Assembly (NCBI GenBank): GCA_014360825.1
Contig: JACIWT010000002.1
Span: forward strand, 14,782 to 78,781
Length of the DNA stretch: 64,000 nucleotides
DNA from: Chloroflexota bacterium
GTDB taxonomy: Bacteria > Chloroflexota > Anaerolineae > UBA2200 > JACIWT01
Direction of reading: 5' to 3'
Positions 1 through 64,000 of the stretch are shown piece by piece (positions within the stretch are counted from its first letter, which is position 1; every line of letters starts with the position of its first letter). The notes under the pieces were generated by a model. It was not told where the DNA came from. It saw only the letters and a program-made list of their open reading frames with translations, and ran no database searches. Position numbers and translations under genes: made by a program.

Positions 1-431
1 GCGACGATACTCTGCCTGGGCCCAGCGTAGTCATTCCATTATCAGAGTTGCACTACCGCTTCTCACACAGCAGTGGACCGGGCGGTCAGCATGTAAACCG
101 CACTGCCACGCGAGTGGAACTCTTATTCGATGTCCGTAACTCTCCCAGCCTGGATGAGCAGCAACGCGAACGCGTCCTGACAACATTGGCCTCATACATA
201 GACAAAGACGGCGTCCTACACCTTGCATCATCGGCTTCTCGCAGCCAGTTGCGCAACCGCGAGGAGGTCACGGTGCGGTTCATGACGCTGATACGCCGTG
301 CTCTGCGTTTGCCCAAACGGCGCCGACCGACGAGACCGACTCGGGAATCTCGGGAGAGGCGGTTGGCGGCCAAACGGCGCCGGAGCCAGATTAAGCAGGA
401 GAGAACACAGCGCGTTAGGTACGAGGAGTAA
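1..431 (+). CDS. arfB: ArfB/YaeJ-like alternative ribosome-rescue factor (GGQ peptidyl-tRNA hydrolase), 5' end truncated by window edge
   Basis: Frame stays open back to nt 3. GGQ motif SGPGGQHVNRT. Basic C-tail KRRRPTRPTRESRERRLAAKRRR matches the ArfB tail. TAA stop at 429-431. Confidence 0.75.
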   Translation, partial: DDTLPGPSVVIPLSELHYRFSHSSGPGGQHVNRTATRVELLFDVRNSPSLDEQQRERVLTTLASYIDKDGVLHLASSASRSQLRNREEVTVRFMTLIRRALRLPKRRRPTRPTRESRERRLAAKRRRSQIKQERTQRVRYEE

Positions 432-436
432 ATGGT

Positions 437-2992
437 ATGATTCCCTTGAAACTGAAACTTCGCAATTTTATGTGTTATCGCGGTGACATCGAACCCTTAG
501 ATTTCGAAGGCATCCATCTGGCTGTGTTGACCGGCGACAACGGCCACGGCAAGTCGGCTCTTCTGGATGCCATGACTTGGGCATTGTGGGGCAAATCCCG
601 CGCCCGCCACGATGATGACCTAGTTTCCCTGGGCGAGACGGAAATGGCAGTCCAGTTTGATTTCCTGCTGGGCAATAACCATTACCGCGTCGTCCGCAAG
701 CGCGATAAGGCAAAAGGCGGCCACTCATCGCTTGAGTTCCAAGTGCGAGCCAACGGCCATTTCCGCTCTATCAGCGAAGCCACGCTCCGTGCTACACAAG
801 AGAGGATCACGTCCACCCTTCGTATGGACTATGATACCTTCATCAACTCCGCTTTTCTGGTACAGGGGCGGGCGGATGAGTTTACACTGCGCCCACCCGC
901 GGAGCGAAAACGCGTGTTGGCGGAAATCTTGGGCCTGGGCCTATATGACGTGTACGAAGAACGAGCCAAAGAGCGAGCGCGGGCCTGTTTGGAGCAGGAA
1001 CGGCAGTTCGAAGCACTGATTGAGAGTACGGATCGAGAACTGGCAAAGCGCCCCCAGTATGAGGAGGAGCTAACTCGAGCCGAGGCGGAGGTGGCATCTC
1101 TCAACGCTAAGGTTAAGGAGGGGGAATCGGTGCTCTCCGAGATCCGGGAGCGAGTCCAAGAGTTGGAACTGAAACGCATGCAACTATCTGAGTTGGAGAA
1201 GCGTCTGGCAGAAGGCGAGCGGAGCCTACGAGAAGCCCAGCAAGCGGTTGCGGAGCACGAAGAGCGCGTCATAGCCTATGAGACTGCTTTGGCGCGTCGG
1301 GAGGAGATTGAAGCAGGCTACGCAACCTGGCACCGTGCTCGGCAAGTGGATGAAGACATGGGTCGGAAACTCTCGCAGTTGGTAGCGCTCAATGAAGAGA
1401 AAAACCGCTTGGAAAGAGTCATCGCCGAGGCTCGGAATCGGCTGGAAATAGAACAGCGCCTATTGGCTGAAAAAAAGGCTGCGCTTGAGCAACAAGAGGC
1501 CGCACTCCCTGAACTGGAGATCAGGCTAGCCGAGGCTCAGGCTGAAATAGCACGCCTGGAGGCTCTGAATGTCGAGCGCGAGGGATTGTTACGCCGTATC
1601 CAGGAACTGAACAGCGAAGTGGTGGCCCTGAAAGCAGCCAACGCACAATTGAAAGAGGAAATGCAATCTTTGAAAGAGCGGCTCGGATTATTAGAAGTCG
1701 CCAAAGCGAAATGTCCTCTCTGTGGACAAGATCTGGCGGAGCAGGATCGAATACGCCTGGTCGACGAGTTCAAAACCGAGGGCAAACAGAAGGGCGGCCT
1801 ATATCGGGAGAACTTGGCGCGCCTTCAAGAACTGGGTGAGCAAACGGAAACTCTGAAGGACCGGGTAGCCGAGATCGAGCACGCGTTGCGGGATCAAGCG
1901 GTCGCTCAGGGGCGTGCTGCGATGGCACAAAAGGCAGTGGATGACGCTAAGGCCGCAGTTCGAGAACTAGTCGGTATCCGGGCGACCTTGGCCGCGCTTG
2001 GGGAGCGACTGGCGGCAGGAGACTATGCGATGGAGGAACAAGCCCGCTTAGCACAGGTGATGGCGCAAGTGGCGGCGGTGGGCTACGATGCGACTGTTCA
2101 TGAGCGTGCACGTCAGCAGAGGGAAGAATACGCTCCATTTGAGACCTTGCAGGCTGAATTGGAGGCGGCGATCCGGTTACTGGAGACAGAGCGCGTGGCG
2201 TTGGAGAATGCACGGCGGCGTGTCGAACGGGAAACAGAGATTATGGCTGCTGAACGAGCGCGGGCGGATGAATTGCGGGCGGCTTTAGCCGAGCAACCCC
2301 AGGTTGTTTCGCGGTTACAGGCCGAAACGGAAACGCTGGAGGGTCTACGGACACAAGAAGCCAAAGCCCGGCTTGTCCTGGGTGCGGCACAACAGAAGCT
2401 AGACTATGCCGAACATCTGGAAAAGGAGCGGGAGAAATATCTTCAGGAGCACCAGCACGTCGCCAAAGAGCGATCTATCTACGAGGAACTGCGATCTGCC
2501 TTCAGCAAACGTGGCCTACAAGCGATGATTATCGAGAGCGCTCTGCCCGAGATCGAGGATGAGGCCAATGCTCTGTTGAGCCGTATGACCGAAGGGCGCA
2601 TGAGCGTCCGTCTGGAGACACAACGAGAGGCCAAGACGGGCGACACTCCCATAGAGACCCTCGATATCATTATCTCGGATGAGTATGGGCCCCGGGGCTA
2701 CGAAATGTATTCGGGGGGCGAGGCTTTCCGCGTCGATTTCGCTATCCGCATTGCTTTGAGCAGGCTGCTGGCTCGCCGCGCTGGGGCTCAACTCCAGACC
2801 CTCATCATTGATGAGGGCTTTGGCAGCCAGGATGCTCAGGGTCGAGAGCGTTTGGTGGAAGCGATCAAGTCCATAGAACAAGATTTCGCGCGTATTCTGG
2901 TGGTCACCCATATCGATGAATTAAAAGATGCGTTCCCCGTGCGCATTGATGTGTTCAAAACGCCAGCGGGCTCGCGATTTAGCATCAATTAG
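437..2992 (+). CDS. sbcC: SbcC/Rad50-family SMC-like ATPase (DNA double-strand break repair)
   Basis: Walker A GDNGHGKS, long coiled coil, CPLCGQ zinc hook, signature YSGGEAF, Walker B LIIDEGFGSQD, H-loop VVTHID. SD GAGGAG lies 8 nt upstream, inside the arfB 3' end. Confidence 0.85.
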   Translation: MIPLKLKLRNFMCYRGDIEPLDFEGIHLAVLTGDNGHGKSALLDAMTWALWGKSRARHDDDLVSLGETEMAVQFDFLLGNNHYRVVRKRDKAKGGHSSLEFQVRANGHFRSISEATLRATQERITSTLRMDYDTFINSAFLVQGRADEFTLRPPAERKRVLAEILGLGLYDVYEERAKERARACLEQERQFEALIESTDRELAKRPQYEEELTRAEAEVASLNAKVKEGESVLSEIRERVQELELKRMQLSELEKRLAEGERSLREAQQAVAEHEERVIAYETALARREEIEAGYATWHRARQVDEDMGRKLSQLVALNEEKNRLERVIAEARNRLEIEQRLLAEKKAALEQQEAALPELEIRLAEAQAEIARLEALNVEREGLLRRIQELNSEVVALKAANAQLKEEMQSLKERLGLLEVAKAKCPLCGQDLAEQDRIRLVDEFKTEGKQKGGLYRENLARLQELGEQTETLKDRVAEIEHALRDQAVAQGRAAMAQKAVDDAKAAVRELVGIRATLAALGERLAAGDYAMEEQARLAQVMAQVAAVGYDATVHERARQQREEYAPFETLQAELEAAIRLLETERVALENARRRVERETEIMAAERARADELRAALAEQPQVVSRLQAETETLEGLRTQEAKARLVLGAAQQKLDYAEHLEKEREKYLQEHQHVAKERSIYEELRSAFSKRGLQAMIIESALPEIEDEANALLSRMTEGRMSVRLETQREAKTGDTPIETLDIIISDEYGPRGYEMYSGGEAFRVDFAIRIALSRLLARRAGAQLQTLIIDEGFGSQDAQGRERLVEAIKSIEQDFARILVVTHIDELKDAFPVRIDVFKTPAGSRFSIN

Positions 2993-3011
2993 TTCGTGCG
3001 GGGACATAGTT

Positions 3012-3041
3012 TTGACCAAATCGATGAAAATGCTTTATACT
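3012..3041 (+). promoter_or_regulatory. sigma70-like promoter for the tRNA-Pro/Gly pair: TTGACC -18- TATACT
   Basis: -35 TTGACC at 3012-3017, -10 TATACT at 3036-3041; tRNA 5' end at 3057. Confidence 0.45.
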
Positions 3042-3056
3042 ATTAATACAAGGTAT

Positions 3057-3133
3057 CGGGGCGTGGCGCAGACCGGTAGCGCGCAGCGTTTGGGACGCTG
3101 AAGTCGGAGGTTCAAGTCCTCTCGCCCCGACCA
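3057..3133 (+). tRNA. tRNA-Pro (anticodon TGG), CCA encoded
   Basis: Cloverleaf CGGGGCG...CGCCCCG acceptor stem; anticodon loop TTTGGGA; TPsiC arm GGTTCAAGTCC. Confidence 0.85.
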
Positions 3134-3134
3134 A

Positions 3135-3206
3135 GCGGGTGTAGCTCAGTGGTAGAGCTCCTGCCTTCCAAGCAGGCTGTCGCGGGTTCAAATCCCGTCG
3201 CCCGCT
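3135..3206 (+). tRNA. tRNA-Gly (anticodon TCC)
   Basis: GCGGGTGTAGCTCAGTGGTAGAGC...; anticodon loop CTTCCAA; GGTTCAAATCC T-arm; no encoded CCA. Confidence 0.85.
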
Positions 3207-3216
3207 CTAATACAAA

Positions 3217-3250
3217 TGGCCCACCTAAACCAAGGTGGGCCATTGTGTTG
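3217..3250. terminator. bidirectional intrinsic terminator hairpin (tRNAs on +, lexA on -)
   Basis: Perfect 9-bp stem TGGCCCACC/GGTGGGCCA with an 8-nt loop. T-rich run on both sides (TTGTGTTG on +, TTTGTATT on -). Confidence 0.5.
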
Positions 3251-3320
3251 CCTCTGAATCTCATTCTAACGTTTGCAAAGGGGCTTGGTCATGATTCAAT
3301 GGGTCACGAGGAGTTCTCCA

Positions 3321-3980
3321 TCAGGTAAGATGGCGAACAACCATTACGACCTTGCCCTGGACCTCGAGATCACCAGCGTGCACAAAGATCGGTTGCACAG
3401 TTGGGTTCTCTGGCTGTAAACGTACCCGGTCCTTACCTTCGCGGAAGTAGCGCTTGAGCGTAGTTTCGCCACTGCTTTTGATCCATGCCGCTACCATATC
3501 GCCATTGCGCGGCTCCGCGTCCCGCAACATGACTACAATATCACCATCATTAATGAGTGCGTCGATCATAGAGTCACCTTTCACCTTGAGCGCAAAAAGC
3601 CTGCGGGGGTCTCCGACAAATTCGGGCATGAGTTCGCGAGTCAGCGTAACGGACTCATCTGAATCGAACATGGGGAAATCAGGATCGGGCAGTGGTACAG
3701 GGCTGTTGGCAACGATCACACCGGATATTGGCAAACGCACACAAGGCAGGTTCTCCTCTCCCTGGCGTTGCACTTTCAAGATAATGCCCCGGGCGATGTC
3801 CCGCATTCGCTCAATGTAACCTTTGCGCTCCAGGGTGTCCAAATGGTGCTTGACTACTGAGGTAGATGAAATATCGAGCGCCTCGGCGATCTCGCGGATA
3901 GTTGGCGGGAACTCGTGTTCTTTAGCGTATTCAAACAGGAAATCCAGGATTCGCTTCTGGCGAGGGGATAATTCTTCCAT
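3321..3980 (-). CDS. lexA: LexA repressor (S24 peptidase)
   Basis: wHTH N-term, cleavage region, GDSM active-site Ser motif, Lys in C-domain. Start at the ATG preceded by AAGGAG (the track ORF extends 14 codons further upstream). Confidence 0.9.
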   Translation of the reverse strand: MEELSPRQKRILDFLFEYAKEHEFPPTIREIAEALDISSTSVVKHHLDTLERKGYIERMRDIARGIILKVQRQGEENLPCVRLPISGVIVANSPVPLPDPDFPMFDSDESVTLTRELMPEFVGDPRRLFALKVKGDSMIDALINDGDIVVMLRDAEPRNGDMVAAWIKSSGETTLKRYFREGKDRVRLQPENPTVQPIFVHAGDLEVQGKVVMVVRHLT

Positions 3981-4070
3981 ATCCGCTCCTTCGTCTCTAG
4001 TAGATGCACAGATGACGAACAAATCGGTGAATTTATTTATATTTTGACTTGGGCATCTATCCAGAAGTAT

Positions 4071-4084
4071 AGCACAAGTGTTCT
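4071..4084. promoter_or_regulatory. candidate LexA (SOS) box AGCACAAGTGTTCT upstream of lexA, one mismatch to GAAC-N4-GTTC
   Basis: Half-sites GCAC / GTTC with a 4-nt spacer, compared with the perfect box upstream of uvrB in this window. Overlaps a possible TTGACT-N18-TATAGC promoter. Confidence 0.3.
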
Positions 4085-4312
4085 AATTTGTCAAATTGAG
4101 ATGGACACAAATGAAAAATGTAGCGGCGATTTGACAAAAACGGCGATATATGGTATCCTAGACCTGTCTGACAGGTAGACGACTAAACAGGCAGACATCT
4201 TCCGATGGTCAATCTGTCTGCTTGACATCGCGTCGAACAGATGAAGCGGACGATGTTGTCGTGAAAGGCACGTAGGGCAAGCCCAAAGAAGTCTTTTTGC
4301 AACCTCGGAACA

Positions 4313-5062
4313 ATGGAGCAGAGGAAGAGCCCACAATTAAACTTTTTGAAGGTAGGGCCAATTCGCCTTTTCGAGCAGGTTGCCGAGCAGATTCGCGCTC
4401 TCATAGTTGAGGGACATCTGCAACCAGGGGATAAACTGCCCAGTGAGTTGGAGCTCAGCGAAGCACTCGGTGTCAGCCGGGCGTCTATCCGTGAGGCATT
4501 GCGTGCGTTAGAGTCGAAAGGGTTAATTGAAGTTAGATCTGGGGCGGGTGCGTTTGTCGCATCACGCCCCTTTTCGTTGTTCTCCGCCTCGAGCGAAGCC
4601 GTCGAGTGGCTGATAAAACAGCGCGAGTCATTGCTGCAACTCCTTGAAGTCCGAGAAAGCGTGGAAGGCTTAACGGCCTCTTTGGCAGCAGCCTCTGTGT
4701 CCAGCGAATTGCTGGAAAAATTGGGTCAGGTTGTTCGAGAGCAGGAAAAATTGTCGGGGACACTGTCTGCTCTCGATCGGCAGGTCGAGTTAGACATCCG
4801 TTTTCACGAACTCATCGCTGAGGCGAGTGGTAATACCATAGCAGAAGAGATCGTGGATGCGATTGTGGCCCGTTTTTGCGATAGCAACCGTGCAATACTG
4901 TATCTTAACAAGGGAAACCTCGAGAAGACCATAACGGAACATCGTCGCGTCATCGAGGCCCTGGCTTCTGGAGATCGCGTCAAAGCCGAGGCCGCTATGC
5001 GCGCCCACATAGCCAGGGTGCGAGCAGACATCGAAAAAGTAGAGCAGGAATCGGAACAGTAA
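4313..5062 (+). CDS. GntR/FadR-family transcriptional regulator (N-terminal wHTH, C-terminal FCD domain)
   Basis: HTH segment SELELSEALGVSRASIREALRALESKGLIEVRSGAGAFV followed by an all-alpha FCD-like C-terminus. Confidence 0.85.
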   Translation: MEQRKSPQLNFLKVGPIRLFEQVAEQIRALIVEGHLQPGDKLPSELELSEALGVSRASIREALRALESKGLIEVRSGAGAFVASRPFSLFSASSEAVEWLIKQRESLLQLLEVRESVEGLTASLAAASVSSELLEKLGQVVREQEKLSGTLSALDRQVELDIRFHELIAEASGNTIAEEIVDAIVARFCDSNRAILYLNKGNLEKTITEHRRVIEALASGDRVKAEAAMRAHIARVRADIEKVEQESEQ

Positions 5063-5066
5063 TCAG

Positions 5067-6288
<1,222 letters not shown>

Positions 6289-6382
6289 GAAAGGTTCTCG
6301 TCGTCTTGCTGGGTTCCGAACCAACGTGCTGAACGGGGCCCGGTCCACCCTAGAGGTGCGGTGGCAGACGTGAGTTGGAGCA

Positions 6383-7779
6383 GTGAAAGTGGAGAAGGTG
6401 GATTTAGTAGTCAGATCAGGAAAAATCGTCCGCTCAGATGGCATTTTCGAGGCAGGGATAGCGGTTAAGGATGGGAAGATCGTCGCTATCGGGGAAGATT
6501 ATTTGCTCCCTAAAGCCAGCCAAACGATAGATGCCAAAGGCAAATTTGTGCTGGCGGGTGTGATTGACCCCCACGTGCACATGAGAGAGCCTGGGATTGT
6601 GGAAAGGGAGGATTGGATCACAGGCACCATGGCTGCTGCCGCAGGAGGGGTTACCACTGTGTTGGATCACCCCAATACTATACCCCCGGTGAACTGTGCC
6701 AGAAATTTGCTAGCCAAAAAAGAACTAGTTGCTGGCAAAGCACTGGTTGATTTTGTCTATTTGGTGGGAATGGCGCTACGAGCATTGAGAACATAGCGGA
6801 GCAGGCTGAAGCCGGAGCAGTGGCCTTCAAAACTTTCCTGTGGCCTTATCCTGACCGCAAAGACGAGTTCGAGGGCCTTACGTGCACCGATGATGATACC
6901 CTCCTCGACATTTTTGAGGAGGTGTCAAAGACAGGCCTGATCCAGTCTTTGCATGCAGAGAGCAAGCCCATTGTGGATCATTACACCAAAAAACTCGTTC
7001 GCGCAGGCCGCAGAAAGCCTATAGACCATGAAGACTCCAGGCCGGTTTTAGCAGAAGTGGAAGCCGTTTCTCGAGTCGTGCTTTTCGCTATCGAAACCGG
7101 AGTGAGGCTTAACATCCCTCACATCAGCAGCGGATCAGCTGCAGCAATAGTGAGAGAGGCAAAAAAGAGGGGTTATCGGAATATCACTGCCGAAACATGC
7201 CCTCAATATCTTTGTTTGACCAAAGAGCGCATGTTGGAGGTAGGGCCTTATGCTAAAGTGAATCCTCCTCTCCGCTCTCGAGAGGAGCAAGAAAAACTCT
7301 GGGAGTGTCTGCTGGACGGTACGATTGATACCATAGGCAGCGATCACGCCCCCCTTTTGCCAGAGCACAAAGAGAGAGGGTGGGAAGATATTTTTGCTGC
7401 ACCGGCCGGTAGTGCGGCGGTGGAATTTTCTCTACCAGTGATGCTCACCGCAGTTCATCAAGGCCGAATCGACCTGCAAACTCTCACCAAACTAATGTCT
7501 GAAAACGTGGCCAAACTCTACGGACTGTACCCACAGAAGGGAGTCATTCAGGTTGGCTCCGACGCCGATTTAGTTATCGTGGACATGGGAAGAGAAATGA
7601 CCATCGACCGACGCAGGGCACAGACCAAACAAAAAGATGCTGCACGCATGTTCGATGGCTGGCGTGTAGTGGGTGTCCCAATTATGACCATTGTCCGAGG
7701 TGCTGTGGTCATGTGTGATGGGGAGATAGTGGGTAGGCCTGGGTACGGCAAATTTATCTCTCCTTTGAAAGCGAGGTGA
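6383..7779 (+). pseudogene. pyrC: dihydroorotase-like cyclic amidohydrolase (pyrC) interrupted by a 1-nt frameshift in a G-run near 6763-6768
   Basis: DPHVHMREPG metal-binding N-term in frame 2 (6383-6796). Remainder (GNGATSIENIAEQAEAGAVAFKTFLW..., LHAES, TIGSDHAP) in frame 1 from 6751. One extra G in TTGGTGGGAATGG restores a continuous ~465-aa protein. Confidence 0.7.
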
Positions 7780-7856
7780 ATCCCCGGGCTATGCCTGTTT
7801 TTCCCCATCCAGAGAGCGCAGTTTGACCGGTGGGTTACCAGATTTCTGACTAGAAG

Positions 7857-8819
7857 ATGGCTGTGACCGCGTGTTGTGCATCTAATCGAAAGCGATTTCG
7901 CGACGTCTTGGCTATTCGTAACCCGGTTATACTTGGCTCTGGGCCTCCTGGTCACAGTGCCAAAGGTCTTGTTCGATATGGCCAGTATGCCGGAGCTGTG
8001 GTAAGCAAATCAATCACTTTCCTGCCACGGAAGGGCAATCCCCATCCCCGTGTTGTCAGTCTAGGGAATTTTGGGCTAATCAATTGGGAGAACCTTCCGA
8101 ACCCGGGCTACAAGCGATTTGCCGATGAATTGCGCGCTGCTAAGGCCCAGTGCAAGTGTCCAGTTATTGCTTCATTGGGCCCTTCTCACAATATAGACGA
8201 ACTCAGGACGATGGCTTTGAGCTTCGAAGAGGCGGGCGCTGATGCATTAGAGTTGAACTTTAAATGGGGCTTCGACCCGAATACCGGTCAAACTCGGTAT
8301 AACATGCAGGCTGGCAAAGAGGGCTTTGAGAGCACCTCCATTTTTGAGATCATTGTAACGCTGAAGAAAGCAGTGTCTATACCCATCATTGCCAAACTCG
8401 CGGCCTTGGCTGGCGATCTCGTGAATAACGCCAAGGCGGCAGAATCGGCAGGTGCTGATGCGATTACCGCTATCAATACCATTTTCCCGGCGATGAAAAT
8501 AGATATCACGCGGCAAAAACCAGCTCTCTCCACCTGTTTCGGTGGCTTATCTGGTAAGTCAATACTACCCTTATCCGTGGCTACAGTGTATAGGATCTAC
8601 GAAGCAGTGAATATACCGATCATTGGCTGCGGCGGTGTGACTTCTGGAGAGGATGCCCTAGAGATGATTATGGCCGGGGCGGATGCCGTTCAAATTTGCA
8701 CTGCCGCGATGGTGGAGGGCCCCTCTGTTTTCCGGCGCATCAACGATGAAATAAATACGTTAGTGAAGGGGATAGGGTTCGGTTCCGTGAATGAGTGCCG
8801 CGGGGTGGCACATCTCTAA
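7857..8819 (+). CDS. pyrD: dihydroorotate dehydrogenase-like FMN TIM-barrel protein (PyrD class 1 family); canonical catalytic Cys/Ser segment not conserved
   Basis: NPVILGSG, GNPHPRVV, GLINWENLPNPG and IIGCGGVTSGEDALEMIMAGA match the class 1 DHODH/DPD-like fold. The NLSCPN motif is replaced by NFKWGF. Exact start uncertain. Confidence 0.7.
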   Translation: MAVTACCASNRKRFRDVLAIRNPVILGSGPPGHSAKGLVRYGQYAGAVVSKSITFLPRKGNPHPRVVSLGNFGLINWENLPNPGYKRFADELRAAKAQCKCPVIASLGPSHNIDELRTMALSFEEAGADALELNFKWGFDPNTGQTRYNMQAGKEGFESTSIFEIIVTLKKAVSIPIIAKLAALAGDLVNNAKAAESAGADAITAINTIFPAMKIDITRQKPALSTCFGGLSGKSILPLSVATVYRIYEAVNIPIIGCGGVTSGEDALEMIMAGADAVQICTAAMVEGPSVFRRINDEINTLVKGIGFGSVNECRGVAHL

Positions 8820-8933
8820 ATACGCGCAATGGCTGCTGTGAGATTTCTCTCAGGAGCTGGCATTATTGGCCTATATTGGCCAATCGAAATGGAATAATCT
8901 ATCAATACAATTAACAATTAAGGAGGTTGGACA

Positions 8934-9911
8934 ATGAGGTTACTGATAGCTTTGGGCGGTAACGCGATAAAGCAAGCTCACGAGCAAGGCACCGCGGAGG
9001 AACAATTCAGGAACTGCGGGGTAACCACCAGATTCATTGCTGAGATTGTCGGCAGAATGGAAGAGGATGACCGGCTGATCATAACCCATGGCAATGGTCC
9101 GCAAGCAGGCAACCTTTTGGTGCAGCAAGAGATGAGCAAGGGTGTCGTACCCCCTCAGACGATGGACATCGTTGGAGCGATGACCCAAGGGCAGATAGGT
9201 TATATGCTTCAGCAGACGCTGATGAATTACCTGAAAGATAAAGGTTTGGATGTGCCTGTGTGCGCGGTAGTGAATCAAGTGTTGGTGAGTGGGGATGACC
9301 AGGAGTTCATTGGCGAAGCGGCTTCGAAGCCTGTGGGGAACTTTTTCACCGAGGAGGAAGCCAAGAGACTTAAGCAAGAGCATCCGGAGTACATCATAAA
9401 GAAAGTCAAACCGAATGGGGAGAGAGTTTGGAGGAGGACAGTACCATCTCCCGATCCAATAGCCAACGTGGAGAGCGAAGCGATCAAGCGGATGGTGGAT
9501 GCAGGCATCGTTGTCATTGCATCCGGGGGTGGGGGGATACCAGTGGTGTTAGATGAGAGAGGTCACTATCAGGGTGTGGAGGCGGTGATAGATAAAGACC
9601 TGGCCGGAGAGCGATTAGCGGAGGTGGTCAATGCGGACGTCTTCCTGATTTTGACCGATGTGGAGAAGGTGAAGTTGAACTTTGGCAAGCCTGATGAGAG
9701 GGAGATAGACCGGATGACGATATCGGAGGCCAAGAGATATCTGGCAGAGGGGCATTTTCTTGCCGGGAGCATGGGGCCCAAGGTCAAGGCGTGTATAAGG
9801 TTCTTAGAGTGGGGTGGGGAGACGGCGATCATAACCTCATTGGATAAGGCAATCGATGCTTTGGAGGGCAGGACTGGTACCAGGATTGTGCGAGATCGCG
9901 TTAAGAATTGA
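8934..9911 (+). CDS. arcC: carbamate kinase
   Basis: ALGGNA and THGNGPQAG motifs; length and overall similarity to ArcC. SD AAGGAGG upstream. Confidence 0.9.
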   Translation: MRLLIALGGNAIKQAHEQGTAEEQFRNCGVTTRFIAEIVGRMEEDDRLIITHGNGPQAGNLLVQQEMSKGVVPPQTMDIVGAMTQGQIGYMLQQTLMNYLKDKGLDVPVCAVVNQVLVSGDDQEFIGEAASKPVGNFFTEEEAKRLKQEHPEYIIKKVKPNGERVWRRTVPSPDPIANVESEAIKRMVDAGIVVIASGGGGIPVVLDERGHYQGVEAVIDKDLAGERLAEVVNADVFLILTDVEKVKLNFGKPDEREIDRMTISEAKRYLAEGHFLAGSMGPKVKACIRFLEWGGETAIITSLDKAIDALEGRTGTRIVRDRVKN

Positions 9912-9974
9912 GGCGTGGTAGAGGCCTTTGCATGGCTCGATAGAGGCAGGGTTTGGACATATTAGTGCAAAAGA

Positions 9975-10003
9975 AAAGGGTCTCCTGCAATGGGAGACCC
10001 TTT
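9975..10003. terminator. bidirectional intrinsic terminator between arcC (+) and the tRNA block (-)
   Basis: Perfect 10-bp stem AAGGGTCTCC/GGAGACCCTT with loop TGCAATG. TTTAT on + and TTTTCTTTT on -. Confidence 0.6.
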
Positions 10004-10065
10004 ATGCTATTTACACAAACTGGTTGTGAGACAAATGTCTGCAATTGGCGTGCAACCTATTGTAG

Positions 10066-10148
10066 TGGGGCGGGAGGGATTCGAACCCTCATGGAGTTGC
10101 CTCCAGCGGATTTTAAGTCCGCAGCGTCTGCCGTTTCGCCACCGCCCC
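10066..10148 (-). tRNA. tRNA-Leu (anticodon TAA), long variable arm
   Basis: Reverse complement GGGGCGGTGGCGAAACGGCAGACGCTGCGGACTTAAAATCCGC...; anticodon loop CTTAAAA; extra arm TGGAGGCAACTCCATGA. Confidence 0.85.
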
Positions 10149-10192
10149 AAAATGAAAAGAGCAGCCTCGCTACCAGCCCCAAAAACATACAG

Positions 10193-10264
10193 AGGCGACG
10201 ATCGGATTTGAACCGATGATCGGGGTTTTGCAGACCCCTGCCTTAGCCACTTGGCTACGTCGCC
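10193..10264 (-). tRNA. tRNA-Cys (anticodon GCA)
   Basis: Reverse complement GGCGACGTAGCCAAGTGG...GGGGTCTGCAAAACCCC...GGTTCAAATCC; anticodon loop CTGCAAA. Confidence 0.85.
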
Positions 10265-10268
10265 CCAC

Positions 10269-10343
10269 TGGAGCGGAAGACGGGATTCGAACCCGCGCCC
10301 CTCTCCTTGGCAAGGAGATGCTCTACCGCTGAGCCACTTCCGC
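10269..10343 (-). tRNA. tRNA-Gly (anticodon GCC), CCA encoded
   Basis: Reverse complement GCGGAAGTGGCTCAGCGGTAGAGCATCTCCTTGCCAAGGAGAGGGGCGCGGGTTCGAATCCCGTCTTCCGCTCCA. Confidence 0.85.
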
Positions 10344-10348
10344 CCATA

Positions 10349-10421
10349 TGCCGAGGCCCAGAATTGAACTGGGGACACCTTGATTTTCAGTCAAGTGCTC
10401 TACCATCTGAGCTACCTCGGC
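10349..10421 (-). tRNA. tRNA-Phe (anticodon GAA)
   Basis: Reverse complement GCCGAGGTAGCTCAGATGGTAGAGCACTTGACTGAAAATCAAGGTGTCCCCAGTTCAATTCTGGGCCTCGGCA. Confidence 0.85.
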
Positions 10422-10487
10422 TATCCCATTAGCTGCTTGTATTAATTTTATACGATGTTCGGGATATTGTCAAAATTAGCGCGGCGC

Positions 10488-10943
10488 TCACGACTGGCTA
10501 CCCTGTGCAGCCCGAGCCTCTCTGGCTTTGTGCAAGGCGAGGGATTCGCTTGCCAGCATACTGAATGTAGTCCCATCCAGTGTTTCCAACAACTGTGTTT
10601 GGGCTGTTTTCAGTACTCGCGCGACGGCGCAGGTTTCCACGCGCGGGCATCCCTCCTGAATGTTCAGACACCGGCTCAGTGAAATCGGGCCCTGCAACGC
10701 TTCGATGACCTGGCGCAGTGTGATCTCACAAGCGGGCCGCGCCAAAGAGAATCCTCCTTTCACACCCCGATGTGAGTGAACCAGACCCCCTTTGGCTAGA
10801 TCCTGAAAGATCTTGGCCAAGTAACTTTCTGGTATATCCTGGCTTTTGGCGATTTCATGGAGCAAAGTTACCTTCTCAAACGGCTGCGTAGCCAGATACA
10901 AGATGCCAAGTATGCCGTAGTCTATCCCCCGGGTTATTTTCAC
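10488..10943 (-). CDS. Rrf2-family transcriptional regulator with three Cys (likely Fe-S cluster ligands; IscR/NsrR-like)
   Basis: N-term KITRGIDYGILGILYLA wHTH. Cys cluster CLNIQEGCPRVETC. GTG start preceded by AGGGAGGT (the track ORF extends 44 codons further upstream). Confidence 0.8.
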   Translation of the reverse strand: MKITRGIDYGILGILYLATQPFEKVTLLHEIAKSQDIPESYLAKIFQDLAKGGLVHSHRGVKGGFSLARPACEITLRQVIEALQGPISLSRCLNIQEGCPRVETCAVARVLKTAQTQLLETLDGTTFSMLASESLALHKAREARAAQGSQS

Positions 10944-11089
10944 AATCTGGACCTCCCTTTGCGTGCGAGAAATTTGTTCCCGCTGAGATTGTAATGCAAG
11001 AATACCGAGAACACAAGCGCAATGTGCTCTCTTAACGCGCCGTGAACCAGAGGGCCTATGGACGAATTCCATCATATTTTCACATGAAC

Positions 11090-11118
11090 TTGACGAAATT
11101 CGTGATCTGTGGTATAAT
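11090..11118 (+). promoter_or_regulatory. sigma70-like promoter TTGACG -17- TATAAT for the AsnC-REC operon, with palindrome ACGAAATTCGT in the spacer
   Basis: -35 at 11090-11095, -10 at 11113-11118. 11-bp perfect palindrome at 11093-11103; a related ACGAATTCC half-copy at 11062-11070. Confidence 0.5.
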
Positions 11119-11145
11119 TACTAACGAAAGGAGCGGAAATTACCT

Positions 11146-11982
11146 TTGGGATATGCGATGGATGCGATAGACCGCCAAATCATCGCCTTGCTGCAAACGG
11201 ACGGACGTATGTCCAACGTGGACATCGCGCGCACCATTGGCGTCGCAGAGGCTACCGTGCGCAAGCGGATTGACCGCTTGCTGAGCGAGGGCCTAGTGCG
11301 TGTTGTGGCCATGCCAGCCGTAGATAGATTGGGCTTGGAAGTCGAAACAGTCATCATGCTCAAAGTCGATCTTGGACAAGTTGCCCGCATTGGCGAACAA
11401 TTGGCAGCCATGAAAGAGGTGCGGTCCGTCAAATATACCACTGGCGAATACGACATTATCCTAGAGGCAGTTTTCCCTTCCGATGAGGATTTGCTCCGAT
11501 TTTTGACCAGCCGCCTTGCCAGAATACAAGGCATCCGAGCCACTGCTACCTCTCACGTCTTGAAGAATGTCAAACAATCTAGCGACTGGATACTGCCGCG
11601 GGAAGGCCCTCCCCTCATCCTGATTGTGGATGATGACCCGGATTTCGTCGAGGCCAGCCGGATCGTGTTAGAGACCGCCGGTTATCAAGTCATCTCGGCG
11701 ACCAGTGGAGAACAAGGGTTGCGTGCAATGCGCCAGGCACGGCCAGATCTTGTGATCCTCGACGTGATGATGAGCGGTATTTTGGATGGGCTTGACGCCA
11801 GCATGCGGATGAAAACAGAACGTGACCTTAGAAGAACGCCAGTATTGATGATCTCTTCTATTACCACTTCTGATTACGCTGCGATGTTCCCCACTGATGA
11901 ATACGTTCCGGTCGAGAACTTTCTCTCTAAGCCAGTGAGCCCCAACCAGTTGTTGGCAGAGGTCAAGCGGCTATTGGAATAG
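11146..11982 (+). CDS. Lrp/AsnC-family regulator (HTH + RAM domain) fused to a C-terminal CheY-like receiver domain
   Basis: N-term IDRQIIALLQTDGRMSNVDIARTIGVAEATVRKRIDRL plus RAM-like segment. C-term LILIVDDDPDF...LDVMM...SSIT...SKP receiver with the FPTDEY motif. Confidence 0.85.
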   Translation: MGYAMDAIDRQIIALLQTDGRMSNVDIARTIGVAEATVRKRIDRLLSEGLVRVVAMPAVDRLGLEVETVIMLKVDLGQVARIGEQLAAMKEVRSVKYTTGEYDIILEAVFPSDEDLLRFLTSRLARIQGIRATATSHVLKNVKQSSDWILPREGPPLILIVDDDPDFVEASRIVLETAGYQVISATSGEQGLRAMRQARPDLVILDVMMSGILDGLDASMRMKTERDLRRTPVLMISSITTSDYAAMFPTDEYVPVENFLSKPVSPNQLLAEVKRLLE

Positions 11983-12021
11983 CAGTAGGAGTTACATCCC
12001 ACATTTCTACAAGGAGGTGAT

Positions 12022-12399
12022 ATGGCCAAAATCTTAGTGGTTGACGACGATCCAGATTTCGTGGAAATCACGAGAACGATTCTAGAGGCGAACGGCTATG
12101 AGGTGAGTACGGCGGCCAACGGCGATCAGGCACTCAACTCGATGCGCAAAGATGTCCCAGATCTGGTGCTGCTGGACGTGATGATGTCCACCCTACTGGA
12201 TGGGCTTAATTTGAGCCACGTCATGAGCGGAGATCCTGTGCTCAAACAAGTGCCGATCATTATGGTCTCTTCTATCACCGATAGCCCACATGCAGGCATG
12301 TTCCCTACAGATGAGTACATACCCATTGATGCTTGGATCTCCAAACCCGTCCAACCCGATGATCTTCTGAAGAAAGTTGCGCAGTACATCAAGAAGTAG
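12022..12399 (+). CDS. single-domain response regulator receiver protein (REC paralog B)
   Basis: KILVVDDDPDF, LLDVMMS, SSIT, FPTDEY, SKPV. All canonical phospho-acceptor residues present. Confidence 0.85.
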   Translation: MAKILVVDDDPDFVEITRTILEANGYEVSTAANGDQALNSMRKDVPDLVLLDVMMSTLLDGLNLSHVMSGDPVLKQVPIIMVSSITDSPHAGMFPTDEYIPIDAWISKPVQPDDLLKKVAQYIKK

Positions 12400-12415
12400 C
12401 CGAGGAGCCGACCCA

Positions 12416-12832
12416 ATGCCCCCTGTAGGTAAAATCCTAGTGGTGGACGACGACCCAGACTTTGTGGAGTACACGCGCATTGTGCTCGAGTCCCAAGGGT
12501 ATCAGGTGCAAACTGCTGCCACGGCTGAACTGGCTCTTCAGATGATGCGCGAAGACAAGCCAGACGTCGTGCTCCTCGATGTGATGATTTCCTATGTGTT
12601 GGACGGCTTGAATGTCACGCGGCGAATGCGTGATGACCCAAATCTCAGAGATGTGCCTGTGATCATGATCTCGGCGATCGTGAGCAGAGAGGAGGCAGGG
12701 CTATTTCCGACAGATGAGTATCTATCTGTGGATGCATTCCTGACCAAACCCATTGACCCAGCTGATCTGCTGAAGCAAGTGGACAGGCTAATCCAACGCC
12801 GCAACAACGGCGGGACAAAAAAGGAGGGATGA
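12416..12832 (+). CDS. single-domain response regulator receiver protein (REC paralog C); stop overlaps the nuoE start (ATGA)
   Basis: KILVVDDDPDF, LLDVMIS, SAIV, FPTDEY, TKPI. ATG at 12416 preceded by GAGGAG. Confidence 0.85.
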   Translation: MPPVGKILVVDDDPDFVEYTRIVLESQGYQVQTAATAELALQMMREDKPDVVLLDVMISYVLDGLNVTRRMRDDPNLRDVPVIMISAIVSREEAGLFPTDEYLSVDAFLTKPIDPADLLKQVDRLIQRRNNGGTKKEG

Positions 12833-13287
12833 TGGAACCAGAAGTTAGGGTGGCCGATCCGGCCAGACGTTCTATGCTGTTGACTGCTCTTTACATAGCC
12901 CAAGAACAATATGGCTACTTGACCAGAGATGCCATCGAACGTGTAGCCAACCGGTTGGGGCTTCCTTTGACCGAAGTGTATTCGATGGCCAGTTTCTACA
13001 CCTTGTACCGCACCCAACCCACGGGACGCTACGTACTGCAGGTCTGCGAAGGACTCTCGTGCCACTTGGTGGGTGGCGCGGAACGACTGGTTGATTACCT
13101 GCGCAAGAAACTCGGCATCGAAGTTGGTGAGACAACCAAAGATGGTCTATTCACGCTGCAGACTGTGCAATGCCTGGCCTCCTGCGGTACGTCTCCGGCC
13201 ATGCGCGTGAACGACGCGCTCTACGAAAACATGACTGCAGAGAAAGTGGATGAATTAATCGAGACGCTAAGGGGGTACCATGTTTGA
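12829..13287 (+). CDS. nuoE: NuoE/HoxE/FdsG-like NAD(H)-dependent oxidoreductase 24-kDa subunit (thioredoxin-like [2Fe-2S])
   Basis: CEGLSCHLVGG ... CLASCGTSPAM Cys pattern. Confidence 0.9.
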   Translation: MMEPEVRVADPARRSMLLTALYIAQEQYGYLTRDAIERVANRLGLPLTEVYSMASFYTLYRTQPTGRYVLQVCEGLSCHLVGGAERLVDYLRKKLGIEVGETTKDGLFTLQTVQCLASCGTSPAMRVNDALYENMTAEKVDELIETLRGYHV

Positions 13288-14548
13288 GAAAGTTTTGACG
13301 CGTAATTTTGGCTTGCCCCGGTCGGAAACCATTGATGTCTACATAGCCAATGGCGGCTACCAGGCTCTCCCCAAGGTGCTGCGCGAGTACACACCGGAGC
13401 AGGTGATCGAGATCGTTACCGCTTCGGGATTGCGCGGCCGCGGCGGTGCTGGCTTCCCGGCGGGCAGAAAGTGGAGTTTTATGCCCAAGGATCCAGACAT
13501 CGAGAAATACGTCTGTGTAAACACAGATGAGGGAGAGCCCGGCACGTTCAAAGACCGCGAACTGGTGGAGAAAGACCCCCATCAAATTATCGAGGGCGTG
13601 ATTATCGCCAGTTATGCGGTCGGCGCCCACCGCGCCTTTGTTTATATCCGCGGGGAATTCTTCCTTGGCGTAAAGCGCTGGATTAAGGCCATTGATGATG
13701 CCTACGCCAAGGGTTTCCTGGGCAAGAATATCTTGGGTAGTGGCTTTTCCTTAGATCTATCTGTGCACCGCGGCGCTGGCGCTTACATTTGCGGTGAAGA
13801 AACTGCCCTGATCGAATCGTTGGAGGGCAAACGTGGTGAGCCCCGGAAGAAGCCACCTTACCCTGCAAGCGTGGGCTTGTGGGGCAAACCGACCCTGGTG
13901 CACAATGTAGAGACGTTGGCCAATGTCCCCCATATCATCAACCGGGGTGCTAAATGGTATACCAGCATGGGCACACCTAAGAGCACTGGCCCCAAGATTT
14001 TCTGCGTTAGCGGGCATGTCAGGAACCGCGGCATATTCGAACTGCCACTTGGAGTACCCTTGAGGGAGATCATTTACGAGCATGCTGGTGGGATGGCTTT
14101 CGACAAAAAGTTGAAAGCCATCATCCCTGGCGGTGCTTCCACGCCTATGCTCACGCCGGACCAGATAGATATCACTATGGATTTTGAATCGCTGGAGGCG
14201 GCCGGAAGTATGCTTGGGACCGGGGCGATCATTGTTATGAATGAAGATACTTGCATGGTGGATGTGGCGCGGCGGTTGATGCATTTCTTCGCCCACGAGT
14301 CCTGTGGACGTTGCACGCCTTGCCGAGTGGGCACACATCACATGCTGAGTATTCTGGAGCGCCTGGAGCATGGCGAAGGCAAGCCAGAGGATATGGAGAG
14401 CTTGGAGGAAATCGCCCGAGGCATGCGGGGCCTGACTTTTTGTCCGATGGGAGATGCGGCAGCAAACCCAATTCTGAGTGGGCTGAAACTCTTCCGGGAT
14501 GAATATGAATATCATGTCAAACAAAAACGCTGCGCTGTCGCGGCATAG
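13280..14548 (+). CDS. nuoF: NuoF/HoxF/FdsB-like 51-kDa subunit (NADH- and FMN-binding, [4Fe-4S])
   Basis: GRGGAGFPAGRKW, ICGEETALIESLEGKRGEPR, ESCGRCTPCRVG. Confidence 0.9.
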   Translation: MFEKVLTRNFGLPRSETIDVYIANGGYQALPKVLREYTPEQVIEIVTASGLRGRGGAGFPAGRKWSFMPKDPDIEKYVCVNTDEGEPGTFKDRELVEKDPHQIIEGVIIASYAVGAHRAFVYIRGEFFLGVKRWIKAIDDAYAKGFLGKNILGSGFSLDLSVHRGAGAYICGEETALIESLEGKRGEPRKKPPYPASVGLWGKPTLVHNVETLANVPHIINRGAKWYTSMGTPKSTGPKIFCVSGHVRNRGIFELPLGVPLREIIYEHAGGMAFDKKLKAIIPGGASTPMLTPDQIDITMDFESLEAAGSMLGTGAIIVMNEDTCMVDVARRLMHFFAHESCGRCTPCRVGTHHMLSILERLEHGEGKPEDMESLEEIARGMRGLTFCPMGDAAANPILSGLKLFRDEYEYHVKQKRCAVAA

Positions 14549-14579
14549 TGAAAAGGTGACCTGTGGTGAGGAGGAAGAT

Positions 14580-14957
14580 ATGGCAAAGATTCTAATTGTG
14601 GATGATGACCCAGATTTTGTGGAAGCCACGCGTATGACTCTGGAAGCCAATGGTTACCAGGTGATCAGCGCTGGCAGCGGAGATGAGGGCCTGGCCAAAG
14701 TGAAAGCAGAAGCACCAGACTTGGTGATCCTGGATGTGATCATGTCATCGGTGTTAGATGGCTTGAGCATGAGCCAGCGCATGCAGGAGAACCCAGAGCA
14801 TAAGAGAATCCCTATTTTGATGGTTACCTCTATTGCCAACACGGACTACGCAGCGCTGTTCCCGACTGACGAATACATTAGCATCGATGGCTTTCTCTCT
14901 AAGCCAGTGCCACCGGCTGTCTTGTTGCAACGCGTTGCGGAACTGTTGGGTCGGTAA
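14580..14957 (+). CDS. single-domain response regulator receiver protein (REC paralog D)
   Basis: KILIVDDDPDF, ILDVIMS, TSIA, FPTDEY, SKPV. ATG preceded by GAGGAGGAAG. Confidence 0.85.
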   Translation: MAKILIVDDDPDFVEATRMTLEANGYQVISAGSGDEGLAKVKAEAPDLVILDVIMSSVLDGLSMSQRMQENPEHKRIPILMVTSIANTDYAALFPTDEYISIDGFLSKPVPPAVLLQRVAELLGR

Positions 14958-14964
14958 AATCCAA

Positions 14965-15012
14965 GATCCTCCCGCAGGTTTCGTCTCCAGAACTTCGCCC
15001 TGCGGGAGGATC
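14965..15012 (+). other. perfect 14-bp inverted repeat GATCCTCCCGCAGG / CCTGCGGGAGGATC with a 20-nt loop, 8 nt after the REC-D stop; no U-tract
   Basis: Seen directly in sequence. Could be an RNA stem-loop (processing/stability element) or a protein-binding palindrome. Confidence 0.4.
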
Positions 15013-15099
15013 GGACTACCACGGGAACGCATTTGGATTCACTACTGCAGTACACCAGTGAGCGTTGTTTTGTTTGATGGTGAGTAGGAGGATAGTGAT

Positions 15100-15579
15100 A
15101 TGCCCAAACCGAAAATCAAAGCCGGCGGTATAATTCGCAATGAACATCTGGCTAAAATAGGCGTTTTTTCTGCCCCTGACCGATGTGGCCTGGCCTGTGA
15201 TGTGCTACGCGCTCTCGGGGATCGAGAAATCAACGTTGAATTCATCGTCCAATGTACTGACCTGGCAAATAACAGCCATATTGTCTTGTGCGTACGGGAA
15301 GATGTGCTCGATGCAGCTCTCGCTGCACTCAAGCCTGTGCAAGCCACGGTAAGGGCACAGGACATCGTCAGCCAGCGCAACATGGCTGTCATTTCCATCT
15401 TTGGCCCCGATTTCCGAGAGCGGCCCGCCATAGCAGCGGCAGTTTTTGAGGCCATGGCTTCCGTAGGGATCAACATCATAGCGATCAGCACCTCCATTTC
15501 TACGGTCTCGTGCCTCATTGATGGCGATAAGGTGGACGATGCCGTAGTGGCCTTACGGGATCACTTCGAACTCCCTTGA
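15100..15579 (+). CDS. tandem ACT-domain protein (aspartokinase regulatory beta-subunit-like)
   Basis: Two ACT-like beta-alpha-beta-beta-alpha-beta repeats (AVISIFGPDF...GINIIAISTS). SD AGGAGG upstream. Confidence 0.65.
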   Translation: MPKPKIKAGGIIRNEHLAKIGVFSAPDRCGLACDVLRALGDREINVEFIVQCTDLANNSHIVLCVREDVLDAALAALKPVQATVRAQDIVSQRNMAVISIFGPDFRERPAIAAAVFEAMASVGINIIAISTSISTVSCLIDGDKVDDAVVALRDHFELP

Positions 15580-15707
15580 ACTGCGCTTGGAGTCACTGGT
15601 CAGGATTCTTTGTCTGTAACATCTGACTCTTGAATCTCACGCTTTCACATATTCAACCTGAGGGTATTAAAAGGCTGTGCCTGAATCGGCAAGGGAAGGG
15701 GCTGGAC

Positions 15708-17099
15708 ATGGCTGACGTGTTGCATACACCTACCGAGCAAGAATTAAGGGATCGGACAGACTGGCTGATCCGTGCCCGTTGGCTTGTGGCTTCTGGTGAA
15801 CTTTTCGTTGTCTTGGTGGCGAACTACCTCTTGCCCGAAACTTTGCCGATGCTCTCCCTTCTGGCCACGATAGCGAGCCTTTGTATATGCAACACCATTT
15901 TCACCTTTTACTCCCAGCAGTTACGCTCCGTGAGCGCCTCTTCCCAGCATTACGTTCGCTTCACTCACTTTCAACTCACATTCGACATTCTATTTCTGAC
16001 GATCTTCCTGCATTTCTTCGGCGGATTAGAAACGCCTTTCTTCATTTTCTATCTCATCTACGTAGTCATCGCTAGCATCCTCTTGCCCAACAAGACCGCT
16101 TTCATCTATGCAGGTTTAGTCAGCCTGTTCTATCTCGCCTTGCTCATTTTGGAGTGGCGGGGCTTGATCCCTCACTACAACCTGGCTGGGTTCCGCATCC
16201 CGATACGATTCCAACAGCCCATTCACATCTTCACTGCCGTCTTCACCTTGGCCGCCACCGCTTTCCCGACCGCGTATTTCGCCTCCAACATCGTGGCTCG
16301 GTTAAACGAAAGGGAAAAGGAGTTGATCGAAGCCAACCTATCCTGTGAGACGAGAGCCCAGGAACTGGCGGAACTGAACGCCCGACTAGAGAGATTGGAA
16401 AAGGATAGGTCCCAGTTCATTCGCTTGGTCACGCACGAACTACGAGCCCCTGTGGCTGCCATCCAAAGCTATCTTCGACTGATCCTGGAGGGTTACGTTC
16501 CACCCGAGAAGCAACGAGAAATCATCGAGAAATCGGAGCGGCGGGCGCTGGAGCAATTGGCTCTGATTAGCGACCTGCTGGACCTGGCACGATTGCAAGA
16601 GCGGCGGGAAGAGGAACGTAAAGTCGAACTAGTGGATGTAGCCGAGGTCTTGCAGGGTGTCACAGACTTAATGCAGGCCCGCGCCGAGGAAAAGGACCTT
16701 CTGTTCACAGTGCAGATAGACCCTGGTGTGCCACCAGTACAGGCTAACCTCGAGCATGTTAAGCAACTGTGGACAAACCTCATTAGCAATGCCATCAAGT
16801 ACACCGAACCCGGCGGCATCGTAGTGGTTAGCCTATCGCAAAATCCCAATTATGTGGTGGGAATGGTGCGTGATACAGGTATTGGCATGACCCCAGAACA
16901 GTTGGCGCATATTTTCGAGGAGTTCTACCGCACGGATGAGGCGAAGGCAATGGAGCGCCAGGGTACTGGTCTGGGCCTTTCTATCGTCAAACGCATTGTG
17001 GAAACGTACGGTGGAAGAATCTGGGTGGAGTCAGAAAAGGGTAAAGGCAGCAAGTTCAGTTTTGCCTTGCCCAAGGCACCGTCACGAAAGGGTATATAG
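15708..17099 (+). CDS. membrane-embedded sensor histidine kinase (multi-TM N-domain, HisKA, HATPase_c)
   Basis: ~6 hydrophobic helices. H-box LVTHELRAPVAAIQSY. G-box GTGLGLSIVKRIVETYGGRIWVESE. Start at the ATG after GGAAGGGG. Confidence 0.85.
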   Translation: MADVLHTPTEQELRDRTDWLIRARWLVASGELFVVLVANYLLPETLPMLSLLATIASLCICNTIFTFYSQQLRSVSASSQHYVRFTHFQLTFDILFLTIFLHFFGGLETPFFIFYLIYVVIASILLPNKTAFIYAGLVSLFYLALLILEWRGLIPHYNLAGFRIPIRFQQPIHIFTAVFTLAATAFPTAYFASNIVARLNEREKELIEANLSCETRAQELAELNARLERLEKDRSQFIRLVTHELRAPVAAIQSYLRLILEGYVPPEKQREIIEKSERRALEQLALISDLLDLARLQERREEERKVELVDVAEVLQGVTDLMQARAEEKDLLFTVQIDPGVPPVQANLEHVKQLWTNLISNAIKYTEPGGIVVVSLSQNPNYVVGMVRDTGIGMTPEQLAHIFEEFYRTDEAKAMERQGTGLGLSIVKRIVETYGGRIWVESEKGKGSKFSFALPKAPSRKGI

Positions 17100-17168
17100 T
17101 CCAAACAGGGAAGACAGCTATCCACCAGTGGATGGTCGTTTTTTCCTCAATACTAGAATACTAGCCCT

Positions 17169-17639
17169 CTACAACGCACCCATCACGCGATCCAATTTTA
17201 AGCCTTTGGCTTGTCTCAATCGCTTGCTGATTACTTCTGCCAGTTTCTTCATCACTACAAATCCGATGTGACTGTCCTGTTCCATTAACCCGTTCATGGC
17301 TTTGCCCTCAATGGCGATGAGGCGAACATCGCTGATGCAACGGGCAGAGGCAGTAAGTCGGCGCGGCCTCACCAGTGCTGACCAGCCGATTACATCACCC
17401 GGTTGGTCTACCACAATCGTAGTATCCTGGCAGGCATCCGGCTGGGGGCAAACCTCGTATTCCAGGCTCACCTTGCCTTCTTGGAGGATATACAGCATAT
17501 TGGCTTCTTCACCCTTGCTGAAAATATACGCTCCTTTGGCGTGATGTTCCTCGCGGCACAAGGGGATTATTTTCTGCAAGTCTTCGTCTCCCAACTCGGA
17601 GAATAACTCACTTGCTCGCAATGTCTCAATCTTGACCAT
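17169..17639 (-). CDS. cyclic-nucleotide-binding domain protein (CAP-like effector domain only, no HTH)
   Basis: Beta-roll cNMP-binding fold signature (GDVIGWSALV..RRLTASARC). Confidence 0.75.
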   Translation of the reverse strand: MVKIETLRASELFSELGDEDLQKIIPLCREEHHAKGAYIFSKGEEANMLYILQEGKVSLEYEVCPQPDACQDTTIVVDQPGDVIGWSALVRPRRLTASARCISDVRLIAIEGKAMNGLMEQDSHIGFVVMKKLAEVISKRLRQAKGLKLDRVMGAL

Positions 17640-17725
17640 TGTGTCTCCTCATTAGATATCAGGCTGATGCTTTAGCGCGCCGTATTCTACCTCACCGGCT
17701 ACTCTCAGGCAATTCCATGTTTCAT

Positions 17726-18751
17726 TCAACAGATTCGTGGCAGTTGCGCACCGGTGAGCATCTCCAAAACCCGATGGGCACCGAGGGTAGTGCGTAACAC
17801 GACGCGCCTGGGGTGCGCCGAGGTGACGCGGCCGATCACCGCGGCCTGCTGGCCGTACTGGTGTCCGTGCATTGCTGCCAGGACAGAGTCTTCGGCTGGG
17901 GGCGGCACGATGGCTACCAATTTGCCCTCATTGGCGACATAAAGTGGGTCCAGTCCGAGCAACTCGCAGGCAGCCTTTACGCCCTCCGGTACTGGTATAC
18001 AGGCTTCTTCTATCTCAATCCCTACCTGGCTCTGGGTGGCAAGTTCATTGAGCGTTGTTGCCAAGCCACCGCGTGTGGGATCGCGCAGACAATGGATGCG
18101 AGCGTCTGCTTTTAACATTGCGTCTACGAGGCCGTTCAGCGGGGCGCAATCGCTGTTCAGGGGGAATGAGAAACGCAATCCTTCACGCTGGCTGAGAATA
18201 GCCAGGCCGTGAGCCCCAATAGGTCCGCTGAGAATGACCACGTCACCTGGCTGCGCGTTGGCTCCGGAGATGGAAATCCCCGCTGGTAGCACACCTATCC
18301 CTGCCGTGTTAATAAAGAGCGAATCGGCGCTACCTCGATCCACGACTTTGGTGTCGCCAGCGATAATCTCTACACCAGCCTCGCGCGCTGTCTGAGCCAT
18401 GGAAACCACCACCCGCTCCAGATCCACCAGTGGCAAGCCCTCCTCCAGAATGAAGCCCGCCGTCAGATAGAGTGGCTGTGCGCCTACCATTGCCAAGTCG
18501 TTAACCGTGCCACAAACGGCGAGTCTGCCAATGTCCCCACCAGGAAAAAAGATCGGTTGGACCACATAACAGTCGGTGGTCAGTGCTAGTCGCGTTTCGG
18601 TGGACGCGGTCAAAGCCCAAACCGCTGCGTCATCTTGTCTATCAAGCCATGGATTTCGGAAGTGCTTGACAAATACAGCGCGGATCAAGTCGTGGGTGAG
18701 TTTACCCCCGCTACCATGAGCCAGGAGGATAGTATCCTGAGACATCTTCAT
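17726..18751 (-). CDS. hypE: [NiFe] hydrogenase maturation protein HypE
   Basis: ILLAHGSGG N-term, AIR-synthase-like fold, C-terminal ...PRIC. ATG overlaps the hypD stop (ATGA). Confidence 0.9.
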   Translation of the reverse strand: MKMSQDTILLAHGSGGKLTHDLIRAVFVKHFRNPWLDRQDDAAVWALTASTETRLALTTDCYVVQPIFFPGGDIGRLAVCGTVNDLAMVGAQPLYLTAGFILEEGLPLVDLERVVVSMAQTAREAGVEIIAGDTKVVDRGSADSLFINTAGIGVLPAGISISGANAQPGDVVILSGPIGAHGLAILSQREGLRFSFPLNSDCAPLNGLVDAMLKADARIHCLRDPTRGGLATTLNELATQSQVGIEIEEACIPVPEGVKAACELLGLDPLYVANEGKLVAIVPPPAEDSVLAAMHGHQYGQQAAVIGRVTSAHPRRVVLRTTLGAHRVLEMLTGAQLPRIC

Positions 18752-19833
18752 GCCTCGCCATACTGCGCGTAAGCCGCACAGGCTCCCTCGCTGGAGACCA
18801 TACATGGTCCGACGGGATGCTCCGGCGTGCAAGCCCCATCGAAAAGGGGACACTCTGGCGGTTCGACAACCCCCCGCAATACTTCACCACAAAGGCACCC
18901 CCTCGGTTCCAGACTCGAGTGGACGGCGACTGGGAATCGGCGTGTGGCATCGAATGCGGCGTATTCGCTGCGGAGTGACAAGCCGCTATCGGTCACAGAG
19001 CCAAGGCCACGCCATTCTGCTGCACTCACCTGAAAGACCTGCTGCATCATTTGTTGGGCTACAAGATTGCCCTCCGGACGCACGCTGCGCCTGTAGGCAT
19101 TGCTTACTGCAGGTGCGCCGCGTTCAACCATATCTACTAAGGCGTAAACCGCTTGCAGGATATCTAACGGCTCGAAGCCAGCGATGGCACAGGGAATACC
19201 ATAATCACGGGGTAAGAAATGCCAGGCGTTTGAGCCGATAACTGTGGTGACGTGCCCCGGACCGATGATGCCAGAAAGTTGCACCTCGCCTGCCTCTAAG
19301 ATTGCTTTCATCGCCGGAGGAGTCAGTTTGTGTAGCGAGAAGATGGAGAAGTTGTCTAAGCCTTCGGCCTGGGCCTGTAAGACCGCTGCCGCCACTGTCG
19401 GAGCGGTGGTTTCAAACCCTATGGCCAGGAAAATCACCTGGCGGTCGGGGTTCGCTCGTGCGATGGATAGAGCGTCCAGGGTAGAATAGACCATACGTAC
19501 ATCTGCGCCTTGTGCTTTGGCGTCTTGCAGGCTGCCCTGGCTACCCGGCACGCGCATCATATCGCCAAACGTGGTCAGGATCAGATCTGGTAAGTGGGCC
19601 ATGGCGATAGCCCTGTCCAGATCGGTGCTGGCCGTAACACAAACGGGACAGCCGGGGCCGGAAAGCAGTCGAATGGAGGGCGGCAATAATTGCCGCAGGC
19701 CGAACTTGAGAATCGCATGCGTATGTCCACCACAGAACTCCATCAAGCGGATGGGACGTGAGGAACGGTTGTGGATGGAGGTCAGCAATCGCTGTACTGC
19801 GCCTGGGTCTCGGAATTCATCAATGTATTTCAC
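18748..19833 (-). CDS. hypD: [NiFe] hydrogenase maturation protein HypD
   Basis: CGGHTHA, GPGCPVCV and C-terminal Cys motifs. Confidence 0.9.
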   Translation of the reverse strand: MKYIDEFRDPGAVQRLLTSIHNRSSRPIRLMEFCGGHTHAILKFGLRQLLPPSIRLLSGPGCPVCVTASTDLDRAIAMAHLPDLILTTFGDMMRVPGSQGSLQDAKAQGADVRMVYSTLDALSIARANPDRQVIFLAIGFETTAPTVAAAVLQAQAEGLDNFSIFSLHKLTPPAMKAILEAGEVQLSGIIGPGHVTTVIGSNAWHFLPRDYGIPCAIAGFEPLDILQAVYALVDMVERGAPAVSNAYRRSVRPEGNLVAQQMMQQVFQVSAAEWRGLGSVTDSGLSLRSEYAAFDATRRFPVAVHSSLEPRGCLCGEVLRGVVEPPECPLFDGACTPEHPVGPCMVSSEGACAAYAQYGEA

Positions 19834-20074
19834 CGTTTTGCTCTTCTCGTTCGCGTGCTGTGAATTCCTCCAGTTCCTGGAACAATCTCAGCGTCTCTCG
19901 TGCCTCCTGCTCGTCGAGAACATTGATGGCGAACCCAGTGTGTATCAGCACATAATCACCAACGCTAACTTCGGGGGTGAGCACCACGCTGATTCTGCGG
20001 CGCACGCCACTGAGATCCACTTCTGCTTCCTGTCCTTCAATAGATAAAACCCGTGCGGGTACAGCCAGACACAT
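19820..20074 (-). CDS. hypC: [NiFe] hydrogenase maturation protein HypC
   Basis: Starts MCLAVP (Cys2). SD GAGGTGA upstream of the ATG (the track ORF extends 4 codons further upstream). Confidence 0.85.
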   Translation of the reverse strand: MCLAVPARVLSIEGQEAEVDLSGVRRRISVVLTPEVSVGDYVLIHTGFAINVLDEQEARETLRLFQELEEFTAREREEQNGEIH

Positions 20075-20075
20075 C

Positions 20076-22511
20076 TTATATATCACCTCGGCTGGAAAAG
20101 TGGGCGATCAGAGCCTGACCGAGTGACAGCCCTCCATCGTTGCAGGGCACCTGACGATGTAAGAGGACATGGAACCCTTGGGCTCCGAGTGCATTTACGG
20201 TGAGGCGGAGTAGTTGCCGGTTTTGAAAACACCCGCCGGAAAGTGCCACGTTGTTTAGCCCCCTCTCGTCACGCATCCGTTGGCACATCTTGACGATCAT
20301 CTGCGTCACCGTGTTGTGAAAGGCGGCGCTGATTTCAGATGAGGATTTACTTGCTTTTACTGCTTGGACGAGCGCTTCCCATAGCGGTTCGAGGCGCACG
20401 ATATACGTTCCTCTGTCATAATCAATGGCGAAGGGGTATGAATCGGACTTCTGGATATCACCGGCAATCATCTCTAACTCTGTGGCTGCCTGTGCCTCAT
20501 AGGTCGCCTCCGGACAGATGCCAAGTAACGCGCTCACAGCGTCGAACAACCGTCCGCAGGAGGAGGTCAGAGGTGTGTTGATGCCCTGCTCTACCATCTG
20601 TTGCACAACCCCGATTTCCTCGGCGGGAACCGAAGCGACAAATGGCAGGTCGTGAATTTCACCGAGGCACTGGTACATATAGGCAAGAGCCGTGCGGTAC
20701 GGCTTATGGATTGCCGCATCTCCCCCAGGTAAAGGCAGGTATTGTAAGTGCCCGTAACGCTCGAACGAGTGATAGTCTGCAATCAGGAACTCGCCGCCCC
20801 AGATATGCCCATCGCTTCCGTAGCCTGTTCCATCCAGTGCCACACCGATGACTGGGCCAGCAGTCGGCTGCCAATCGTTGTCAGCCAGACAACTGGCGAT
20901 GTGGGCATGATGGTGCTGAATCGCGAAAAGGGGTAAGTTTTCCTTTTGCGCTCGCTCTTGGGCGTAGCGCGTTGCCAGATAGTCGGGATGCATGTCGCAG
21001 GCGATCGCCGCTGGTTTGGCCCGAAACAAGTGTTCGTATAGGGCTACAGTGGCTTCAAAATGGGCCAGTGTCTCCATGTTCTCCAGGTCGCCGATGTGTT
21101 GGCTGATGAATGCGTAGCGATCTCGGGTCAGGCAAAATGTGTTCTTCAATTCGGCACCGCAGGCCAGGATGCGCCCCAGCGGGAAAGCCAACCGTACAGG
21201 CGATGGGGCGTACCCTCTGGCTCGACGCAACGGTTGTGGCTGGTCAGCCAGTGGCACAAACCACACGCTGTCATCGTAACGGGCATAGATATCTCGGTTA
21301 TGCAATAAGAAAGCGTCGGCGAGCGGGCTCAGCCGGCGAATGGCCTCTTCATTATCTTTGGCTATGGGTTCCTCAGATAAGTTCCCACTGGTCATCACCA
21401 GAGGCCGGCCTACTTCCTGCAATAAAAGGTGGTGCAAGGGAGTGTACGGGAGCATCACGCCCAGATAGCGGTTGTTTGGGGCCACGGCCCGAGCCACTGT
21501 CGAACCATCACGCCAACGCAGGAGCACAATCGGGCTGGCTGGCGAGGTGAGTAAGGCGGCTTCTTCCGGGGTAACCCAACAGTGCCGTTGTACTTCGTCC
21601 ATCGTAGCCATCATCACCGCTAACGGCTTGTGAGGACGGCGTTTGCGCTCACGCAGGCGTTTGACTGCTATTTCGTTGGTTGCATCGCAGGCCAGATGGA
21701 ACCCTCCGAGACCTTTCAGGGCGATGATAGCCCCATTCTCGAGCAGGCTACTTACCTGGCGGATGACGGCGCTGTCGTCAAAATTCGTAGTAACGACTCC
21801 AGTCGCTGTTGACGCAGATGGAGCGACCGAAGCCGCCGTCGTGGACCGTGTATTGTCCACTAACCATAGGTGCGGGCCGCATACTGGGCAGGCGTTGGGT
21901 TGCGTGTGAAAACGACGGTTGGTCGGGTCGTCATATTCAGCCTGGCAGATGGGGCACATATGGAATTCGCGCATAGTCGTCTTCGGGCGATCATACGGGA
22001 TGTCCTCGATAATGGTGAAGCGTGGCCCACAGTTAGTACAGTTAATGAACGGGTACGCATAGCGCCGGTCCTGAGGGTCGAATAACTCGCGCAGGCAGTC
22101 GGTGCAAGTAGCGATATCCGGTGATACCAGTTGGTAGGCATCTGCCTGGGGCAGACTCGGCAGGATAACGAAAGACTCGTGGCCGTTGGGTGATACCTCT
22201 GTGATGGAAATGGTCTCGATGTGTGCCCGCGGTGGTGCTTGAGATGTCAAGGCATGGACGAAAGCGTCCAGAGCATGCCCGGAGCCCTCCACCTCGATCT
22301 CCACACCTGCCGACGTGTTGCGCACCCAGCCGCGCAGACCGTGTCCGATCGCCAGGTTATACACAAAGGGGCGGAACCCCACGCCCTGGACGACACCGGT
22401 GATCTCGATGCGCTTCGCATTATATTGACATAATGGTATAGTTACAATCTCTCGGGTTTTCACTTTTTTGTCTTCTGTTGTCATTTCCGTAACTACTTTG
22501 TGCCCCGGCAA
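20076..22511 (-). CDS. hypF: carbamoyltransferase HypF (acylphosphatase, two Zn-fingers, YrdC, Kae1-like domains)
   Basis: GVVQGVGFRPFV acylphosphatase. CTDCLRE...CTNCGPRF zinc fingers. Start may be the ATG 9 codons in (MTTEDKK). Confidence 0.9.
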   Translation of the reverse strand: MPGHKVVTEMTTEDKKVKTREIVTIPLCQYNAKRIEITGVVQGVGFRPFVYNLAIGHGLRGWVRNTSAGVEIEVEGSGHALDAFVHALTSQAPPRAHIETISITEVSPNGHESFVILPSLPQADAYQLVSPDIATCTDCLRELFDPQDRRYAYPFINCTNCGPRFTIIEDIPYDRPKTTMREFHMCPICQAEYDDPTNRRFHTQPNACPVCGPHLWLVDNTRSTTAASVAPSASTATGVVTTNFDDSAVIRQVSSLLENGAIIALKGLGGFHLACDATNEIAVKRLRERKRRPHKPLAVMMATMDEVQRHCWVTPEEAALLTSPASPIVLLRWRDGSTVARAVAPNNRYLGVMLPYTPLHHLLLQEVGRPLVMTSGNLSEEPIAKDNEEAIRRLSPLADAFLLHNRDIYARYDDSVWFVPLADQPQPLRRARGYAPSPVRLAFPLGRILACGAELKNTFCLTRDRYAFISQHIGDLENMETLAHFEATVALYEHLFRAKPAAIACDMHPDYLATRYAQERAQKENLPLFAIQHHHAHIASCLADNDWQPTAGPVIGVALDGTGYGSDGHIWGGEFLIADYHSFERYGHLQYLPLPGGDAAIHKPYRTALAYMYQCLGEIHDLPFVASVPAEEIGVVQQMVEQGINTPLTSSCGRLFDAVSALLGICPEATYEAQAATELEMIAGDIQKSDSYPFAIDYDRGTYIVRLEPLWEALVQAVKASKSSSEISAAFHNTVTQMIVKMCQRMRDERGLNNVALSGGCFQNRQLLRLTVNALGAQGFHVLLHRQVPCNDGGLSLGQALIAHFSSRGDI

Positions 22512-22531
22512 TTCCGCTAACTCTTAGTTTT

Positions 22532-23128
22532 CTATGATTGGCTGTGCAGTAACCTTTTGGCCATTTCTAAATCTTCCGCAGTGTTGATGTTAAAGAAAGA
22601 GAGATGCTTAGGATCAAGAGTATCTACTTCGCTCTCCGTAACATATCGCACCCTCACCTCGGGGAAAAAACTCACAATGCGCCGTTCTCCAGAGCGTAGC
22701 AACTTCTCGATTGGCCGCATACACGCTTTGCTGTAAACGGCGTGCAGTGGCTCTGTCTTGCCGTAGGTGCTCGGGATCACCACATCGAAATCGGCGGACA
22801 ATAGAATTATATACCGCAGGAGCGGTAGGTTCAACAAGGGCATGTCGCAGGCCACAAACAGTCCTCGCTCATAGCGCATCGCCCGCAAACCGGTATAGAT
22901 GCCACCCAGAGGACCTGTGTCTGGATAAGCATCTGGGATACTGCGAGCCCGCATCCCTGCGAATTCTGGTCTTGCGTTCGCCACCACCAAGAGGTCATCG
23001 CTCAAGGCGCTCATAGTATTGAGGATGCGCTCCAGCAGCCACTCACCATCTATCTTGAGCAGGGCTTTGTCCACGCCCAGACGCTGACTCTTTCCACCCG
23101 CTAGCACTACTGCGCTGACTTTCAGCAT
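22532..23128 (-). CDS. mobA: molybdenum cofactor guanylyltransferase MobA
   Basis: AVVLAGGKSQRLGVDKALL N-terminal NTP-transferase motif. Confidence 0.8.
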   Translation of the reverse strand: MLKVSAVVLAGGKSQRLGVDKALLKIDGEWLLERILNTMSALSDDLLVVANARPEFAGMRARSIPDAYPDTGPLGGIYTGLRAMRYERGLFVACDMPLLNLPLLRYIILLSADFDVVIPSTYGKTEPLHAVYSKACMRPIEKLLRSGERRIVSFFPEVRVRYVTESEVDTLDPKHLSFFNINTAEDLEMAKRLLHSQS

Positions 23129-23137
23129 AATCTCTTC

Positions 23138-23914
23138 TCAAGGTGTACTCTGGAGTTCCTGGGGATTAAGGTTTTGCCCGAGCGTCTCCAGAATTCCAGA
23201 TATACGATGAGGATGTGTGTAGACGGTGAACCTGTCGCCTCTGGCAAAGCAGACGAGCGTTACCCCAGACCTATCAGCCAACAATATCCCTGCGTCTGTT
23301 GAAGCCGCTTTAGATATGATAATCGGGACGCCCGCGTTGGCAACTTTGGCGATCATACCTGCTGGTTGCCTGCCGGTGCAGCCGATGACGCATCTGGAGA
23401 GATCTATGTCATGGAGGAGAGCAAAACCTACCACCTTGTCAATAGTATTGTGTCTTCCAATATCACTGCTGCGCGCAACCAACTCTCCGCCTTGGAAAAG
23501 TACAGAGCAGTGGACGCCGCCTGTCTTCTTCCAGATCTCCGACTCGATCTGTCCGATGATTCTGAATACATCTTCCTGCTCAATGACGAGGGGTGAGTGT
23601 ACAACCCTGGGCAACCCCCTTACGCCAATACAACCCGAAGACCTGAGTTCGTAGTCAACTTCTATCTCGGTTGGTGCATACACCCTTATGTCGTTTGCAA
23701 AGACGCGGACCTCGGTAATGTCTTGGGCTAGCCCCTCACACACCACAAACCCTGCCCCTAACTCTTCTAGTTGATCAGGGCTAGCAACGATCTGGGCAAG
23801 CGGTGCGTCGTTCAGGTATAAGCGAAAAGTGTCTTCAGTGCAGACTACATCCTTGAACGGTGTGATTGTATTCCCCTTTACTTGAATGGCCGCATGTCCT
23901 TCGTAGAGCCTCAT
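23138..23914 (-). CDS. fdhD: formate dehydrogenase accessory sulfurtransferase FdhD
   Basis: Conserved SSGCIGV Cys loop and C-terminal FdhD fold. ATG preceded by AGGAGG. Confidence 0.85.
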   Translation of the reverse strand: MRLYEGHAAIQVKGNTITPFKDVVCTEDTFRLYLNDAPLAQIVASPDQLEELGAGFVVCEGLAQDITEVRVFANDIRVYAPTEIEVDYELRSSGCIGVRGLPRVVHSPLVIEQEDVFRIIGQIESEIWKKTGGVHCSVLFQGGELVARSSDIGRHNTIDKVVGFALLHDIDLSRCVIGCTGRQPAGMIAKVANAGVPIIISKAASTDAGILLADRSGVTLVCFARGDRFTVYTHPHRISGILETLGQNLNPQELQSTP

Positions 23915-24040
23915 CCATTTGCCTCCTGGGATCTCTCTCCGAGTCTCCACAATTATACTGCTATCAGGGAAATAGCAAGCGTGTGGCACAATGCCACACC
24001 CTTGCTACCGTCCCTAATAACGGAGCGATCAAGAACTTCC

Positions 24041-24817
24041 TTACTTCAGGCCGTATAACCACCAGTAGATGGTGCCTACGAAAAAGCCGCCCCCAATGAT
24101 ATTTCCGATGGTCACCGGCAGGAGGTTGGCTACGAAGAAGTTGACCCAGTTCGCCTGGGTTGCCCCGTAGAAAATGCCCAGCGGGATGAAATACATGTTG
24201 GCGATGCTGTGCTCAAAGCCGATGGCCACGAAGGCCATGATTGGGAACCAGATGCCCAGGATCTTGCCAGCGATATCCTCCGCAGAGACAGCCAACCAGA
24301 CTGCCAGGCAGACCAGCCAGTTGCAACCGATGCCCCGCCAGAGCGCTTGGGCAAACGTGAGGGCTACCTTGCTGTCGGCAATCCCCCTTACACCGGTCAA
24401 GAACGGGTCCTTGGCAAAAATACCGCCGGCGTAACACAAGTAGGCCAGGAAGATAGAGCCAATGAGGTTGCCAATGTAAACAAGCACCCAGTTCCTGGCT
24501 AGTCCTGACCACTTAGAAACGCCCTTGTAGCAACCTGGGGGCACGAGGGCGGTGTTGCCGGTGAAGAGTTCCGAACCGGCGATGATCACAAGCATCAGGC
24601 CGACCGGGAAGGTGCCACCAAAGACCAACTTGGATAGCCCTACTAACTCGGGGGCCGTGATGCCTTTGCCGGTGGCGATGGCCACCGTGCCGCCGAAGGC
24701 GATGTAAGCGCCGGCCAAGAAACCAAGCACTAACAGTCTAAGTGGTTCGGTTTCGGTCTTGGCCTGGGAGATGGCGCATGCCGCCTCGACGATTTCAGCG
24801 GGTTTTTTGAAGCTCAT
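24041..24817 (-). CDS. focA: formate/nitrite transporter family channel (FocA-like)
   Basis: FNT-family six-TM pattern. SD AAGGAGGG. Possible promoter TTGAAG -17- TAATCT at 24867-24839 (minus). Confidence 0.85.
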   Translation of the reverse strand: MSFKKPAEIVEAACAISQAKTETEPLRLLVLGFLAGAYIAFGGTVAIATGKGITAPELVGLSKLVFGGTFPVGLMLVIIAGSELFTGNTALVPPGCYKGVSKWSGLARNWVLVYIGNLIGSIFLAYLCYAGGIFAKDPFLTGVRGIADSKVALTFAQALWRGIGCNWLVCLAVWLAVSAEDIAGKILGIWFPIMAFVAIGFEHSIANMYFIPLGIFYGATQANWVNFFVANLLPVTIGNIIGGGFFVGTIYWWLYGLK

Positions 24818-25012
24818 TTTGATTCCCTCCTTTTTGCTAGATTATTTATAAAGCGAAATGGCTTCAAAACGCACTTCGTGCCTTATATCACTTCTCTGTG
24901 GAATGAACGCCATACACTTCCACACGAATATGCTCTTCTACCCGAAATTGACGCCCCTGCTGGGCACCCAAGAGACCAGAGCATCTCACTTTGTGCTCTG
25001 ACCGTAAGTTAC

Positions 25013-25053
25013 AGCAGTGGGAGCGAAATATTTCATTTCTCGCTCCCACTGCT
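25013..25053. other. long near-perfect inverted repeat (about 14-17 bp arms) immediately downstream of the fdhA stop; no U-tract
   Basis: AGCAGTGGGAGCGAAAT...ATTTCTCGCTCCCACTGCT. Confidence 0.35.
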
Positions 25054-25059
25054 ATTGTC

Positions 25060-27828
25060 TCATGCCTTCTCGATGCGGACAGCCGCCACCTTATACTCTG
25101 GGATTTTTGACACCGGATCTAGCGCAGCGATAGTCAGCAGGTTCGCTGCGGCTTCACGGAAGTGGAAGGTCATGAACACCACCCCTGGATCCGGTCGGTC
25201 AACCACCTCCGCCTTGGCTACGACTTCGCCACGGCGTGAAGTGACTCGCACTAGATCACCGTCCACAATACCCAATCTCTCGGCATCCCTGGGGTTGATC
25301 TCCACTGTGCCCTCAGGATAGAGCTGGTTCAGGCCGGGGATACGGCGGGTGATGGTACCGCTGTGATAGTGATACAGCACGCGCCCTGTGGTCAGCACGA
25401 GGGGATATTTCTTATCTGGCACTTCCTTCGCTGGTGCCCACTCTACCGCGTGGAACTTGCCCAGTCCGCGTGAGAATTTGCCCACATGCAAAATTGGCGT
25501 GCCCGGATGATCGGGAGCGGGACAAGGCCACTGTAATCCGACCTGCTCAATCCGATCATAGGTGATGCCCCCGTAACTTGGCGTCACAGCGTTGATTTCA
25601 GCCATGATCTCGCGTGGGTGTGTGTAGTCCCAACTGGCGAACTTTGCCTTCGATCTATCTATGCCCAGACGCGCTTCGACTCGCTTGGCTAAATCACAGA
25701 TGATCTGCCAGTCGGGGCGGGCGTTGCCTATGGGCTCGATGGCCTTGCGTACCCGCTGTACACGGCGTTCCGTGTTGGTGAAAGTGCCATCTTTCTCGGC
25801 GAAGGACACCCCAGGCAACACTACGTCGGCCAATTCCGCGGTCTCGCTCATGAAGATTTCCTGTACCACCAGAAAATCCAGACTTTGCAGGCATTTGCGG
25901 ACGTGGTTGATGTCGGGATCGGTCATCATCGGGTTCTCGCCGAGGACGAACAAGGCTTTAATGTCGCCGGCCTCGGCAGCATTGATCATCTCCACGACAG
26001 TGAGGCCAGGCTCTGTAGATGCGGTGCTGCCCCATGCTTCTTTGAACTTGGCTTGTGCTGCTTCATCTGCAACCCTCTGATATCCGGGGTAAAAGTTCGG
26101 CAAGCAGCCCATGTCACAGGCACCTTACACATTGTTTTGGCCGCGCAGGGGGTTCACTCCACCCCCAGGCACCCCCATGTTGCCAAGGAGCATTTGCAAA
26201 TTGGCCGTAGAGAGCACATTCTGGTGCCCTTTGGTGTGTTGGGTGATACCCATAGCGTAGATCAGTGCCCCAGGGCGGTTAACCGCGAGCAGTCGTGCCG
26301 CCTTGCGGACATCATCCGCTGGCACGCCAGTGATCTCTTCCGCATATTCTGGCGTGTACTTCTCCAGAACTGTCTTGAGTTCTTCAAAGCCTTCTGTGCG
26401 GTTGGCTACGAACTCTTTATCGTACAGATCCTCGGCGATCAACACATGCATGATGCCGTTCAGTAGGGCAATATCAGATCCCGGCTTATGCTTAAGGTGA
26501 AGGACGGCGACGTCGGCCAGTGGAATATCGCGTGGATCGGCCAAGATCAACTTGGCTCCGTTACGCGCCGCCTGTCGGAGGCGCATGCCAATCACCGGAT
26601 GTTGCTCCGTGGTGTTAGAACCGATTACCAAATAGGACTTTGCTTGGGTGGTAATATCCTCAATGGAGTTCGTCATAGCACCCGAACCGAACGCGGCGGC
26701 CAGACCGGTCACCGTGGAGGAGTGTCAAAGACGAGCGCAGTGGTCAACGTTGTTCGTCCCCAGCACCGCTCGAGTGAACTTCTGGAGGAGATAATTCTCC
26801 TCGTTGGTGCATTTGGCGGAACTGAGGACGGCGATAGCGTCGCCACCATGCTTTTTCTTAGTCTCTGCGATTTTCTCAGCCACCAGGTCTAGAGCCTCGT
26901 CCCAAGAGGCTTCGACGAACTTCCCGTTTCGTTTGATCAGCGGGGCTACTAACCGATCGGGATGATTCACAAAATCGTAGCCGAACCGGCCCTTCACACA
27001 AGTCCAGCCGTGATTGACAGGAGCATCCCAATAGGACGTTACCCGAATGATTTTGCCGTCCCTTACGTTGAGGTCAAACTGGCAACCGACGCCGCAATAG
27101 CCACAAGTAGTGGTAACCTTTTTCATTTCCCAAGTGCGTCCCAGTCCTTTAGCGCCTTTAGGTGAAAGGGCACCCGTGGGACATACTTCCACACACATGC
27201 CACAGAATTCACAAGGTGAGTCCTCAAGATAGCCATCTTTTGCTGTACCAGGTTTGGCCCGGAAGCCACGATACAGCATTGAAATGGCCTCAACACCGTT
27301 GATGTAACTGCAAGCGCGCACACAGGCCTGGCATACCACACATTTATTGTAGTCTCGCTCAATGAAAGGGTTGGGGTCGCTGATAGGATAGTGATGCTCC
27401 TCACCCCGATAGGGCGACTCTTTGATGCCCAACTCATAGGCGAGATCCTAAAGCGTGCAGTTGCCCGCCTTCTCGCAAGTCATGCAGTCGAGCGGATGGT
27501 CTGAAAGCAATAATTCCAAAACAAAGCGGCGCAGCGCCACGATACCGGGGGTATGCGTCTTAATGCGTATACCTTCTGCCACGGGATAGGTACATGAGGT
27601 CTGAAAGGATGTAACATAGGTGGTCTCAGTGGTCCCATCAGCGTTTTGCTTGACACGAGGAATCCCTACTTCCACCAAACAGAGGCGACACGCTCCAATA
27701 TCAGGCAGAGCAGGATGATGACACAGGGTGGGGATCTTGATTCCCATGGCGGTGGCTGCTTTAAGGATTGTGTTACCCTCTTCCACTTCCACTGCCCGGT
27801 CATCGATTGTGAATCTAATCAGTGGCAT
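25060..27828 (-). pseudogene. fdhA: NAD-type formate dehydrogenase alpha subunit (FdsA/FdhA; NuoG-like 2Fe-2S/4Fe-4S N-domain + molybdopterin domain), selenocysteine at TGA 26727-26725; two further in-frame stops (TAG 27450-27448, TAA 26127-26125) at conserved Gln positions
   Basis: The four track ORFs are contiguous and in one frame. CTL(TAG)DLAYELG aligns to C.LQ; CARL(TGA)HSSTVTGL aligns to FdhF CARV-U-HGPSVAGL; GQNNV(TAA)GACDMG aligns to GQNNVQGACDMG. Confidence 0.75.
26694..26714 (-). promoter_or_regulatory. candidate bacterial SECIS hairpin 11 nt downstream of the fdhA UGA codon
   Basis: mRNA CGGUGACC-GGUCU-GGCCGCCG: 8-bp stem with one mismatch and a GGUCU apical loop containing the G-U typical of fdhF-type SECIS. 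Confidence 0.4.
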
Positions 27829-28318
27829 CGATCTCCTCCCGCTTTGTCAGTTGTAAGATCTGTTCAACCGCTGGTTGCACCAGCGTCTCAGTGGCCGTAG
27901 AAAGGCCACGGTGGAAATCGAACTCGTAACCCCGGATAGACACAATGTGGCCCGTAGGCTTTCGATGGTGGAGTGCATCGAGCAACGCAAGGAGCATCGC
28001 TGGATTCATGTGGTGGGTGAACGCAGACGCGGCATATTCCGGCAGCACGTGCGCGCAATGCAGATCATCCAGGTCTTCGCGGATGTGTGCATCCACGAAG
28101 ACGATTTGATCGTAGTCCACCAGCAGGTCCACCAATTCGGGCGATAATTGCATGAGAAAAACAGAATCTGTCTGAGCGCCGAGTGCTTCTAAGCCCGTTT
28201 CGTCTTCATGCAGAATCTCTTGCCCCAGGCGCTGGCGCAGGCTGTTGATCGCATAGTATGCAACGCCATCATCGGCGCGGTCCAGATTGCCGTAGCCAAT
28301 GACCAGGGAGCGAGGCAT
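27815..28318 (-). CDS. hoxW: [NiFe] hydrogenase maturation endopeptidase (HoxW/HycI-like)
   Basis: IGYGNLDRADDGVA N-term motif and conserved Asp/His metal ligands. Confidence 0.8.
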   Translation of the reverse strand: MPRSLVIGYGNLDRADDGVAYYAINSLRQRLGQEILHEDETGLEALGAQTDSVFLMQLSPELVDLLVDYDQIVFVDAHIREDLDDLHCAHVLPEYAASAFTHHMNPAMLLALLDALHHRKPTGHIVSIRGYEFDFHRGLSTATETLVQPAVEQILQLTKREEIDATD

Positions 28319-28405
28319 CAGACCCCCACCAAAGTGACAAAGAGGGCAAGGGAGCGAACCGGTTTATGTTCGCCCCCTTGCGTTGGGCTCGTCCAGGCTG
28401 TTACA

Positions 28406-29833
28406 CTAACGAGCGATGCGATCCAGCACAGTGCCATCGGCTGCCACCAGGGTGATCTCCAGCGGCATTTGGCCGATAGCGTGGGTGGAGCATGAGAGGC
28501 ATGGATCGTAGCAGCGGATCGCTGCTTCCACTCGGTTGAGCATACCTTCGGTGAGTTTCGTGCCGTCCACACAGGCCTTGGCCACCATCCCTGCGGATGT
28601 GTGCATAGCCCAGTTGTTGTTGCCCGTGGCTACGATGAGGTTCACCCTAGTCAATAGGCCGTTCTCGTCGGTGTCATAGTCGTGGAAGAGGGTCCCTCTG
28701 GGGGCCTCGATCACGCCCACTCCGTGGCCAGTTACCTTTGTTCCGGGATAAGCGCGCACGTCGGTGGACATGATATCTGGATCATCCAGCAACTCGCCGA
28801 TGTGCTCCAAAGCGTAGAGAGCTTCGATCAGTCGGGCATAGTGGTAGTACAGGGAGCCCTCCACTGGCTTGCCGTTATTGATTTTCTTGAATTGCCGGAA
28901 TTCTTCATCGGCCAGGGGTGTGCCGATCTTGTCCACAACGTTCAGACGTCCCAATGGGCCCACCCGATATGCTCCTTGTGGCCACCCTAATTTGCGGTAA
29001 TAGGGGAACTTTAGGAAGGACCAGGGTTCCACGTGTTCGGCTACGTACTCTAAGTAGTCGTTTGGCTTGAATTGTGCGAGCAACTTGCCTTGGGCATCCC
29101 TAACGCGGATCTCACCGTCGTAGAGTTGAAGCCCGCCTTCCTTATCCACCAGACCCATGTAGTTAGATGGGAAGGAGGCGAAAGTATTTGCTAGTTCCTT
29201 GTTAGCCTCCAGCCAGCCCTTGGCGATACCAATCGCCTCTTGGACGTAGCTGACCATGGTCTCGCGTTCGGCGGCGATCTCATCGCGGTCCTTTGCACTG
29301 AGTGGCGCGCTTACCCCACCGGGGACGGCGAAGTAAGGATGCACGCGCTTCCGGCCAAGCCGCTCGATGATCTGCTGCCCGTAGCGGCGTAGGTTCACCG
29401 CTTTCAGAGCCAGTTCGGGGTTTGCCTTGATGATTCCAAATACATTCCGGGTAGCCGGATCGGCGTCAAACCCGAAGACTAGATCGGGTGCAGCCAAGTG
29501 GAAGAAATGCATGCAATGCGACTGTACCACTTGACCCATGTGCATCAGTTCCCGCAGCAGTTTGGCCGGACGTGGCGGCTCTACACCGGCCACGCCGTCG
29601 CAGGCTTTGGCTGAGGCCAAATGGTGGCTGACCGGACAGATGCCGCAGATGCGCTGGGTGATTTGCGTCATCTCGAAATATGGGCGGCCTTCGCTAAATT
29701 TCTCCACCCCGCGAAACTCGTCCACGTGGAAGAAAGTCTGCTGTACTTTGCCCTTGTCGTCCAAATGGATCGTGACCCGCGCATGTCCCTCAATGCGCGT
29801 CACTGGTTCGATGGTTATTTTTTGAGCACCCAT
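28406..29833 (-). CDS. hoxH: [NiFe] hydrogenase large subunit, group 3 (HoxH-like)
   Basis: N-terminal RICGICPVSH and C-terminal DPCLSCSTHA (protease cleavage after His). Confidence 0.9.
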   Translation of the reverse strand: MGAQKITIEPVTRIEGHARVTIHLDDKGKVQQTFFHVDEFRGVEKFSEGRPYFEMTQITQRICGICPVSHHLASAKACDGVAGVEPPRPAKLLRELMHMGQVVQSHCMHFFHLAAPDLVFGFDADPATRNVFGIIKANPELALKAVNLRRYGQQIIERLGRKRVHPYFAVPGGVSAPLSAKDRDEIAAERETMVSYVQEAIGIAKGWLEANKELANTFASFPSNYMGLVDKEGGLQLYDGEIRVRDAQGKLLAQFKPNDYLEYVAEHVEPWSFLKFPYYRKLGWPQGAYRVGPLGRLNVVDKIGTPLADEEFRQFKKINNGKPVEGSLYYHYARLIEALYALEHIGELLDDPDIMSTDVRAYPGTKVTGHGVGVIEAPRGTLFHDYDTDENGLLTRVNLIVATGNNNWAMHTSAGMVAKACVDGTKLTEGMLNRVEAAIRCYDPCLSCSTHAIGQMPLEITLVAADGTVLDRIAR

Positions 29834-29845
29834 AGTGTTCTCCTC

Positions 29846-30391
29846 TTAGTCATACTTGAAATGCTCAGGTGGCAGAATCACAGGCATGCGTCCCGCGAGC
29901 AACTCTGAAAGCGCGTAGAAAAGGGCGTCTGCACTGGGTGGGCAACCGGGGATGAAAAGATCCACCTTTACCACCTTATCAACGCCTGTAACTACATCCA
30001 GCGGCATTCCGAGTTCTGGTGAATCGGGAATGACGCCGTCCACAACGCTCTCAGCCTCTAAGTAAGCGCGCTTTAACGCCGCTTCGGTGCCAACCAGATT
30101 GCGCGAGGCGACAATGCCACCAAAGGTAGCGCAGTCACCCACTGCGATGAGGATTTTGCAGCGTTCACGCATTCTCTTGGCCACCTCAACATTGTGCGTG
30201 TTACTGATCGCACCGGTGAGGATGCCAACGGTTACGCCGTCTTCTGGCGGATGCTTTAGGTCTGTGACCGGGCTTGATGTGAATTCCACCGCTTCCAGCA
30301 ACTGGACAATGCGTTCGTCAATGTCCAGTAACGACATGTGACATCCTGCACAGGCGGCTAGCCAATCCGTGGCGACTTTGACTTTTGCCAT
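29846..30391 (-). CDS. hoxY: [NiFe] hydrogenase small subunit, group 3 (HoxY-like)
   Basis: ACAGCHMS proximal-cluster Cys motif, GDCATFGG, IPGCPP. ATG after AAGGAGA (the track ORF extends 6 codons further upstream). Confidence 0.85.
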   Translation of the reverse strand: MAKVKVATDWLAACAGCHMSLLDIDERIVQLLEAVEFTSSPVTDLKHPPEDGVTVGILTGAISNTHNVEVAKRMRERCKILIAVGDCATFGGIVASRNLVGTEAALKRAYLEAESVVDGVIPDSPELGMPLDVVTGVDKVVKVDLFIPGCPPSADALFYALSELLAGRMPVILPPEHFKYD

Positions 30392-30405
30392 CGTGGGTTC
30401 TCCTT

Positions 30406-32187
30406 TCACTCAAGTTCCCGGGCTGCACGAGCCGAGATCTCGTCGAGGGTGCCGAAACTCTTGCCCAGTTTCCCTGCCAGCAGGGAGAGGATCTCCCAGT
30501 CTGGCTTTGCTTCTCCCTTGGGTTCGACTGCCTTATTGACCTGCTGCACACGACCCTCTATGTTCGTCAGGGTGCCTTCTCGCTCTGACCAGATAGCCAT
30601 GGGCAGCACTACGTCTGCCTTCTTGGTCAGGGGCGATTCATAACTAGTCTGCACAACGACAAATGCATTGGGGCCGAATTGTTTGAGCATATCCTTGCCG
30701 TCCCAATCCTGCTCGCCGACGAGGACAAACACTGTTTCGGCGGAGGATGGATCGAACCCGTTGCTCAACCCGAAGGCCGCGGCAGCGTATGTATTCACGC
30801 CGGGTTCAAGCGCGATGAAGACGGCCTTTTCACCCAACTTCCCTAACGCTTTGATGGTCTTATCTGTGATAGCGGGACCATACAGAACCACTGGATGCAC
30901 GGCACGCTCTGCTAGTTCTACAGCCTTATTGACCTCGTCCATCTTCAAGTGCATGGAGGCGAATGGAGCAAGGCCATTGTCCTTGCTGTCCACTATGATC
31001 AGCCGTGCCCCTTTATCGACAGCGCGCTTGACGAGAAAAGAAGCAACCGGCTGGTCTTTAGCGGGATCTGCACTAACCACAAGGATGATATCACTCGTGG
31101 TGACATCTGCGAGTGAGCCTCCTGACTTCTCCGACAACTTCGTTGCAACCCCGTTGAGCAGGCCAATGTTGGTGACCCTCAATTCCTCACGGAACAACTT
31201 GCCCAGTAGGTATAGCGCCTCGTTGGTAGCGTTGGTTGTGGTTAATACGCCCAGATTCTTGCCTTTGGTGCTACGAATTTGCTCGGCAAGTGCTTCCAAG
31301 GCTGTGTCCCAATCCGTCTCCTTTAACTTGCCGTTTTGCCGGAGCAAGGGTTTGGTTACACGCTGGCGCTCATCGTAGAGCGGGTTGAAGCGCCCTGCCT
31401 GGCAAAGTAGCCCTGCGTTCACAGGGGCGTCCCAATCCCCTTCGATGCGCAAGACGTTGCCACCGCGCGTTACGATCTCCATACCGCAGCCGATACTGCA
31501 CTGGCTGCAGACGCTCTTAATGTGCTCCGTCTCGACATCACGCCCCATAAAGGCACTGCGTTTGTCAACCAGAGCGCCGGTGGGACACACTTGCAAACAG
31601 GTGCCGCAAGAGACACAGGACGATTGGCCGAAGGGAACGTTCATATCGGCGTGGATCATGGACTCTGCACCACGTTGCCGTACGCCCAAGGTGTGATTCG
31701 CCACCAGTTCACTGCAGGCGCGCACGCATCGTCTGCATAGAATGCAACGGTTGTGATCCATAAGGAAATAAGCACGTGTCGCATCCACAGGGAACCGCTT
31801 TGTGTAGGTAGGATAAACCCAGTGGTCAACGCCGTAGCGGTACCCCAGAGACTGCAATTCGCAGTCCCCGCTCATCTCACAGTACATGCAGTAGTGGTTT
31901 CGCTCCGAAAAAAGCAGGTCGAGAACGAATTTTCGTGCTTGAACCACCTGTGGGGACTCGGTCTGCACCTCCATTCCCTCTGTAACGGGGAATGTACATG
32001 CCGTCTGCAAAGTGCGTTGTCCCTTGATCTCTACGAGACACATTCGGCAAGCACCGATTGGGGCCAGAGCAGGGTGGTGACAAAGAGTCGGGATGTCAAT
32101 CCCTGCCCCCTGTGCGGCCTCAAGAACGGTGCTGCCGGCCGGCGCACTGACCTTTTGGCCGTTGATTGTGATATTGACCATTGCCAT
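30406..32187 (-). CDS. NuoG-like iron-sulfur subunit (2Fe-2S plant-type + 4Fe-4S clusters + NuoG C-terminal domain, no Mo/Sec site)
   Basis: CHHPALAPIGACRMC, CEMSGDCELQ, CILCRRCVRAC, CVSCGTCLQVCP. The molybdopterin-ligand motif is replaced by NATNEAL. Confidence 0.85.
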   Translation of the reverse strand: MAMVNITINGQKVSAPAGSTVLEAAQGAGIDIPTLCHHPALAPIGACRMCLVEIKGQRTLQTACTFPVTEGMEVQTESPQVVQARKFVLDLLFSERNHYCMYCEMSGDCELQSLGYRYGVDHWVYPTYTKRFPVDATRAYFLMDHNRCILCRRCVRACSELVANHTLGVRQRGAESMIHADMNVPFGQSSCVSCGTCLQVCPTGALVDKRSAFMGRDVETEHIKSVCSQCSIGCGMEIVTRGGNVLRIEGDWDAPVNAGLLCQAGRFNPLYDERQRVTKPLLRQNGKLKETDWDTALEALAEQIRSTKGKNLGVLTTTNATNEALYLLGKLFREELRVTNIGLLNGVATKLSEKSGGSLADVTTSDIILVVSADPAKDQPVASFLVKRAVDKGARLIIVDSKDNGLAPFASMHLKMDEVNKAVELAERAVHPVVLYGPAITDKTIKALGKLGEKAVFIALEPGVNTYAAAAFGLSNGFDPSSAETVFVLVGEQDWDGKDMLKQFGPNAFVVVQTSYESPLTKKADVVLPMAIWSEREGTLTNIEGRVQQVNKAVEPKGEAKPDWEILSLLAGKLGKSFGTLDEISARAARELE

Positions 32188-32299
32188 CTCAGAGCCCAGC
32201 CTCCTTTCTAAGTTTTATTTTAGGTTATCTTTTGGCTGGGGAAAAGTCGCCATTGACATCTCCCCTACCCTGTGCGCCATATTCCGTTGTTTTCGGAGC

Positions 32300-35200
32300 C
32301 TAAAACTCTTCCAGGTCGCAGCGCAGACAGCGCTTGGCTTCCTCACGCGCTATTTCCTCGCTGAATCCCAACTCGATCTCGTGGAAATTCTTGACCCGCT
32401 CCGGCGGTGCCTGAGTTGGCATCTCAGGCCGTTTCGCCTCAGCATACTCTTCGCGGTTATAGGTCAGTTCAACCGTGCGATAGGCCAGCCATTCTTCTTT
32501 GGATTGTGGGTGGCCATCCTGCAAGTATTCATCCACCGCCATGGCCACCTTGTTGCCTTGTGCTACTGCCTCGATCACGGTTGCAGGACCCAGCACCGCG
32601 TCGCCAGCAGCGAAGGCACCCGGCCGCGAGGTATCCAGTTTCCTGCCCACCTTGAACGTGGAATCGCGGTTCACCTCTGGGCTATCACCGTTCAGGCACG
32701 ACAAATCGGGTGACTGCCCAATGGCCGGAATGACGATATCCACGTCCATGACATACCCTGCTCCTTCGATGGGCACTGGCCGGCGTCTCCCGCTCTTGTC
32801 GAATTCGCCCAATTCCTGTGGTTGTAGTTCCAGCCCCGTGACTTTCGTGTCTCCTAAGACGCGGATGGGATTGGTCAGGAAATGGAACTGGACGCCCTCT
32901 TCTTCCGCCTCTCGTACTTCAAGGTCTTGCGCCGGCATCTCCGCCCGTGTGCGGCGGTAGATGATGTGCACTTCGGAGGCGCCCAGACGGAGGGCTGTCC
33001 GCGCAGCATCGATGGCGGAGTTACCCCCGCCAACCACAGCCACGCGTTTGCCTTTCATCTTGGGTGGCTTACCGAGCGCTACATCCTTCAGGAACGCGGT
33101 AGCGTGCATGACCCCGCTCAAGTCTTCGCCAGGCACACCCAGTCGGCGGCTGCTGTGCGCACCGATCGCCAGGATGACCGCGTGATAGCCCATTTTATCA
33201 AATAACTCATCCAAAGTAAAGTCTTTGCCTAACGCCGTGTTCAATACGATCTCCACGCCGGCGCGCTTGATGTGGTCGATCTCGGCGTTGAGCACATCGC
33301 GTGGCAGGCGGTATTCTGGAATGCCTAAAGCCATCCACCCGCCGGCAACGGGTGCTGCTTCGTAGACGGTTACTTTGTAGCCCCATTGTGCCAGGCGCAA
33401 AGCCGCTGTCAGGCCGGCTGGCCCTGCGCCTACGATGGCAACCTTCTCCGTCTTGGCTTCTTCGTTGCGTGGCGGTATCCATGGGTTCATAATCTCATGA
33501 TCTGCCATGAAGCGCTTCAATTGGCGGATGGCTACTGGCTGATCCAGTTCGCCGCGACGGCAGCGCCGCTCGCAGAAGGCTGGACAAATGCGCCCGCAGA
33601 TCAGGGCAAATGGGTTGCGCTGGCGATGTACTTCGAGCCCTTCGGCGTATTTGCCCTGGCTGATCAGGGCCACATAACTGGGGACATCCACGCCTGCAGG
33701 GCAGGCATTGGTGCACGGTGCTCTGACCAGCGCTTTGCACACCCCGGCCGGACAGCGCTTGTCTAAGATATGTGCCTCGAACTCCTCGCGGAAATAGCGC
33801 AACGCGGCTTTTACCGGACCTGGGGTGAGTTGGCCCAGCGCGCACAACGAAGCCGATTCCATGCCCTGTGCGATTTGTTGGATGGTGTCCAGGTCCTGCA
33901 TCGTTCCTTTGCCTTCCGTGATGCGAGTCAGCACTTCCAACAGGCGCTTACCGCCAACTCGGCAGGGCACACATTTGCCACAGGATTCGGCCGTAGCAAA
34001 GTCCAGGAAGAATTTGGCGAACTCGACCATGCAGGTAGTCTCATCTACCACGATCATGCCGCCGGAACCCATCACTGCGCCCACTTCCTTGAGCGAGTCA
34101 AAATCTACTGGCACATTGAGCGCTTCGACGCCCAGGCAGCCGCCCAATGGGCCACCGGTCTGCACGGCCTTGAATTTCTTGCCGTCGGGGACTCCCCCAC
34201 CGATGTCAAAGATGATTTCGCCCAACGTGATGCCCATCGGCACCTCGACCAAGCCGGTGTTATTGATCTTGCCCGTTAAGGCAAAGATGGCTGTTCCGGT
34301 GCTGCGCGGTGTGCCGATGCTGCTGAACCAATCTGCACCTTTGAGGATGATTTGCGGTACATTGGCGTAACTCTTGACGTTGTTGATATTGCTGGGCTTA
34401 CCCCACAGGCCGGAGACAGCGGGGAAGGGTGGCCTGGGGCGAGGCTCACCACGGCGACCCTCAATGGATGCCATCAGGGCCGTTTCCTCTCCGCAGACGA
34501 AAGCGCCGGCGCCCTCTTTCAGTGTCAGGTGGAAAGTATGTCCGCTTCCCAAGATGTTTTCGCCCAGCAATCCGTATTCGTGGCACTGCTCAATCGCCAT
34601 CTTGATGCGCTTAATGGCCAGAGGATACTCGGCACGGCAATAAATGTAGCCCTGATGCGCACCGATGGCATAACTGGCAATGATCATCCCCTCAATGACA
34701 CTGTGGGGGTCTCCCTCCAGTATGCTGCGGTCCATAAATGCACCGGGGTCCCCTTCGTCCGCGTTGCAAATGAGGTACTTCGGCTCGCCTCGTGCTTTGC
34801 GGCAGAACTCCCATTTCAGACCGGTGAGGAAGCCTGCCCCGCCGCGCCCGCGTAAGCCAGACCGTTTGACCTCCTCAATAACTTGGTCTGGGGTCATCTC
34901 CGATAGCGCCTTGCTCAGCGCGGCATAGCCGTCTCGGGCGATGTACTCATCAATGCTTTCGGGGTTGATCAGTCCACAGTTGCGCAGTGTGATGCGCAAC
35001 TGCTTCCCGTAGAAGGGTATGTCCTTGTAGAAGGGTACCGATTGGTGGGAGAATGGCTCTTTGTAAGTGAGGCGGGGGACGACCCTGCCCTTCACCAGCG
35101 TTTCTTCTACGAGGTGTGGTACATCCGAGGCTTGCACCTGGCAGTAGAAAATACCCTCTGGGTAAATGATCATAACGGGGCCCATCGCACAGAAGCCACG

Positions 35201-35350
35201 GCAGCCGGTTTGCACCAGTCGTACCTCGCCATCCAGCCCACGGCGTTTGATCTCCTCGGCTAAGGCCTCGAAAACCGCCGGGGATTTCGATGCTGTACAG
35301 CCCGTGCCGCCACAGACGAGCACGTTGGCTCTATATAAAGGTTCCGCCAT
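32300..35350 (-). CDS. triple-fusion flavoprotein: NuoE-like [2Fe-2S] + NuoF-like (NADH/FMN/[4Fe-4S]) + GltD/NfnB-like FAD/NAD(P)H pyridine-nucleotide oxidoreductase
   Basis: CGGTGCTASKS..CRGFCAMGP; GRGGAGFLTGLKW; CGEETALMASIEGRRGEPR; ESCGKCVPCRVG; two 4Fe-4S Cys motifs; VAIVGAGPAGLTAA and VAVVGGGNSAIDAA Rossmann motifs. ATG after GAGGA (the track ORF extends 23 codons further upstream). Confidence 0.85.
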   Translation of the reverse strand: MAEPLYRANVLVCGGTGCTASKSPAVFEALAEEIKRRGLDGEVRLVQTGCRGFCAMGPVMIIYPEGIFYCQVQASDVPHLVEETLVKGRVVPRLTYKEPFSHQSVPFYKDIPFYGKQLRITLRNCGLINPESIDEYIARDGYAALSKALSEMTPDQVIEEVKRSGLRGRGGAGFLTGLKWEFCRKARGEPKYLICNADEGDPGAFMDRSILEGDPHSVIEGMIIASYAIGAHQGYIYCRAEYPLAIKRIKMAIEQCHEYGLLGENILGSGHTFHLTLKEGAGAFVCGEETALMASIEGRRGEPRPRPPFPAVSGLWGKPSNINNVKSYANVPQIILKGADWFSSIGTPRSTGTAIFALTGKINNTGLVEVPMGITLGEIIFDIGGGVPDGKKFKAVQTGGPLGGCLGVEALNVPVDFDSLKEVGAVMGSGGMIVVDETTCMVEFAKFFLDFATAESCGKCVPCRVGGKRLLEVLTRITEGKGTMQDLDTIQQIAQGMESASLCALGQLTPGPVKAALRYFREEFEAHILDKRCPAGVCKALVRAPCTNACPAGVDVPSYVALISQGKYAEGLEVHRQRNPFALICGRICPAFCERRCRRGELDQPVAIRQLKRFMADHEIMNPWIPPRNEEAKTEKVAIVGAGPAGLTAALRLAQWGYKVTVYEAAPVAGGWMALGIPEYRLPRDVLNAEIDHIKRAGVEIVLNTALGKDFTLDELFDKMGYHAVILAIGAHSSRRLGVPGEDLSGVMHATAFLKDVALGKPPKMKGKRVAVVGGGNSAIDAARTALRLGASEVHIIYRRTRAEMPAQDLEVREAEEEGVQFHFLTNPIRVLGDTKVTGLELQPQELGEFDKSGRRRPVPIEGAGYVMDVDIVIPAIGQSPDLSCLNGDSPEVNRDSTFKVGRKLDTSRPGAFAAGDAVLGPATVIEAVAQGNKVAMAVDEYLQDGHPQSKEEWLAYRTVELTYNREEYAEAKRPEMPTQAPPERVKNFHEIELGFSEEIAREEAKRCLRCDLEEF

Positions 35351-35382
35351 TGAGATCCTCCTCGGGATACGAAGATATTTTT

Positions 35383-35763
35383 CTATTGTTCGCTGGTGGG
35401 CAGCCGACCTACTACCCACTCTTGCACTACATTGCCTTTGATTAAATGCTCCTCAATGAGCCGGGGCACCATATCTGGTTTGACGTTTCCGTACGTGATG
35501 CGTGGCTTGCCTGCCTGTTCGATATCCACCAACGGTTCTTTGACGCACATGCCAATGCATCCGACGGTGGTGACGTGGGCTTCGATCTCACGCTTCTTGA
35601 GTTCCTCAAGGATGGCGTGCATCGTCTCACGTGCTCCGGCAGCGATGCCGCAGGTGCCCATGCCGACGGTGATCTTGGTGCCTGTCTCCAGCCGTACCTT
35701 GAGGTCTTTTTGTGCTTCTTCGCGCAGTTTCTTTAGATCTTCTAAGGTCTTCAGTCTCGGCAT
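35383..35763 (-). CDS. thioredoxin-like [2Fe-2S] ferredoxin (HydC/NuoE-like small subunit)
   Basis: Cys motif GMGTCGIAAG ... VGCIGMCV. Confidence 0.7.
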   Translation of the reverse strand: MPRLKTLEDLKKLREEAQKDLKVRLETGTKITVGMGTCGIAAGARETMHAILEELKKREIEAHVTTVGCIGMCVKEPLVDIEQAGKPRITYGNVKPDMVPRLIEEHLIKGNVVQEWVVGRLPTSEQ

Positions 35764-35805
35764 TGAACAGCCTCCTCTGTGGATATATTTTCCGCAGCGA
35801 ATTGG

Positions 35806-36357
35806 TTATGGCCTGGGCCTATGCAGGCTCGCCAGCCCCTCAGCCAGCGTGGATTCCAGCCACTGCCTTATCAGTGGATGCGAGAGGGGCACTGTGCCCA
35901 ATTCGCGGCGCACTTCTGCTGTGTCCAGTTCAAACGTCCGACCATCCACAACGTGCTTGTAGCGGATGTCTACTGCCTGTTCCGAGAGAACCACTGCCAT
36001 TATGCTTGTGACGATATCGCCCAGCGGTGCGCGGTCAATGTGACTGTGTTGGAAAGTAGCCGTTACCTTCGTTCCTACCCCGGGCTTGGATTGTACCTGG
36101 AGATTGCCATTGCACTGTTGGGCTGCTGCCGCGAAGAGCGGCAATCCCAGACCGACGTGCCTGGTGGTACGTGTGGTAACGAAGGGGTCTAATACCCTCT
36201 GGGCGAACTCCTCATCCATGCCGCGCCCATTGTCTTGAATTGTGATCTTTAGGATATCGTTCTTCGTGTCCTCCTCGATGAGCAACTCAATGCGAGTTGC
36301 TCCCGCCTCCACCGAATTTTCCAGTGCATCGAGGATATGTAGGGAAAGTTCGCGCAC
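35806..36357 (-). CDS. histidine-kinase-like ATPase (HATPase_c only) protein
   Basis: N-box/G-box-like ITIQDNGRGMD ... HVGLGLPL with no HisKA domain. Confidence 0.7.
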   Translation of the reverse strand: MRELSLHILDALENSVEAGATRIELLIEEDTKNDILKITIQDNGRGMDEEFAQRVLDPFVTTRTTRHVGLGLPLFAAAAQQCNGNLQVQSKPGVGTKVTATFQHSHIDRAPLGDIVTSIMAVVLSEQAVDIRYKHVVDGRTFELDTAEVRRELGTVPLSHPLIRQWLESTLAEGLASLHRPRP

Positions 36358-36825
36358 TTAATGCAAATCTCTCACGATTTCGGTCATTCTTTCAGGGACC
36401 AGGTGTCCAACGACTTCGTTGTCCACCATCGCCGTAGGGGCCAGACCGCAAGATCCCAAACAGTAAACGACTTCATATGTTACCCGATAATCCGGCGTCG
36501 TTTCTCCGGCCTTAATGCCCAAGTCGTTTTCGACAGTCCTGATGATTTTGGCCGCGCCACGCACGTGGCAAGCGGTGCCGTCGCATTGACGGATGATGTG
36601 TTTGCCGCGCCTGGTCAGGTAGAATTGGGCATAGAAAGTTACCACGCCATACACCTGGCTCAATGGTACTCTCATGCGCTCAGAAATACGTTTCAGTACC
36701 TCGGCCGGCAGGTACCCGTAGATTTCTTGCGCCCGTTGCAACACGGGGATTACCGCTCCCTTCTGCGTTTGGAACTCTTCGAATATTGGCTCCAAACGAC
36801 TGAGGTCCAAGGTTTCTTCAGCCAC
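36358..36825 (-). CDS. NuoE/HydC-like thioredoxin-like [2Fe-2S] subunit (second copy)
   Basis: CDGTACHVRGA ... CLGSCGLAPTAMV. Confidence 0.85.
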   Translation of the reverse strand: MAEETLDLSRLEPIFEEFQTQKGAVIPVLQRAQEIYGYLPAEVLKRISERMRVPLSQVYGVVTFYAQFYLTRRGKHIIRQCDGTACHVRGAAKIIRTVENDLGIKAGETTPDYRVTYEVVYCLGSCGLAPTAMVDNEVVGHLVPERMTEIVRDLH

Positions 36826-36845
36826 CTTGCCATATCCTCCTTGAT

Positions 36846-37616
36846 CTAATGTGAATTGGCGAGTACTTTTACTTTTCGACCATTCTGACGGCGAAAGGCC
36901 ATCGAGATCTCCGTGAGGGTGGGCTCCTCAAGGGTAAATATGGTCCTGTCGCTTATCTCACTCAGACGGTGTGCATCGCCAGAACAGATGAACGAATGTG
37001 CCGCGAGTGATGGGTGTCGGCGCTGTATCTCCTCCACGCTGGTGTTACGCGTTATCTCCATAGCGGCGAAATGAACACCCGGTGGGACGAACCCCAGGTT
37101 CGCCAATAGACTGTAAGACGGACGATCTATATGTGCTGCGATGCAGAGCCCTTTCCGTTCCTCGACGCCTGAAACCACCTCTTCCACGGAGAGGGAAGTG
37201 GAGGTTGCCAGCAGCCTATCATTGTAACGGACAAAATCACCTGTGGCGTCCACTACAAACTGCGGGCCAAAAACTTCTGCCTTGTTTTTCAACATGGGCA
37301 GGTGAGCATATATCACTGCTTGCCAATCCAGCGCCCGCTCCACGGTATCAAAAAGACAAAGCAGATGAACCTCTTCTTTAGTTTGGACTTCCATACCTGG
37401 CAACACAGTCAGATCGAGTCCACACGCAGCCTCGATAACCGAGGCGACATTCTCTGCCGAGTTGTGATCGGTGATCGCAATGATGCCAAGGGCCAGTTCC
37501 CGTGCTTGCCGAACGATCAGAGGCGGTATCATTTCCACCTCGGCGCAAGCGGATAAAACTGTGTGCACATGCAGATCGGCTAGATAAGGTCTCAAGGCTC
37601 GTGTGTCATGCTCCAA
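36846..37616 (-). CDS. PHP-domain (polymerase/histidinol phosphatase-like) metal-dependent phosphoesterase
   Basis: LADLHVHTVLS ... ITDHNS His/Asp metal-ligand motifs. Confidence 0.8.
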   Translation of the reverse strand: MEHDTRALRPYLADLHVHTVLSACAEVEMIPPLIVRQARELALGIIAITDHNSAENVASVIEAACGLDLTVLPGMEVQTKEEVHLLCLFDTVERALDWQAVIYAHLPMLKNKAEVFGPQFVVDATGDFVRYNDRLLATSTSLSVEEVVSGVEERKGLCIAAHIDRPSYSLLANLGFVPPGVHFAAMEITRNTSVEEIQRRHPSLAAHSFICSGDAHRLSEISDRTIFTLEEPTLTEISMAFRRQNGRKVKVLANSH

Positions 37617-37639
37617 CTCTCATATATTTGCCCACAGGT

Positions 37640-37984
37640 CTATTCTGTGCCTTGGATTCCCAACCGGCTCAATTGGCCCACAATGGTGAACGTTGTGCGC
37701 GGCGTGGTAAGTATAGGGATCCCCTGCTCATTTGCCTTCTGCAATGTAGCGGCATCCGGAGATACCCCTTCGGTCACAATAATACCGGCTAGTTCGAGGA
37801 GTGCAGCCACAGCGACGATGTTGACATGCGACTGCAGGGTGACCCATACATTGCCCTTGCGCGCCTTGGCCATGACACAACTGAGCAGGTCAGAGGCATA
37901 CCCACCTGTTACCTCTGTGTCCAAGTTCTCACTCGCCGTCTGCACGGAAAGAGACAGCGCCTTTGCGATTTCACCTATTGTCAT
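37640..37984 (-). CDS. DRTGG-domain protein
   Basis: DRTGG-like Rossmann segment ...GNVWVTLQSHVNIVAVAALLELAGIIVTEG. Confidence 0.65.
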   Translation of the reverse strand: MTIGEIAKALSLSVQTASENLDTEVTGGYASDLLSCVMAKARKGNVWVTLQSHVNIVAVAALLELAGIIVTEGVSPDAATLQKANEQGIPILTTPRTTFTIVGQLSRLGIQGTE

Positions 37985-38009
37985 CGTGTTCCCTCGTGGT
38001 TACACAGCA

Positions 38010-38960
38010 TCACAGATTGATCAGGATCTCCAGGCGGGTTCCCACCCCAACTTTTGATTCCAGATGCATCTCGTCCGCACAGGCCTGGATGTTGTTTAAC
38101 CCCATCCCTGCGCCAAAGCCCAGTTCGCGGATCCAATCCGGGGCAGTAGAATAGCCCGGCTGCAGTGCTTTCTCGATGTCGGGGATGCCGGGGCCACTAT
38201 CCACCGCGACGATCCTGATCCTTTCTGGCTGGATTTCGGCGATGAGTTCCCCGCCTTTGGTGGTGTGAAGGACCAGGTTCGTCTCCGCCTCATAACTGGC
38301 CACGGCGATGCGACGCACTACAGCGGGCTTCGCTCCCAGTCGTTCCAAGGCGCGCTTTAACTTGCTGGCAGCCTCTCCACAGCCCACAAAGTCTAAAGGC
38401 TTTACCTTGTAGCGCAAAATCAGGCCGGTCTGGTCAGATGTGATGTCCTCAAAAATGTGGCTGGCCCGATAGCGATGGATTTCCTCTTCGTGATAATCAA
38501 CTTCCAATTGGCGAAGTAAGCCACGCGCGATATCTCCCTGCGTCACTATACCAACCAACTTTCCGTGCCGATTGACTACGGGGAGCCGTCCGAAACCGAA
38601 GCGAGCGAATTTATTCAGTGCCTGGACGACGGACTCATCAGCAAACACCGTTTGCACTTCAGTGCTCATTTTCTCGCCGACGGTAGCGTCTATATCGCCA
38701 GATTCGAGGGCTTTTATCAGGTCTTCGATGCTGATGATGCCAACTAGTTCGCCATCTCGCAGCACTGGGGTACCTGAAATGCGGTTGACCCGGAGCACCT
38801 CCTTCAACTGACGCATCGAATCGTCGGGAGATACGGTGATGACTTTCTTCGTCATGACCTGCTCAATCTTCAGTTCATATACCAGTTCTTGGAGCTTGGT
38901 TACTTCTCGGCTTGACTCGGTTGTTAACGTGCTTCTTGGTTCTTGACTGTTCGTGACCAC
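38010..38960 (-). CDS. CBS-pair + GHKL/HATPase-like (anti-sigma/Ser-kinase-like) protein
   Basis: Two CBS motifs (VITVSPDDSM..., GRLPVVNRHGKLVGIVTQGDI). C-terminal ATPase-like GxGxG region GFGAGMGLNNI. Confidence 0.7.
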   Translation of the reverse strand: MVTNSQEPRSTLTTESSREVTKLQELVYELKIEQVMTKKVITVSPDDSMRQLKEVLRVNRISGTPVLRDGELVGIISIEDLIKALESGDIDATVGEKMSTEVQTVFADESVVQALNKFARFGFGRLPVVNRHGKLVGIVTQGDIARGLLRQLEVDYHEEEIHRYRASHIFEDITSDQTGLILRYKVKPLDFVGCGEAASKLKRALERLGAKPAVVRRIAVASYEAETNLVLHTTKGGELIAEIQPERIRIVAVDSGPGIPDIEKALQPGYSTAPDWIRELGFGAGMGLNNIQACADEMHLESKVGVGTRLEILINL

Positions 38961-39020
38961 TGTCGTGAGCTCATTCTCTTGCCCAGGGACTAAGGTGATT
39001 CCGATTCGATGAACGATGGG

Positions 39021-39422
39021 CTACATGCCGCATGACGAAGGAGGATCATCGAGCCAGGTGCCTGCCGTCAACGGGAACAAACCACAACTTGGGAGTCCGG
39101 CCTGGTATAGTCGGCCACAGGTTTCGTACATCGTGTACTTGGAAGCGAGCAGTGGAATACCCTTCTCTTTGGCCAAAGCGATGGTCTCTGCAGGGGGCAA
39201 TTTGCCGCGCACGAAAACGATGGCCACGATGCCCGCCATTTCGGCGGTGCGCACAACCTGCGGGTTAGTCAAGCCGGTCATGAGCAAGGTGCCGGCATGG
39301 GTAAAAGCCAGGACGTCACTCATTAGGTCGGCACCACAGGCCATTTTCGCCTCGATGGAGAGATCAATCTCTGGCCAAAGTACCTTACCTTCGATGATTT
39401 GCAAAACCTCTCGTAAGGTCAT
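39021..39422 (-). CDS. DRTGG-domain protein (second copy)
   Basis: Paralogous to 37640-37984 (GADLMSDVLAF...GIVAIVFVRG). Confidence 0.65.
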   Translation of the reverse strand: MTLREVLQIIEGKVLWPEIDLSIEAKMACGADLMSDVLAFTHAGTLLMTGLTNPQVVRTAEMAGIVAIVFVRGKLPPAETIALAKEKGIPLLASKYTMYETCGRLYQAGLPSCGLFPLTAGTWLDDPPSSCGM

Positions 39423-39661
39423 GACATCGATTCACTTTGAAGCCGATCACGGCATCGCCAAACAGCCACAAGGGGCCTTGCGAACCATTCGTCTGCGGAG
39501 ACTTACAGGTGATGGAGGGAAGAATCCTGTAGCAGGTTCTAGACCCCTTGCCCGCTTGAGCAACCCCTCACTGCCCACAACCCCGTGCGTGCAGGCGGTT
39601 CCCGATGGCAATCTCTATTGTCCATTTCGAAAGGGTATGATAACTTTTACAAAGCGGCAGG

Positions 39662-39690
39662 ATATTATCATATTTTGGTATCCTTGTCAA
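39662..39690 (-). promoter_or_regulatory. sigma70-like promoter TTGACA -17- TAATAT for the regulatory-module/hydrogenase operon
   Basis: Minus strand: -35 at 39690-39685, -10 at 39667-39662. AT-rich surroundings; ~230-nt leader to the first gene. Confidence 0.4.
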
Positions 39691-39751
39691 ATATTTTGTG
39701 CGCGGCTAAAAAGTGCCGCGGGCGGCAGAACCAGCCAGCGGAAGGATCCCG

Positions 39752-40717
39752 TTACTCTACGCATTCCTGCATCCAACCGTGTTCCAGGCCAACGTCTAAG
39801 GCAATCTCCACAGCCTCTTCATACTCTTCTGGCGTGATCTTTCGACCCAGCACCGGGTCGCCAACTGCCTTGTGGGCCGGGAAATACTGGTCCATGAGGC
39901 TGATGTGCACTCGGGGCGATAGTTCCTCCGCGATCCAGCGCAACACTTCACCTGTCCCGGCCAGTCTCTCGGGCAGCACCATGTGGCGGATGATCATCCC
40001 TCGCTGGGCGATGCCGTCGCTATCCACGACCAACTCCTCGCCCACCTGCCGGAACAGTTCCTTTAGTGCGGCGCGGTTGGCGGCTACGTAGCCTTTGAAG
40101 CGCGAGAGACGGTGGGCAATAGCATCGCTGGCGTACTTAGCATCAGGCAAATAGATGTCTATAACGTTTTCTAATAAGCGCAGGGTCTCGACACTCTCGT
40201 AGCCGCTGGAATTGTAAACCAAAGGGAGGGAGAAGCCTCGTGGCACAGCGTAGAGTAGCGCAGCCAGGATCGCCGGTACGAAATGAGTGGGCGTTACGAA
40301 ATTGATGTTATGGCAGCCGCGCTTCTGTAGTTCGAGCATCATCTCCGCCAAGCGCTCGACGGTGACCTGCTGACCGACGCCCAGCTGGCTAATGGGGTAG
40401 TTCTGACAGAACAGGCAACGCGCGGTACAGCCGGTGAAGAAAATCGTGCCCGAACCTCGTGTGCCGCTAATTGGCGGCTCTTCCCAAGGATGGACGTTCC
40501 AGGAAGCGACTACGGGCTCGGCTCCCATGCGACAGAAACCATGTTGGCCGGCCAGCCGATTCACGCCACAATCGCGGGGACAGAGATCGCAAGCAGACAA
40601 CCGTTCGCGTGCGATCCGAGCCCGTTCTGCCAATTCCCCTGTTCTCGCGAGGGCCAAGTAACTTGGCCGCCATTCACGGCTCCCCAGGGTTAACGTATCG
40701 AACCCCTTTCGTCGCAA
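39752..40717 (-). CDS. radical SAM enzyme, AmmeMemoRadiSam-system / PflA-like family
   Basis: CTARCLFCQN (CX3CX2C) cluster motif. N-terminal extra Cys pair CDLCPRDC. Family-level similarity only. Confidence 0.75.
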   Translation of the reverse strand: MRRKGFDTLTLGSREWRPSYLALARTGELAERARIARERLSACDLCPRDCGVNRLAGQHGFCRMGAEPVVASWNVHPWEEPPISGTRGSGTIFFTGCTARCLFCQNYPISQLGVGQQVTVERLAEMMLELQKRGCHNINFVTPTHFVPAILAALLYAVPRGFSLPLVYNSSGYESVETLRLLENVIDIYLPDAKYASDAIAHRLSRFKGYVAANRAALKELFRQVGEELVVDSDGIAQRGMIIRHMVLPERLAGTGEVLRWIAEELSPRVHISLMDQYFPAHKAVGDPVLGRKITPEEYEEAVEIALDVGLEHGWMQECVE

Positions 40718-40748
40718 TCATTTCTTCTTACAGCGAGGACTATCCAGT

Positions 40749-42830
40749 TCACCGTCGTGATCTGCGCATTCTCCCTTGTGCAGGGGACATCACACCAGTC
40801 GCGCGTGTGCCACTCTCCCACCGCTGTGCTCGCACTCGCTCCCACTCCGGGACTTGCTTATCTTCTAAGGTCTGGCGCAACTCGAAAATTTGATCTCGCA
40901 AGAGGGCTGCTTTCTCGAACTCGAGGTTGGCAGCGGCGGTTTTCATTTGTTTTTCTAATTCGCGGATCAGGTGGTACAGTTCCTCCTTAGGAATGCCCGC
41001 CCCAACGCGATATTCGGCCTGTTCCTCGGCAGCCACACGTAGCCGGTCGGTCAGATCGCGCACCTCCTTCACGATACTGGCGGGCACGATACCGTGCTCT
41101 TGGTTGTAAGCCACCTGGATTTGACGGCGGCGGTTGGTCTCTTCAATAGCTCTTTTCATGGACTCGGTCATGGTATCAGCGTAAAGGATCACTTGCCCGT
41201 GGATGTGCCGCGCCGCACGGCCCATGGTCTGAATGAGCGAGCCCTCCGAGCGCAAGAAGCCCTCTTTGTCCGCATCCAAGATGGCAACCAGTGAGACTTC
41301 GGGCAGGTCAAGTCCCTCACGCAGCAGGTTGATGCCCACCACCACATCGTAAACACCGGTGCGCAGGTCGCGTAAGATCTCCACTCGTTCTAATGTCTCG
41401 ATTTCCGAATGCAAGTAGTGCACCTTAACGCCCATCTCTTGGAGATAATCAGCCAGATCCTCGGCCATACGCTTCGTTAGGGTGGTCACCAGGACGCGCT
41501 CGCCACGCTGTACGCGTAGGCTGATCTCGTGGAGAAGGTTGTCTATCTGACCTTTGGTGGGGCGCACAATCACTTCTGGGTCCACCAGACCAGTGGGCCG
41601 GATAATTTGCTCTACCACCTGGGCAGAATGTTTGAGTTCATAAGGGCCGGGAGTGGCGGAGGTGTAAATCACCTGGCGAATGTGTTTCTCGAATTCGCTG
41701 AAGGTGAGCGGGCGGTTGTCGAGGGCGGAGGGCAGGCGGAAACCATATTCCACCAACACTTCTTTGCGTGACCGGTCGCCGTTGTACATGCCCCTCACCT
41801 GCGGAATGGTCATGTGCGACTCGTCCACAACGAGCAAATAGTCCTCGGGGAAATAGTCCAGCAATGTCCAAGGTTGTTGGCCCTTCTCCCGCTGAGATAG
41901 ATGGCGCGAGTAGTTCTCGATGCCAGGACAGTATCCTACTTCACGCAGCATCTCCATGTCGTAACGAGTGCGTTGCTCCAGGCGTTGGGCTTCCAGCAGT
42001 TTGCCCTGGTCTCGCAGTTCCTTCAGCCGTTCCTCTAATTCCTTCTCGATACGCTCCAGGGCGATGTACAATCGCTCCTGGTTGGTGATGAAGTGTTTAG
42101 CAGGGAAGATTTGGATTCGCTCCTGTTCGGTCAGTATCTCGCCGGTGAGCGGGTCAATCTCCGTGATGCGTTGCACCTCATCGCCCCAGAATTCAATGCG
42201 GAAAGCGGTATCCTCGTAGGCAGGGAAAACGTCCACTGTGTCACCGCGAACGCGGAAACGACCACGCCCGAAATCCACGTCATTGCGCTGATAGAAAATC
42301 TCGGTCAGATGCCGTAACACGCGGTCGCGGCGGTGCGTTTCACCTACGGCCAATTTGACGGTGTCCTGACCATATTCGTCAGGTGATCCGATACTGTAGA
42401 TACAAGATACGCTGGCCACAATAATCACATCGCGGCGCGTGAGCAGGGAAGAGGTAGCCGCCAGACGAAGTTTATCGATTTCCTCGTTGATGCTGGCGTC
42501 TTTTTCGATATAAGTATCGGTGCGCGGCAGGTAGGCTTCGGGTTGATAGTAGTCGTAATAACTGACAAAGTACTCCACGGCATTGTGGGGGAAGAACTCG
42601 CGGAACTCACTGTAGAGTTGTGCGGCCAGCGTTTTATTGTGACACAGGACGAGCGTAGGGCGTTGCACCTGTGCGATGACGTTGGCGATCACGTAAGTCT
42701 TGCCGGATCCGGTTACTCCGAGCAACGTCTGATGCTTGTATCCCCGGCGCAAGCCCTCCACCAATTTGGCGATAGCCTGAGGTTGATCGCCGGTAGGCTT
42801 GAAATCTGACACTAATTTGAACTCGGGCAT
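40749..42830 (-). CDS. uvrB: excinuclease ABC subunit B
   Basis: [19 protein letters not shown] Walker A, helicase motifs, beta-hairpin, C-terminal UVR coiled coil. ATG at the M of MPEFKL (the track ORF extends 7 codons further upstream). Confidence 0.9.
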
Positions 42831-42908
42831 AGGCCTCTCTTGCACATACAAATAATAAGGCGTTAGGTGCTTTCATAGTAATTATACTATCTTTTGCACT
42901 TAGTGTCC

Positions 42909-42922
42909 AGAACAGGCGTTCG
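42909..42922. promoter_or_regulatory. LexA box AGAACAGGCGTTCG (perfect GAAC-N4-GTTC) abutting the uvrB -35
   Basis: Perfect Cheo-box-type palindrome ~80 bp upstream of the uvrB ATG. uvrB promoter TGGACA -17- TATAAT at 42909-42881 (minus). Confidence 0.55.
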
Positions 42923-43032
42923 GCAAGGTTAAGGGAAACACTTTCTTGGCAAGCCCAACGCCAAAGCCTTTGCCAGATGGGGCTTTTGTACTCCTCAGAA
43001 AATGCAGTAGAATAAATTTAGAAGGAGATGTT

Positions 43033-44154
43033 ATGGCCAATCATTGGATCAGCGAGGATCTCGTCTCGCGTCTGAAAGCAGCATTGGGTGATATCTTCGC
43101 CGTGGAGGATACCACAATAGGGCAGCAACCAGAGGCTCCGATCCGATTCCGTGGCCGGTTGCTTGTGCCATCTGAACAAGCCTTTGCGCTGATTTCGTCG
43201 CGGTTTCGGGAACTGGGATACACTCCCATCTTGCGCCGCGCCGATGGGCAAGATGTGATCTTCGCTGTGCATGGCGTACCCGAACAATCAACGGTCTTCA
43301 GCCCAGTGGGCGCATTGCTATTTGTTTTGACGCTACTATCGGTTTGGTTTGTGGGAATGACCTGGAATGCGCCTCCTGAGGCTCAAGATCTTGCTGGTAT
43401 CTTCCGCTACCCACTTAGTGGACTACCGCATTTAATCACCCTGATGACCATCCTCGTTGGCCACGAACTAGGTCACTATTTCGTGGCCCGACACTTCGGT
43501 CTGCCGGTGACATTGCCTTACTTCATACCCCTGCCCGTACCACCTTTCGGGACAATGGGCGCAGTGATCCGCATGAAATCACCACCGCCCAATAAGCGGG
43601 TTATGTTGGCAGTTGGTGCGGCGGGCCCACTAACCGGTATCCTGCTGGCAATACCCCTGCTACTGATCGGCCTTTTGAGGTCACAGGTCCAGCCTCTCCC
43701 GACTGAGGGGGGATATTACATGGAGGGCAACTCTATCCTGTACCTCGTGCTCAAGTTCCTGGTATTTGGGCGGGTATTGCCCAGTGCTACAGAGGACGTT
43801 TTCATTCACCCGATCGCCTTCGCTGCCTGGGGTGGCATCTTGGTCACGTCGTTGAACCTGTTGCCGGCCGGGCAGTTAGATGGTGGACACATTGCCTACG
43901 CTCTTTTTGGCAAGCGAGCGCGCCAGGTAACTTGGCTGGCTTTAGGGCTGAGTCTGGTGCTCTCATTGTTGTGGAGAGGGTGGTTGTTGTGGGCAGCGCT
44001 TATCTTACTCCTTGGGCAGCGCCACGCCGTGCCACTGGATGACATCACACCTCTGTCTGCGCGGGAGAAGGTCTTCGCTGCTTTCATGTTATTGGTGTTC
44101 CTGTTGGTTTTCACGCCGGTGCCACTGGTGATAGTGGCGGAAAGCACTGTTTGA
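43033..44154 (+). CDS. site-2 protease / peptidase M50-family membrane metalloprotease
   Basis: HELGH zinc motif within a TM helix, multiple TM segments. ATG after GAAGGAGA (the track ORF extends 29 codons further upstream). Confidence 0.8.
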   Translation: MANHWISEDLVSRLKAALGDIFAVEDTTIGQQPEAPIRFRGRLLVPSEQAFALISSRFRELGYTPILRRADGQDVIFAVHGVPEQSTVFSPVGALLFVLTLLSVWFVGMTWNAPPEAQDLAGIFRYPLSGLPHLITLMTILVGHELGHYFVARHFGLPVTLPYFIPLPVPPFGTMGAVIRMKSPPPNKRVMLAVGAAGPLTGILLAIPLLLIGLLRSQVQPLPTEGGYYMEGNSILYLVLKFLVFGRVLPSATEDVFIHPIAFAAWGGILVTSLNLLPAGQLDGGHIAYALFGKRARQVTWLALGLSLVLSLLWRGWLLWAALILLLGQRHAVPLDDITPLSAREKVFAAFMLLVFLLVFTPVPLVIVAESTV

Positions 44155-44285
44155 CAAAATCTACTTTTCACACTATTATAATAACCAGACAATTTATTCG
44201 CGAGTTTGTCTCAAAAAAATCTCTATAGCCTAGTTCGAAGAGTTTTCGGCCGTTGAGGGAAAATTAACAGACCGGGTGGGTCGGA

Positions 44286-44426
44286 ATGGCCAGAGTGCCT
44301 AGCCAAAAGCAACGGGCGACCTGGTGGACGATGGCGTGTAACTCAGTGGAAACTGTTGACATTAGGGTGTATTTACCCTGGTGGTGTAGTCCTGCGTGCG
44401 GACTCAGACATCACCAGGGTTTTTGA
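44286..44426 (+). CDS. candidate 46-codon leader peptide MARVPSQKQRATWWTMACNSVETVDIRVYLPWWCSPACGLRHHQGF with two Trp-Trp codon pairs; reads through the terminator arm and stops inside the U-tract
   Basis: ORF translated by hand. TGG TGG at 44322-44327 and 44379-44384. Weak SD GGGTGGG 5 nt upstream. Not in the ORF track (<60 aa). Confidence 0.3.
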   Translation: MARVPSQKQRATWWTMACNSVETVDIRVYLPWWCSPACGLRHHQGF

Positions 44427-44437
44427 TTTGGTTTTGG
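44376..44437 (+). terminator. intrinsic terminator / attenuator in the liv leader: 11-bp stem CCCTGGTGGTG...CATCACCAGGG with an inner hairpin, then TTTTTGATTTGGTTTTGG
   Basis: Seen in sequence. 220 nt after the M50 stop and 130 nt before the liv SBP start. The 5' arm sequence CCTGGTGG is duplicated at 44320-44327. Confidence 0.55.
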
Positions 44438-44566
44438 GTGTTCCACAACGATCCTCGCATCTCTGGTGTAAATGAGCGACTTTTCCGAAGGAGGTGATGT
44501 GTAGTAGGGCCAATCTCTTTTGGGTCTATGGGCGAAACTTTTGTGAAACAAGAGGAGGGAGATCCC

Positions 44567-45709
44567 ATGTACAAGAGAGTTATGCTGTTGCTATTGGTTC
44601 TGACCCTGGTAGGGGCGCTTGGTGCGTGTGCTCCCGCGGCCCCGGCTGAGATCAAGATCGGCGTCAATGCCGAACTCACCGGCGGTATCCCCGTTATCGG
44701 CGCTTCTTGCAAGAATGCGGCGGAGATGGCCGTGAAGGAAGTGAATGATGCTGGCGGCCTGGAGGTTGGTGGCAAGAAGTACAAGATCGTGTTGCTGGTC
44801 GAGGACAACGAGGATAAGGCCGAGTCGGCGGCAGCAGTAGCCCAAAAATTGAACACCGCCGGGGTCCTGGTACATATTGGCGCGAACGCCAGCCGCAACG
44901 CCATCCCTGCCTCGACTGTCTGTGAAGACGCCAAATTGCCCATGATCAGCCCCTGGTCCACCAACCCCAAAACTACAGCCGGCAAGAAATACGTCTTCCG
45001 GGCCTGCTTCATTGACGATTTCCAGGGAGTGGTAGCCGCCAAGTTCGCCATCAACGATCTGAAAGCCAATACCGCCGCTGTTCTCTACGACGTGGCCAGT
45101 GAGTACAACAAGGGCATCGCCGAGGTCTTCAAGAAGACTTTCGAGGAGGCGGGCAAAAAGGTAGTGGCTTTCGAGACCTATACCACTGGCGACAAAGATT
45201 TCTCCGCCCAATTGACCAAGATCAAAGCCTCCGGTGCCGATGTCTTATTCCTGCCCAACTACTACAGTGAAGTGCCACTGCAGGTGCAACAAGCCCATAA
45301 ACTGGGGTACACCGGCACCATCTTCGGCAGCGATAGCTGGGGCAACCTGGAAATCATTGACCTCTGCGGCGCCGATTGTGAGGGTCTCTTCTTCACCACC
45401 CACTATGCTCCAGACATTGCTACGCCCAAGGCGCAGAAATTCATTAAGGCCTACGAAGCGACCTATGGCAAGACCCCCGACGACGTGGCCGCTCTAACCT
45501 ACGACGCCTTTGGGTTGGCTTTCCAGGCCATCCAGGCGGCAGGCAAGATTGACCGCGAGGCGGTGCGCGACGCGTTGGCCAGCATCACCAAGTATGAGGG
45601 CGTCACCGGGACAATGGAATTCAGGGGCACCGGCGATCCGGTGAAGAGCGCGGTGATCATTCAGATCAAGGGCGGTAAATTCACATATTACACCTCTGCC
45701 GCCCCATGA
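44567..45709 (+). CDS. ABC transporter periplasmic substrate-binding lipoprotein, LivK/LivJ (branched-chain/hydrophobic amino acid) family
   Basis: Signal peptide + lipobox LVGALGAC; type-I PBP fold. ATG after GAGGAGGGAG (the track ORF extends 13 codons further upstream). Confidence 0.85.
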   Translation: MYKRVMLLLLVLTLVGALGACAPAAPAEIKIGVNAELTGGIPVIGASCKNAAEMAVKEVNDAGGLEVGGKKYKIVLLVEDNEDKAESAAAVAQKLNTAGVLVHIGANASRNAIPASTVCEDAKLPMISPWSTNPKTTAGKKYVFRACFIDDFQGVVAAKFAINDLKANTAAVLYDVASEYNKGIAEVFKKTFEEAGKKVVAFETYTTGDKDFSAQLTKIKASGADVLFLPNYYSEVPLQVQQAHKLGYTGTIFGSDSWGNLEIIDLCGADCEGLFFTTHYAPDIATPKAQKFIKAYEATYGKTPDDVAALTYDAFGLAFQAIQAAGKIDREAVRDALASITKYEGVTGTMEFRGTGDPVKSAVIIQIKGGKFTYYTSAAP

Positions 45710-45847
45710 TCTTCGCTGTGAAGCCCGGCGTTTCACCCTGAAGGGTAAACAAGGTTAGGTGGGTTTCGTGGAAACGAAACCCGCCTAACCCCATTTTGAA
45801 TCCTCAAGGAACAGTTGCAGGGAATATACGAAGACAGGAGATTCCAA

Positions 45848-46753
45848 GTGCAATTTATCATCCAACAAGTATTGAATGCTCTGCAATTAGGCAGTGTGTA
45901 TGCGCTCATCGCTTTGGGCTATACCATGGTCTATGGCATCCTGCGCATGATCAACTTCGCTCACGGCGACATTTTCATGGTGAGCACCTACTTGGGCTTC
46001 TTCGCTGCTTCATTTTTGCTAGGGCGGGCGTTGCATTTACCTGCGGCTTTCACTTTTGTACTAACTTTGGTTCTGGCTATGATTGGCACCTCGCTTTTGG
46101 CAGTACTCATCGAGCGGGTAGCCTACAAGCCACTCCGCCAGGCCCCGCGAATCTCGGCGGTGATCACAGCCCTGGGCGTAGGTTTGGTTTTGGAGAACAC
46201 GACCTTAGCTACTATCGGCCCGGAGCCGCGTATCTTACCACAGGTAATCCCAGTGATTAACCTCAACATTGCTGGAGTAGCCGTCTCCAGCATCCAGATA
46301 GTGATCCTGGTTATCTCTGCTATCGTGATGTTCGTCTTAGACACCATAGTGCGAAAGACGATGACTGGCATGGCTATGCGCGCTATTTCCTTTGATAAGA
46401 CAGTGGTCCCTTTGATGGGCGTGCCCATGGATCGCATTATCTCCATCACTTTCGCACTGGGTTCTTCGATGGCCGCGATTGGTGGAGTCCTCTATGGCAT
46501 CGCCTACATGATAGACCCTTATATGGGCATCCGCATTGGCTGGTGGGCCTTCATTTCTGCGGTGGTGGGAGGCATCGGCAATATCCGCGGGGCTATGGTT
46601 GGCGGCTATATATTGGGGTTCGTGGAGATCTTCGTGGCCGCCTTTTTCCCCTCCACTTACCGTGACTTTGTGGTCTTTGCTTTGCTCTTGGCTCTCCTGG
46701 TGTTCAAGCCCACAGGGATCATGGGTGTGCCGGTAGTGCAACAAAAAGTGTAG
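45848..46753 (+). CDS. livH: branched-chain amino acid ABC transporter permease LivH-like
   Basis: VLNALQLGSVYALIALGYTMVYGI N-term. GTG after AGGAGA. Confidence 0.85.
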   Translation: MQFIIQQVLNALQLGSVYALIALGYTMVYGILRMINFAHGDIFMVSTYLGFFAASFLLGRALHLPAAFTFVLTLVLAMIGTSLLAVLIERVAYKPLRQAPRISAVITALGVGLVLENTTLATIGPEPRILPQVIPVINLNIAGVAVSSIQIVILVISAIVMFVLDTIVRKTMTGMAMRAISFDKTVVPLMGVPMDRIISITFALGSSMAAIGGVLYGIAYMIDPYMGIRIGWWAFISAVVGGIGNIRGAMVGGYILGFVEIFVAAFFPSTYRDFVVFALLLALLVFKPTGIMGVPVVQQKV

Positions 46754-46763
46754 GATAGAGACT

Positions 46764-47723
46764 ATGAAAAGACGTTGGCTAATTGCACTGGTCCTGGTGT
46801 TAATCTTTGCACTGTCCATCTTGCTCCCCCATTTTGGAATCCTGAACCTGTATCTACAGCAGGTGATTATGTATGTGGGGATTAACATCATTCTCACCAT
46901 CAGCCTGAACCTGGTGAACGGTTATATGGGGGAGTTTTCGGTGGGTCATGCTGGGTTTATGGCCATTGGCGCTTACGTCTCTTCGCTGCTGACTGTGCTT
47001 GTTTTTCCCAAGCCCTGGGGGCCGTTTGTGTTCCCATTGGTATTAGTCCTGGGTGGTCTCGCTGCGGCATTGGCGGGTTTGATCGTGGCTTTTCCCTCCT
47101 TCAAAACGCGCGGCGATTACTTGGCTATCGTTACCCTGGCTTTTAACATGATCATCAAGAGCGTGCTGGAGAATATTGATGCGATCGGAGGCCCCCGTGG
47201 CTTTATGGGCATGAGCAAGTTGACCAACGTAGCGTGGGTCTATGTCTGGGTGCTCATCACCATTTTCGCCATCCGCAATTTCATATTCTCCAGTTACGGG
47301 CGGGGTATCCTTTCCATCCGCGAGGATGAAGTAGCCGCGGAGTTAGTCAGCGTGAACACGCGCCAAGCCAAGATCCTAGCCTTTGTCATCTCATCCTTCT
47401 TCGCCGGGATTGCCGGTGGACTCTTTGCCCACGTGCTGCAGTTCATCAACCCACGCAGTTTCACTATCCTGAAATCCACCGACGTTTTGGTGATGGTCTA
47501 TCTGGGCGGTATTGGCAGCATCACCGGTTCCATATTGGGCGCTTCCATATATACGGTTCTGCTGGAGTTACTGCGGCCATTGCAGGTCTGGCGCTGGGTG
47601 GTAGGGCCACTTTTGCTCGTCATCCTGATGATCACGCGTCCGCGGGGTATTTTTGGACTGCGCGAGGCACGTGTGCTTATCCCTGCGGAGGAGGTGGGGG
47701 CAGATGCCGCTGCTACAAGTTAA
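46764..47723 (+). CDS. livM: branched-chain amino acid ABC transporter permease LivM-like
   Basis: Multi-TM permease with the GxxGFMA motif region. Confidence 0.85.
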   Translation: MKRRWLIALVLVLIFALSILLPHFGILNLYLQQVIMYVGINIILTISLNLVNGYMGEFSVGHAGFMAIGAYVSSLLTVLVFPKPWGPFVFPLVLVLGGLAAALAGLIVAFPSFKTRGDYLAIVTLAFNMIIKSVLENIDAIGGPRGFMGMSKLTNVAWVYVWVLITIFAIRNFIFSSYGRGILSIREDEVAAELVSVNTRQAKILAFVISSFFAGIAGGLFAHVLQFINPRSFTILKSTDVLVMVYLGGIGSITGSILGASIYTVLLELLRPLQVWRWVVGPLLLVILMITRPRGIFGLREARVLIPAEEVGADAAATS

Positions 47724-48471
47724 AAGCCTCAGCCACTATTTTGGTGGACTGAAGGCAGTCTCAAATTTCAACCTCAACTTGGAGCCTGGGGAACTGGTGG
47801 GTATCATCGGCCCCAACGGGGCGGGTAAAACCACGGTTTTTAACCTGATTACCGGCGTCTACCGACCTACTGAAGGACAGATATTTTTCAACGGGCACAA
47901 TTTGGTGGGGCTACAACCCCACGAGATTATCAACAAGGGCATTGCCCGCACCTTCCAAACCATCCGCTTATTCAAAGACCTGAGCGTTCTGGATAACGTG
48001 CGCATCGCCTGTTACTCCAAGGTTCAGTATACCCCTTGGGCCTCCTTCCTCCGCACCAGGGACTTTCGCGCAGAGGAACAGAGAATCCGAGAGGAATCAC
48101 TGCGTCTTTTGGATATCTTCAATCTGAGCGGTTATGCTCATGCCCAGGCCAAGAACCTGCCTTATGGGGAGCAGCGGCGCTTGGAGATCGCTCGGGCTCT
48201 GGCGACCAAACCCAGACTCCTGCTGTTAGACGAACCAGCCGCAGGGATGAACCCAGGGGAAATCAAGCGTTTGATGGAACTCATACAGTGGATTCGCCGT
48301 GAGTTTGATCTAACCATTATCCTGATCGAACATCAGATGCGGGTGGTCATGGGCATTTGTGAACGCATTCAAGTGCTGGACTTTGGCGAGACCATTGCTG
48401 AAGGCAAGCCCAAAGAAATCCAAAACCATCCCCGTGTGCTGGAAGCCTATCTCGGAAAGGGGGTGGCATGA
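47704..48471 (+). CDS. livG: ABC transporter ATP-binding protein LivG-like
   Basis: GPNGAGKTT Walker A, LSGGEQ-like signature, Walker B LLLLDEPAAG. Confidence 0.85.
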   Translation: MPLLQVKSLSHYFGGLKAVSNFNLNLEPGELVGIIGPNGAGKTTVFNLITGVYRPTEGQIFFNGHNLVGLQPHEIINKGIARTFQTIRLFKDLSVLDNVRIACYSKVQYTPWASFLRTRDFRAEEQRIREESLRLLDIFNLSGYAHAQAKNLPYGEQRRLEIARALATKPRLLLLDEPAAGMNPGEIKRLMELIQWIRREFDLTIILIEHQMRVVMGICERIQVLDFGETIAEGKPKEIQNHPRVLEAYLGKGVA

Positions 48472-49193
48472 TGACCTTAGATGCGCCCTTGCTGGCGGTC
48501 CAGGATCTGGTCGTCTCCTATGGGAATATCAGGGCCCTGCGTGGTATCTCTTTCGAAGTGCATGAGGGGGAGATTGTGACCCTCATCGGGGCCAACGGTG
48601 CGGGCAAATCCACTACTTTGCGGGCCATCTCGGGGCTCGTTCCTATCGAGAGCGGCAGTATTACGTTTAACGGCAAAGACTTGCGAGCCTATCCCCCTCA
48701 CCGTATCGTCGAGTTGGGCATCTCCCACGCGCCGGAGGGCCGAGGCATTTTCGGCAACTTGACGGTGATGGAGAACCTCAAACTGGCCACTTATGCCCGC
48801 AAAGACAAGGATGAGATCAACAAAGACTACCGGCGCGTCTTCGACCTCTTCCCGCGATTGGAGGAGCGCAAGAACCAGATCGCAGGGACGCTCTCCGGCG
48901 GCGAGCAACAAATGCTCGCCATGGGCCGTGCTCTCATGACCCGTGGTCGTTTGATGCTCTTGGACGAGCCTTCCATGGGCCTGGCTCCCATCTTGGTGCA
49001 GGAAATCTTCCGCATTTTGCGGGAGATCAACCAGTCAGGCACGACCATCTTGTTGGTCGAGCAAAACGCACACATGGCTTTACAGGTAGCCACCCGTGGC
49101 TACGTCTTGGAGACGGGCACCATCACGCTTCAGGGCCCGACACAAGAACTGGTGAGCAATCCCAAGGTGAAGGAGGCGTATCTGGGAGGATAA
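48468..49193 (+). CDS. livF: ABC transporter ATP-binding protein LivF-like
   Basis: GANGAGKST Walker A, LSGGEQQML signature, LMLLDEPS Walker B. Confidence 0.85.
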   Translation: MMTLDAPLLAVQDLVVSYGNIRALRGISFEVHEGEIVTLIGANGAGKSTTLRAISGLVPIESGSITFNGKDLRAYPPHRIVELGISHAPEGRGIFGNLTVMENLKLATYARKDKDEINKDYRRVFDLFPRLEERKNQIAGTLSGGEQQMLAMGRALMTRGRLMLLDEPSMGLAPILVQEIFRILREINQSGTTILLVEQNAHMALQVATRGYVLETGTITLQGPTQELVSNPKVKEAYLGG

Positions 49194-49203
49194 CCGGGAG
49201 ATA

Positions 49204-49734
49204 ATGCAGGGTGCAGTGTGGCTGGGCAGTGGGTGGGAAAGATCGGCCTTAACAAAGTGCCTGATTGCAGTCGTTATTTCATTGGTAGTGAGCAACGCTT
49301 GCGTTGTCTCCCGAACACCCGAACTTTCGCTTTCACCCAAACGAATCCACTTGGAGGAGACTACGAGGGAGGAAAGCGTGGACTCCCGGGAGATTTTCCT
49401 TATCTGGGAGGACCTAGCAGGGGCGGGTGTGGAGTTTCAGTTGTCTCTCGTGCGCCCCCTCACTTATCTCCATTTCCGTGTTCCTCAGGCAGCGGACTTC
49501 TGGGTTCAGTGTCGGCAACTCGATGGCGATTTGGAGTTATCCCTTGGCTATCTCAATGATGAGCAAGAAAAAGACCACAAGATTCGACCCCATTTCTGGA
49601 AAACAGCAAGCCGAGCAGAACTCTTGATTGACGCAACTTGGAAACAAGACGTTTACTATGTGCTGGATGCCAAGGCGGAGATCCTGCCAGAAATGCCTTG
49701 GGTGCTTGTCGTACAAGTCTATGGGAGCCGGTAA
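49204..49734 (+). CDS. hypothetical lipoprotein
   Basis: N-terminal hydrophobic segment with possible lipobox VSNAC; no recognisable domain. Confidence 0.45.
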   Translation: MQGAVWLGSGWERSALTKCLIAVVISLVVSNACVVSRTPELSLSPKRIHLEETTREESVDSREIFLIWEDLAGAGVEFQLSLVRPLTYLHFRVPQAADFWVQCRQLDGDLELSLGYLNDEQEKDHKIRPHFWKTASRAELLIDATWKQDVYYVLDAKAEILPEMPWVLVVQVYGSR

Positions 49735-49763
49735 GCCGGCGGTAATTTCGAAGGAGGAAGGGG

Positions 49764-50933
49764 TTGCACAACGAGATTACTTGGGCGGAAATAGACCTAG
49801 ACGCTATTGCCCACAATGCCCGTCAGTTAAAAAAATACGTGGGTGAGCGGACTGAGTTGATGGCGGTTGTCAAAGCGAATGCGTACGGTCATGGCGCTGT
49901 GCCTGCGGCTCGGGCGGCTTTGGAGGGTGGTGCGTCGCGTTTAGCCGTCGCTCGCGTGGACGAGGGACTCCAATTGCGGTCTGGCGGGATCGCTGCGCCC
50001 ATCCTGGTGATGGGCTATGCCATACCGCCGCAGGCGGGGGACATCGTCCGCCATCGCCTCACCCCAACGGTGAACACACTGGAACTGGCGCAGGCCCTTT
50101 CCGCCGAGGTGGCCCAGCAAAAGGCTGCTCCCCTGCCCGTTCATCTGAAAGTGGATACAGGTCTGGGCCGTTTTGGCCTTTTGCCGGGCGAAGTCCTGGA
50201 TTTCGCGCGGGCGCTCGTGTCTTTGCCCGGCCTTTTCCTAGAAGGCTTCTGGACTCACTTCGCTTGTGCCGATGAGGCGGATAAATCGTACACTTACCAG
50301 CAGTTTGCGTTGTATTGTCAGGTGGCACGGCAGTTGGAGGAAGCAGGCATTGCCATTCCCATTAAGCACGTGGCCAATAGTGCAGCTACACTGAGCCTCC
50401 CCGAGATGCACCTGGATATGGTGCGCTGTGGCATCACTATCTATGGTCTGCGTCCCTCCGAAGAAGTGAAAATGGTGGTCCCCGTACGCCCCGCGATGAC
50501 CATTAAAAGCCATGTGGCGCGGGTGCGCACTCTGCCAGCGGGCTCTGGCATCAGTTACAACCGCACGTATGTAACTGCAAGACCGACACCGGTGGCCTTG
50601 GTGCCCATAGGATATGGCGATGGGTACCGCCGCGGTCTGTCTAACAAAGGTGCGGTACTCATCCACGGCCAGCGCGTCCCAATCATCGGGCGAGTGTGCA
50701 TGGATCAATTTATGGTGGACGTGAGCGCCATCCCGGATGTTCAACAAAATGATGAGGTGGTGGTGCTGGGGCGTCAGGGCGAAGAGGAGATCAACGCCGA
50801 GGAAATCGGTGCACTGGTGGGTACCAACAATTATGAGACAGTAGCTGCTCTCCTGCCAAGGGTCCCGCGAGTGTATCTGCGCGAGGGCCAAGTAGTTGGC
50901 AGGCAAACTATAGTGCAGACATCTTACGGCTGA
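49764..50933 (+). CDS. alr: alanine racemase
   Basis: PLP-binding VVKANAYGHG motif. TTG start after AAGGAGGAAGGGG. Confidence 0.85.
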   Translation: MHNEITWAEIDLDAIAHNARQLKKYVGERTELMAVVKANAYGHGAVPAARAALEGGASRLAVARVDEGLQLRSGGIAAPILVMGYAIPPQAGDIVRHRLTPTVNTLELAQALSAEVAQQKAAPLPVHLKVDTGLGRFGLLPGEVLDFARALVSLPGLFLEGFWTHFACADEADKSYTYQQFALYCQVARQLEEAGIAIPIKHVANSAATLSLPEMHLDMVRCGITIYGLRPSEEVKMVVPVRPAMTIKSHVARVRTLPAGSGISYNRTYVTARPTPVALVPIGYGDGYRRGLSNKGAVLIHGQRVPIIGRVCMDQFMVDVSAIPDVQQNDEVVVLGRQGEEEINAEEIGALVGTNNYETVAALLPRVPRVYLREGQVVGRQTIVQTSYG

Positions 50934-50968
50934 AGCCGAGAGAGACCCTAATATCTCGGCCTAGATGA

Positions 50969-52324
50969 TCATCTCGCTTCCATCGCCAGATAATTCACCA
51001 TCCGCCCGTCGGCGGTGAAAACGCCACAGGGGCAACCCTCTGGCCCCACGTACACGCCGCGTTTCGCCACGGGCAGAAAAACGACGTACTCCCCCTCGCC
51101 CCCGCTGCGCGCGGCCTTGGCCTCTGTCTGCTGCCAGGCAGGGCCTGCCATGCGCAGTGGAACGTATGCGCTGTACGGCACTGCATAATCTACCTGGAGG
51201 AAATGCACGTCCAACGGCATCGAAGCGTTGTAGATGGCGTCTAAGATGCTATTGCTGCAATCCCCGCGGGTGAAACAATCGTTGTAAGGCATCCCGGCCG
51301 GGATCACCAGTTCCGGCGGAGTTACTTTATTGCTGCCGACCAACACGTCCAGATACTCAGCGATGGACTGGTCCGCATCCAGCCAAGCGATTTGCAGTGG
51401 GAAAGCCCCGGAGAAGGTCAGGTCGGCGCCGAGTTGGTTCTGACCGGGCGTCAAGCGCACAGTACCGCCGACGGGACGCGGACGATTGGCCGGTTCGGCG
51501 TGGTAAGGGTCGCCAGGCGATGGTGGGTAGACGATGTAGACATAATTAGCCTCAGGTGGAGCCTCGAAGCGCACCCGGTCGTGCCGCGGACCATAACGCG
51601 CTAGTAACTGATTCATCAGCGGCTGGAATGCGCCCACATTACCTTCCCTGATGTAAGTCTGCCAGCGTTTAGAAACTGAACCCAAATAACGCACGGTTGG
51701 GCGGTCGGATAGGCGGAAGGTAAACACGCCCGTGAGAGTAGGGTAATCGCCTACGAGGTGCAAATCGCTGCCCATATTGGCGGGAATGCGCACGCCATCG
51801 AAGCCGAATTGGAGGGCGAATTCTGTCCGCGGATAGCGCTGCCAAGTATATGGCCCGGCCGTGGGAGGACGCAGATCGGCCGGGGTGATGTAACCGGCCA
51901 GAAGCGAACGCGTGACGTCTTTTCCGTTGGCGTAGATGCGTAGCCAAGATTCAGGTGCGGCGCTGCCTATGTGGTCATAGACCGGCATCTGTCCCAAGCC
52001 ACCAAACTGGGTGATGGGCCGACCGTCAAACCAGGATGGATACGTAACGCGCCCGTAAATGGTGGCTTGGATAGTGAAAGTGTCGCCGTTTGTCGTGCTG
52101 GAATCGAACACCACGATGCCGTTATTTCCATAGGAGATAATGCCACCGCGCAGAATATCGTCGGGCACCTGGCCCACCAGATCGGTGATGTTGAGGGCGC
52201 GGGGTTCGAGCCAGGCAGGTGTCTGGGCCTCCGCTGGGACCGGAAAGCCAGTGGTTAGAACCAGAGGGATTAGAACTGCGAGCCATAGACGGAGTGCATT
52301 GTAATTGGGCATCGGTTTCCTCAA
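50969..52324 (-). CDS. secreted hypothetical protein (signal peptide, no recognisable domain)
   Basis: N-term LRLWLAVLIPLVLTTGFPVPAEA signal; Gly/Pro/aromatic-rich. Confidence 0.55.
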   Translation of the reverse strand: MRKPMPNYNALRLWLAVLIPLVLTTGFPVPAEAQTPAWLEPRALNITDLVGQVPDDILRGGIISYGNNGIVVFDSSTTNGDTFTIQATIYGRVTYPSWFDGRPITQFGGLGQMPVYDHIGSAAPESWLRIYANGKDVTRSLLAGYITPADLRPPTAGPYTWQRYPRTEFALQFGFDGVRIPANMGSDLHLVGDYPTLTGVFTFRLSDRPTVRYLGSVSKRWQTYIREGNVGAFQPLMNQLLARYGPRHDRVRFEAPPEANYVYIVYPPSPGDPYHAEPANRPRPVGGTVRLTPGQNQLGADLTFSGAFPLQIAWLDADQSIAEYLDVLVGSNKVTPPELVIPAGMPYNDCFTRGDCSNSILDAIYNASMPLDVHFLQVDYAVPYSAYVPLRMAGPAWQQTEAKAARSGGEGEYVVFLPVAKRGVYVGPEGCPCGVFTADGRMVNYLAMEAR

Positions 52325-52421
52325 CGAGTTTTAGATTGCGAATTTGAGATTGTGCCTCGTGAGTGAGGCTCTGATCTCCGTGTGTTGCTCCTGGTAGTCC
52401 CTTCAGTCATTTCCATGCGCA

Positions 52422-53456
52422 TTAGCGGTAAAGATTGATAACATCGCGCAACACCGCCGCGCAGGTGGCCCCAGGCCCTTCCTCCTCGATGGTAGATGTG
52501 ATCACGCCCATCGTATCGGTATAATATACCACTCCCATACCCCACTTGCCAAACCCCGCCAGAGGGTGCCGGTGCTCCAGAGCCTGTGGGCTTACGCGAA
52601 GTCTGTAACCACTGTGCTCTCGCTCTGCTGTGGCCACAAGGCGGATGATTCGCCCCTCCTCGGAGGCACGGCGTAGGTCTTCCAGCGAGAGGGCGCGGAT
52701 ACCAGTGACTTCTACGTCGGCCAGCGTGGCTGGAACACCCAGCACTGCATTGGCCACGATCACCAGTTTATTGGCTGCATCCCAGCCATCTATGTCCAGC
52801 GACGGATCCGCCTCCGCAATACCGGCTTTCTGGGCCTCGTGTACTGCCTCATCGAAGCCCAGCCCTTCTTCTAACATCCGGGTCAAGATGTAGGTGGTAG
52901 TGCTGTTGAAACATCCCTCCACGCGCTCTACCGTGGCACCGACTAAATCACGACTACCGATATTGAGCACCGGACAGCCTCCCGCAACGGTGGCGCTGAA
53001 GGCGATGCGTCGCCCATGGTCGGCAGCCATTTTCATCAGGCGCGAGTAGGCGAGTACGAGAGGGCCTTTGTTAGCAGTTACCACGTCCATGTCATGCTTC
53101 AGAGCGGTCTCAATGCAACCCAGGCCCGGCTGTCCATCGCGGAGGTTCACTGGCGAGGCCTCGATGAGCAGGTCGGCTGCGGCCTGGCGCACGAGCTCTA
53201 TTGCTGGGAGGCCAGGATGGCCGCACTCGGGATATGCGGCGATGCCTCGTCTAGTCTTTTTGAGGCTGAGGATGGTCTCGAGATCCAGGCCCTCTGCACG
53301 CCAGGCAGCGCCAGAGGTGTCGGCTGCGCCGACGACGGTGATCTCCAATCCGTAACGGTGGCGCAGCACACTGCCTTTATCTCGCAGGAGTTTGAGAAAC
53401 CCGCGTCCGATGTTGCCTAGACCAATCAGAATGGTGGGTATCTTTTGGGTTTCCAC
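52422..53456 (-). CDS. hom: homoserine dehydrogenase
   Basis: IGLGNIGRG NAD(P)-binding motif and VTANKGPL. GTG start 6 nt downstream of TTGCCT-17-TATAAT, consistent with a leaderless transcript (the track ORF extends 29 codons further upstream). Confidence 0.75.
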   Translation of the reverse strand: METQKIPTILIGLGNIGRGFLKLLRDKGSVLRHRYGLEITVVGAADTSGAAWRAEGLDLETILSLKKTRRGIAAYPECGHPGLPAIELVRQAAADLLIEASPVNLRDGQPGLGCIETALKHDMDVVTANKGPLVLAYSRLMKMAADHGRRIAFSATVAGGCPVLNIGSRDLVGATVERVEGCFNSTTTYILTRMLEEGLGFDEAVHEAQKAGIAEADPSLDIDGWDAANKLVIVANAVLGVPATLADVEVTGIRALSLEDLRRASEEGRIIRLVATAEREHSGYRLRVSPQALEHRHPLAGFGKWGMGVVYYTDTMGVITSTIEEEGPGATCAAVLRDVINLYR

Positions 53457-53614
53457 AAAGATATTATACCGTAAAATCCTCGGAAAGGCAAAATCGGCCA
53501 ATCCCTTTCTCTTCGTGCTCCACCTCCAACTTGACGCCCCCAATGCTCACGAAGTATATTCATGCCGACCGTGATTCATCCCTAATCTCACACCGAATAG
53601 ATGGAGACTGCCCT

Positions 53615-56485
53615 ATGCCCTGCACCTGGATCCTTCTTTCCCACACCCACTGGGACCGCGAGTGGTACGAACCCTTTCAAGTTTATCGTCTGTGGCTCGT
53701 GCGGATGATGGACACGCTCCTCGATCTCCTTGAAAGCGATGCTCGTTTCGTTCATTTCACCCTCGACGGCCAGACGATTATCCTCCGCGATTATCTGGAG
53801 ATCCGTCCTGAACAGGAGGCTGCCTTGCAGCGGCTCATCCGCCAGGGACGGCTCCTCATCGGTCCCTGGTACACTCTCCCCGACTTCAACCTGGTCAGCG
53901 GAGAATCCATTATTCGCAACCTCCTGTTGGGCGACCGCATCTGCCACGATTTCGGAGCCAAAATGAACGTGGGCTACATCCCCGATCCCTTTGGGCAGAT
54001 CAGCCAAATGCCGCAGATCCTTCGCGGCTTCGGCATAGACACTGCCATCTTCCGCCGCGGCTTGGACGATCACCCGCTCGAACTGGTCTGGGAAAGCCCC
54101 GATGGCAGCGCCGTGCTGGTCTCTTACTTGCGCGATGGCTATGACAACGCCGCCAACCTGCCGGTTCGCAGCGCTGAGGAATTCCTGCATGCGATCCGTC
54201 GCGCTGCCAAGAGCCTGGCCCCGTACTCAGCCACCGGGGTTCTCCTCCTGATGAATGGCTCCGACCACCTCTGGCCCCAGCCCGAGATACCCAATCGCCT
54301 GGTCGAGGTCCGTCGCTCTCTGGGCGAGGCGGAACTTATCCATGGCACACTGCCCCAGTACATCGAGATGGTGAAAGAGCGGCTGGGTTGGTCCGAGGGA
54401 GAGAAGGATCTGCACAGCCTGGCATTGCCGCGTATCAGCGGTGAGTTGCGCTCGCCCAAGAGACATCATCTACTGCCAGGCGTGCTCTCCACGCGGATGT
54501 GGATCAAACAGCGCAACGTGGAGTGTCAGACGCTTCTGGAGAAGTGGGTGGAGCCGACCATTGCCTTCGCGCGTTGGGTGACAGGTGAGGACCGTGGCGA
54601 TGCATCTCTGGCCTGGCAGGCATGGACCTATCTGCTCCAGAATCAGGCCCACGACTCGGTATGCGGGTGTGGCGTGGACGCCGCCCACGCCGATATGGTG
54701 GGCCGTTATGACTGGGTCGAGCAGATCGGCGGGCGGCTGGTGGCGGAAAACCTAGTCCGCCTCGCCTCGGCGATAGACACGATGGTTCTTCTCACGGACG
54801 ACGAGCAAGAGACCGGCAGGCCCGCTCGCGCCCTCGTGGTCTTGAATCCCCTCTCCCATCACCGCACCGACGTCGTCACCACGGAAGTGCAAGTGCCCGG
54901 CAGTTTAAGTCGCTTCGTGCTGCGTGATGCCCAGGGGAACGCAGTACCCTATCAAGTCTTGGGTGTGCGGGATGGTGACCTTATGTCCCTTGATCTGGAT
55001 GCGGATACTCTGCGCGGGGCACTGGCAATGGTGCGAGGGGGCCAGGTGATGGGCCTCGCTGTGCAAGAAGTACGTGCCATCCGCGAGGGCGATCAGGTGA
55101 AAGTGGATATCAGCTTGGCGGCGAATATGGAACCCGATATGGCGGAAGTGGAGGCCGGGATAGCGACTATACAAGCCCTGCTGTCGGAGGAGCAGGTGTG
55201 TCTTTACCATGTTCAAGCCCATCTGGCGACGACCGTGGCTTTCTGCTTTGTCGCCCATGACGTGCCACCTCACGGTTACGCTACCTACGCGCTGGTGCCT
55301 GGTGAACCGGCGGACAAGCCCGTTCCCGCCGATTGCAGTCAAAGTGCGATCGAGAACGAATTTTACCTATTGCGGGCGGAACCCGATGGTACTTTTACTC
55401 TGGTGGACAAGAACACGCTGGAAGAATACCCATCTCTGAACCGTTTTGTGGATGGCGGTGACCGCGGTGACGAGTATAACTACTGTGCCCCTCCGTCAGA
55501 CACCGTTGTGGACGCACCCGTCGCGCCGCCGATCATCGAGGTGTTGGAATGCGGCCCAGTCCGCTGGCGGATACAGATGAAGATGGCGTACCGCCTGCCA
55601 GCGCGGCTTGCGGAAGGGCGTGAGCGGCGGTCTGATGAAATGGTAGAGATACCCATTGTTACCATTGCGACGCTCTACTCCGGCGTACCGCGGGTGGACT
55701 TCGAGGCGCGGGTGACGAACTGCGCCGAGGACCATCGACTGCGGGTTCATTTTCCCACTGGGCTCATAGCGGAGACCTCCTGGGCAGAGAGCACGTTCGA
55801 TGTGGTGAGCCGGGGCCTGACCTTGCCTGCCCACACCGAGAACTGGATGGAGCAACCCGTGCCCACCCATCCTCAGCAGAACTTTGTGGACGTGACCGAT
55901 GGCCTTCAGGGCTTCGCTCTCCTCAATCGCGGGCTGCCGGAGTACGAGGCGATACGCAACCCCGATGGGACGGTGACCTTGGCCCTAACCCTCCTGCGCT
56001 GCGTAGGCTGGCTTTCCCGCGATGATATGGCTTGTCGGGTGGGACATGCCGGCCCGGCGCTGGAAACCCCCGGTGCCCAGTGCCTTGGTGAACACGTTTT
56101 CCACTATGCGGTTGCTTTGCACCCCGGAGATTGGTCAGCCGTATTGCCCCAGGCTCACGCCTTCAACGCGCCTCTCCGTGCCATCGGCTCCGATATCCAC
56201 GACGGTGACCTGCCGCCCAGCCTGCCTCTCGTGGAAGTGACCCCAGAATCCGTCATCGTAACCGCCATCAAACTGCCGGAGCAGGGGGATGGCCTGATCG
56301 TGCGGCTGCATAACGCCGCAGCGCAGCCAATGGAGGCGACATTACGCCTCTGGCGAGTGCCGCGTGCAGCGGCAATGGTGAGCCTGAGCGAAGAGCACGT
56401 GGCCGACTTGACTGTGGGCTGGCGGGGCGACATCCATGTGCCGCTGTGTCCCCGTGGCTTGGCGACGGTGCGCGTCAGGTTTTAA
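53615..56485 (+). CDS. glycoside hydrolase family 38 (alpha-mannosidase / mannosylglycerate hydrolase-like)
   Basis: N-terminal HTHWDREW metal-binding motif and GH38 central/C-terminal beta domains. ATG after GGAGA (the track ORF extends 28 codons further upstream). Confidence 0.85.
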   Translation: MPCTWILLSHTHWDREWYEPFQVYRLWLVRMMDTLLDLLESDARFVHFTLDGQTIILRDYLEIRPEQEAALQRLIRQGRLLIGPWYTLPDFNLVSGESIIRNLLLGDRICHDFGAKMNVGYIPDPFGQISQMPQILRGFGIDTAIFRRGLDDHPLELVWESPDGSAVLVSYLRDGYDNAANLPVRSAEEFLHAIRRAAKSLAPYSATGVLLLMNGSDHLWPQPEIPNRLVEVRRSLGEAELIHGTLPQYIEMVKERLGWSEGEKDLHSLALPRISGELRSPKRHHLLPGVLSTRMWIKQRNVECQTLLEKWVEPTIAFARWVTGEDRGDASLAWQAWTYLLQNQAHDSVCGCGVDAAHADMVGRYDWVEQIGGRLVAENLVRLASAIDTMVLLTDDEQETGRPARALVVLNPLSHHRTDVVTTEVQVPGSLSRFVLRDAQGNAVPYQVLGVRDGDLMSLDLDADTLRGALAMVRGGQVMGLAVQEVRAIREGDQVKVDISLAANMEPDMAEVEAGIATIQALLSEEQVCLYHVQAHLATTVAFCFVAHDVPPHGYATYALVPGEPADKPVPADCSQSAIENEFYLLRAEPDGTFTLVDKNTLEEYPSLNRFVDGGDRGDEYNYCAPPSDTVVDAPVAPPIIEVLECGPVRWRIQMKMAYRLPARLAEGRERRSDEMVEIPIVTIATLYSGVPRVDFEARVTNCAEDHRLRVHFPTGLIAETSWAESTFDVVSRGLTLPAHTENWMEQPVPTHPQQNFVDVTDGLQGFALLNRGLPEYEAIRNPDGTVTLALTLLRCVGWLSRDDMACRVGHAGPALETPGAQCLGEHVFHYAVALHPGDWSAVLPQAHAFNAPLRAIGSDIHDGDLPPSLPLVEVTPESVIVTAIKLPEQGDGLIVRLHNAAAQPMEATLRLWRVPRAAAMVSLSEEHVADLTVGWRGDIHVPLCPRGLATVRVRF

Positions 56486-56551
56486 GGGTAGCAAACGAGC
56501 GGTGGAGTAGGGCGCTGTAAGGGTTGATCTCGCCAAGTCAATCCTTTGGTC

Positions 56552-58497
<1,946 letters not shown>

Positions 58498-58565
58498 TCA
58501 CACGGGGCAATGGCTTTTTGGAGATGTGTGTAAGGATGAGGGCAGCGATTTGCCCCCCATCCTGG

Positions 58566-58844
58566 CTATCTCGGCGTTGGTGTGGGATGGGAAGGGGAGG
58601 GGAGCGGAGGAGGTGCGGGGGCAATCTCCAGGGTTGGGGTGGAGGTGGGGACAGGTAGCGTCGGCGGCAATGAGGGTTTGGCGGTTGGGCTGGCGGGCAC
58701 CATAGTTGGGGAGACTGTGGGACGCGGCTGTCTTTGGCGCGGCTGATAGATCATGAACAAACCGCTGCATATCATGCTCAGCACAACGATGGCGCTGATC
58801 ACCCAAAAGATGATTTGGCTTGTGTTCCCTTTCCGACGAGCCAC
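58566..58844 (-). CDS. small membrane-anchored Pro/Thr/Ser-rich hypothetical protein
   Basis: One TM helix (IIFWVISAIVVLSMICSGLFMI) followed by a low-complexity P/T/S-rich tail. Confidence 0.4.
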   Translation of the reverse strand: MARRKGNTSQIIFWVISAIVVLSMICSGLFMIYQPRQRQPRPTVSPTMVPASPTAKPSLPPTLPVPTSTPTLEIAPAPPPLPSPSHPTPTPR

Positions 58845-58937
58845 AACTACCTCCTTATCCTGAGAGTGGTGACTTCATATCGTTCGTTTGCTAAGGCGTA
58901 GGAGAGCATTTACAGTTTTCGCTCGCAGGGGCGTTCC

Positions 58938-60059
58938 CTACAGACGCCCCCGACAGTAATCCAGGCCCTGTAGCGCGGGCTGCGAATTGGGATCCAATTC
59001 CAACGCCGCCTCGAACCACGGGATCGCCTTCTCACACTGATCCGTGTAGGCATAGGAGAGCCCCAATTCGTAATAGTACTCGATGGAGATCGCACCCAAG
59101 GAAATGGCTTTTTCGAATTGCGGGATGGCCTCTTCATAGCGGCGACGCACGTAATGACACCAGCCCAGGTGACCATAGGCGTGCCCGTAGTCCGGCGCAA
59201 CTTGGATGGCCCGCTCGAATTGCGCGGCGGCCATGTCGTAATCGCCCTGGTCGAAGTACACCAACCCTAAACTATCCAGCGGAATGGGGTCGCGAGGGTC
59301 CACCTCGCTGGCTTTCCTGAACTGCTCGCTGGCCATCTCGTAATCCCCCAAGATCCGCCAGTTGCGCCCCAGGCTCACGTATAGGAAACTGAGATTGGGT
59401 TGCAGGGCAACGGCCCGCTCGTACTCGTCAATCGCTTGGTTGTATTTCCCCTGGCGTTCCAGCACGTAAGCCAGATTGCGTCGCACGTAGAAATCGTTCT
59501 CGTCTAATTGGACGGCGTATTCCGCGGTTTCTTGGGCGCGCTGCCATTCACCCTTGTCGGCATACACCTCAGCCAGGCAGGCGTAACCCAGGGCGTATGT
59601 CCTGTCCAACTCGGTAGCCCGCAGGCAGGCGCGCATGGCTTCATCGTAGCGCCCTGCCCAGTCCAATACGATGCCCAGAATGGCCTGATTCTCCGGATTT
59701 TCGGCATCTATCTCCACCGCTCGCTGTGCCACATTCACTGCTTCGCTGTAGCGCCCACGCAGGGCCAGCAACCGCCCCCAACGGGCGTAGGCGGTGGCAT
59801 TGCTGGGGTCGAGTTCGGCGGCGCGCTGGTATTCGGCCAGCGCCTCGTCCACTTTGCCTTGGCTGAAGTAATCATCACCCATTGCTAAGTGAGCAGCGCT
59901 GCTCAACTCCGTCGGGGTCGGCGTTTGCTGTGGTTTCCCGAGGTTCAGCACGAGATCTGGCTGGAAATGCCAGACGTAGATCCCTGCTGCCAAGGCCACG
60001 ATTGCCATCAGTGCGCCCCAGGGTCGGCGCTGTCTCCGCGGTCCCAAATACATATTCAC
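58938..60059 (-). CDS. tetratricopeptide-repeat (TPR) protein with N-terminal membrane anchor
   Basis: Repeated TPR consensus (W-LG-Y...A...F..A...P) about nine times. Confidence 0.75.
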   Translation of the reverse strand: MNMYLGPRRQRRPWGALMAIVALAAGIYVWHFQPDLVLNLGKPQQTPTPTELSSAAHLAMGDDYFSQGKVDEALAEYQRAAELDPSNATAYARWGRLLALRGRYSEAVNVAQRAVEIDAENPENQAILGIVLDWAGRYDEAMRACLRATELDRTYALGYACLAEVYADKGEWQRAQETAEYAVQLDENDFYVRRNLAYVLERQGKYNQAIDEYERAVALQPNLSFLYVSLGRNWRILGDYEMASEQFRKASEVDPRDPIPLDSLGLVYFDQGDYDMAAAQFERAIQVAPDYGHAYGHLGWCHYVRRRYEEAIPQFEKAISLGAISIEYYYELGLSYAYTDQCEKAIPWFEAALELDPNSQPALQGLDYCRGRL

Positions 60060-62143
60060 CCTCGGATCGTGGTGAATCCCAGTCGGGTGGTCATCTCAAA
60101 GTACTTCACCGCCACTTCTGGATCGCGCATCCCGGACTCCAACTCTGCCAAATCCATGGCTTCCAAGAGGGTGCGTCTGCCATCACACCAGTATGTTAGT
60201 AGTGTTGGCAGCACTCGGATTGTCTGGCGATGGCTCTCGCCCAACTCGAACCAAGCCTCACGCTCTTCGGTGGAAAGACGACCCAACTCACCCGTGAGGG
60301 AGATGGGGCCGGGATACTTACGCCGCACGATCATCGTGGCGGCTTTCACCTCCCACTCATCTGGCTCTCGTTTCGGTGCAGGCGGTAGCCCGCTGAGTCC
60401 AAGATCAGCGGCACGGCGCTGCATGACCTCGCGGGCGCGTTCGATTTCATGGCGCGTGAAGCACCGAGCCTCGTTTGCCAGGTCAGTGACCAGCCAGTCC
60501 TCATCCGGTGCCAGCCGTGTCAATGTCGCCAAGGCCTCGCATTCGCGATCGAGGAGAAACCCGATCTCCCGGTCCAATTTCTCCAACTGGCTGGCGAGGG
60601 CGAACTCCTCTTTTGCAGCGAGTGCCTCAGCCACAATATCCTGAACACGTCGCGCCACCCGTGCCTTGTACCGTGCGACCATCTCTGTGCCCAGCCAGAT
60701 GGCTTCATTTCGTCCAGCGCAGGCCAGGAAATAAGCATACGTGGCGGCCAGAATCCCCACAATGGCGAGCATCTCTGGAGAGGTCTTGTCGGGCGTGTCC
60801 TCCGAAGTGTGATAGAACTTGTCTGGCCACTGGATGAGCATGGGCATGGGCACACCCACCGTTGGGTCAGAGAAAATGTAGTGGTCGCTGCCGCCCGAGA
60901 AAGGCGTTACGGCATGGCGAAAGAGGGCGTAGCCGCCCGTGCCGGTGTGGCTTTCGGCCTGGGTGAGCAACGACTCACGGATGCGCTCAAGGAGGTCGGG
61001 GGCAAACGACGGCAGTGACATAGGCGGTTGCTCGATAAGGAAACTGCTGCCGCAAAGATCCTGGTTCTGGCCCACCATATCGAGATTGATCCCGGCGATA
61101 AGGCGGTGGAGGTCTTTCTCTTGGGTGGCGAGGTAGGCATAAGTCCCCGTCATCTCCGGCACCCAGAGGAAACGGATGCTCCGAGCGGGGCGCGGGAGTG
61201 TGCCCTGCTCGATCAGTTTGGTCAAGACACGGGCTATCTCCAGTGCCGCGCCACTGCCAGAGGCATTGTCATTGGCCGATGGCTGAGGGTGGCACAAGTG
61301 GGCTACCACTACAATCTCCTCGTCCCCTTCGCCTGGCACCAGGGCAGTCACCACCTCCGTCTGCCCCTCCCAGAAGCGGCTCTCGATATTGGCGCGCACC
61401 TTCACTGGTGGCTCACCTTTGCGCCGGCGTTCTTTGATTAAGGCACGCAAACTCTCGCCTTGGCGAGGGCTGAGAACGAAGCCCAGGCATTCTTTGTCCC
61501 CAGGGCCATACCAGAAAGAGGTGTACTGGCGGGCATCGGGGAGATCCATTCGCTCGCGGACGGGGGGCGTGGATCGCATCCCGTCGAAAAGGATGCCCGC
61601 GGCGCCGCGTTTCTCTATTGCAAACCACCGTACCCGCTCTACATCCCCGCTGGTAAGTACCATTTTGCCGCGCACATCCAGACCTTGGTAATCCTCGTCC
61701 TTCGTGCCATCTTCCAACAGAACGACTTCGGCCTCGAGATTTTTTACCGCGCGGCTGCGCTGTATCAACGAGGTTTTGAGCGAGGCGAAATCGGCTAAGC
61801 GGGTCCTTTTTTCTTCCGGTTCGATGAGATCGAGCGTGGCCTCGGTTGCTTCCCATTCCTGAAACATCCGAGAAGTCCAATAGCGCGCCTTTGCTGAAGC
61901 GGGGAAACTGAGCACTTCTGCATCCACGCCGGCCGCGCTCAATTGGGCCAGGCAATATTCCGCGGCGGCACGGAAGCCGGGGCTAGCCTGGATACGGTGA
62001 TGCTGGCTAATGGCAGCCACATGTTCCTTGGCTCGCAGGCCGGAGAATTCATCGCGGATGACTTTGAGGATGTGTTCAAACATGGGACTCCTTTTCTGGC
62101 GATTCGCGGCAGCAATTATATCATATTCTTGGACCAGATGCAA
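60056..62143 (-). CDS. M28-family peptidase-like protein with C-terminal DUF4910-like domain
   Basis: NDNASGSGAALEIARVL metal-binding region. TTG start. Confidence 0.65.
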   Translation of the reverse strand: MHLVQEYDIIAAANRQKRSPMFEHILKVIRDEFSGLRAKEHVAAISQHHRIQASPGFRAAAEYCLAQLSAAGVDAEVLSFPASAKARYWTSRMFQEWEATEATLDLIEPEEKRTRLADFASLKTSLIQRSRAVKNLEAEVVLLEDGTKDEDYQGLDVRGKMVLTSGDVERVRWFAIEKRGAAGILFDGMRSTPPVRERMDLPDARQYTSFWYGPGDKECLGFVLSPRQGESLRALIKERRRKGEPPVKVRANIESRFWEGQTEVVTALVPGEGDEEIVVVAHLCHPQPSANDNASGSGAALEIARVLTKLIEQGTLPRPARSIRFLWVPEMTGTYAYLATQEKDLHRLIAGINLDMVGQNQDLCGSSFLIEQPPMSLPSFAPDLLERIRESLLTQAESHTGTGGYALFRHAVTPFSGGSDHYIFSDPTVGVPMPMLIQWPDKFYHTSEDTPDKTSPEMLAIVGILAATYAYFLACAGRNEAIWLGTEMVARYKARVARRVQDIVAEALAAKEEFALASQLEKLDREIGFLLDRECEALATLTRLAPDEDWLVTDLANEARCFTRHEIERAREVMQRRAADLGLSGLPPAPKREPDEWEVKAATMIVRRKYPGPISLTGELGRLSTEEREAWFELGESHRQTIRVLPTLLTYWCDGRRTLLEAMDLAELESGMRDPEVAVKYFEMTTRLGFTTIRG

Positions 62144-62225
62144 TGGGAACCAGTGCTCGTGCAGTGGCGTCTTGTCTCAGAAGCAGTATTCGACATCACC
62201 ATCAAAAACCGCTATAATCTGACCG

Positions 62226-63896
62226 ATGAGACGCACCGCTGCTATCTGGTTATTCTTGTTGCTGGCGCTTGCCGTTGGCTGTGCTAGTGGCTCCACACCC
62301 GAACCCACCTTCGCTCCCACTCCTACCCGGGCTTTCGCTCGTCTTCGAATCGCCACAAAGCTGGATGGAGCGCGGGTTATCGTGGACGGCAAACCGCTTG
62401 GGGTCACGCCTCTGACGGTGGAACTCCCGGCTGGGAAACATGCTCTCACCGTGCAGGCAGAGGGTTATGCGCCTCTGGAGCGTACCGTGGTGATGCGCGA
62501 GGGCGAGGAAGTGCGCATCGAAGAGGATATGGTGGATATCGCTGCCCCCGAATTGACTGTGAGCCATATGCCAGAAAAGGTGGTATGGGGCGCGACAATA
62601 GATTTCACAGCCAGTGCGCAGGACAACACCGGGGTTATCAGGATGGCATTGGCGGTGGATGGGAGAACAGTGACGCAGACGGCGGGCGGGCTTTTGACGT
62701 ATCACCTAAACACAGAGGATCTGACACCTGGTACACATCGAATTGAAATTAGCGCCCAGGATGAGGCAGGAAACGCGGGTCGTACCACATTCGATTTGCA
62801 GGTGATGGCACCAGCCACGCCTACTCCTGAGGAAAGGATTGTGACCCAGAGGGTGCGCACCTATACGACCACAATTCAGATACCCACCTACCCCTTCCGC
62901 GACTATCTGCGCGAGTCGCACGACGACACAAACAATGTAACTGTGCTGTGGTTGGATCGGTCGTCCTATGAAGCCTCCGCGCCAAGCCCCGTCCTGCAGT
63001 CTTATCGTGCGGTGGTGTTGGAAAGCGATCTGCTGAGATTAACTTTCTTGCCAGACTTAGGTGGGCGGCTCTACCAATGTGTTCTCAAGCCCACGGGGCA
63101 GAACATCTTCTACCAAAATCCCGTGATCAAGCCTTCTTTCTTTGGCCCTTTGGAACGCGAGAGGAACTGGTGGCTGGCGGCTGGGGGGATGGAATGGGCG
63201 TTGCCCGTGAACGAACACGGCTACGAGTGGGGTGTGCCTTGGTCTTATCAAGTCGTAGAGCGGGCTGACCAGGTCAGCATTATCTTACGAAATAGCGAGG
63301 ATAATGACCGCCTCCAAGCACAGGTTACCGTTACGCTGTCTGCAGGAGAACCTGCTTTTACCCTCCGCTTACGCTTGACCAACCCAACCGATCACCCCAT
63401 CCGCTGCCAATTCTGGGTGAACGCCATGCTCACCTTAGGTTCCCCGCATGTGACCGGCAACACCGAGTTCATTTTGCCCGGGCGTCAGGCCATCGTACAC
63501 AGCACGGGTGACCGCGCTCTGCCAGGCGAGCACGGCATCTTGTCCTGGCCTGAACACGAGGGACGCGACCTCTCGTGGTACCGCAACTGGAACCAGTGGC
63601 TCGGCTTGTTCATTACCGATTTGACCGCTGATACCGTCGCCGCTTACAATCATGATGCCGGTTTGGGTTTCGTGCGCCGCTTCCCACCCGACCTGGTCCC
63701 AGGCGTCAAGTTCTTCGCCTTCGGTCGCGATTTCGTTGATCGCAGTTATACTGATGACGGCTCAGACTACTTCGAACTCTGGGGCGGCCCCTGCCGGACT
63801 TTCTGGCCAGAGGACGATATCACCCTTGGCCCAGGCCAGGTGGTGGAATGGACCGAGGTGTGGACGATCGTGCGCGACCGCGCGCAGATACCGTGA
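62226..63896 (+). CDS. lipoprotein with PEGA domain, Ig-like region and a C-terminal uncharacterised (DUF5107-like) domain
   Basis: Lipobox LALAVGCASG. PEGA-like LRIATKLDGARVIVDGKPLGVTPLTVELPAGKHALTV. TATAAT 7 nt upstream of the ATG, suggesting a leaderless transcript. Confidence 0.6.
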   Translation: MRRTAAIWLFLLLALAVGCASGSTPEPTFAPTPTRAFARLRIATKLDGARVIVDGKPLGVTPLTVELPAGKHALTVQAEGYAPLERTVVMREGEEVRIEEDMVDIAAPELTVSHMPEKVVWGATIDFTASAQDNTGVIRMALAVDGRTVTQTAGGLLTYHLNTEDLTPGTHRIEISAQDEAGNAGRTTFDLQVMAPATPTPEERIVTQRVRTYTTTIQIPTYPFRDYLRESHDDTNNVTVLWLDRSSYEASAPSPVLQSYRAVVLESDLLRLTFLPDLGGRLYQCVLKPTGQNIFYQNPVIKPSFFGPLERERNWWLAAGGMEWALPVNEHGYEWGVPWSYQVVERADQVSIILRNSEDNDRLQAQVTVTLSAGEPAFTLRLRLTNPTDHPIRCQFWVNAMLTLGSPHVTGNTEFILPGRQAIVHSTGDRALPGEHGILSWPEHEGRDLSWYRNWNQWLGLFITDLTADTVAAYNHDAGLGFVRRFPPDLVPGVKFFAFGRDFVDRSYTDDGSDYFELWGGPCRTFWPEDDITLGPGQVVEWTEVWTIVRDRAQIP

Positions 63897-63937
63897 AGAA
63901 CTGTTCGCCATATATTAAACATACAGGAGAATACATG

Positions 63938-64000
63938 CACTGCGAAGTATGCGGCACTCGACTGCCCGAGGGCGCACTGGTTTGCCCCTACTGTGGCTAC
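63938..64000 (+). CDS. 5' end of a zinc-ribbon-containing protein (truncated by window end)
   Basis: MHCEVCGTRLPEGALVCPYCGY: two CxxC pairs. Confidence 0.3.

Follow-up and report, generated by a model that had tools for sequence, protein, structure and literature searches.

Genes for complex-I-type NuoE and NuoF interleaved with paralogous receiver genes in a conserved two-component operon of Anaerolineae

Why the genes for the NADH-binding flavoprotein pair NuoE-NuoF should lie among response regulator genes is the question raised by a locus within a 64-kb stretch of Chloroflexota DNA (the window, to which all positions refer). As read from the sequence, positions 11090–17146 of the + strand form one promoter-to-terminator unit with the order Lrp/AsnC-REC, REC-B, REC-C, NuoE, NuoF, REC-D, a hairpin, an ACT-pair protein and a 6TM-PilS-type histidine kinase, and the open reading frame positions given by the first-pass annotation were all borne out. 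A candidate sigma-70-like promoter (11090–11118, + strand; TTGACG, 17-nt spacer, extended −10 TG, TATAAT) adjoins the first gene on its 5' side and matches the consensus at 11 of 12 positions. The kinase gene is followed by a candidate intrinsic terminator (17117–17146, + strand), assigned like the promoter by consensus match, in which an 8-bp stem precedes the T-run CGTTTTTTCC. The kinase and ACT-pair genes, previously listed as downstream neighbours together with a cNMP-binding gene, belong to this unit; the latter (17169–17639, − strand) lies outside it, because it is convergent on the opposite strand.

The first gene (11158–11982, + strand, with TTG at 11146 as an alternative start) encodes a hybrid response regulator with the domain order HTH_AsnC, RAM domain and C-terminal receiver, REC-A (Pfam HTH_AsnC, AsnC_trans_reg and Response_reg). 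Its N-terminal part is that of the Lrp/AsnC (feast/famine) regulators, with complete domains that exceed the Pfam cut-offs, whereas the C-terminal receiver sets it apart from them; none of the NCBIfam Lrp, AsnC and LysM equivalog cut-offs is reached. The unusual C-terminal placement of the receiver is real, as at least 120 clusters of orthologues, with 57–100% identity, have kept the same three-domain architecture. The AF2 model contains three folded domains separated by low-confidence linkers. The receiver may provide a phosphorylation input in addition to, or in place of, amino-acid binding. No description of this architecture was found in the literature.

Three stand-alone receivers are encoded by REC-B (12022–12399, + strand; 125 aa; Pfam Response_reg 1.2e-21; ribosome-binding site AAGGAGG), REC-C (12416–12832, + strand; 138 aa) and REC-D (14580–14957, + strand; 125 aa), all three matching Response_reg only. 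Longer open reading frames begin at 12377 and 14499, and REC-C and REC-D had been taken as proteins of 151–152 aa; the ribosome-binding sites correct these lengths. The likely starts are ATG 12416 and ATG 14580, each behind a good ribosome-binding site (GAGGAGG for REC-D, which starts 31 nt past nuoF), and public gene calls support 138 aa for REC-C. The paralogy of the four receivers holds, but their pairwise identity is 52–58% instead of the 55–60% first estimated. The motifs DDDPDF, LDV(M/I)M, S-S/A-I, FPTDEY and (S/T)KP, described earlier as shared, are present in all four. Alignment with CheY shows that the receiver motifs provide the acidic pair, the phospho-acceptor Asp, the Ser/Thr and the Lys, none of which is lost in any of the four. 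In a set of 54 sequences of REC-B type and one of 42 Lrp-REC proteins, the acidic pair, the Asp and the Lys are invariant; the Ser pair shows no variation in the latter set and almost none in the former. All four receivers are predicted to be phospho-competent.

The receivers share the stand-alone (βα)5 architecture and the complete phospho-acceptor pocket of CheY, DivK, CpdR and SdrG, and structurally they come closest to DivK, the FrzS receiver and RR468. In contrast to these CheY-like regulators, helix 4 in the AF2 model of REC-B (pLDDT 83.9) is a single turn, residues 89–92, followed by a low-confidence loop that contains FPTDEY (residues 94–99). In this class of receivers the invariant FPTDEY loop is thus modelled in place of most of helix 4. 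None of the best-scoring solved structures aligns in sequence across this region. The SdrG 'FAT GUY' family is marked by a PFxFATGY motif on the helix 4–strand 5 side, and the present receivers likewise carry a conserved motif on that side. Their gene-order partners differ from those of CheY-like regulators, being NuoEF and a formate channel and not flagellar motors, kinases or proteases.

By its sequence matches the clade is narrow. In a set of 253,070 receiver hits, only 86 have E ≤ 1e-30, and the single-domain representatives with at least 47% identity number about 30, which distinguishes these proteins from generic CheY homologues; none beyond the four was found within the window. REC-B orthologues form more than 120 clusters of 74–100% identity in Chloroflexota/Anaerolineae, and each of the other paralogs has orthologues of its own. 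REC-D is the best conserved, with 66–88% identity across modules; since this exceeds its identity to its paralogs, the copies appear to be old and non-redundant.

NuoE (12829–13287, + strand), the thioredoxin-like [2Fe-2S] subunit, matches Pfam 2Fe-2S_thioredx (1.8e-48), passes NCBIfam TIGR01958 (163.4, cut-off 142.4) and has its four cysteines at positions 73, 78, 115 and 119. NuoF (13280–14548, + strand; 422 aa), the FMN/NADH/[4Fe-4S] subunit with Pfam Complex1_51K, SLBB and NADH_4Fe-4S domains, passes TIGR01959 (609.5, cut-off 558.65) and contains the motifs GRGGAGF, EGEPG, GAGAYICGEE, CGRCTPC and FCPMGD. The cysteines and FMN/NADH motifs are as complete as in complex I NuoE-NuoF (Nqo2-Nqo1), and with all cofactor motifs retained both subunits are probably active. 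NuoF is a minimal form of the size of Thermus Nqo1. Its closest PDB relatives are HydB cores and Thermus Nqo1, to which it is equally similar (473–480 bits; HydB chains 7t2r_B and 7q4v_B), and through HydB it is comparable with the NuoEF-type modules of soluble hydrogenases and formate dehydrogenases (HydABC, NiFe-HydABCSL, HoxEFU and FdsABG). However, bifurcating HydB, which is 584–630 aa at full length, has additional Fe-S domains at its N and C termini that are missing from this NuoF, and, unlike soluble hydrogenase and formate dehydrogenase modules, this module contains no gene for a catalytic partner.

The REC-C/nuoE junction, GGGATGATGG, confirms the overlap reported for these genes, 4 nt (ATGA) or 1 nt (TGATG) depending on which ATG starts nuoE, and the 8-nt overlap of nuoE with nuoF is also present. 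Two receivers bracket nuoE-nuoF, REC-C being translationally coupled to nuoE and REC-D lying behind nuoF. The core gene order was found in 10 distinct Anaerolineae loci with varying flanking genes; Lrp-REC, REC(s), NuoE, NuoF and REC follow one another in L001, L003, L005, L007, L015, L016, L085 and L086, and L011 and L013 are partial views of the module. The fusion proteins of these loci are 58–77% identical where measured. REC-C overlaps nuoE or is at most 14 nt away in L001, L003, L005, L007, L016 and L085. The REC-C/nuoE overlap and the position of REC-D right behind nuoF are kept over 58–100% fusion identity while the flanks change. The module appears to be self-contained and vertically conserved in Anaerolineae. 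FPTDE(Y/S)I is kept by the REC-D of every module; the REC-C of the more distant modules (L007, L011, L015, L016 and L085) has lost FPTDEY, so the motif cannot be the sole NuoE-binding determinant.

The linkage of receivers to nuoEF was also evident from co-occurrence, with NuoE/F at 15 of the 25 best-ranked loci against 0 of 55 lower-ranked loci in the genome scan (Fisher p = 4.9e-10) and p = 2.5e-4 in a metagenome scan. One further locus, L009, has Lrp-REC, two receivers, ACT and kinase genes and no nuoEF in its 20 kb (some 10 kb to either side of the receivers), so the signalling part can exist without adjacent nuoEF. The divergent Rrf2-family regulator upstream of the operon (10488–11075, − strand; Pfam Rrf2 2.4e-34; NCBIfam rrf2_super cut-off passed) is a conserved neighbour in closer relatives only, at 64–70% identity in L001, L003 and L005 and absent in L007, L085 and L086.

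A long GC-rich hairpin 3' of REC-D (14960–15015, + strand) lacks a U-tract and has an MFE of −32 kcal/mol (z = −4.1; 0 of 200 shuffles fold equally well). It is probably a partial terminator or mRNA-stabilising element that parts the REC/NuoEF genes from the ACT and kinase genes. L001, L013 and L086 also have hairpins at this position, with different sequences, which is consistent with expression of the REC/NuoEF block above the ACT/kinase block. The stand-alone ACT-pair protein (15100–15579, + strand; Pfam ACT_9, ACT_7 and ACT) resembles the regulatory domain of aspartate kinase; the NCBIfam aspartate-kinase models match below cut-off and with their C-terminal region alone. Its gene is conserved beside the kinase in L001–L016, L086 and L009; both are missing at L085. 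The membrane histidine kinase (15630–17099, + strand, alternative ATG at 15705; Pfam 6TM_PilS, HisKA and HATPase_c) has hydrophobic segments and an H-box, THELRAP, with His269 of the 489-aa reading frame. Pfam detects no cytoplasmic sensor domain in it, just the 6TM PilS-like domain. A 6TM_PilS kinase also adjoins a related receiver at L029.

The nearest receivers of other phyla (36–45% identity) lie directly 5' of nuoE-nuoF, often overlapping, and the nuoEF genes behind them are part of [FeFe] hydrogenases or formate dehydrogenases. Fermentibacteria have REC-NuoE-NuoF-HydA with a GTGA overlap, and Victivallales and Phycisphaerae have REC-NuoE-NuoF (4-nt overlap or 2-nt gap, 7-nt overlap). Omnitrophota have a receiver and a 6TM kinase that precede NuoE-NuoF-FdhA by about 2.8 kb, and in Dehalococcoidales a receiver adjoins FdhA-NuoE-NuoF/GltD. 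The narrow clade and this linkage, in the 10 Anaerolineae loci and in sister receivers elsewhere, argue against widespread CheY homologues with no conserved tie to nuoEF. At least 120 protein clusters also have a sister receiver joined to the formate channel FocA, one such fusion being surrounded by histidine kinases, and an RHH-REC fusion occurs in the clade. To judge by the FocA-REC fusions, members of this clade appear to control effectors directly. Other members neighbour CCG/Fer4 proteins, cytochrome bd or a Pyr_redox_2 flavoprotein, so the association may be with general redox metabolism and not with NuoEF specifically. The recurrence of receivers around nuoEF across phyla suggests a link, not previously described, of two-component signalling to NADH-linked hydrogen and formate metabolism; no description of the receiver-NuoEF arrangement was found in the literature.

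The reading that we prefer, tentatively and short of calling it probable, is a branched two-component pathway around a stand-alone complex-I-type NuoEF, with Lrp-REC as transcriptional output and protein-level coupling of receivers to NuoEF. Each of its steps is read from gene order. The kinase would phosphorylate all four receivers. Phosphorylated Lrp-REC would alter the oligomerisation or DNA binding of its Lrp part and control transcription of its own operon, probably also of the neighbouring hyp/fdh/hox genes. The stand-alone receivers would work by protein contact through the altered helix 4–strand 5 face and, made together with NuoEF, would bind it as phosphorylation-dependent regulatory partners. 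The kinase signal would thereby tune NADH oxidation and electron delivery to hydrogen and formate enzymes. Least certain of all is which way information flows between the receivers and NuoEF.

This flow would be reversed if NuoEF were a sensor, reporting the NADH/NAD+ ratio through its FMN/Fe-S state to the receivers or kinase and onward to Lrp-REC transcription, which we consider unlikely. An accessory sensor is plausible because the sensing part of the kinase is the 6TM domain alone, and the missing catalytic partner agrees with such a role. The regulatory hydrogenase HoxBC with HoxJ/HoxA is a precedent for an enzyme homologue as sensor, and the neighbourhood of L020 contains a HydS-like [FeFe] domain fused to a histidine kinase. 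As in HoxBC/HoxJ/HoxA and HydS-type sensors, a redox-enzyme homologue is encoded here with two-component genes and close to genes of hydrogen metabolism (downstream in the window are hypFCDE and a [NiFe] hydrogenase); unlike HoxBC/HoxJ/HoxA, the homologue is an NADH-binding flavoprotein pair and not a hydrogenase, the receivers number four and the DNA-binding output is of Lrp/AsnC and not NtrC type. Orphan NuoEF 'FP fragment' operons of unclear purpose are described in Chloroflexi genomes without complex I, and those of RBG-2 and RBG-1351 similarly stand alone, away from any other nuo genes (Hug et al. 2013, PMC3971608); in the present operon, by contrast, nuoEF is interleaved and translationally coupled with receiver genes, of which the part of that paper considered here makes no mention. 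Against a sensor role, the receivers of other phyla head operons of real enzymes such as REC-NuoE-NuoF-HydA, where NuoEF would be a working subunit; the FocA-REC fusions have the clade acting on effectors, and there is no known mechanism by which a redox protein feeds information into a receiver domain.

Mere co-expression, to which we assign a similarly low probability, would make the operon an autoregulated two-component system under Lrp-REC, with receivers as phosphate sinks or connectors that shape its kinetics and nuoEF as cargo. That several single-domain receivers can serve as phosphate sinks is well established, for example with Sinorhizobium CheY1/CheY2. Since NuoE and NuoF pass the NCBIfam complex-I models, the cargo could simply be the N-module genes of the organism's complex I, and L009 without nuoEF and L085 without ACT and kinase genes indicate separable parts. 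The conserved interleaved order argues against this reading, as does the tight REC-nuoE junction, which recurs in four or more other phyla where the operon has no kinase or DNA-binding regulator beside it; apart from the NuoE/NuoF-GltD of the hydrogenase cluster, the 64-kb window contains no further nuo genes as complex I partners. The first-pass annotation had instead assigned NuoEF as FdsG/FdsB-like diaphorase partners of an FdsA-type selenocysteine formate dehydrogenase gene, fdhA (25060–27828, − strand), 11 kb from the module, in which case the receivers would regulate an NAD-dependent formate dehydrogenase. This is the least probable reading, and a quite improbable one. In its favour, FdhA bears NuoG-like N-terminal Fe-S domains of the kind that dock onto a NuoEF-type module; focA, fdhD, mobA or fdhA is found close to the module in the window and at L005, L011 and L016; and at L029 a related receiver and kinase precede NuoE-NuoF-FdhA by about 2.8 kb. 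NuoF scores only 282–326 bits against FdsB chains, and NuoE falls below the HoxE and FdsG cut-offs (FdsG 117, cut-off 198); by these comparisons the pair is complex-I-type and not FdsG/FdsB-like. No fdhA lies within 10 kb of the L085 and L086 modules, and in the window, L011, L019 and L029 fdhA adjoins another pair, NuoE2 with NuoF-GltD or a long NuoF, that of the window being the NuoE and NuoF-GltD of the hydrogenase cluster. The window fdhA also carries two premature stops in addition to its selenocysteine codon.

A compact string of genes occupies positions 11090–17146 on the + strand of the window. It opens with a match to a sigma-70-like promoter (11090–11118; TTGACG, 17 nt, TG, TATAAT; 11 of 12 consensus positions), followed by the genes for an Lrp/AsnC regulator with a C-terminal receiver (REC) domain, termed Lrp-REC (11158–11982), two stand-alone receivers, REC-B (12022–12399) and REC-C (12416–12832), the NADH flavoprotein pair NuoE (12829–13287) and NuoF (13280–14548), and a third stand-alone receiver, REC-D (14580–14957). 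A stable hairpin lacking a U-tract (14960–15015; −32 kcal/mol, z = −4.1) precedes the genes for an ACT-pair protein (15100–15579) and a histidine kinase (15630–17099) that joins a 6TM PilS-like membrane region to HisKA and HATPase_c. At the end of the string, a hairpin plus T-run (17117–17146) resembles a terminator. The nuoE start is overlapped by the REC-C stop (GGGATGATGG), nuoE and nuoF overlap by 8 nt, and a gap of 31 nt separates nuoF from REC-D, whose start codon has a GAGGAGG ribosome-binding site in front of it. The kinase scores 52 bits for HisKA and 104.7 bits for HATPase_c, and its H-box reads THELRAP; as in classical two-component systems, a kinase with an H-box and an ATPase domain shares its unit with receivers, here four. 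The operon had been described accurately in the first-pass annotation except for the start codons, the identity range of the receivers and the cNMP-binding gene, which had been counted as a downstream member and lies on the opposite strand. An Rfam search of the whole window returned tRNAs only; it placed neither a riboswitch nor a known leader in the operon. Four tRNA genes are clustered just past the Rrf2 gene (10066–10421, − strand), and two are paired at 3057–3206 (+ strand).

All four receivers match the Response_reg profile (PF00072) with 76.5–77.6 bits, the cut-off being 30.2. They are four paralogs, as had been proposed, although their domains share 52–58% pairwise identity rather than 55–60%. 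Alignment with CheY shows the pocket motifs DDD, LD(V)MM, SS/SA/TS and (S/T)KP in each of the four, corresponding to the acidic pair after strand 1, the phospho-acceptor Asp after strand 3, the Ser/Thr after strand 4 and the Lys after strand 5. Alignments of 54 REC-B-type and 42 Lrp-REC sequences show no variation at the Asp and Lys positions; the Ser pair, too, never varies among the Lrp-REC sequences and hardly varies among those of REC-B type. Because the Asp, Lys, Ser/Thr and acidic positions are conserved, all four look, from their sequences, like functional phospho-receivers. A pseudo-receiver reading was rejected on the conservation of every phospho-acceptor residue. Flavodoxin-like electron carriers were also rejected; their fold is related, but the profile is that of Response_reg with an intact Asp pocket.

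The AF2 model of REC-B (pLDDT 83.9) adopts the (βα)5 fold and aligns with DivK, RR468 and PhoB with TM scores of 0.8–0.9. Helix 4 of the model is reduced to one turn (residues 89–92), and the invariant FPTDEY motif (residues 94–99), located between strands 4 and 5, falls in a loop modelled with very low confidence, as it does in the Lrp-REC model. A PDB sequence search with REC-B retrieved generic receivers only; its best alignments end at residue 85, and none of the best-matching solved structures aligns through the FPTDEY region. Foldseek against the PDB likewise yielded generic receivers (DivK, FrzS, RR468) and no functional hint. The placement of the invariant FPTDEY in a loop that is not confidently folded on its own would be consistent with a partner-binding element.

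NuoF exceeds the cut-offs of the NCBIfam NuoF equivalog models TIGR01959 (609.5, cut-off 558.65) and NF010120 (500.1, cut-off 389), and NuoE exceeds that of the subfamily model TIGR01958 (163.4, cut-off 142.4). The cofactor residues are intact in both proteins. Cys residues at positions 73, 78, 115 and 119 of NuoE are the four [2Fe-2S] ligands, and the GRGGAGF, EGEPG, GAGAYICGEE, CGRCTPC and FCPMGD motifs of NuoF provide a complete set of FMN/NADH and [4Fe-4S] ligands. Compared with solved structures, NuoF scores 473 bits with Thermus Nqo1, 474–480 bits with the cores of bifurcating HydB proteins and 282–326 bits with FdsB. Full-length bifurcating HydB proteins comprise 584–630 amino acids and carry additional Fe-S domains, a [2Fe-2S] domain at the N-terminus and a 2x[4Fe-4S] domain at the C-terminus, whereas the 422-residue NuoF of the window consists of the core only and is missing both. 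A Pfam search of the operon found no HydA or HoxH gene for the catalytic subunit of a HydABC/HydABCSL complex, and NuoE falls far below the cut-off of the NCBIfam HoxE model. Neither the 64-kb window nor any of the module loci contains another nuo gene (nuoA-D, G-N). Hug et al. 2013 (PMC3971608) recorded orphan NuoEF operons of this kind ('FP fragment') in Chloroflexi devoid of complex I and termed their function unclear.

The full gene order, Rrf2 (divergent) / Lrp-REC, REC, REC, NuoE, NuoF, REC, ACT, kinase / cNMP / hypE-D-C-F, is found in assemblies GCA_014360755.1 and GCA_040960625.1. The core, with Lrp-REC, one or more receivers, NuoE, NuoF and a further receiver, is present at loci L001, L003, L005, L007, L015, L016, L085 and L086, and L011 and L013 provide partial views of it. 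The flanks vary between loci; at L085 the core is followed by prolyl-tRNA synthetase, without the ACT, kinase and hyp genes. REC-C and nuoE overlap or are separated by at most 14 nt in the window and at L001, L003, L005, L007, L016 and L085. Hairpins of unrelated sequence follow REC-D at L001, L013 and L086, which fits a partial stop that would reduce expression of the ACT protein and the kinase relative to the REC/NuoEF block. Each paralog has positional orthologues across the module loci. REC-D is 66–88% identical across genomes, versus 52–58% to its own paralogs; since its orthologues are the closer relatives, the receiver duplication is judged from sequence to be old and the copies non-redundant. 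Two observations qualify this picture. The FPTDEY motif is lost from REC-C in the more divergent modules, whereas FPTDE is always retained in REC-D, and one locus, L009, carries Lrp-REC, two receivers, ACT and kinase without nuoEF (20-kb locus, ~10 kb on either side of the receivers). L086 (749–11077) contains six receivers. A 456-residue Pyr_redox_2/Pyr_redox_dim flavoprotein is encoded between receivers at that locus, so that receivers enclose another NAD(P)H flavoenzyme besides NuoEF, and two small ORFs, one of them DUF3267, separate REC and nuoE.

The first-pass annotation had left room for the receivers to be widespread, generic CheY homologues. Instead, they constitute a narrow, well-populated environmental clade: a survey of 1.84 billion representative proteins gave 253,070 receiver matches, only 86 of them with E ≤ 1e-30, and most of these are multi-receiver proteins whose scores add up over several domains. 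Single-domain representatives with at least 47% identity number about 30. Their motif variants include FPTDS, FPTNEH, FPTGEY, LPTDED, FPDDE and others, each followed downstream by P-(I/V)-D-x-W/F-(I/L)-(S/T)-K-P-(V/I)-x-P. REC-B is represented by more than 120 clusters (74–100% identity) and the Lrp-REC fusion by at least 120 (57–100% identity). The named sources of both are Chloroflexota or Anaerolineae, with the exception of P0041, a REC-B orthologue (82% identity) on a 2.6-kb contig labelled 'Candidatus Hadarchaeum sp.'. Given that all other named sources are Chloroflexota or Anaerolineae, this contig is most likely mis-binned. Four tandem two-receiver proteins of 253–271 residues (P0241–P0244) combine an N-terminal domain of the EKPF type, as in other phyla, with a C-terminal domain of the FPTD type; both sub-clades are therefore joined in one polypeptide.

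Members of the clade are also fused to effector domains. The regulatory part of Lrp-REC scores above the cut-offs of PF13404 (HTH_AsnC, 59.5 bits) and PF01037 (AsnC_trans_reg, RAM, 57.8 bits), and reaches none of the named equivalogs Lrp, AsnC, LysM and LrpA, the best being LysM (71.2 bits; cut-off 180). At locus L014 (9059–10372), a formate channel of the FocA/FNT family carries a C-terminal receiver 56% identical to REC-B. Further FocA-REC genes occur at L169 (10001–11254) and L170 (10001–11251), and the architecture is found in at least 120 clusters of 71–100% identity in Anaerolineae. The FocA-REC gene of L170 is flanked by genes for a Cache-HAMP kinase, a REC-HATPase protein and a REC-HisKA-HATPase protein. 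The clade also includes a ribbon-helix-helix-REC protein, and stand-alone members adjoin CCG/Fer4 (Hdr-like) proteins and cytochrome bd oxidase. On the basis of these fusions and neighbours, receivers of this clade recur as C-terminal control domains of formate, hydrogen or redox proteins, or next to them. Hdr-like CCG/Fer4 genes and an FlpD gene follow FocA-REC at L170.

A genome scan at species level shows a sharp fall in identity to REC-B, from ≥52% to ≤42%, and many of the next-best receivers, which belong to other phyla, also adjoin nuoE-nuoF. The order REC-NuoE-NuoF-HydA, with a GTGA overlap, is found in Fermentibacteria (L023, L024), where HydA is an [FeFe] hydrogenase by Pfam. REC-NuoE-NuoF occurs in Victivallales (L020; 4-nt overlap or 2-nt gap) and Phycisphaerae (L028; 7-nt overlap). 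In Omnitrophota (L029) a receiver and a 6TM_PilS kinase lie ~2.8 kb upstream of NuoE-NuoF-FdhA, and in Dehalococcoidales (L019) a receiver adjoins FdhA-NuoE-NuoF/GltD. At a Verrucomicrobiota locus and another Phycisphaerae locus, the receiver is a few hundred bases to a few kb from NuoE-NuoF/GltD. These distant receivers keep DDDPDF, LDVMM and PVD-x-F-x-EKPV-x-P, and FPTDEY is absent. Pairing with a kinase recurs as well: besides the HisKA/HATPase kinase of the operon, related REC-kinase pairs are present at L029 and L017. NuoE/F genes are found at 15 of the 25 best-ranked loci versus none of the 55 next-ranked in the 80-locus sample of the genome scan (Fisher p = 4.9e-10). Metagenome contigs show Nuo/Hox/Fdh neighbours in 7 of 14 top versus 4 of 66 other matches among those listed (p = 2.5e-4), in a crude scan that found distant receivers by a generic LDVMM-type pattern only and in a weak sample with many contigs too short for neighbours to be judged. 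Chance neighbourhood of REC and nuoEF is argued against by the Fisher tests. A linkage of the receivers with nuoEF, translationally coupled, is thus conserved at the Anaerolineae module loci and enriched in the genome scan, across phyla.

The first-pass annotation had also assigned NuoEF to the FdsA-type fdhA as FdsG/FdsB-type partners. This assignment is not supported by the profile scores, since the FdsG model (NF004638, FDH gamma) reaches 117 against a cut-off of 198 and the FdsB scores are low. Furthermore, fdhA adjoins a soluble [NiFe] hydrogenase cluster (28406–37616, − strand) with a flavoprotein module of its own, NuoE2 and NuoF-GltD, and the same pairing is seen at L011, L019 and L029. 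We regard it as very unlikely that NuoEF is the diaphorase of FdhA.

Our preferred reading, to which we give somewhat less than an even chance, is that the receivers bind NuoEF and tune NADH-linked electron flow. The kinase would phosphorylate all four receivers; Lrp-REC would constitute a transcriptional branch, and the stand-alone receivers, co-produced with NuoEF, would bind the flavoprotein such that their phosphorylation state alters NADH-linked electron flow through it. Alternatively, NuoEF may be an NADH sensor that feeds the relay. Because the receiver is the first gene of working-enzyme operons in other phyla, and because receivers are fused to FocA, action of the receiver on the enzyme is favoured, and a sensor role of NuoEF appears unlikely. 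Mere co-expression, with the additional receivers serving as phosphate sinks, is likewise improbable. An extension of receiver binding to NuoEF beyond the Anaerolineae is possible, though rather doubtful. The clade, with its signature DDDPDF ... PVD-x-F/W-x-(S/E)-KP-V-x-P and remodelled helix 4, would then comprise phospho-switched regulatory subunits of NuoEF-type modules and, in sister lineages, of FocA. Chloroflexota, the PVC group, Fermentibacteria and Omnitrophota would use two-component kinases to set the activity of hydrogenases, formate dehydrogenases and NADH diaphorases after translation. The most elaborate form would be the Anaerolineae module, with its added Lrp-REC transcriptional branch.

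The protein families involved are all known, and their combination is new as far as our literature search shows. The search found no paper describing receiver-NuoEF operons or Lrp/AsnC-REC fusions, and no earlier description of FocA-REC; its one relevant result was Hug et al. 2013 on orphan NuoEF. Within the same search, the FPTDEY receiver clade, the bracketing of a stand-alone NuoEF by receivers and the REC-NuoE-NuoF triad are also undescribed. Lrp/AsnC-REC, FocA-REC and REC-NuoE-NuoF are abundant in environmental Anaerolineae and, on this search, unreported. The module is a solid, conserved and testable lead to a mechanism that, as a whole, we infer. Two-component control of redox metabolism is usually viewed as transcriptional. 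If the receivers bind NuoEF, they would place a direct phospho-switch at the point where NADH enters and leaves soluble hydrogenases, formate dehydrogenases and diaphorases. Such a switch would account for the adjustment of electron flow within seconds in fermentative and syntrophic anaerobes, and would provide a role for the orphan NuoEF operons ('FP fragment') known from Chloroflexi for over 10 years.

The [NiFe] cluster encodes a PHP protein, NuoE2, a small HATPase_c-only protein, a 126-residue ORF without a Pfam match, a 1039-residue NuoF-GltD fusion, HoxY-like and HoxH-like subunits and a NuoG-like subunit bearing a molybdopterin domain. The NuoE2/NuoF-GltD pair adjoins fdhA at L011 and L019 as well. 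The fdhA gene (25060–27828, − strand) is a single reading frame with three stops. The TGA, near 26725, is at the selenocysteine position (CARL-U-HSS), and a TAG and a TAA, at CTL-Q-DL near 27451 and NNV-Q-GA near 26125, each replace a conserved Gln codon by a C-to-T change. Either the gene has recently become a pseudogene or the assembly is faulty here. Two other genes are each broken into two ORFs. Those of an aspartate/ornithine carbamoyltransferase gene (5067–6288, + strand) overlap in different frames; those of a dihydroorotase-like amidohydrolase gene (6383–7779, + strand) have starts separated by 437 nt, a distance not divisible by 3. Both breaks look like frameshifts and, with the stops in fdhA, suggest gene decay or an error-prone assembly.

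A Victivallales protein at L020 (281–2317), a candidate histidine kinase for hydrogen sensing, combines the H-cluster domain of an [FeFe] hydrogenase with HisKA and HATPase_c. Its gene is followed by receiver genes, and the REC-NuoE-NuoF set of this locus is 8 kb away.

Follow-up and report, generated by a model that had tools for sequence, protein, structure and literature searches.

A selenocysteine-type formate dehydrogenase gene of a Chloroflexota bacterium, very probably inactivated recently by two C-to-T nonsense mutations

Should a bacterial gene that carries UGA, UAG and UAA in one and the same frame be read as a case of multiple recoding, as a damaged gene or as an error in the data? 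The question is raised by the fdhA locus in a window of 64 kb (the whole stretch of DNA that was analysed, 64,000 nucleotides), the host of which is an uncultivated Chloroflexota (Anaerolineae-like) bacterium from Shengli oil-field metagenomes. Minus-strand translation of positions 27900-25000 gives one continuous FdhA frame of 922 codons with exactly three internal stops, a TAG, a TGA and a TAA (Table 1). The initial annotation had taken four listed open reading frames to be collinear pieces of a single frame, encoding a NuoG-type N-terminus and a molybdopterin formate dehydrogenase, and both this translation and the protein family matches below bear it out.

Table 1. Features of the fdhA locus and its surroundings (window coordinates)
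Feature	Position	Strand	Remarks
fdhA frame	25060..27828	(-)	922 codons; two premature stops and predicted Sec codon
Premature TAG	27448..27450	(-)	codon 127, right after the fourth ligand of the His/Cys 4Fe-4S motif (HPLDCMTCEKAGNCTL-stop)
Predicted Sec codon TGA	26725..26727	(-)	catalytic site, DHCARL-U-HSSTVTGL
SECIS-like hairpin	26694..26714	(-)	stem CGGUGACC/GGCCGCCG, 7 pairs and one A.C mismatch
Premature TAA	26125..26127	(-)	codon 568, RGQNNV-stop-GACDMG; polymorphic
Hydrogenase maturation protease	27815..28318	(-)	intact; TIGR00072, 52 bits; NCBI MBC7263012
focA	24041-24817	(-)	intact, downstream formate accessory gene; Pfam and NCBIfam
fdhD	23138-23914	(-)	intact, downstream formate accessory gene; Pfam and NCBIfam
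mobA	22532-23128	(-)	intact, downstream formate accessory gene; Pfam and NCBIfam
Upstream module	28406..36825	(-)	same orientation as fdhA, all genes intact

The product joins a NuoG-like 2Fe-2S/4Fe-4S N-terminus to a molybdopterin formate dehydrogenase catalytic domain, with Pfam matches to Fer2_4, NADH-G_4Fe-4S_3, Molybdop_Fe4S4 and Molybdopterin. With the three stop codons filled in conceptually, the 922 residues score 896.4 bits against TIGR01591 (Fdh-alpha) over model positions 1-672, above the curated cutoff of 666 bits, and match formate dehydrogenases in the PDB with a best E-value of 1e-227. The catalytic DHCARL-TGA-HSS motif and the N-terminal CxxCxxxC 4Fe-4S motif of the molybdenum domain (CGYCGVGC) are both present, and H369 and R366, each invariant among 117 homologues, are retained. 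Such a gene would encode the catalytic subunit of a cytoplasmic, NAD(P)-linked, selenocysteine (Sec)-containing molybdo/tungsto-pterin formate dehydrogenase. Apart from the Sec codon, however, the coding sequence is interrupted at codons 127 and 568, and the locus is a member of the formate dehydrogenase family by descent but not a functional member. In the depositor's annotation focA and the protease gene on either side have the consecutive accessions MBC7263011 and MBC7263012, and thus fdhA has no NCBI protein accession.

The TGA aligns with residue 140 of E. coli FdhH (1aa6) in the register of the PDB alignment, and with the non-standard residue X in 9t1s_L. We compared the catalytic codon at the DNA level in 80 related species-representative genomes, of which 61 have TGA, 18 Cys and 1 Ser; TGA is found in all of the closest Anaerolineales (L007, L015, L008-L010, L023 and L079). 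The equivalence to U140 of E. coli FdhF proposed initially is thus confirmed and, as judged from sequence, the TGA is a genuine Sec codon; it is ancestral and would be served by the SECIS hairpin directly 3' of it. None of selA, selB, selC or selD lies within the 64-kb window, the tRNAs of which are Pro, Gly, Leu, Cys, Gly and Phe only.

The hairpin begins 10 nt past the TGA in the predicted fold and has the loop GGUCU at 26706-26702. The loop is as first described, though the spacing had been put at 11 nt and the stem at 8 bp, the latter being in fact seven pairs and an A.C mismatch. Pairing holds in 87% of cells across the 61 Sec-type relatives, double-sided changes occur at five of the eight pairs, and the covariation score is 0.307, compared to 0.155 for shuffled sequences and at most 0.117 when the hairpin is slid. 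Of six core pairs, five are formed in the window, five or six in Sec-type genes and two to five in Cys-type genes, and it is only in TGA-type genes that the hairpin is conserved and covarying, in support of the SECIS-like element that had been suggested. Judged by thermodynamics alone, the fold has no stability beyond that of shuffled sequence (z = +2.05), and the comparative covariation test was used instead. At the gathering threshold a scan with Rfam finds only tRNAs. SECIS_3 (RF01989), the bacterial SECIS in formate dehydrogenase mRNAs, emerges below it, with 32.6 bits (E = 6.5e-6) for positions 26672-26730 against a gathering score of 63 bits. This match is full length (model positions 1-59, from 3 nt before the UGA) and keeps the upper stem and loop, but the lower stem of the model is not formed and the A.C mismatch replaces one upper-stem pair.

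The low Rfam score and the unremarkable stability would also be expected if the TGA had arisen from a Cys codon (TGC or TGT) as a third nonsense mutation, in a gene that already has two, and all 117 full-length homologues in the protein database do have Cys at this position. That set is biased towards Cys, however, because gene callers split Sec genes, and at the DNA level TGA prevails among the relatives and is universal among the nearest. A change from Cys to TGA also needs a transversion, unlike the mutations to TAG and TAA, and the window keeps the GGUCU loop and the five of six covarying stem pairs typical of Sec-type genes. We consider the chance of a Cys origin close to negligible.

The other two stops have no counterpart in the relatives, since comparison with the fdhA orthologues gives a stop at codon 127 or 568 in 0 of the 80 genomes. 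Codon 127 is CAG in 54, CAA in 7, Ala in 8, Glu in 5 and a stop in none; Gln is thus found in 61 of 74 alignable relatives and Ala or Glu in the other 13, making the position less strictly conserved than 568, where Gln is found in 80 of 80. That TAG replaces the Gln of a conserved C.LQ motif, as first claimed, holds for the nearest relatives, for instance P0135 and P0136 (NCTLQDLAYELG and DCALQDLAYELE in this region, with Gln at 127), but not as a statement of strict conservation. The nearest relatives (74-77% identity) have Gln at both sites, and the CELQ noted in the paralogous NuoG-like gene at 30406-32187 is indeed there. The protein database also has over 100 N-terminal fragments of the Sec type that are open without a break to the Sec codon, and the closest of these (77% and 75% identity) have Gln at 127. 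An exact look-up of a hypothetical 367-residue N-terminal product with Gln at 127 found none in the protein collection. Apparent 1.2-kb insertions in FdhA of four relatives (L014, L018, L043 and L056) were rejected, being a separate short tandem NuoG-like gene that tblastn had merged with it.

Both stops lie one C-to-T change from a Gln codon, which is the signature of cytosine deamination, and the source is a metagenome-assembled genome (MAG), as would fit sequencing, assembly or DNA-damage artefacts in an intact selenoprotein gene. However, an independent assembler (Logan) recovers the TAG in three runs, from two run series, and the TAA in two. Across the locus the assemblies of SRR11866725 and SRR11866715 match the window with 100% identity, both stops included, and their gene calls break fdhA into fragments of 126, 184, 195 and 350 residues; both are Shengli oil-field runs, and since the samples may be related ones within a single project, the agreement is less than fully independent. 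The third assembly (contig SRR28822788_9179) reads TAG at codon 127 and CAA at codon 568, and is 99.96% identical to the window over 48.8 kb. It differs by 18 SNPs, mostly synonymous, and therefore represents a distinct natural population rather than a cleaner read set. Its CAA allele gives a post-Sec open reading frame of 550 residues (P0020), so that all of fdhA past the TAG is open there except for the Sec codon. That this distinct population still has the TAG, and that no other gene in the window has such a lesion, makes an artefact extremely improbable, and the option of an editing or sequencing error is not favoured. JGI metagenomes were scanned twice, with the mutated base of each site masked as N, and gave no match.

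Since all three runs have the TAG and one has CAA, the TAG is common to the sampled populations, and the TAA is still variable and would be the later of the two. The single C-to-T origins first proposed are seen directly for the TAA, in the CAA allele of the sister population; for the TAG, an ancestral CAG is suggested by the CAG of the nearest relatives. A minority CAG allele may be present at codon 127 in the populations.

A change of the genetic code, already thought unlikely in the initial annotation, was rejected. All three stops terminate the 44 other genes between 10.4 and 58.4 kb of the window (17 TGA, 14 TAG and 13 TAA), which are all intact and without internal stops and 27 of which end in TAG or TAA. 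Elsewhere in the window, long open stretches on both sides of a stop occur only at true gene boundaries. Read-through or suppression of the TAG, and in some strains of the TAA, as Gln or another residue would leave the gene functional, and is consistent with stops that fall exactly at Gln positions, with the intact state of the accessory genes and the remainder of fdhA, and with the persistence of the TAG while the two populations diverged by about 0.04%. But the same two codons serve as ordinary terminators in the neighbouring genes, the 64-kb window has no tRNA gene with the anticodon CUA or UUA, and neither stop is common to any relative. The TAA/CAA polymorphism fits a new mutation rather than a programmed site, and neither stop lies in a known read-through context when its sequence is judged against established knowledge. 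Suppression thus seems very unlikely, and nothing in these comparisons supports it.

A further possibility is that the gene has been split into a 126-residue Fe-S fragment and a re-initiated product (e.g. from M186 or M234) that is active in the strain with the TAG only. A product from M234 would be equivalent to an FdhH-like catalytic core, with the residues past M234 matching the whole of E. coli FdhH (query 1-684 to chain 3-686), and in SRR28822788 such a product is interrupted by the Sec codon only. However, the TAG lies inside the PF10588 domain rather than at a domain boundary, none of the relatives is split at codon 127, and inspection of the sequence before the internal ATGs finds no convincing ribosome-binding site. 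Selection on the downstream part has also lapsed in the lineage of the window, as the later TAA in the invariant QNNVQG segment shows. We consider a split gene highly improbable.

We conclude that fdhA is very probably a very recent pseudogene, formed through two independent C-to-T nonsense mutations in Gln codons; of the options first listed it is favoured by the recurrence of the stops in separate runs, the CAA/TAA polymorphism and the lack of either stop in relatives. The first mutation, found in all populations sampled, would have turned the CAG of codon 127 into TAG and would truncate FdhA after 126 residues, within the NuoG-type Fe-S domain. The second, at codon 568, would have turned CAA into TAA within QNNVQGACD, an invariant segment of the molybdopterin domain; it would be later and is still polymorphic, as expected once the first had removed selection on the gene. 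Both this order of events and the loss of formate dehydrogenase activity are what we infer from the pattern. Stops aside, there are 239 columns with conservation of 95% or more, and FdhA deviates from its homologues in just 3 of them, each time by a conservative change that is not outside the normal range. The gene has no frameshifts and no decay besides the two stop codons. This near-pristine sequence means that the inactivation was very recent.

The surroundings of fdhA are intact. The last 14 nt of the protease gene overlap its start, focA, fdhD and mobA each have a single terminal stop, and the upstream module holds genes for NuoE, an HK-like ATPase, a NuoE-like protein, a NuoF-GltD fusion, a NuoG/HoxU-like protein, and HoxY and HoxH of a [NiFe] hydrogenase. 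That these accessory genes and the whole upstream module are still intact is counter-evidence to be set beside the pseudogene, as is the otherwise pristine fdhA, which would also be expected if the gene were still expressed. In most relatives, the closest (L007) among them, fdhA comes right after nuoE and nuoF; compared with this closest relative a [NiFe] hydrogenase block (NuoG-like, HoxY, HoxH and protease) has been inserted between nuoF-gltD and fdhA. Between 10 and 38 kb of the window the two populations differ at only three places, all non-synonymous and all in the formate/H2 module: FdhA Q568 to stop, NuoF-GltD V912A (in the GVFAAGD motif) and HypF P228S. In the 21 kb next to this there are 10 synonymous and 5 non-synonymous differences. 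The density of SNPs thus varies greatly from one part of the contig to another (0 synonymous differences in the 28 kb, 10 in the 21 kb), and a SNP-rate test for residual selection on fdhA was therefore abandoned. The location of all three differences of the 10-38 kb part in the module, together with the hydrogenase insertion, suggests that the NuoEF module may be switching from formate to H2, and the loss of fdhA hints that the shared module now serves the adjacent [NiFe] hydrogenase only. That the loss is not neutral decay but part of a remodelling of the formate/H2 module, adaptive or under relaxed selection, is nevertheless unlikely, as is, separately, a partial read-through of the TAG with some enzyme still made.

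The main value of the case is as a clean negative. Annotations should list the gene as a pseudogene of Sec-type fdhA, and metabolic reconstructions of this Chloroflexota MAG should consequently leave this formate dehydrogenase out. The locus further offers a small, datable case of a second nonsense mutation following a first in a wild population.

Among known enzymes, E. coli FdhH (FdhF; PDB 1AA6/1FDO) shares the catalytic domain in an end-to-end alignment of 608 bits, with Sec at the equivalent of residue 140. The well-established fdhF SECIS element likewise has a GGUCU apical loop on the same Gly-Leu codons at an equal distance from the UGA. Unlike FdhH, the window protein has an additional NuoG-like N-terminal domain of about 235 residues, with a 2Fe-2S and several 4Fe-4S clusters, its gene lies in a NuoE/NuoF-type rather than a formate-hydrogenlyase operon, and it is broken by two nonsense codons. 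The fusion of a NuoG-like N-terminus to a Mo/W-bisPGD domain is found in the FdsA-type NAD-linked or NuoEF-coupled formate dehydrogenases (Rhodobacter capsulatus FdsA, 6TG9; Bacillus YjgC, 8RQZ). The clostridial HylABC-FdhF2 is of this NuoEF-coupled FdhA-FdsA type as well. FdsA is a Cys enzyme, however, whereas the window FdhA is of the Sec type, has a [NiFe] hydrogenase block between nuoF-gltD and fdhA, and appears to be inactivated. The two stops resemble those of ordinary bacterial point-nonsense pseudogenes in being lineage-specific, absent from relatives, polymorphic within the species and free of recoding signals. What differs is that fdhA already holds a legitimate in-frame UGA, so that the locus resembles multiple recoding, and the apparent triple recoding, by UGA, UAG and UAA within a single gene, comes down to one Sec codon and two ordinary nonsense mutations.

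Translation of window positions 27900-25000 gives one 922-codon minus-strand frame, of which the four open reading frames in the initial annotation are pieces; it is interrupted by exactly three internal stops. The pieces of this gene, fdhA, carry the Pfam domains Fer2_4, NADH-G_4Fe-4S_3, Fer4_Nqo3, Molybdop_Fe4S4 and Molybdopterin. Once the three stops are replaced by sense codons, the predicted product reaches 896 bits on TIGR01591 Fdh-alpha (cutoff 666), and the catalytic part can be aligned over its whole length with formate dehydrogenases of solved structure, E. coli FdhH among them. A six-frame scan for stops with at least 100 open codons on each side returned only these three and genuine gene boundaries. 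All 44 genes that an independent pipeline called in window 10.4-58.4 kb are intact, ending in TGA (17), TAG (14) or TAA (13); the standard code therefore applies, a recoded one having been thought unlikely from the start, and fdhA is the only damaged gene. The consecutive NCBI accessions of FocA (MBC7263011) and the protease (MBC7263012), found by exact protein look-ups, mean that the deposited annotation gives fdhA no protein.

Positions of fdhA, its internal stops and neighbouring features in the window
Feature	Position	Strand	Remark
fdhA	25060-27828	minus	ATG at 27828, final TGA 25062-25060
TAG	27450-27448	minus	codon 127
TGA	26727-26725	minus	catalytic position
Hairpin after TGA	26714-26694	minus	
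TAA	26127-26125	minus	codon 568
NuoE + HK-like ATPase + NuoE-like protein		minus	module with fdhA; HK-like gene 35806-36357
NuoF-GltD fusion		minus	module with fdhA
NuoG/HoxU-like protein	30406-32187	minus	593 aa
HoxY + HoxH [NiFe] hydrogenase		minus	module with fdhA
Hydrogenase maturation protease		minus	module with fdhA
focA, fdhD, mobA		minus	module with fdhA
hypF, hypC, hypD, hypE		minus	module with fdhA
Palindrome 1	28346-28381	minus	between hoxH and protease gene
Palindrome 2	25013-25053	minus	starts 7 nt past fdhA stop
DRTGG / CBS-HATPase / DRTGG / PHP genes	36846-39422	minus	upstream of NuoE-hydrogenase operon
Second NuoE/NuoF region	11158-14957	plus	NuoE 12832-13287, NuoF 13280-14548
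tRNA cluster	10065-10421		Phe, Gly, Cys, Leu

The TGA lies in the context DHCARL-U-HSSTVTGL. In 9t1s_L, the best match in the PDB, a non-standard residue X stands exactly at this position, and the register with 1aa6 makes it residue 140, the U140 of E. coli FdhF to which it had been assigned. Beginning 10 nt past the TGA is the hairpin CGGUGACC-GGUCU-GGCCGCCG; its loop had been described correctly, but not its spacing (11 nt) or its stem, made of seven pairs plus an A.C mismatch rather than 8 bp. Taken by itself the fold does not exceed shuffled sequence in stability; thermodynamics is thus uninformative on a SECIS, and comparison is decisive. Among 61 TGA-type relatives the hairpin keeps its register with 87% of cells paired, five of its eight pairs show double-sided changes (for instance, pair 18-30 is GC in 34, CG in 16, AU in 6 and UA in 3), and the covariation score is 0.307, compared to 0.155 for shuffles and at most 0.117 for slid partners. 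All six core pairs form in 57 of the 61 Sec-type genes and five in the other four, with GGUCU in 60 of 61; Cys-type genes form two to five core pairs, and 6 of 18 have GGUCU. With five of the six core pairs and GGUCU, the window hairpin is at the weak end of what Sec-type genes show, and it matches Rfam SECIS_3 over its full length (32.6 bits, E 6.5e-6), below the gathering score of 63. The TGA is thus a Sec codon acquired by descent rather than a third nonsense mutation. The A.C mismatch may mark the onset of decay or be a variant that is tolerated, four other genes having G.G at this pair.

We compared fdhA codon by codon with 80 loci from a scan of one genome per species, the best segment identity being 74% (locus L007, Anaerolineales MAG). 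At codon 127, 54 have CAG, 7 have CAA, 8 encode Ala and 5 encode Glu; at 568, all 80 encode Gln; and at the catalytic site, 61 carry TGA, 18 encode Cys and one encodes Ser. All nearest Anaerolineales read CAG, TGA and CAG at the three sites. This check against orthologues, proposed in the initial annotation, found no stop at 127 or 568, and the stops do fall at conserved Gln positions as it had stated, 127 being less strictly conserved than 568. The one Ser (TCA) belongs to L068:5009, from Thermodesulfobacteriota MAG11_tar_biofilm, which has a divergent motif, SHSSTETGL, and may be an inactive or repurposed paralogue. Several Bacillota relatives (L014, L018, L043, L056; ~6001-7000) have a separate NuoG-like gene of ~330 aa in tandem just upstream of Sec-type fdhA; an apparent 1.2-kb insertion in their fdhA was rejected, being mimicked by tblastn merging the two genes. 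Residues 1-367 of FdhA, used as a protein query, matched more than 100 ORFs of 352-367 aa, which are N-terminal halves of Sec-type genes and stay open as far as the Sec codon; in the two closest (77% and 75% identity) residue 127 is a Gln, within ...C(T/A)LQDLAYEL.... The full-length homologues (n=117) are all Cys-type, since Sec genes are split by gene callers; they carry Gln (66) or Glu (51) at 127, and 116 of 117 carry Gln at 568. Neither TAG nor TAA was found at these sites in other populations in the collections searched, nor did the local fdhA DNA match anything in two scans of JGI metagenomes.

Logan's independent assemblies recovered this DNA in three sequencing runs. Contigs from SRR11866725, a Shengli oil-field metagenome (PMC9635834), match the window at 100% identity over 15.5 kb, and those from SRR11866715 do so over 8.1 kb; in both runs the TAG and the TAA are present. 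The 56.6-kb contig from SRR28822788 is 99.96% identical over window 10375-59193 (18 SNPs); it keeps the TAG, present in all three runs, and has CAA at codon 568, through which a 550-aa ORF (P0020) runs from just past the Sec codon to the natural end. The TAA is a C-to-T change, as had been proposed, separating two very closely related natural populations. Between 38468 and 59193 (21 kb) they are separated by 15 SNPs, 10 synonymous and 5 non-synonymous, a pattern normal for strains that have diverged and unlike sequencing noise. This speaks strongly against an artefact of assembly or DNA damage, the TAG being reproduced in every run and the TAA/CAA difference splitting populations that diverge as strains do. 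One synonymous difference from the SRR11866715 contig (L089), at 12481 in a response-regulator gene (ATC/ATT), reveals micro-heterogeneity even inside the Shengli run series, which otherwise matches the window exactly.

There are no frameshifts in fdhA, and at 239 alignment columns at least 95% conserved among the 117 homologues it departs only at the Sec site, the TAA and three conservative substitutions (L165V, T451S, S636T), compared to a median of two and a 75th percentile of five for the homologues, so the gene was inactivated very recently. The distribution of the stops among populations points to the TAG as the first hit and the TAA as a later one. Translation would halt once 126 residues are made, within the NuoG-type His/Cys 4Fe-4S domain, and the locus would then yield no formate dehydrogenase; a later TAA in the invariant QNNVQGACD segment would be in keeping with a downstream part on which selection has lapsed. 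Read-through or suppression, with FdhA still made, is disfavoured, as TAG and TAA are common terminators here, no suppressor tRNA lies within the 64-kb window, neither stop is shared by any relative and one is polymorphic. Of the three options initially left, the recent pseudogene is by far the likeliest.

In L007, the closest relative (L007:1349-8724, compared to window 28406-32187), fdhA comes immediately after the NuoE/HK-ATPase/NuoE-like/NuoF-GltD genes (81-90% identity). The window has the NuoG/HoxU-like, HoxY, HoxH and protease block inserted between NuoF-GltD and fdhA, and one diaphorase module therefore appears common to the hydrogenase and the now-dead formate dehydrogenase. The NuoG/HoxU-like paralogue is ~44% identical to L007 FdhA residues 1-430, has a truncated, degenerate molybdopterin domain (Pfam Molybdopterin in two pieces, no Molydop_binding) and is probably an Fe-S wire for the hydrogenase. 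The HK-like ATPase gene, between two NuoE-like genes, is conserved in relatives L007, L029, L080 and L082. The DRTGG set presumably resembles regulatory genes beside NuoEF-type hydrogenases of other anaerobes. The second NuoE/NuoF pair lies among four response-regulator genes and adjoins an Rrf2 regulator and the tRNA cluster. Both palindromes are long and GC-rich with a common core (GGGAGCGA/TCGCTCCC), only the first has a T-rich tail, and the two may represent a hairpin element repeated between genes, or structures that stabilise transcripts.

At 10-38 kb the window and SRR28822788 differ by only three SNPs (21830, 26127, 32616), each of them non-synonymous and within the H2/formate module: HypF P228S, FdhA Q568* and NuoF-GltD V912A (GVFAAGD motif). 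A912 is the derived state in the window, as V, I or F occupies this site in 12 relatives. Given 8 non-synonymous in 18 SNPs, the chance of three of three is ~0.07 (56/816, hand calculation), and the cluster is suggestive only. The very uneven SNP density could reflect a recombination tract or local sweep.

By descent, FdhA is a cytoplasmic formate dehydrogenase of the NuoG-fused, NuoEF-coupled FdhA/FdsA type. Its Sec codon and SECIS occupy positions homologous to those in E. coli fdhF, and its two extra stops differ in nothing from ordinary nonsense pseudogenisation; what is new here would be only an inactivated new member of a known formate dehydrogenase family.

Follow-up and report, generated by a model that had tools for sequence, protein, structure and literature searches.

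A conserved and probably regulatory five-gene cassette embedded in the operon of a Bfu-type [NiFe] hydrogenase from a Chloroflexota bacterium

A sensory function is attributed to the group D [FeFe] hydrogenase HydS (PMC8163306, PMC13104023), whose partners are explicitly called unknown (PMC13104023), and the literature mentions just a 'histidine/serine kinase' located between the sensory hydrogenases and the bifurcating ones (PMC3561251). In A. mobile, a 'HisK' is not part of the purified holoenzyme (PMC8880783, PMC9304861), thus the gene cassette described below is not a stoichiometric subunit. When expressed in E. coli in the absence of DRTGG1, GHKL, HydS, DRTGG2 and PHP, the enzyme of Ca. 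subterraneus is active (PMC4694547), so these upstream genes are dispensable for assembly, while the small ATPase TTE0891 was included in that expression work, which is therefore uninformative on the need for it. T. maritima is listed with a PAS-type (M2f) sensor, and its published hydrogenase gene lists do not show the cassette (PMC3561251), which is thus not universally required. We found no characterisation of the cassette in the searchable literature.

The window, i.e., the whole stretch of 64,000 nucleotides analysed from contig JACIWT010000002.1, carries on its minus strand six genes in the order DRTGG1, CBS-CBS-GHKL, DRTGG2, PHP, NuoE and small GHKL ATPase. DRTGG1 (39021..39422; Pfam DRTGG, E 4e-8) and DRTGG2 (37640..37984; DRTGG E 1.5e-8, Hpr_kinase_N E 1e-5) are stand-alone DRTGG-domain proteins, and between them lies a CBS pair joined to a GHKL domain of the SpoIIAB/RsbW class (38010..38960; CBS x2 E 8.6e-31, HATPase_c_2 E 7e-8). 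They are followed by a PHP metallophosphoesterase (36846..37616; PHP E 1.3e-8), NuoE (36358..36825; 2Fe-2S_thioredx, full length, E 4.6e-49) and the ATPase of the 'HisK'/TTE0891 type (35806..36357; HATPase_c alone, E 2e-17). Pfam and NCBIfam bore out all six open reading frames, with the domains named in the initial annotation, at these coordinates, and the identical gene set was found in three independent public assemblies. The NuoE protein had been taken for an extra copy, which was refuted: because it is the sole full-length NuoE/HoxE in the operon, and with HydC subunits of bifurcating hydrogenases as its best PDB matches (8A6T_C, E 5e-46; NiFe-HydC 7T2R_C, E 1e-43), it is on sequence grounds the structural subunit HydC/BfuC. 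It lies outside the cassette formed by the other five genes. The hydC stop codon abuts the start codon of the small ATPase (TAAGTG), which points to coupling of the two genes.

The operon behind the cassette, on the same strand, is that of a Bfu-type NiFe-HydABCSL hydrogenase. It continues with a HydD-like small thioredoxin-like [2Fe-2S] ferredoxin (35383..35763; partial Pfam 2Fe-2S_thioredx, E 3.9e-5), whose gene is kept beside NuoE/NuoF in most loci compared; in Ca. subterraneus, HydD co-purifies with the enzyme (PMC4694547), which it does not do in A. mobile (PMC9304861). HydB/BfuB (32300..35350, Pfam) is a NuoF-type FMN subunit with an N-terminal [2Fe-2S] domain, matching PDB 7T2R_B over residues 28-567 (E 1e-257), fused to a GltD/NfnB-like NAD(P)H-FAD module, which matches NfnA 9N5U_A and Stn 8OH5_C over residues 565-1036; public gene calls start it at Met24. 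Then come the HydA-like/NuoG-like FeS subunit BfuA, which lacks an H-cluster (30406..32187; Pfam Fer2_4, NADH-G_4Fe-4S_3, Fer4 and Molybdopterin, NCBIfam NuoG and HoxU), the [NiFe] hydrogenase small subunit (29846..30391; PF01058 Oxidored_q6, public gene call) and the large subunit of the NiFe-HydABCSL type (28406..29833; PDB 7T2R_D over the full length, E 6e-174; public call with Pfam HoxH and NiFeSe_Hases). An open reading frame at 27815..28318 is tentatively assigned as maturation endopeptidase-like because it is placed after the large subunit, as in related loci: its homologues come after the large subunit in one of them, and a separate family of ~170 aa takes this position in six others.

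Relatives of the PHP gene occur in at least 587 genomes, and the family comprises 414 clusters at 50% identity (E<=1e-30). Across the best 80 loci among these genomes, spanning more than 12 phyla, the genes keep a nearly invariant order, DRTGG1-GHKL-(HydS)-DRTGG2-PHP-ATPase, on one strand. Its repetition in 80 loci from different species and in three assemblies places the cassette far beyond chance, as a widely conserved, uncharacterised and probably regulatory unit. A HydB-type NuoF adjoins it in 55 of 64 informative loci, and in the 47 loci whose downstream sequence reaches at least 9 kb, the catalytic partner is [FeFe] in 11, NiFe in 8, NiFe with MvhD in 7, and other or none in 21. The cassette thus tracks the NuoE/NuoF (BfuBC) core and not the hydrogenase type, whether the partner is [FeFe], [NiFe] or Mvh/Hdr-linked or is no hydrogenase at all, and its attachment to a NiFe enzyme here is unexceptional given 15 such associations among the 47 loci. 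The initial description of a recurrent hydrogenase-linked set of unestablished function agrees with the comparative loci and the literature, although the partner varies and its mention of Thermotogae was not confirmed, no Thermotogota locus being among the 80 best. In a few loci, the cassette lies away from any Bfu gene, beside rnf, beside rubrerythrin, or behind rex near mreBCD, so the Bfu core itself may not be the target.

We hypothesize, with a probability of roughly 45%, that this cassette, sitting within the operon, has a sensory and regulatory role and is devoted to flavin-based electron-bifurcating enzymes of the Bfu type (HydABC-like). Natural fusions define its two arms: DRTGG1 is fused to GHKL in two loci, DRTGG2 to PHP in one sequence (47% identical over 111 aa), and PHP to the ATPase in five. 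The first arm, DRTGG1 with the ATP-binding GHKL domain, would serve as input. Its GHKL domain has anti-sigma F factor SpoIIAB as best NCBIfam match (E 5e-13), the protein matches the anti-sigma F factor in the PDB (1TID/1L0O, E 1e-5), and its ATP-binding motifs are invariant (E224/E226-N228, D254-G256-x-G258, G281-F-G-A-G-M-G-L288). The 316-aa form is kept at full length in homologues, and the ribose-binding motif GhhTxxD of the CBS pair (G137, T140, D143) is conserved. The N-terminal pair would read an adenosine-containing ligand, sensing adenylate charge or possibly NAD(H) or Ap4A.

Other bacteria would take this input from the H2-sensing HydS, which occupies the same slot as the predicted nucleotide-binding sensor of this operon. 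CBS-fused GHKL was found in 19 loci, HydS in 29, neither in 10 and both in none (Fisher p 4e-8, loci counted without phylogenetic correction), and the CBS state appears at no fewer than six separate places on the PHP tree. The CBS pair therefore holds the functional slot filled by the group D sensory hydrogenase in other lineages, and the sensors are interchangeable.

The second arm, DRTGG2 with the PHP protein and the small MutL/HK-like ATPase, would be the output. The two DRTGG proteins are paralogous (27% identity, E 1e-12), with conserved motifs DLMSDVLAF, LLLTGLxNxQ and FVRGKxP in 62 sequences of DRTGG1, and EVTGGYxSDLLSDVMA and NIVAVA in DRTGG2; by pairing, they probably link one arm to the other. 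The likely target would be the HydB/HydC flavoprotein core under post-translational control, with a putative kinase activity of the GHKL domain and a presumed substrate of the PHP enzyme.

The PHP protein is predicted to be a catalytically intact Endonuclease-Q-like metallophosphoesterase core. Across 59 diverse sequences, its metal ligands H16, H18, C24, H51, E76, H84, H162, D214 and H216 show no or almost no variation, its AF2 model (pLDDT 95.3) has EndoQ 5ZB8 as top Foldseek match (E 2e-12, TMq 0.73), and its profile finds EndoQ in the PDB (E 4e-17). The small ATPase combines a Bergerat fold, with intact N, G1 and G2 boxes, and an alpha/beta extension of 80 aa, and a DHp, His or other phospho-acceptor domain was not found in it. 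Its closest full-length fold matches, MutL, PMS2, GyrB and Topo VI-B, are all partners of nucleic-acid enzymes, and it cannot be assigned firmly to either kinases or MutL-like ATPases.

Protein phosphatases such as CpsB and YwqE occur within the PHP family. The small ATPase and the PHP protein of the cassette could exert covalent on/off control in the manner of the PDK/BCK kinases or AceK, the ATPase being a Ser/Thr kinase acting on HydB, HydC or HydD, the PHP protein the opposing phosphatase, and the CBS-GHKL/DRTGG arm setting the balance. Over ~106 aa, the Bergerat core shares 30% identity with branched-chain ketoacid dehydrogenase kinase (Foldseek E 4e-6), the PHP-ATPase fusions resemble bifunctional kinase/phosphatases, and hydC and the ATPase gene show tight coupling. 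We nevertheless consider this unlikely, since over its full length the ATPase is closer to MutL than to kinases, and CpsB and YwqE match the PHP protein poorly (E 0.1, probability 0.54), in contrast to the strong matches of EndoQ and TrpH. These nearest relatives, EndoQ and TrpH/RNase AM, act on nucleic acids or nucleotides and not on phosphoproteins, so a kinase/phosphatase pair is a non-obvious reading; no phosphoproteomic record of phosphorylated HydB or HydC was found.

The same relatives, together with the polymerase PHP exonuclease domains, and the fold and fusions of the ATPase, raise the idea that the pair cleaves RNA or DNA, e.g., the operon transcript, in post-transcriptional control under the HydS or CBS sensor. 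This seems quite improbable: the alignment covers only residues 4-233 of 400 in EndoQ, and the protein here lacks the Zn ribbon and the C-terminal DNA-binding domain; Pfam detected no DNA-binding or other nucleic-acid-binding domain in the cassette proteins; and a nuclease is not expected to show strict linkage to a redox enzyme. The putative 5' leader of ~230 nt (39423..39661, minus strand) is neither conserved nor structured: the sequence upstream of related loci bears no relation to it, no regulatory RNA was recognised, with no Rfam match at E<=1, and it folds no better than shuffles (z -1.22).

PHP and ATPase are the most invariant pair of the cassette, occasionally fused, and adjoin NuoE/HydD/NuoF, with the ATPase start codon directly behind the hydC stop. 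They could accordingly belong to a gene set that assembles, matures or repairs the flavin/FeS core, in which the ATPase is an ATP-driven chaperone or clamp, PHP processes a nucleotide cofactor or clears an inhibitory nucleotide at the FMN/NAD(H) site of HydB (FAD to FMN, ADP-ribose, damaged NAD(P)H), and the DRTGG, CBS and GHKL proteins tune the process to supply. Nucleotides are hydrolysed by TrpH and Cv1693, two relatives of the PHP protein, the cassette has no linked DNA-binding output, and the A. mobile authors allow 'maturation and/or regulation' (PMC8880783). This explanation is doubtful, however, given the active enzyme obtained in E. coli, the absence from the T. maritima lists and the cassettes away from Bfu genes; moreover, the cassette embeds a dedicated sensor, HydS or CBS, with a SpoIIAB-class GHKL.

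The GHKL class also recalls a classical partner switch or phosphorelay acting on operon transcription via a sigma factor or response regulator, the expression option of the initial annotation. Rex lies upstream of the cassette in six Bacillota loci, an AraC gene flanks TamHydS (PMC8163306), and a weakly SpoIIE-like gene occurs in eight Chloroflexota loci, although this match is sub-threshold and seen in three of the eight members. We regard this mechanism as very unlikely: neither in the cassette proteins of this operon nor among the recurrent neighbour families identified by Pfam or sequence reading was a STAS protein, sigma factor, receiver, HTH, DHp or HPt found, the cassette is co-transcribed with its would-be target genes, and the window contains neither a Rex gene nor a Rex box, including near the promoter candidate and leader. 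Of the annotated nucleotide- or redox-sensing switch, a sensory and regulatory role fits the comparative data, with CBS in the HydS slot, while the hallmarks of the named mechanisms are absent.

The annotated promoter exists as a sigma-70-like candidate (39662..39690, minus strand; TTGACA, 17 nt, TAATAT, upstream TG; 10/12 matches), the top-scoring site within 35300-40000, but such sites are no more numerous than in shuffled controls (5 vs 3.5 +/- 1.9) and the candidate is not conserved in the upstream regions compared. It is preceded by a terminator-like hairpin (39714..39727, minus strand; stem of 5 pairs, 4 of them G-C, then CTTTTTAG; a consensus match only), which lies 3' of the upstream radical-SAM gene and likely marks the end of the preceding transcription unit.

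The genes at the head of the NiFe-HydABCSL operon belong to a single tightly packed series on the minus strand, which runs from 39422 to 24041 with intergenic gaps of 0-60 nt, and three independent public Chloroflexota/Anaerolineae assemblies have the same gene arrangement. The series opens with a 133-aa DRTGG protein (DRTGG1, 39021-39422, minus strand like all that follow), a 316-aa protein with two CBS domains and a HATPase_c_2 domain (CBS-GHKL, 38010-38960), for which public gene calls have a later start codon, a second, 114-aa DRTGG protein (DRTGG2, 37640-37984) and a PHP protein of 256 aa (36846-37616). Next come a full-length NuoE-type [2Fe-2S] protein of 155 aa (NuoE/HydC, 36358-36825) and a 183-aa ATPase with a HATPase_c domain only (35806-36357), whose GTG start abuts the hydC stop codon (TAAGTG). 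Farther downstream lie genes for a HydD-like thioredoxin-like ferredoxin, a NuoF-GltD fusion, a NuoG-like subunit, the [NiFe] small and large subunits and a protease-like protein, followed by a formate dehydrogenase gene and focA. Pfam and NCBIfam scans confirmed every domain named in the initial annotation; its observation of the gene set is real, and its statement that the set has no established function is correct. We refer to the upstream genes other than NuoE as the cassette. A weakly AmmeMemoRadiSam/PflA-like radical-SAM gene lies directly upstream on the same strand (39752-40717); it was rejected as a cassette member and is probably unrelated, because among the analysed loci only the closest relatives (L001-L003) have it beside the cassette.

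The NuoE protein, initially taken for an extra ferredoxin of a regulatory module, has HydC subunits as its best matches (8A6T_C, E 5e-46; 7T2R_C, E 1e-43) and is therefore the structural HydC/BfuC subunit, neither extra nor a part of such a module. Among solved structures, the large subunit is closest to that of the bifurcating NiFe-HydABCSL of Acetomicrobium mobile (7T2R_D, E 6e-174). The NuoF part of the fusion matches A. mobile HydB (7T2R, E 1e-257), and the fusion's C-terminal half matches NfnA and GltD modules of Stn type. The Bfu-type NiFe-HydABCSL gene set (HydA-like/NuoG-like, HydB, HydC, small and large subunits) stands together with 7T2R chains B, C and D as best or near-best solved matches, and the operon enzyme is a predicted electron-bifurcating hydrogenase of this type. 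The A. mobile operon (hisK, hydD, hydP; PDB 7T2R/7T30), which supplies the best solved relatives of the large subunit, HydB and HydC, also has a HisK-like gene and hydD, whose products are both missing from the holoenzyme (PMC8880783, PMC9304861). These accounts do not describe an upstream DRTGG/GHKL/PHP set, and the window differs further in the extra NADP(H)-type module of HydB and in the formate dehydrogenase and FocA genes that follow. The fusion of HydB (32300-35350, minus strand) with a GltD/NfnB-like NAD(P)H module has parallels in Stn and NfnABC enzymes, and the operon runs on into formate dehydrogenase and a FocA-type channel (24041-27828); the two features hint at an NADP-linked hydrogenase/formate dehydrogenase complex.

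The PHP protein represents a distinct, stand-alone family of about 250 aa with 414 clusters at 50% identity (E<=1e-30), and relatives turned up in at least 587 genomes when one genome per species was scanned. The detailed analysis covered the best 80 loci from these genomes, whose ORFs were searched with the window's proteins. The 80 loci belong to Chloroflexota, Bacillota, Acidobacteriota, Desulfobacterota/Syntrophia, Ignavibacteriota, Armatimonadota, KSB1, WOR-3, Aminicenantes, Planctomycetota, Nitrospirota, Actinomycetes and others, and in them DRTGG1, GHKL, DRTGG2, PHP and the small ATPase keep a nearly invariant order on a single strand; the cassette is ancient and widespread. A HydB-type NuoF stands beside it in 55 of the 64 informative loci from the best 80, and the catalytic module varies among the 80, being [FeFe] HydA, an A. 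mobile-type NiFe enzyme, NiFe with MvhD and Hdr-like subunits, or no hydrogenase. The cassette therefore goes with the NuoE/HydD/NuoF (Bfu) core and not with one hydrogenase class, and its linkage to NiFe enzymes is common, not peculiar to the window. The link to hydrogenase type that had been drawn initially gives way, on this check of co-occurrence across loci, to one with the flavoprotein core, whose catalytic partner varies. Exceptions are a full HydS-type cassette followed by rnfCD in Orenia (L025), a cassette followed by rubrerythrin (L044), and three Clostridia/Peptococcia MAGs (L042, L054, L061) with a GHKL-less cassette (DRTGG1, DRTGG2, PHP, small ATPase) directly behind rex, where the reduced cassette adjoins maf-radC-mreBCD and Bfu genes are not nearby.

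The strongest argument for a sensory or regulatory cassette is an exchange of the CBS pair with a sensory hydrogenase. Many loci have between GHKL and DRTGG2 a gene of about 450 aa whose product combines two ferredoxin-type clusters and an H-cluster domain with a PF04060 FeS motif at the C-terminus. It is HydS, the putative sensory [FeFe] hydrogenase of group D (M2e); the H-cluster motif variant TSCSPGW occurs among these proteins. In these loci the GHKL protein is only about 145 aa long, and HydS is absent wherever that protein has an N-terminal CBS pair, as in the window, where tblastn with a HydS representative found none. The 58 loci, from the best 80, with the whole stretch from DRTGG1 to PHP divide into 19 with CBS, 29 with HydS, 10 with neither and none with both (Fisher p 4e-8, computed with loci as independent, ignoring kinship). 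Three intact HydS genes and one interrupted copy (L034) were recovered by tblastn. A neighbour-joining tree of the PHP proteins places the CBS state at at least six separate positions amid HydS-type neighbours, with a minimum of nine changes of sensor state. We read the CBS pair and HydS, from these gene contents, as alternative inputs to what would be one transmitter. In eight loci (L026, L027, L045, L059, L065, L069, L070, L082) HydS cassettes head Mvh/Hdr-linked [NiFe] hydrogenases, so that an [FeFe] sensor would be paired with a [NiFe] enzyme. Three loci from Deltaproteobacteria/Smithella MAGs (L040, L058, L062) have neither HydS nor CBS and carry two tandem copies of DRTGG1.

Neighbourhoods of HydS upstream of HydABC in Bacillota (TTE0887-0894, Athe_1292-1299, Cthe_0335-0342; PMC3561251, PMC4694547) share their flanking genes and order with the window: DRTGG, SpoIIAB-class GHKL, DRTGG, PHP, NuoE, small GHKL ATPase, HydD and HydB. 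TTE0887, Athe_1292, Cthe_0335 and others are listed as M2e sensors (PMC3561251), the neighbourhoods are as uncharacterised as the window's cassette, and a 2026 study calls the finding of interaction partners for group D HydS critical (PMC13104023); the conserved flanking genes are obvious candidates. The window differs in having no HydS, a CBS pair on GHKL, a [NiFe] instead of an [FeFe] enzyme, and HydB fused to a GltD-like module. It thus offers a natural variant with a putative CBS nucleotide sensor in HydS's stead, in a neighbourhood that until now had been noted around [FeFe] enzymes alone. Also new is the cassette's attachment to the flavoprotein core irrespective of whether the enzyme is [FeFe], [NiFe], Hdr-linked or not a hydrogenase. 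Among functional analogues, the nearest whose regulatory role is backed by genetics (PMC5707799, PMC11837493) is group C HydS/HfsB (R. albus, Thermoanaerobacterium hfsABCD), a PAS-containing sensory [FeFe] hydrogenase coupled to adjacent Ser/Thr phospho-signalling proteins, a kinase or phosphatase; it adjoins the hydrogenase genes it is thought to control. Group C systems have PAS and PP2C-type parts, whereas the cassette lacks PAS and any clear PP2C but has DRTGG proteins, PHP and a second GHKL ATPase, and in the window the CBS pair replaces the hydrogenase sensor.

The two CBS stretches of the window's protein (E 8.6e-31) match solved CBS pairs, e.g., MJ1225 (E 7e-15). The ribose-phosphate binding motif of CBS domains is G-h-h-S/T-x-x-D/N; CBS2 reads G137-I-V-T140-Q-G-D143, with G137 and T140 invariant and D143 conserved in at least 90%, and CBS1 reads G74-I-I-S77-I-E-D, with G74 invariant and S77 conserved in at least 90%. 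With these canonical motifs, the pair would be a sensor of an adenosine ligand. Residues 159-184 between the CBS pair and GHKL (EEIHRYRASHIFEDIxSDQTGLILRY) are almost invariant in CBS-type homologues, which makes this linker more strongly conserved than the CBS domains themselves. The combination of a CBS pair with DRTGG is shared with the CBS-DRTGG insert of family II pyrophosphatases and with AcuB-type CBS adaptors, to whose structures 3L2B and 9S4W the window's CBS part is matched in sequence, and there it is an enzyme regulator responsive to adenine nucleotides or Ap4A (bioRxiv 10.1101/2020.04.07.028951; PMC13039410). In those systems the domains lie inside the regulated enzyme or in a single adaptor, whereas in the cassette they are spread over three proteins and joined by GHKL and PHP enzymes.

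The GHKL domain (HATPase_c_2, E 7e-8) has the anti-sigma F factor SpoIIAB as its top NCBIfam match (spIIAB, E 5e-13) and also matches 1TID (E 1e-5), and its ATP-binding motifs (N-box E/N, DxGxG, GFGAGMGL) are invariant among 26 homologues. The SpoIIAB/SpoIIAA/SpoIIE and RsbW/RsbV/RsbU modules are of the same GHKL class, with a small ATP-binding protein amid small partners; in the cassette the flanking partners are DRTGG proteins, and a STAS antagonist, a sigma factor and a clear PP2C phosphatase are missing from it. A STAS domain was found neither in the cassette proteins nor in the identified recurrent neighbour families, the operon has no sigma factor gene, and the window has no PP2C phosphatase gene of SpoIIE/RsbU type. 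A gene of about 390 aa conserved 3' of PHP in eight Chloroflexota loci (L010, L011, L013-L016, L019, L020) matches SpoIIE/PP2C weakly and below the cut-off, in three of its eight members (best E 5.6e-4). Receiver domains were likewise absent from the scanned operon proteins, the upstream radical-SAM gene and the identified recurrent neighbour families. Transcriptional control by a classical partner switch or phosphorelay, one of the options raised in the initial annotation, is thus very improbable: STAS, sigma factor, receiver and DHp, the parts by which such systems are defined, were sought in the cassette, the operon and the identified recurrent neighbours, and none was found.

Natural fusions join neighbouring members of the cassette. 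DRTGG1 is fused to GHKL in Thermoanaerobacterium and in a Thermosediminibacteraceae MAG (L028, L037), DRTGG2 to PHP in one protein (P0196), and PHP to the small ATPase in three loci and two further fusion proteins (L023, L029, L073, P0125, P0201). PHP and the ATPase form the most invariant pair, followed by DRTGG2, then by DRTGG1 with GHKL, and last by the sensor. The fusions and this order of constancy suggest a putative input arm of sensor, GHKL and DRTGG1 and an output arm of DRTGG2, PHP and ATPase. DRTGG1 and DRTGG2 are paralogues, each with its own strongly conserved acidic motif after the eponymous glycine-rich turn. Because DRTGG has a dimerising role in CBS-pyrophosphatases, we infer by analogy that a DRTGG1:DRTGG2 pairing could bridge the two arms. 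The searchable literature makes no mention of DRTGG in connection with the cassette.

The CA domain of the small ATPase (HATPase_c, E 2e-17) has the N, G1, F and G2 boxes, with N14, D42-x-G44-x-G46, DPF and G69-L-G71 conserved. Pfam found no HisKA or other DHp family in the protein, and its AF2 model (pLDDT 88.5) has a Bergerat fold with an 80-residue alpha/beta extension and no helical hairpin; these features set it apart from canonical histidine kinases. A permuted histidine kinase with SHIDRxPLGD as H-box was rejected, since the model puts the motif in a loop, not in a helical DHp. Compared over its full length it matches MutL better than kinases, and Foldseek gave the same order, though with close E-values, and a core 30% identical to that of branched-chain ketoacid dehydrogenase kinase; matches to MutL LN40 cover about 140 of 330 residues, and the protein, only 183 aa long with its first helix from residue 4, is without the MutL transducer domain and N-terminal strap. 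The protein may be either a protein kinase or a MutL-like ATPase. That the cassette phosphorylates and dephosphorylates HydB or HydC in the manner of a PDK is, in our view, decidedly unlikely.

All nine ligands of the trinuclear metal site are conserved in the PHP protein, with C24 replacing the third histidine. Its AF2 model (pLDDT 95.3) has Endonuclease Q as best solved relative (Foldseek E 2e-12, TMq 0.73), ahead of TrpH/RNase AM-type nucleotide phosphoesterases, TM0559 and polymerase PHP domains, and a profile of 59 diverse members also ranks Endonuclease Q first (E 4e-17), aligning with its residues 4-233 of 400, i.e., the PHP core only. The resemblances to Endonuclease Q (PHP) and MutL (ATPase) suggest an effector directed at nucleic acids, which we nevertheless consider quite improbable. 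Endonuclease Q (COG1379; 5ZB8, 7K30) is the closest solved relative by fold and profile with an identity of only 17% and a TMt of only 0.48, the PHP protein ends at 256 aa and lacks its Zn ribbon and C-terminal helical DNA-binding domain, and the PHP gene sits in a redox enzyme operon rather than in a DNA repair context. A protein tyrosine phosphatase of CpsB/YwqE type was not favoured owing to a poor fold match (E 0.1). An anti-phage defence system was rejected as well, since PADLOC gave one weak PHP-domain match (E 1e-5 over 80 aa) and the linkage to redox genes opposes it. Public gene calls often start the PHP protein at Met29 (226-230 aa), which loses the invariant metal-binding motif DLHxHTxLSPC, and Pfam then scores the PHP domain as weak or absent; the long form, from TTG 37616, is the one conserved across phyla.

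We favour, with a probability of about 0.45, a regulatory cassette embedded in the operon of the enzyme. The CBS pair would read an adenosine-type ligand in the window's organism, the signal would pass via the ATP-binding GHKL domain and the DRTGG pair, and the PHP/ATPase arm would act on the Bfu core. A role in cofactor-related maturation or repair is unlikely; the hydC-tte0891-hydD-hydB-hydA genes of Ca. subterraneus yielded active enzyme in E. coli with the upstream genes left out (PMC4694547), which argues against an obligatory maturation role of the latter. Extending the regulatory reading, we tentatively propose, as a possibility on the doubtful side, that the cassette is an unrecognised signalling architecture of many phyla that gates Bfu enzymes directly. 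In it, a SpoIIAB-class ATP-binding transmitter and an effector made of an Endonuclease-Q-like phosphodiesterase and a mini-MutL ATPase would be bridged by two DRTGG adaptors and served by interchangeable inputs, H2 via group D HydS or adenylate/redox nucleotides via the CBS pair as in the window. If true, the cassette proteins would be the long-sought partners of group D sensory hydrogenases, and electron bifurcation would be under dedicated post-translational control. In fermenters, syntrophs and acetogens, Bfu/HydABC-type enzymes set the balance of NAD(P)H, ferredoxin, and H2 or formate, and the cassette, if confirmed, could be of use in engineering yields of H2 and ethanol. Through the comparative analysis, what had been a vaguely described kinase beside a sensor becomes a testable architecture with two arms, DRTGG bridging and interchangeable sensors.

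The promoter that the initial annotation had placed at 39690-39662 is plausible, being a good sigma-70-like match with an extended -10 just past a terminator-like hairpin 3' of the radical-SAM gene, in a region where promoter-like sites are not more numerous than in shuffled controls; the leader of about 230 nt attached to it proved unremarkable. A riboswitch or structured leader was rejected, as the leader has no Rfam match at E<=1 (35000-40800 scanned), an ordinary folding energy (z -1.2) and no counterpart in related loci, where the upstream regions are unrelated. In several of these, the first cassette gene directly follows hdr-like genes. A Rex operator was rejected for this locus too: the sole Rex-box-like match with up to three mismatches in the window, a count at chance level, lies at 40776 inside uvrB, and no rex gene was found in the window.

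At the far end of the operon, the formate dehydrogenase alpha gene (25060-27828, minus strand) is a single frame of 922 codons interrupted by three in-frame stops. The TGA at 26725-26727 stands at the canonical selenocysteine site (CARL-U-H), while the TAG at 27448-27450 and the TAA at 26125-26127 stand where a conserved glutamine is expected (C-T-L-Q-D and N-N-V-Q-G, respectively). An independent assembly (L001) has the same first ORF of 126 residues, ended by the TAG, and the gene may be a recent pseudogene or something stranger.

Follow-up and report, generated by a model that had tools for sequence, protein, structure and literature searches.

The region of interest lies in the window (the whole stretch of 64,000 nucleotides that was analysed) between a gene encoding an M50 peptidase (42946-44154) and the operon livK-livH-livM-livG-livF (44567-49193, plus strand), which according to Pfam encodes an amino-acid ABC transporter of the HAAT family. 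The sequence-only reading, made before any database search, had placed a LivK-family binding protein and LivHMGF here, and this was borne out by the Pfam matches, which comprise LivK (Peripla_BP_6, 1e-61), two BPD_transp_2 permeases, and two ABC ATPases. The source genome belongs to the Anaerolineae (Chloroflexota), the closest relatives of its LivK are all found in Anaerolineae MAGs, and a Chloroflexi MAG has an annotated protein identical in sequence to the livK product. Among solved structures, the Leu/Ile/Val-type binding proteins 3td9, 4gnr, and 1usg come closest and, judged by its sequence, the LivK of the window is a generic HAAT protein of this type. As to the proposal that Trp or aromatic amino acid availability is what matters here, no sign of a Trp preference was detected in LivK by structure and family comparison.

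Immediately after livF, and on the same strand, an open reading frame of 176 amino acids is followed by alr, encoding alanine racemase (49204-50933 for both). The 176-amino-acid product has no Pfam or NCBIfam match. If this frame and alr were co-transcribed with liv, they may hint at a relevance of alanine or D-alanine to the transporter. Elsewhere in the window, the Rfam scan at gathering threshold located two tRNA clusters (3057-3206 and 10066-10421), with two tRNAs on the plus strand and four on the minus strand.

Promoter, terminator and antiterminator in the livK leader

A sigma-70-type promoter (TTGACA-17 nt-TATTAT, 11 of 12 consensus matches) is present at 44151-44179 on the plus strand, its -35 hexamer overlapping the stop codon of the M50 gene, with a predicted transcription start near 44186. 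It is the sole promoter-like site within 43900-44800, and TTGAC(A/C)-N17-TAnnAT occurs at the matching place in L161, L081/L162, L167, L170, L169, L177, L179, L083, L084, and L173. The 5' leader of the liv operon (44180-44566, plus strand, about 380 nt) has a GC content of 46.8%, compared with 55.6% for the window, and contains in this order a conserved sensor-like domain, an antiterminator, a terminator, a box resembling a Shine-Dalgarno (SD) sequence, and the true ribosome-binding site. Homologous leaders align with it end to end.

The hairpin located about 190 nt 3' of the promoter, within the livK 5' leader, is a genuine conserved intrinsic terminator that has been kept as a structure (44375-44425, plus strand). 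Its lower stem pairs 44375-44386 with 44409-44420 and its upper stem 44388-44392 with 44400-44404; the U-tract (44420-44424) begins with TTTTT directly after the stem and continues with more T-runs. The arms previously described, CCCTGGTGGTG (44376-44386) and CATCACCAGGG (44409-44419), as well as the tail TTTTTGATTTGGTTTTGG, are indeed there, and the stop codon of a short open reading frame (TGA, 44424-44426) falls within the U-tract. The strength attributed to this terminator was also confirmed, with a folding energy of -29.0 kcal/mol and a z-score of -5.26, none of 200 dinucleotide shuffles being as good; a simple terminator scan did not call the hairpin of the window. In an alignment of 13 sequences, 91.7% of the cells were paired, compared with just 32-46% in controls in which the partner strand was slid, and changes on both sides were observed in 7 of the 15 pairs, as exemplified by CCCTGGTGA/TCACCAGGG versus CCCTAGTGA/TCACTAGGG; the compensatory changes that keep the stem are of G:C to A:U. 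The covariation score was not reached by any of 500 shuffles, and RNAalifold gave further support to the terminator.

The first part of the terminator is also the partner of a second hairpin. Region 2, CATTAGGGTG (44360-44369), is predicted to form 10 base pairs with TACCCTGGTG (44374-44383), giving an antiterminator (44360-44383, plus strand) of -13.9 kcal/mol that forms 9 pairs to region 3, the 5' arm of the terminator, and ties up the first 9 nt of this arm. When alternative folds were predicted, as the sequence-only reading had proposed, the antiterminator was the minimum free energy (MFE) fold in the absence of region 4, the 3' arm. In 11 of 12 relatives, the segment just upstream of the terminator likewise folds into an MFE hairpin with 7-11 region-3 pairs, with only 3 in L001. 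The terminator position that covaries is matched in the antiterminator by U.G, U-A, or C-G, all of which can pair. With shuffled 5' strands as the control, the z-score is -4.2 in the window and ranges from +0.3 to -2.5 in the relatives; as the hairpin stands out clearly only in the window, the argument for conservation of the antiterminator rests mainly on the position of the pairing. In stability, the antiterminator falls far short of the terminator (-14 vs. -29 kcal/mol), and termination could be constitutive without a stabilising factor. The earlier claim of two alternative partners for the 3' arm held in part: mutually exclusive pairing exists, but the competitor is the hairpin formed by 44360-44369 and not the upstream copy of CCTGGTGG, an 8-mer that occurs twice in the leader.

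Preceding the antiterminator strand, a small hairpin (CAGT-GGAA-ACTG, 44344-44355, plus strand) was recovered in the folds, and a variable hairpin occupies this place in all relatives, its counterparts being CAG[TGCGC]CTG in L161, AGCAG[AAT]CTGTT in L081, and GATGC[GTCGCTG]GCATC in L083. Further upstream, primary-sequence blocks such as GTTGAAAC.ATG..GTTCCT.CCGC..GTC[AATGGC]GAC are strongly conserved, and small hairpins show compensatory changes (GTC/GAC, ATC/GAT, GGTG/CACC, GCGGT/ACCGC, GGCAG/CTGCC, and CGCGA/TCGTG). RNAalifold returned no consensus structure upstream of the terminator, and block alignment with MAFFT gave hairpin registers in this upstream part that were inconsistent and differed between lineages, with no defined aptamer fold. 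The hexaloop hairpin GUC[AAUGGC]GAC is absent in the window and in L161. In the window, MFE folds predict a helix between ACCGGGT (44271-44277) and ACCTGGT (44319-44325) that would close a domain holding the loop of a conserved AUG (44271-44325, plus strand); its counterpart in L161 is CCAGG:CCTGG, with a G.U to A-U change. A search with RNAduplex found no consistent anti-antiterminator partner, the lineages differing in the use of an AUCCC-type block, a far-5' CCCAGUAGCU-type block, or region 1 of the window.

Downstream of the terminator lies the SD-like box GAAGGAGGTGAT (44487-44498), which the fold pairs with ATCTCTTTTGG (44513-44523; element at 44485-44523, plus strand). The box, (G)GAAAGGAGGTGA, is a full complement of the 16S rRNA 3' tail, a generic tail being assumed, and 68 distinct orthologue leaders from Anaerolineae and some other phyla (L001-L180 upstream regions) have it at a distance of 67-163 nt before the livK start; no conserved start codon or open reading frame follows it in these 68 leaders. 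By analogy, it resembles either a STAB-SD mRNA-stabilising element or the anti-anti-SD of a translational switch. Next to livK itself (44538-44566, plus strand), a pyrimidine tract CTTTTG is predicted to pair with CAAGAG and is followed by the SD AGAGGAGGGAG and the spacer to the start codon, giving a partial sequestration of the SD in the fold; a CYTTTC-type tract before the livK SD is conserved among relatives.

Distribution of the element

The comparisons were based on 160 LivK-orthologue loci taken from genome and metagenome collections, together with 20 more obtained through exact sequences of the closest homologues. Some of the closest relatives, with LivK 86-98% identical, share the layout of the window (L161, L081/L162-166, L167/168, L170/171, L169, L177/178, L179, L083, L084/85, L180, L001, and L172), a comparative set that is small and amounts to about 10 distinct sequences from about 6 lineages. 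In this layout, the promoter is followed by a leader of 185-290 nt and the terminator and then, after a short spacer, by the SD-like box, from which the livK start is about 75-85 nt away. The layout is missing in L002, L003/L082, and L173-176 (LivK 90-93% identical). With an nhmmer profile, matches were obtained only upstream of the closest LivK orthologues, and the single match in the window (44250-44424) had an E-value of 2e-31; no further copies beyond livK leaders were detected by nhmmer in the window or in any of the 180 fetched loci.

The element accompanies livK beside five different upstream genes (M50, glnA, rpsB, rpoD, and larA), of which glnA and rpsB lie on the opposite strand. In L179, L083, and L084, just 8-10 nt, approximately, separate the U-tract from the SD-like box, which leaves no space for a second promoter; therefore, liv can be expressed in these relatives by terminator read-through only. 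The sequence-only reading had itself raised the alternative that the hairpin serves only as the terminator of the M50 gene. This is excluded, because a conserved promoter precedes the hairpin, the upstream genes vary, and some liv operons need read-through. Taken together, these data identify a real, lineage-restricted, unclassified terminator/antiterminator leader of a LivK-type transporter.

Several variants were noted during these comparisons. In L173-L176 (LivK 93% identical), the promoter and the SD-like box are kept and the sensor/terminator domain has been swapped for a different sequence, which (about 1230-1400 in L173) contains an imperfect long hairpin GTAGTGCGC...GCGCTCACTAC, followed by CTTTTGTTT, that was not called by the simple terminator scan. 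In the leader of L084/L085, about 75 nt of GC-rich sequence are inserted after the conserved upstream blocks and ahead of the antiterminator, and the GCGTTCCTAGGCG block occurs a second time, right where transcription is predicted to start. A second, unrelated type of livK leader (L005, L015, L017, L019, L020, L023, L024, L026, L033, L090, L098, and L107) is located about 100 nt before the livK start and comprises a conserved TTGACAAAAC...TATACT promoter, then GCCGTAAGAGTGTCCCC...(A/G/T)TG-CNC-GYC-CCT-GAC-TCT...GTTCCGCCAGCCAC, and then the SD; seven of its loci were scanned against Rfam and gave no match. A third type, present in some Anaerolineae, has a short hairpin GAACCCAATGGAGGGTTC directly before the livK SD, and Bacillota orthologues have a conserved TTCAAAGGTTTCCGTCTCTCGGTTGAATAAC block in front of the livK SD; the loci with leaders carrying this hairpin or this block were L043, L045, L047, L050, L037 and L049, L053-L056.

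The short open reading frame and its tryptophan codons

The leader had been proposed to sense Trp through translation of a leader peptide. The 46-codon open reading frame on which this proposal was built (44286-44426, plus strand; translation MARVPSQKQRATWWTMACNSVETVDIRVYLPWWCSPACGLRHHQGF*) is present, as are its two tandem Trp codon pairs (TGGTGG at 44322 and 44379) and the duplication of CCTGGTGG, whose copies at 44320 and 44377 share one frame at a spacing of 57 nt. The product has no Pfam or NCBIfam match. That two such pairs would be very unlikely by chance proved an overstatement, as they represent one 8-mer occurring twice and are not independent; among the stop-to-stop frames of 30-80 codons in the window, 34 of 943 contain at least one WW and 8 of 943 at least two.

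Conservation does not extend from the start codon to the frame. Across 11 homologous leaders, the start is AUG in 10 and UUG in L180, but the open reading frame that begins there has 8, 23, 27, 27, 28, 28, 34, 34, 43, 46, or 70 codons, so that neither the frame, nor its length, nor its Trp codons are conserved, and the claim of Trp sensing through a translated leader peptide is not supported. The number of Trp codons per frame varies from 0 to 4, with none at all in L167/L170, and WW occurs only in the window (twice) and in L161 (once), being absent from the 9 other leaders. Depending on the lineage, the reading of the invariant CCCT in the terminator arm is in frame 0, 1, or 2, and the same applies to the P-b motif and to the most conserved upstream block, TCAATGGCGA. 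Even in L161, whose LivK is 98% identical, a deletion of 1 nt in a hairpin loop converts L-P-W-W into M-R-P-G-D with loss of the second WW, and the resulting frameshift lengthens the open reading frame, which then runs across the terminator and ends at the TGA within the SD-like box. Among the 21 codons shared by the window and L161 before the frameshift, 11 differ, with 4 synonymous and 7 non-synonymous changes.

Signals for translation of the frame are uneven. The SD duplex before the AUG has -8.9 kcal/mol in the window, within the top 9% of all ATGs, -5.2 in L161, and from -1.7 (L084) to -9.6 in relatives, compared with -16.3 kcal/mol for livK. In some lineages, a moderate SD-like sequence is located 5-9 nt ahead of the AUG and, given this and the near-invariant AUG itself, translation of the short frame may play some part. 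The position of the stop codon also varies. Counted from where the terminator 5' arm begins, it lies 48 nt downstream in the window and anywhere between 86 nt before and 121 nt after this point across leaders; in L161, it is found 60 nt further on. Where the stop lies beyond region 4, a non-stalled ribosome would cover regions 2-4, unlike in trpL. A peptide start 'M-x-V-P' shared across leader types was also considered, being found in 24 of 155 upstream regions and in 14 of 155 reverse complements; it was taken as a coincidence at the RNA level because the matches cluster by relatedness and occur without an SD.

The role of the repeated sequence appears to lie in RNA pairing. The 3' strand of the predicted helix 44271-44325 is the first copy of CCTGGTGG, i.e., the first 'WW', and the homologous segment of L083 is CCTTAGGTGGA, with the reading G-G-W; in RNA terms, the first CCUGGUGG corresponds to CCUUAGGUGGA of L083. 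According to RNAduplex, the first copy can also pair with region 2. The second UGGUGG belongs to the strand common to terminator and antiterminator, and relatives carry CCCUGGUGA or CCCUAGUGA there. From the alignments and the modelled folds, the Trp codons are best seen not as sensors but as a side effect of the 8-mer CCUGGUGG, which is repeated in the RNA and acts there as a helix strand. In the lineage of the window and L161, the P-b hairpin may have been replaced by a copy of the terminator strand, in which case this sub-lineage would have rewired the switch. More generally, tandem 'regulatory' codons in a short open reading frame can be by-products of RNA-pairing repeats, and leader-peptide attenuators are callable only where both the frame and its regulatory codons are conserved.

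Possible modes of regulation and comparison with known leaders

On balance, the leader is probably an RNA switch that senses an effector, either a small molecule or a protein, and this is the reading that we consider the likeliest. Transcription would begin at the promoter 44151-44179, and the nascent leader would fold either as the antiterminator (44360-44369 with 44374-44383) or as the far more stable terminator (44375-44420 plus the U-tract), both of which use the strand ACCCUGGUG. The choice would be set by the conserved upstream domain of about 110 nt (44250-44359), with its sequence blocks and small hairpins, which presumably binds the effector, a small molecule such as the transported amino acid or an RNA-binding protein. 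Transcripts that read through would then meet a second layer formed by the SD-like box and the partly sequestered true SD. As for the direction of the switch, scarcity of the cognate amino acid would be expected to yield more transporter. LivK, a generic Leu/Ile/Val-type HAAT protein, points to no particular effector. A more specific version of this reading, held only tentatively, is that of a new riboswitch class of an Anaerolineae subclade, in which a multi-hairpin domain (GUUGAAAC-AUG-GUUCCU, GUC[AAUGGC]GAC) would bind the transported amino acid or a related metabolite and pick between the 10-bp antiterminator and the terminator.

Regulation may not be involved at all. The promoter, a leader of about 240 nt, and the terminator could constitute a stand-alone sRNA or a constitutive, leaky 'insulator', with liv expressed from a fixed level of read-through and the hairpin of the window also ending M50 transcripts. 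The great stability of the terminator and its good U-tract are consistent with this, as is the fact that the M50 gene has no terminator of its own ahead of the promoter; moreover, neither an aptamer fold nor an effector was found, and the terminated product would be a discrete conserved RNA. Nevertheless, an overlapping antiterminator that is conserved in position is hard to explain without switching, and an operon whose transcription always had to pass an unrelieved terminator of about -29 kcal/mol would hardly be expressed. Furthermore, relatives retain the terminator next to an opposite-strand glnA or rpsB, which indicates that ending the upstream gene is not its purpose, and we regard the unregulated alternative as doubtful. 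Antitermination by an RNA-binding protein, in the style of ANTAR or otherwise, was weighed separately, although it overlaps with the protein arm of the preferred reading. The protein would bind small hairpin loops (an AAUGGC-type hexaloop and an AAUG loop) and stabilise a hairpin over the base of the terminator. Three features fit: A1 and G4 are present in the hexaloop of GUC[AAUGGC]GAC in 7 of 8 lineages, the overlap of the short antiterminator with the terminator is confined to the base of the latter, and upstream conservation is mainly that of primary sequence. The hexaloop hairpin is, however, entirely missing from the window and L161, the second hairpin (the antiterminator) has loops of 4-11 nt in which A1/G4 is not conserved, about 50 nt lie between the two hairpins, which are thus non-adjacent, and no candidate regulator gene was identified, the 176-amino-acid frame of the operon having no family match; this mechanism is unlikely.

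Attenuation of the trpL kind would require translation of the 46-codon frame, with ribosomes stalling at UGG-UGG (44322-44327) under scarce Trp-tRNA and freeing region 2 (44360-44369), so that the antiterminator forms and liv is read through. The window and L161 do have the formal four-region layout, in which region 1 (CCUGGUG) pairs with region 2 (CAUUAGG) at -9.5 to -11.3 kcal/mol, 2:3 pairing has -13.9, and 3:4 pairing -29 kcal/mol, and for this reason the model is retained, albeit as very unlikely. In both genomes, tandem Trp codons in region 1 are in frame with the conserved AUG, and the SD-like duplex of the window, already mentioned, ranks high among ATGs. Against this, WW is missing from the 9 other leaders and L167/L170 are without any Trp, the frame relative to the conserved RNA motifs varies by lineage, with L161 losing the second WW by frameshift, and the SD duplex drops to -5.2 kcal/mol in L161 and -1.7 in L084. 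In addition, with a stop past the terminator, a moving ribosome would mask regions 2-4 and not region 2 alone; in longer context, region 1 favours pairing with 44271-44277; two WW in a short open frame are not rare here (8 of 943); and the binding protein shows no sign of a Trp preference. The resemblance to trpL claimed by the sequence-only reading therefore survives as far as a terminator with a mutually exclusive antiterminator is concerned, and fails on the regulatory codons and the placement of the stop.

Chloroflexota, and particularly Anaerolineae, are abundant and mostly uncultured, and to our knowledge hardly anything has been learned about the control of nutrient uptake in them. A promoter-leader-antiterminator-terminator module outside the catalogued families would be a concrete case, open to testing, of amino-acid transport under riboregulation in this phylum, and the liv leader is a candidate for a new effector-sensing RNA.

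Known RNA families were searched with Rfam 15 (4227 families), using the gathering threshold for the window and E-values for the leader region, as well as for 10 close relatives and 20 more distant liv loci. No family, including T-box, lysine, glycine, and ykkC, matched the window, the 10 relatives, or the 20 further loci, and all that came up were chance matches to families of eukaryotes or cyanobacteria, which stayed far short of the gathering scores. Weinberg et al. 2010 (PMC2864571) list a livK motif of Pseudomonadales (RF01744), and this motif did not match the leader in these scans either. A T-box was discarded, with no RF00230 match at E <= 10 in the window or E <= 5 in the 10 relatives and neither the T-box sequence nor a specifier loop recognised on reading the leader; a UGGU candidate varies to UAGU with a compensating change and is thus a stem pair. 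TRAP-like (G/U)AG repeats were not found at regular spacing on reading the leader.

Compared with leaders of the E. coli trpL type, the liv leader is alike in combining an intrinsic terminator with a mutually exclusive upstream hairpin and, in this one genome, in having a frame with tandem Trp codons that overlaps 'region 1'; the helix energies of the window leader fall within the range known for E. coli trpL. It differs in that the frame, its length, and its Trp content vary, the SD is weak or absent, the stop lies past the terminator, and the genes controlled are those of a Chloroflexota transporter and not of a biosynthetic operon. LivK-family binding proteins are common among members of ANTAR regulons, and the loop rule for ANTAR targets asks for A as the first and G as the fourth nucleotide of a hexaloop. 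A short hairpin over the terminator base and the A1/G4 hexaloop hairpin of the relatives recall the systems of AmiR, NasR, and EutV. Unlike in these, only one of the two required hexaloops is present in the relatives, the spacing is wrong, the window has no hexaloop hairpin, and no ANTAR gene was identified, and an ANTAR target as such was rejected.

The box GAAGGAGGTGAT can be compared with STAB-SD, the stabilising SD described for the cry3A (cry3Aa) 5' UTR of Bacillus thuringiensis (PMC12970973). Both are SD sequences, here about 70-160 nt upstream of the start, with no conserved open reading frame, whereas the box of the liv leader belongs to another phylum, has a terminator upstream of it, and is predicted to pair with a pyrimidine tract. 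Finally, although the liv leader departs from the riboswitch and T-box leaders of amino-acid transporters in having no Rfam match, a very narrow distribution, and an aptamer fold that is only putative, it shares with them a context of amino-acid uptake and an architecture in which the promoter leads into a conserved domain of about 110-190 nt, which is succeeded by an antiterminator and a terminator sharing one strand.
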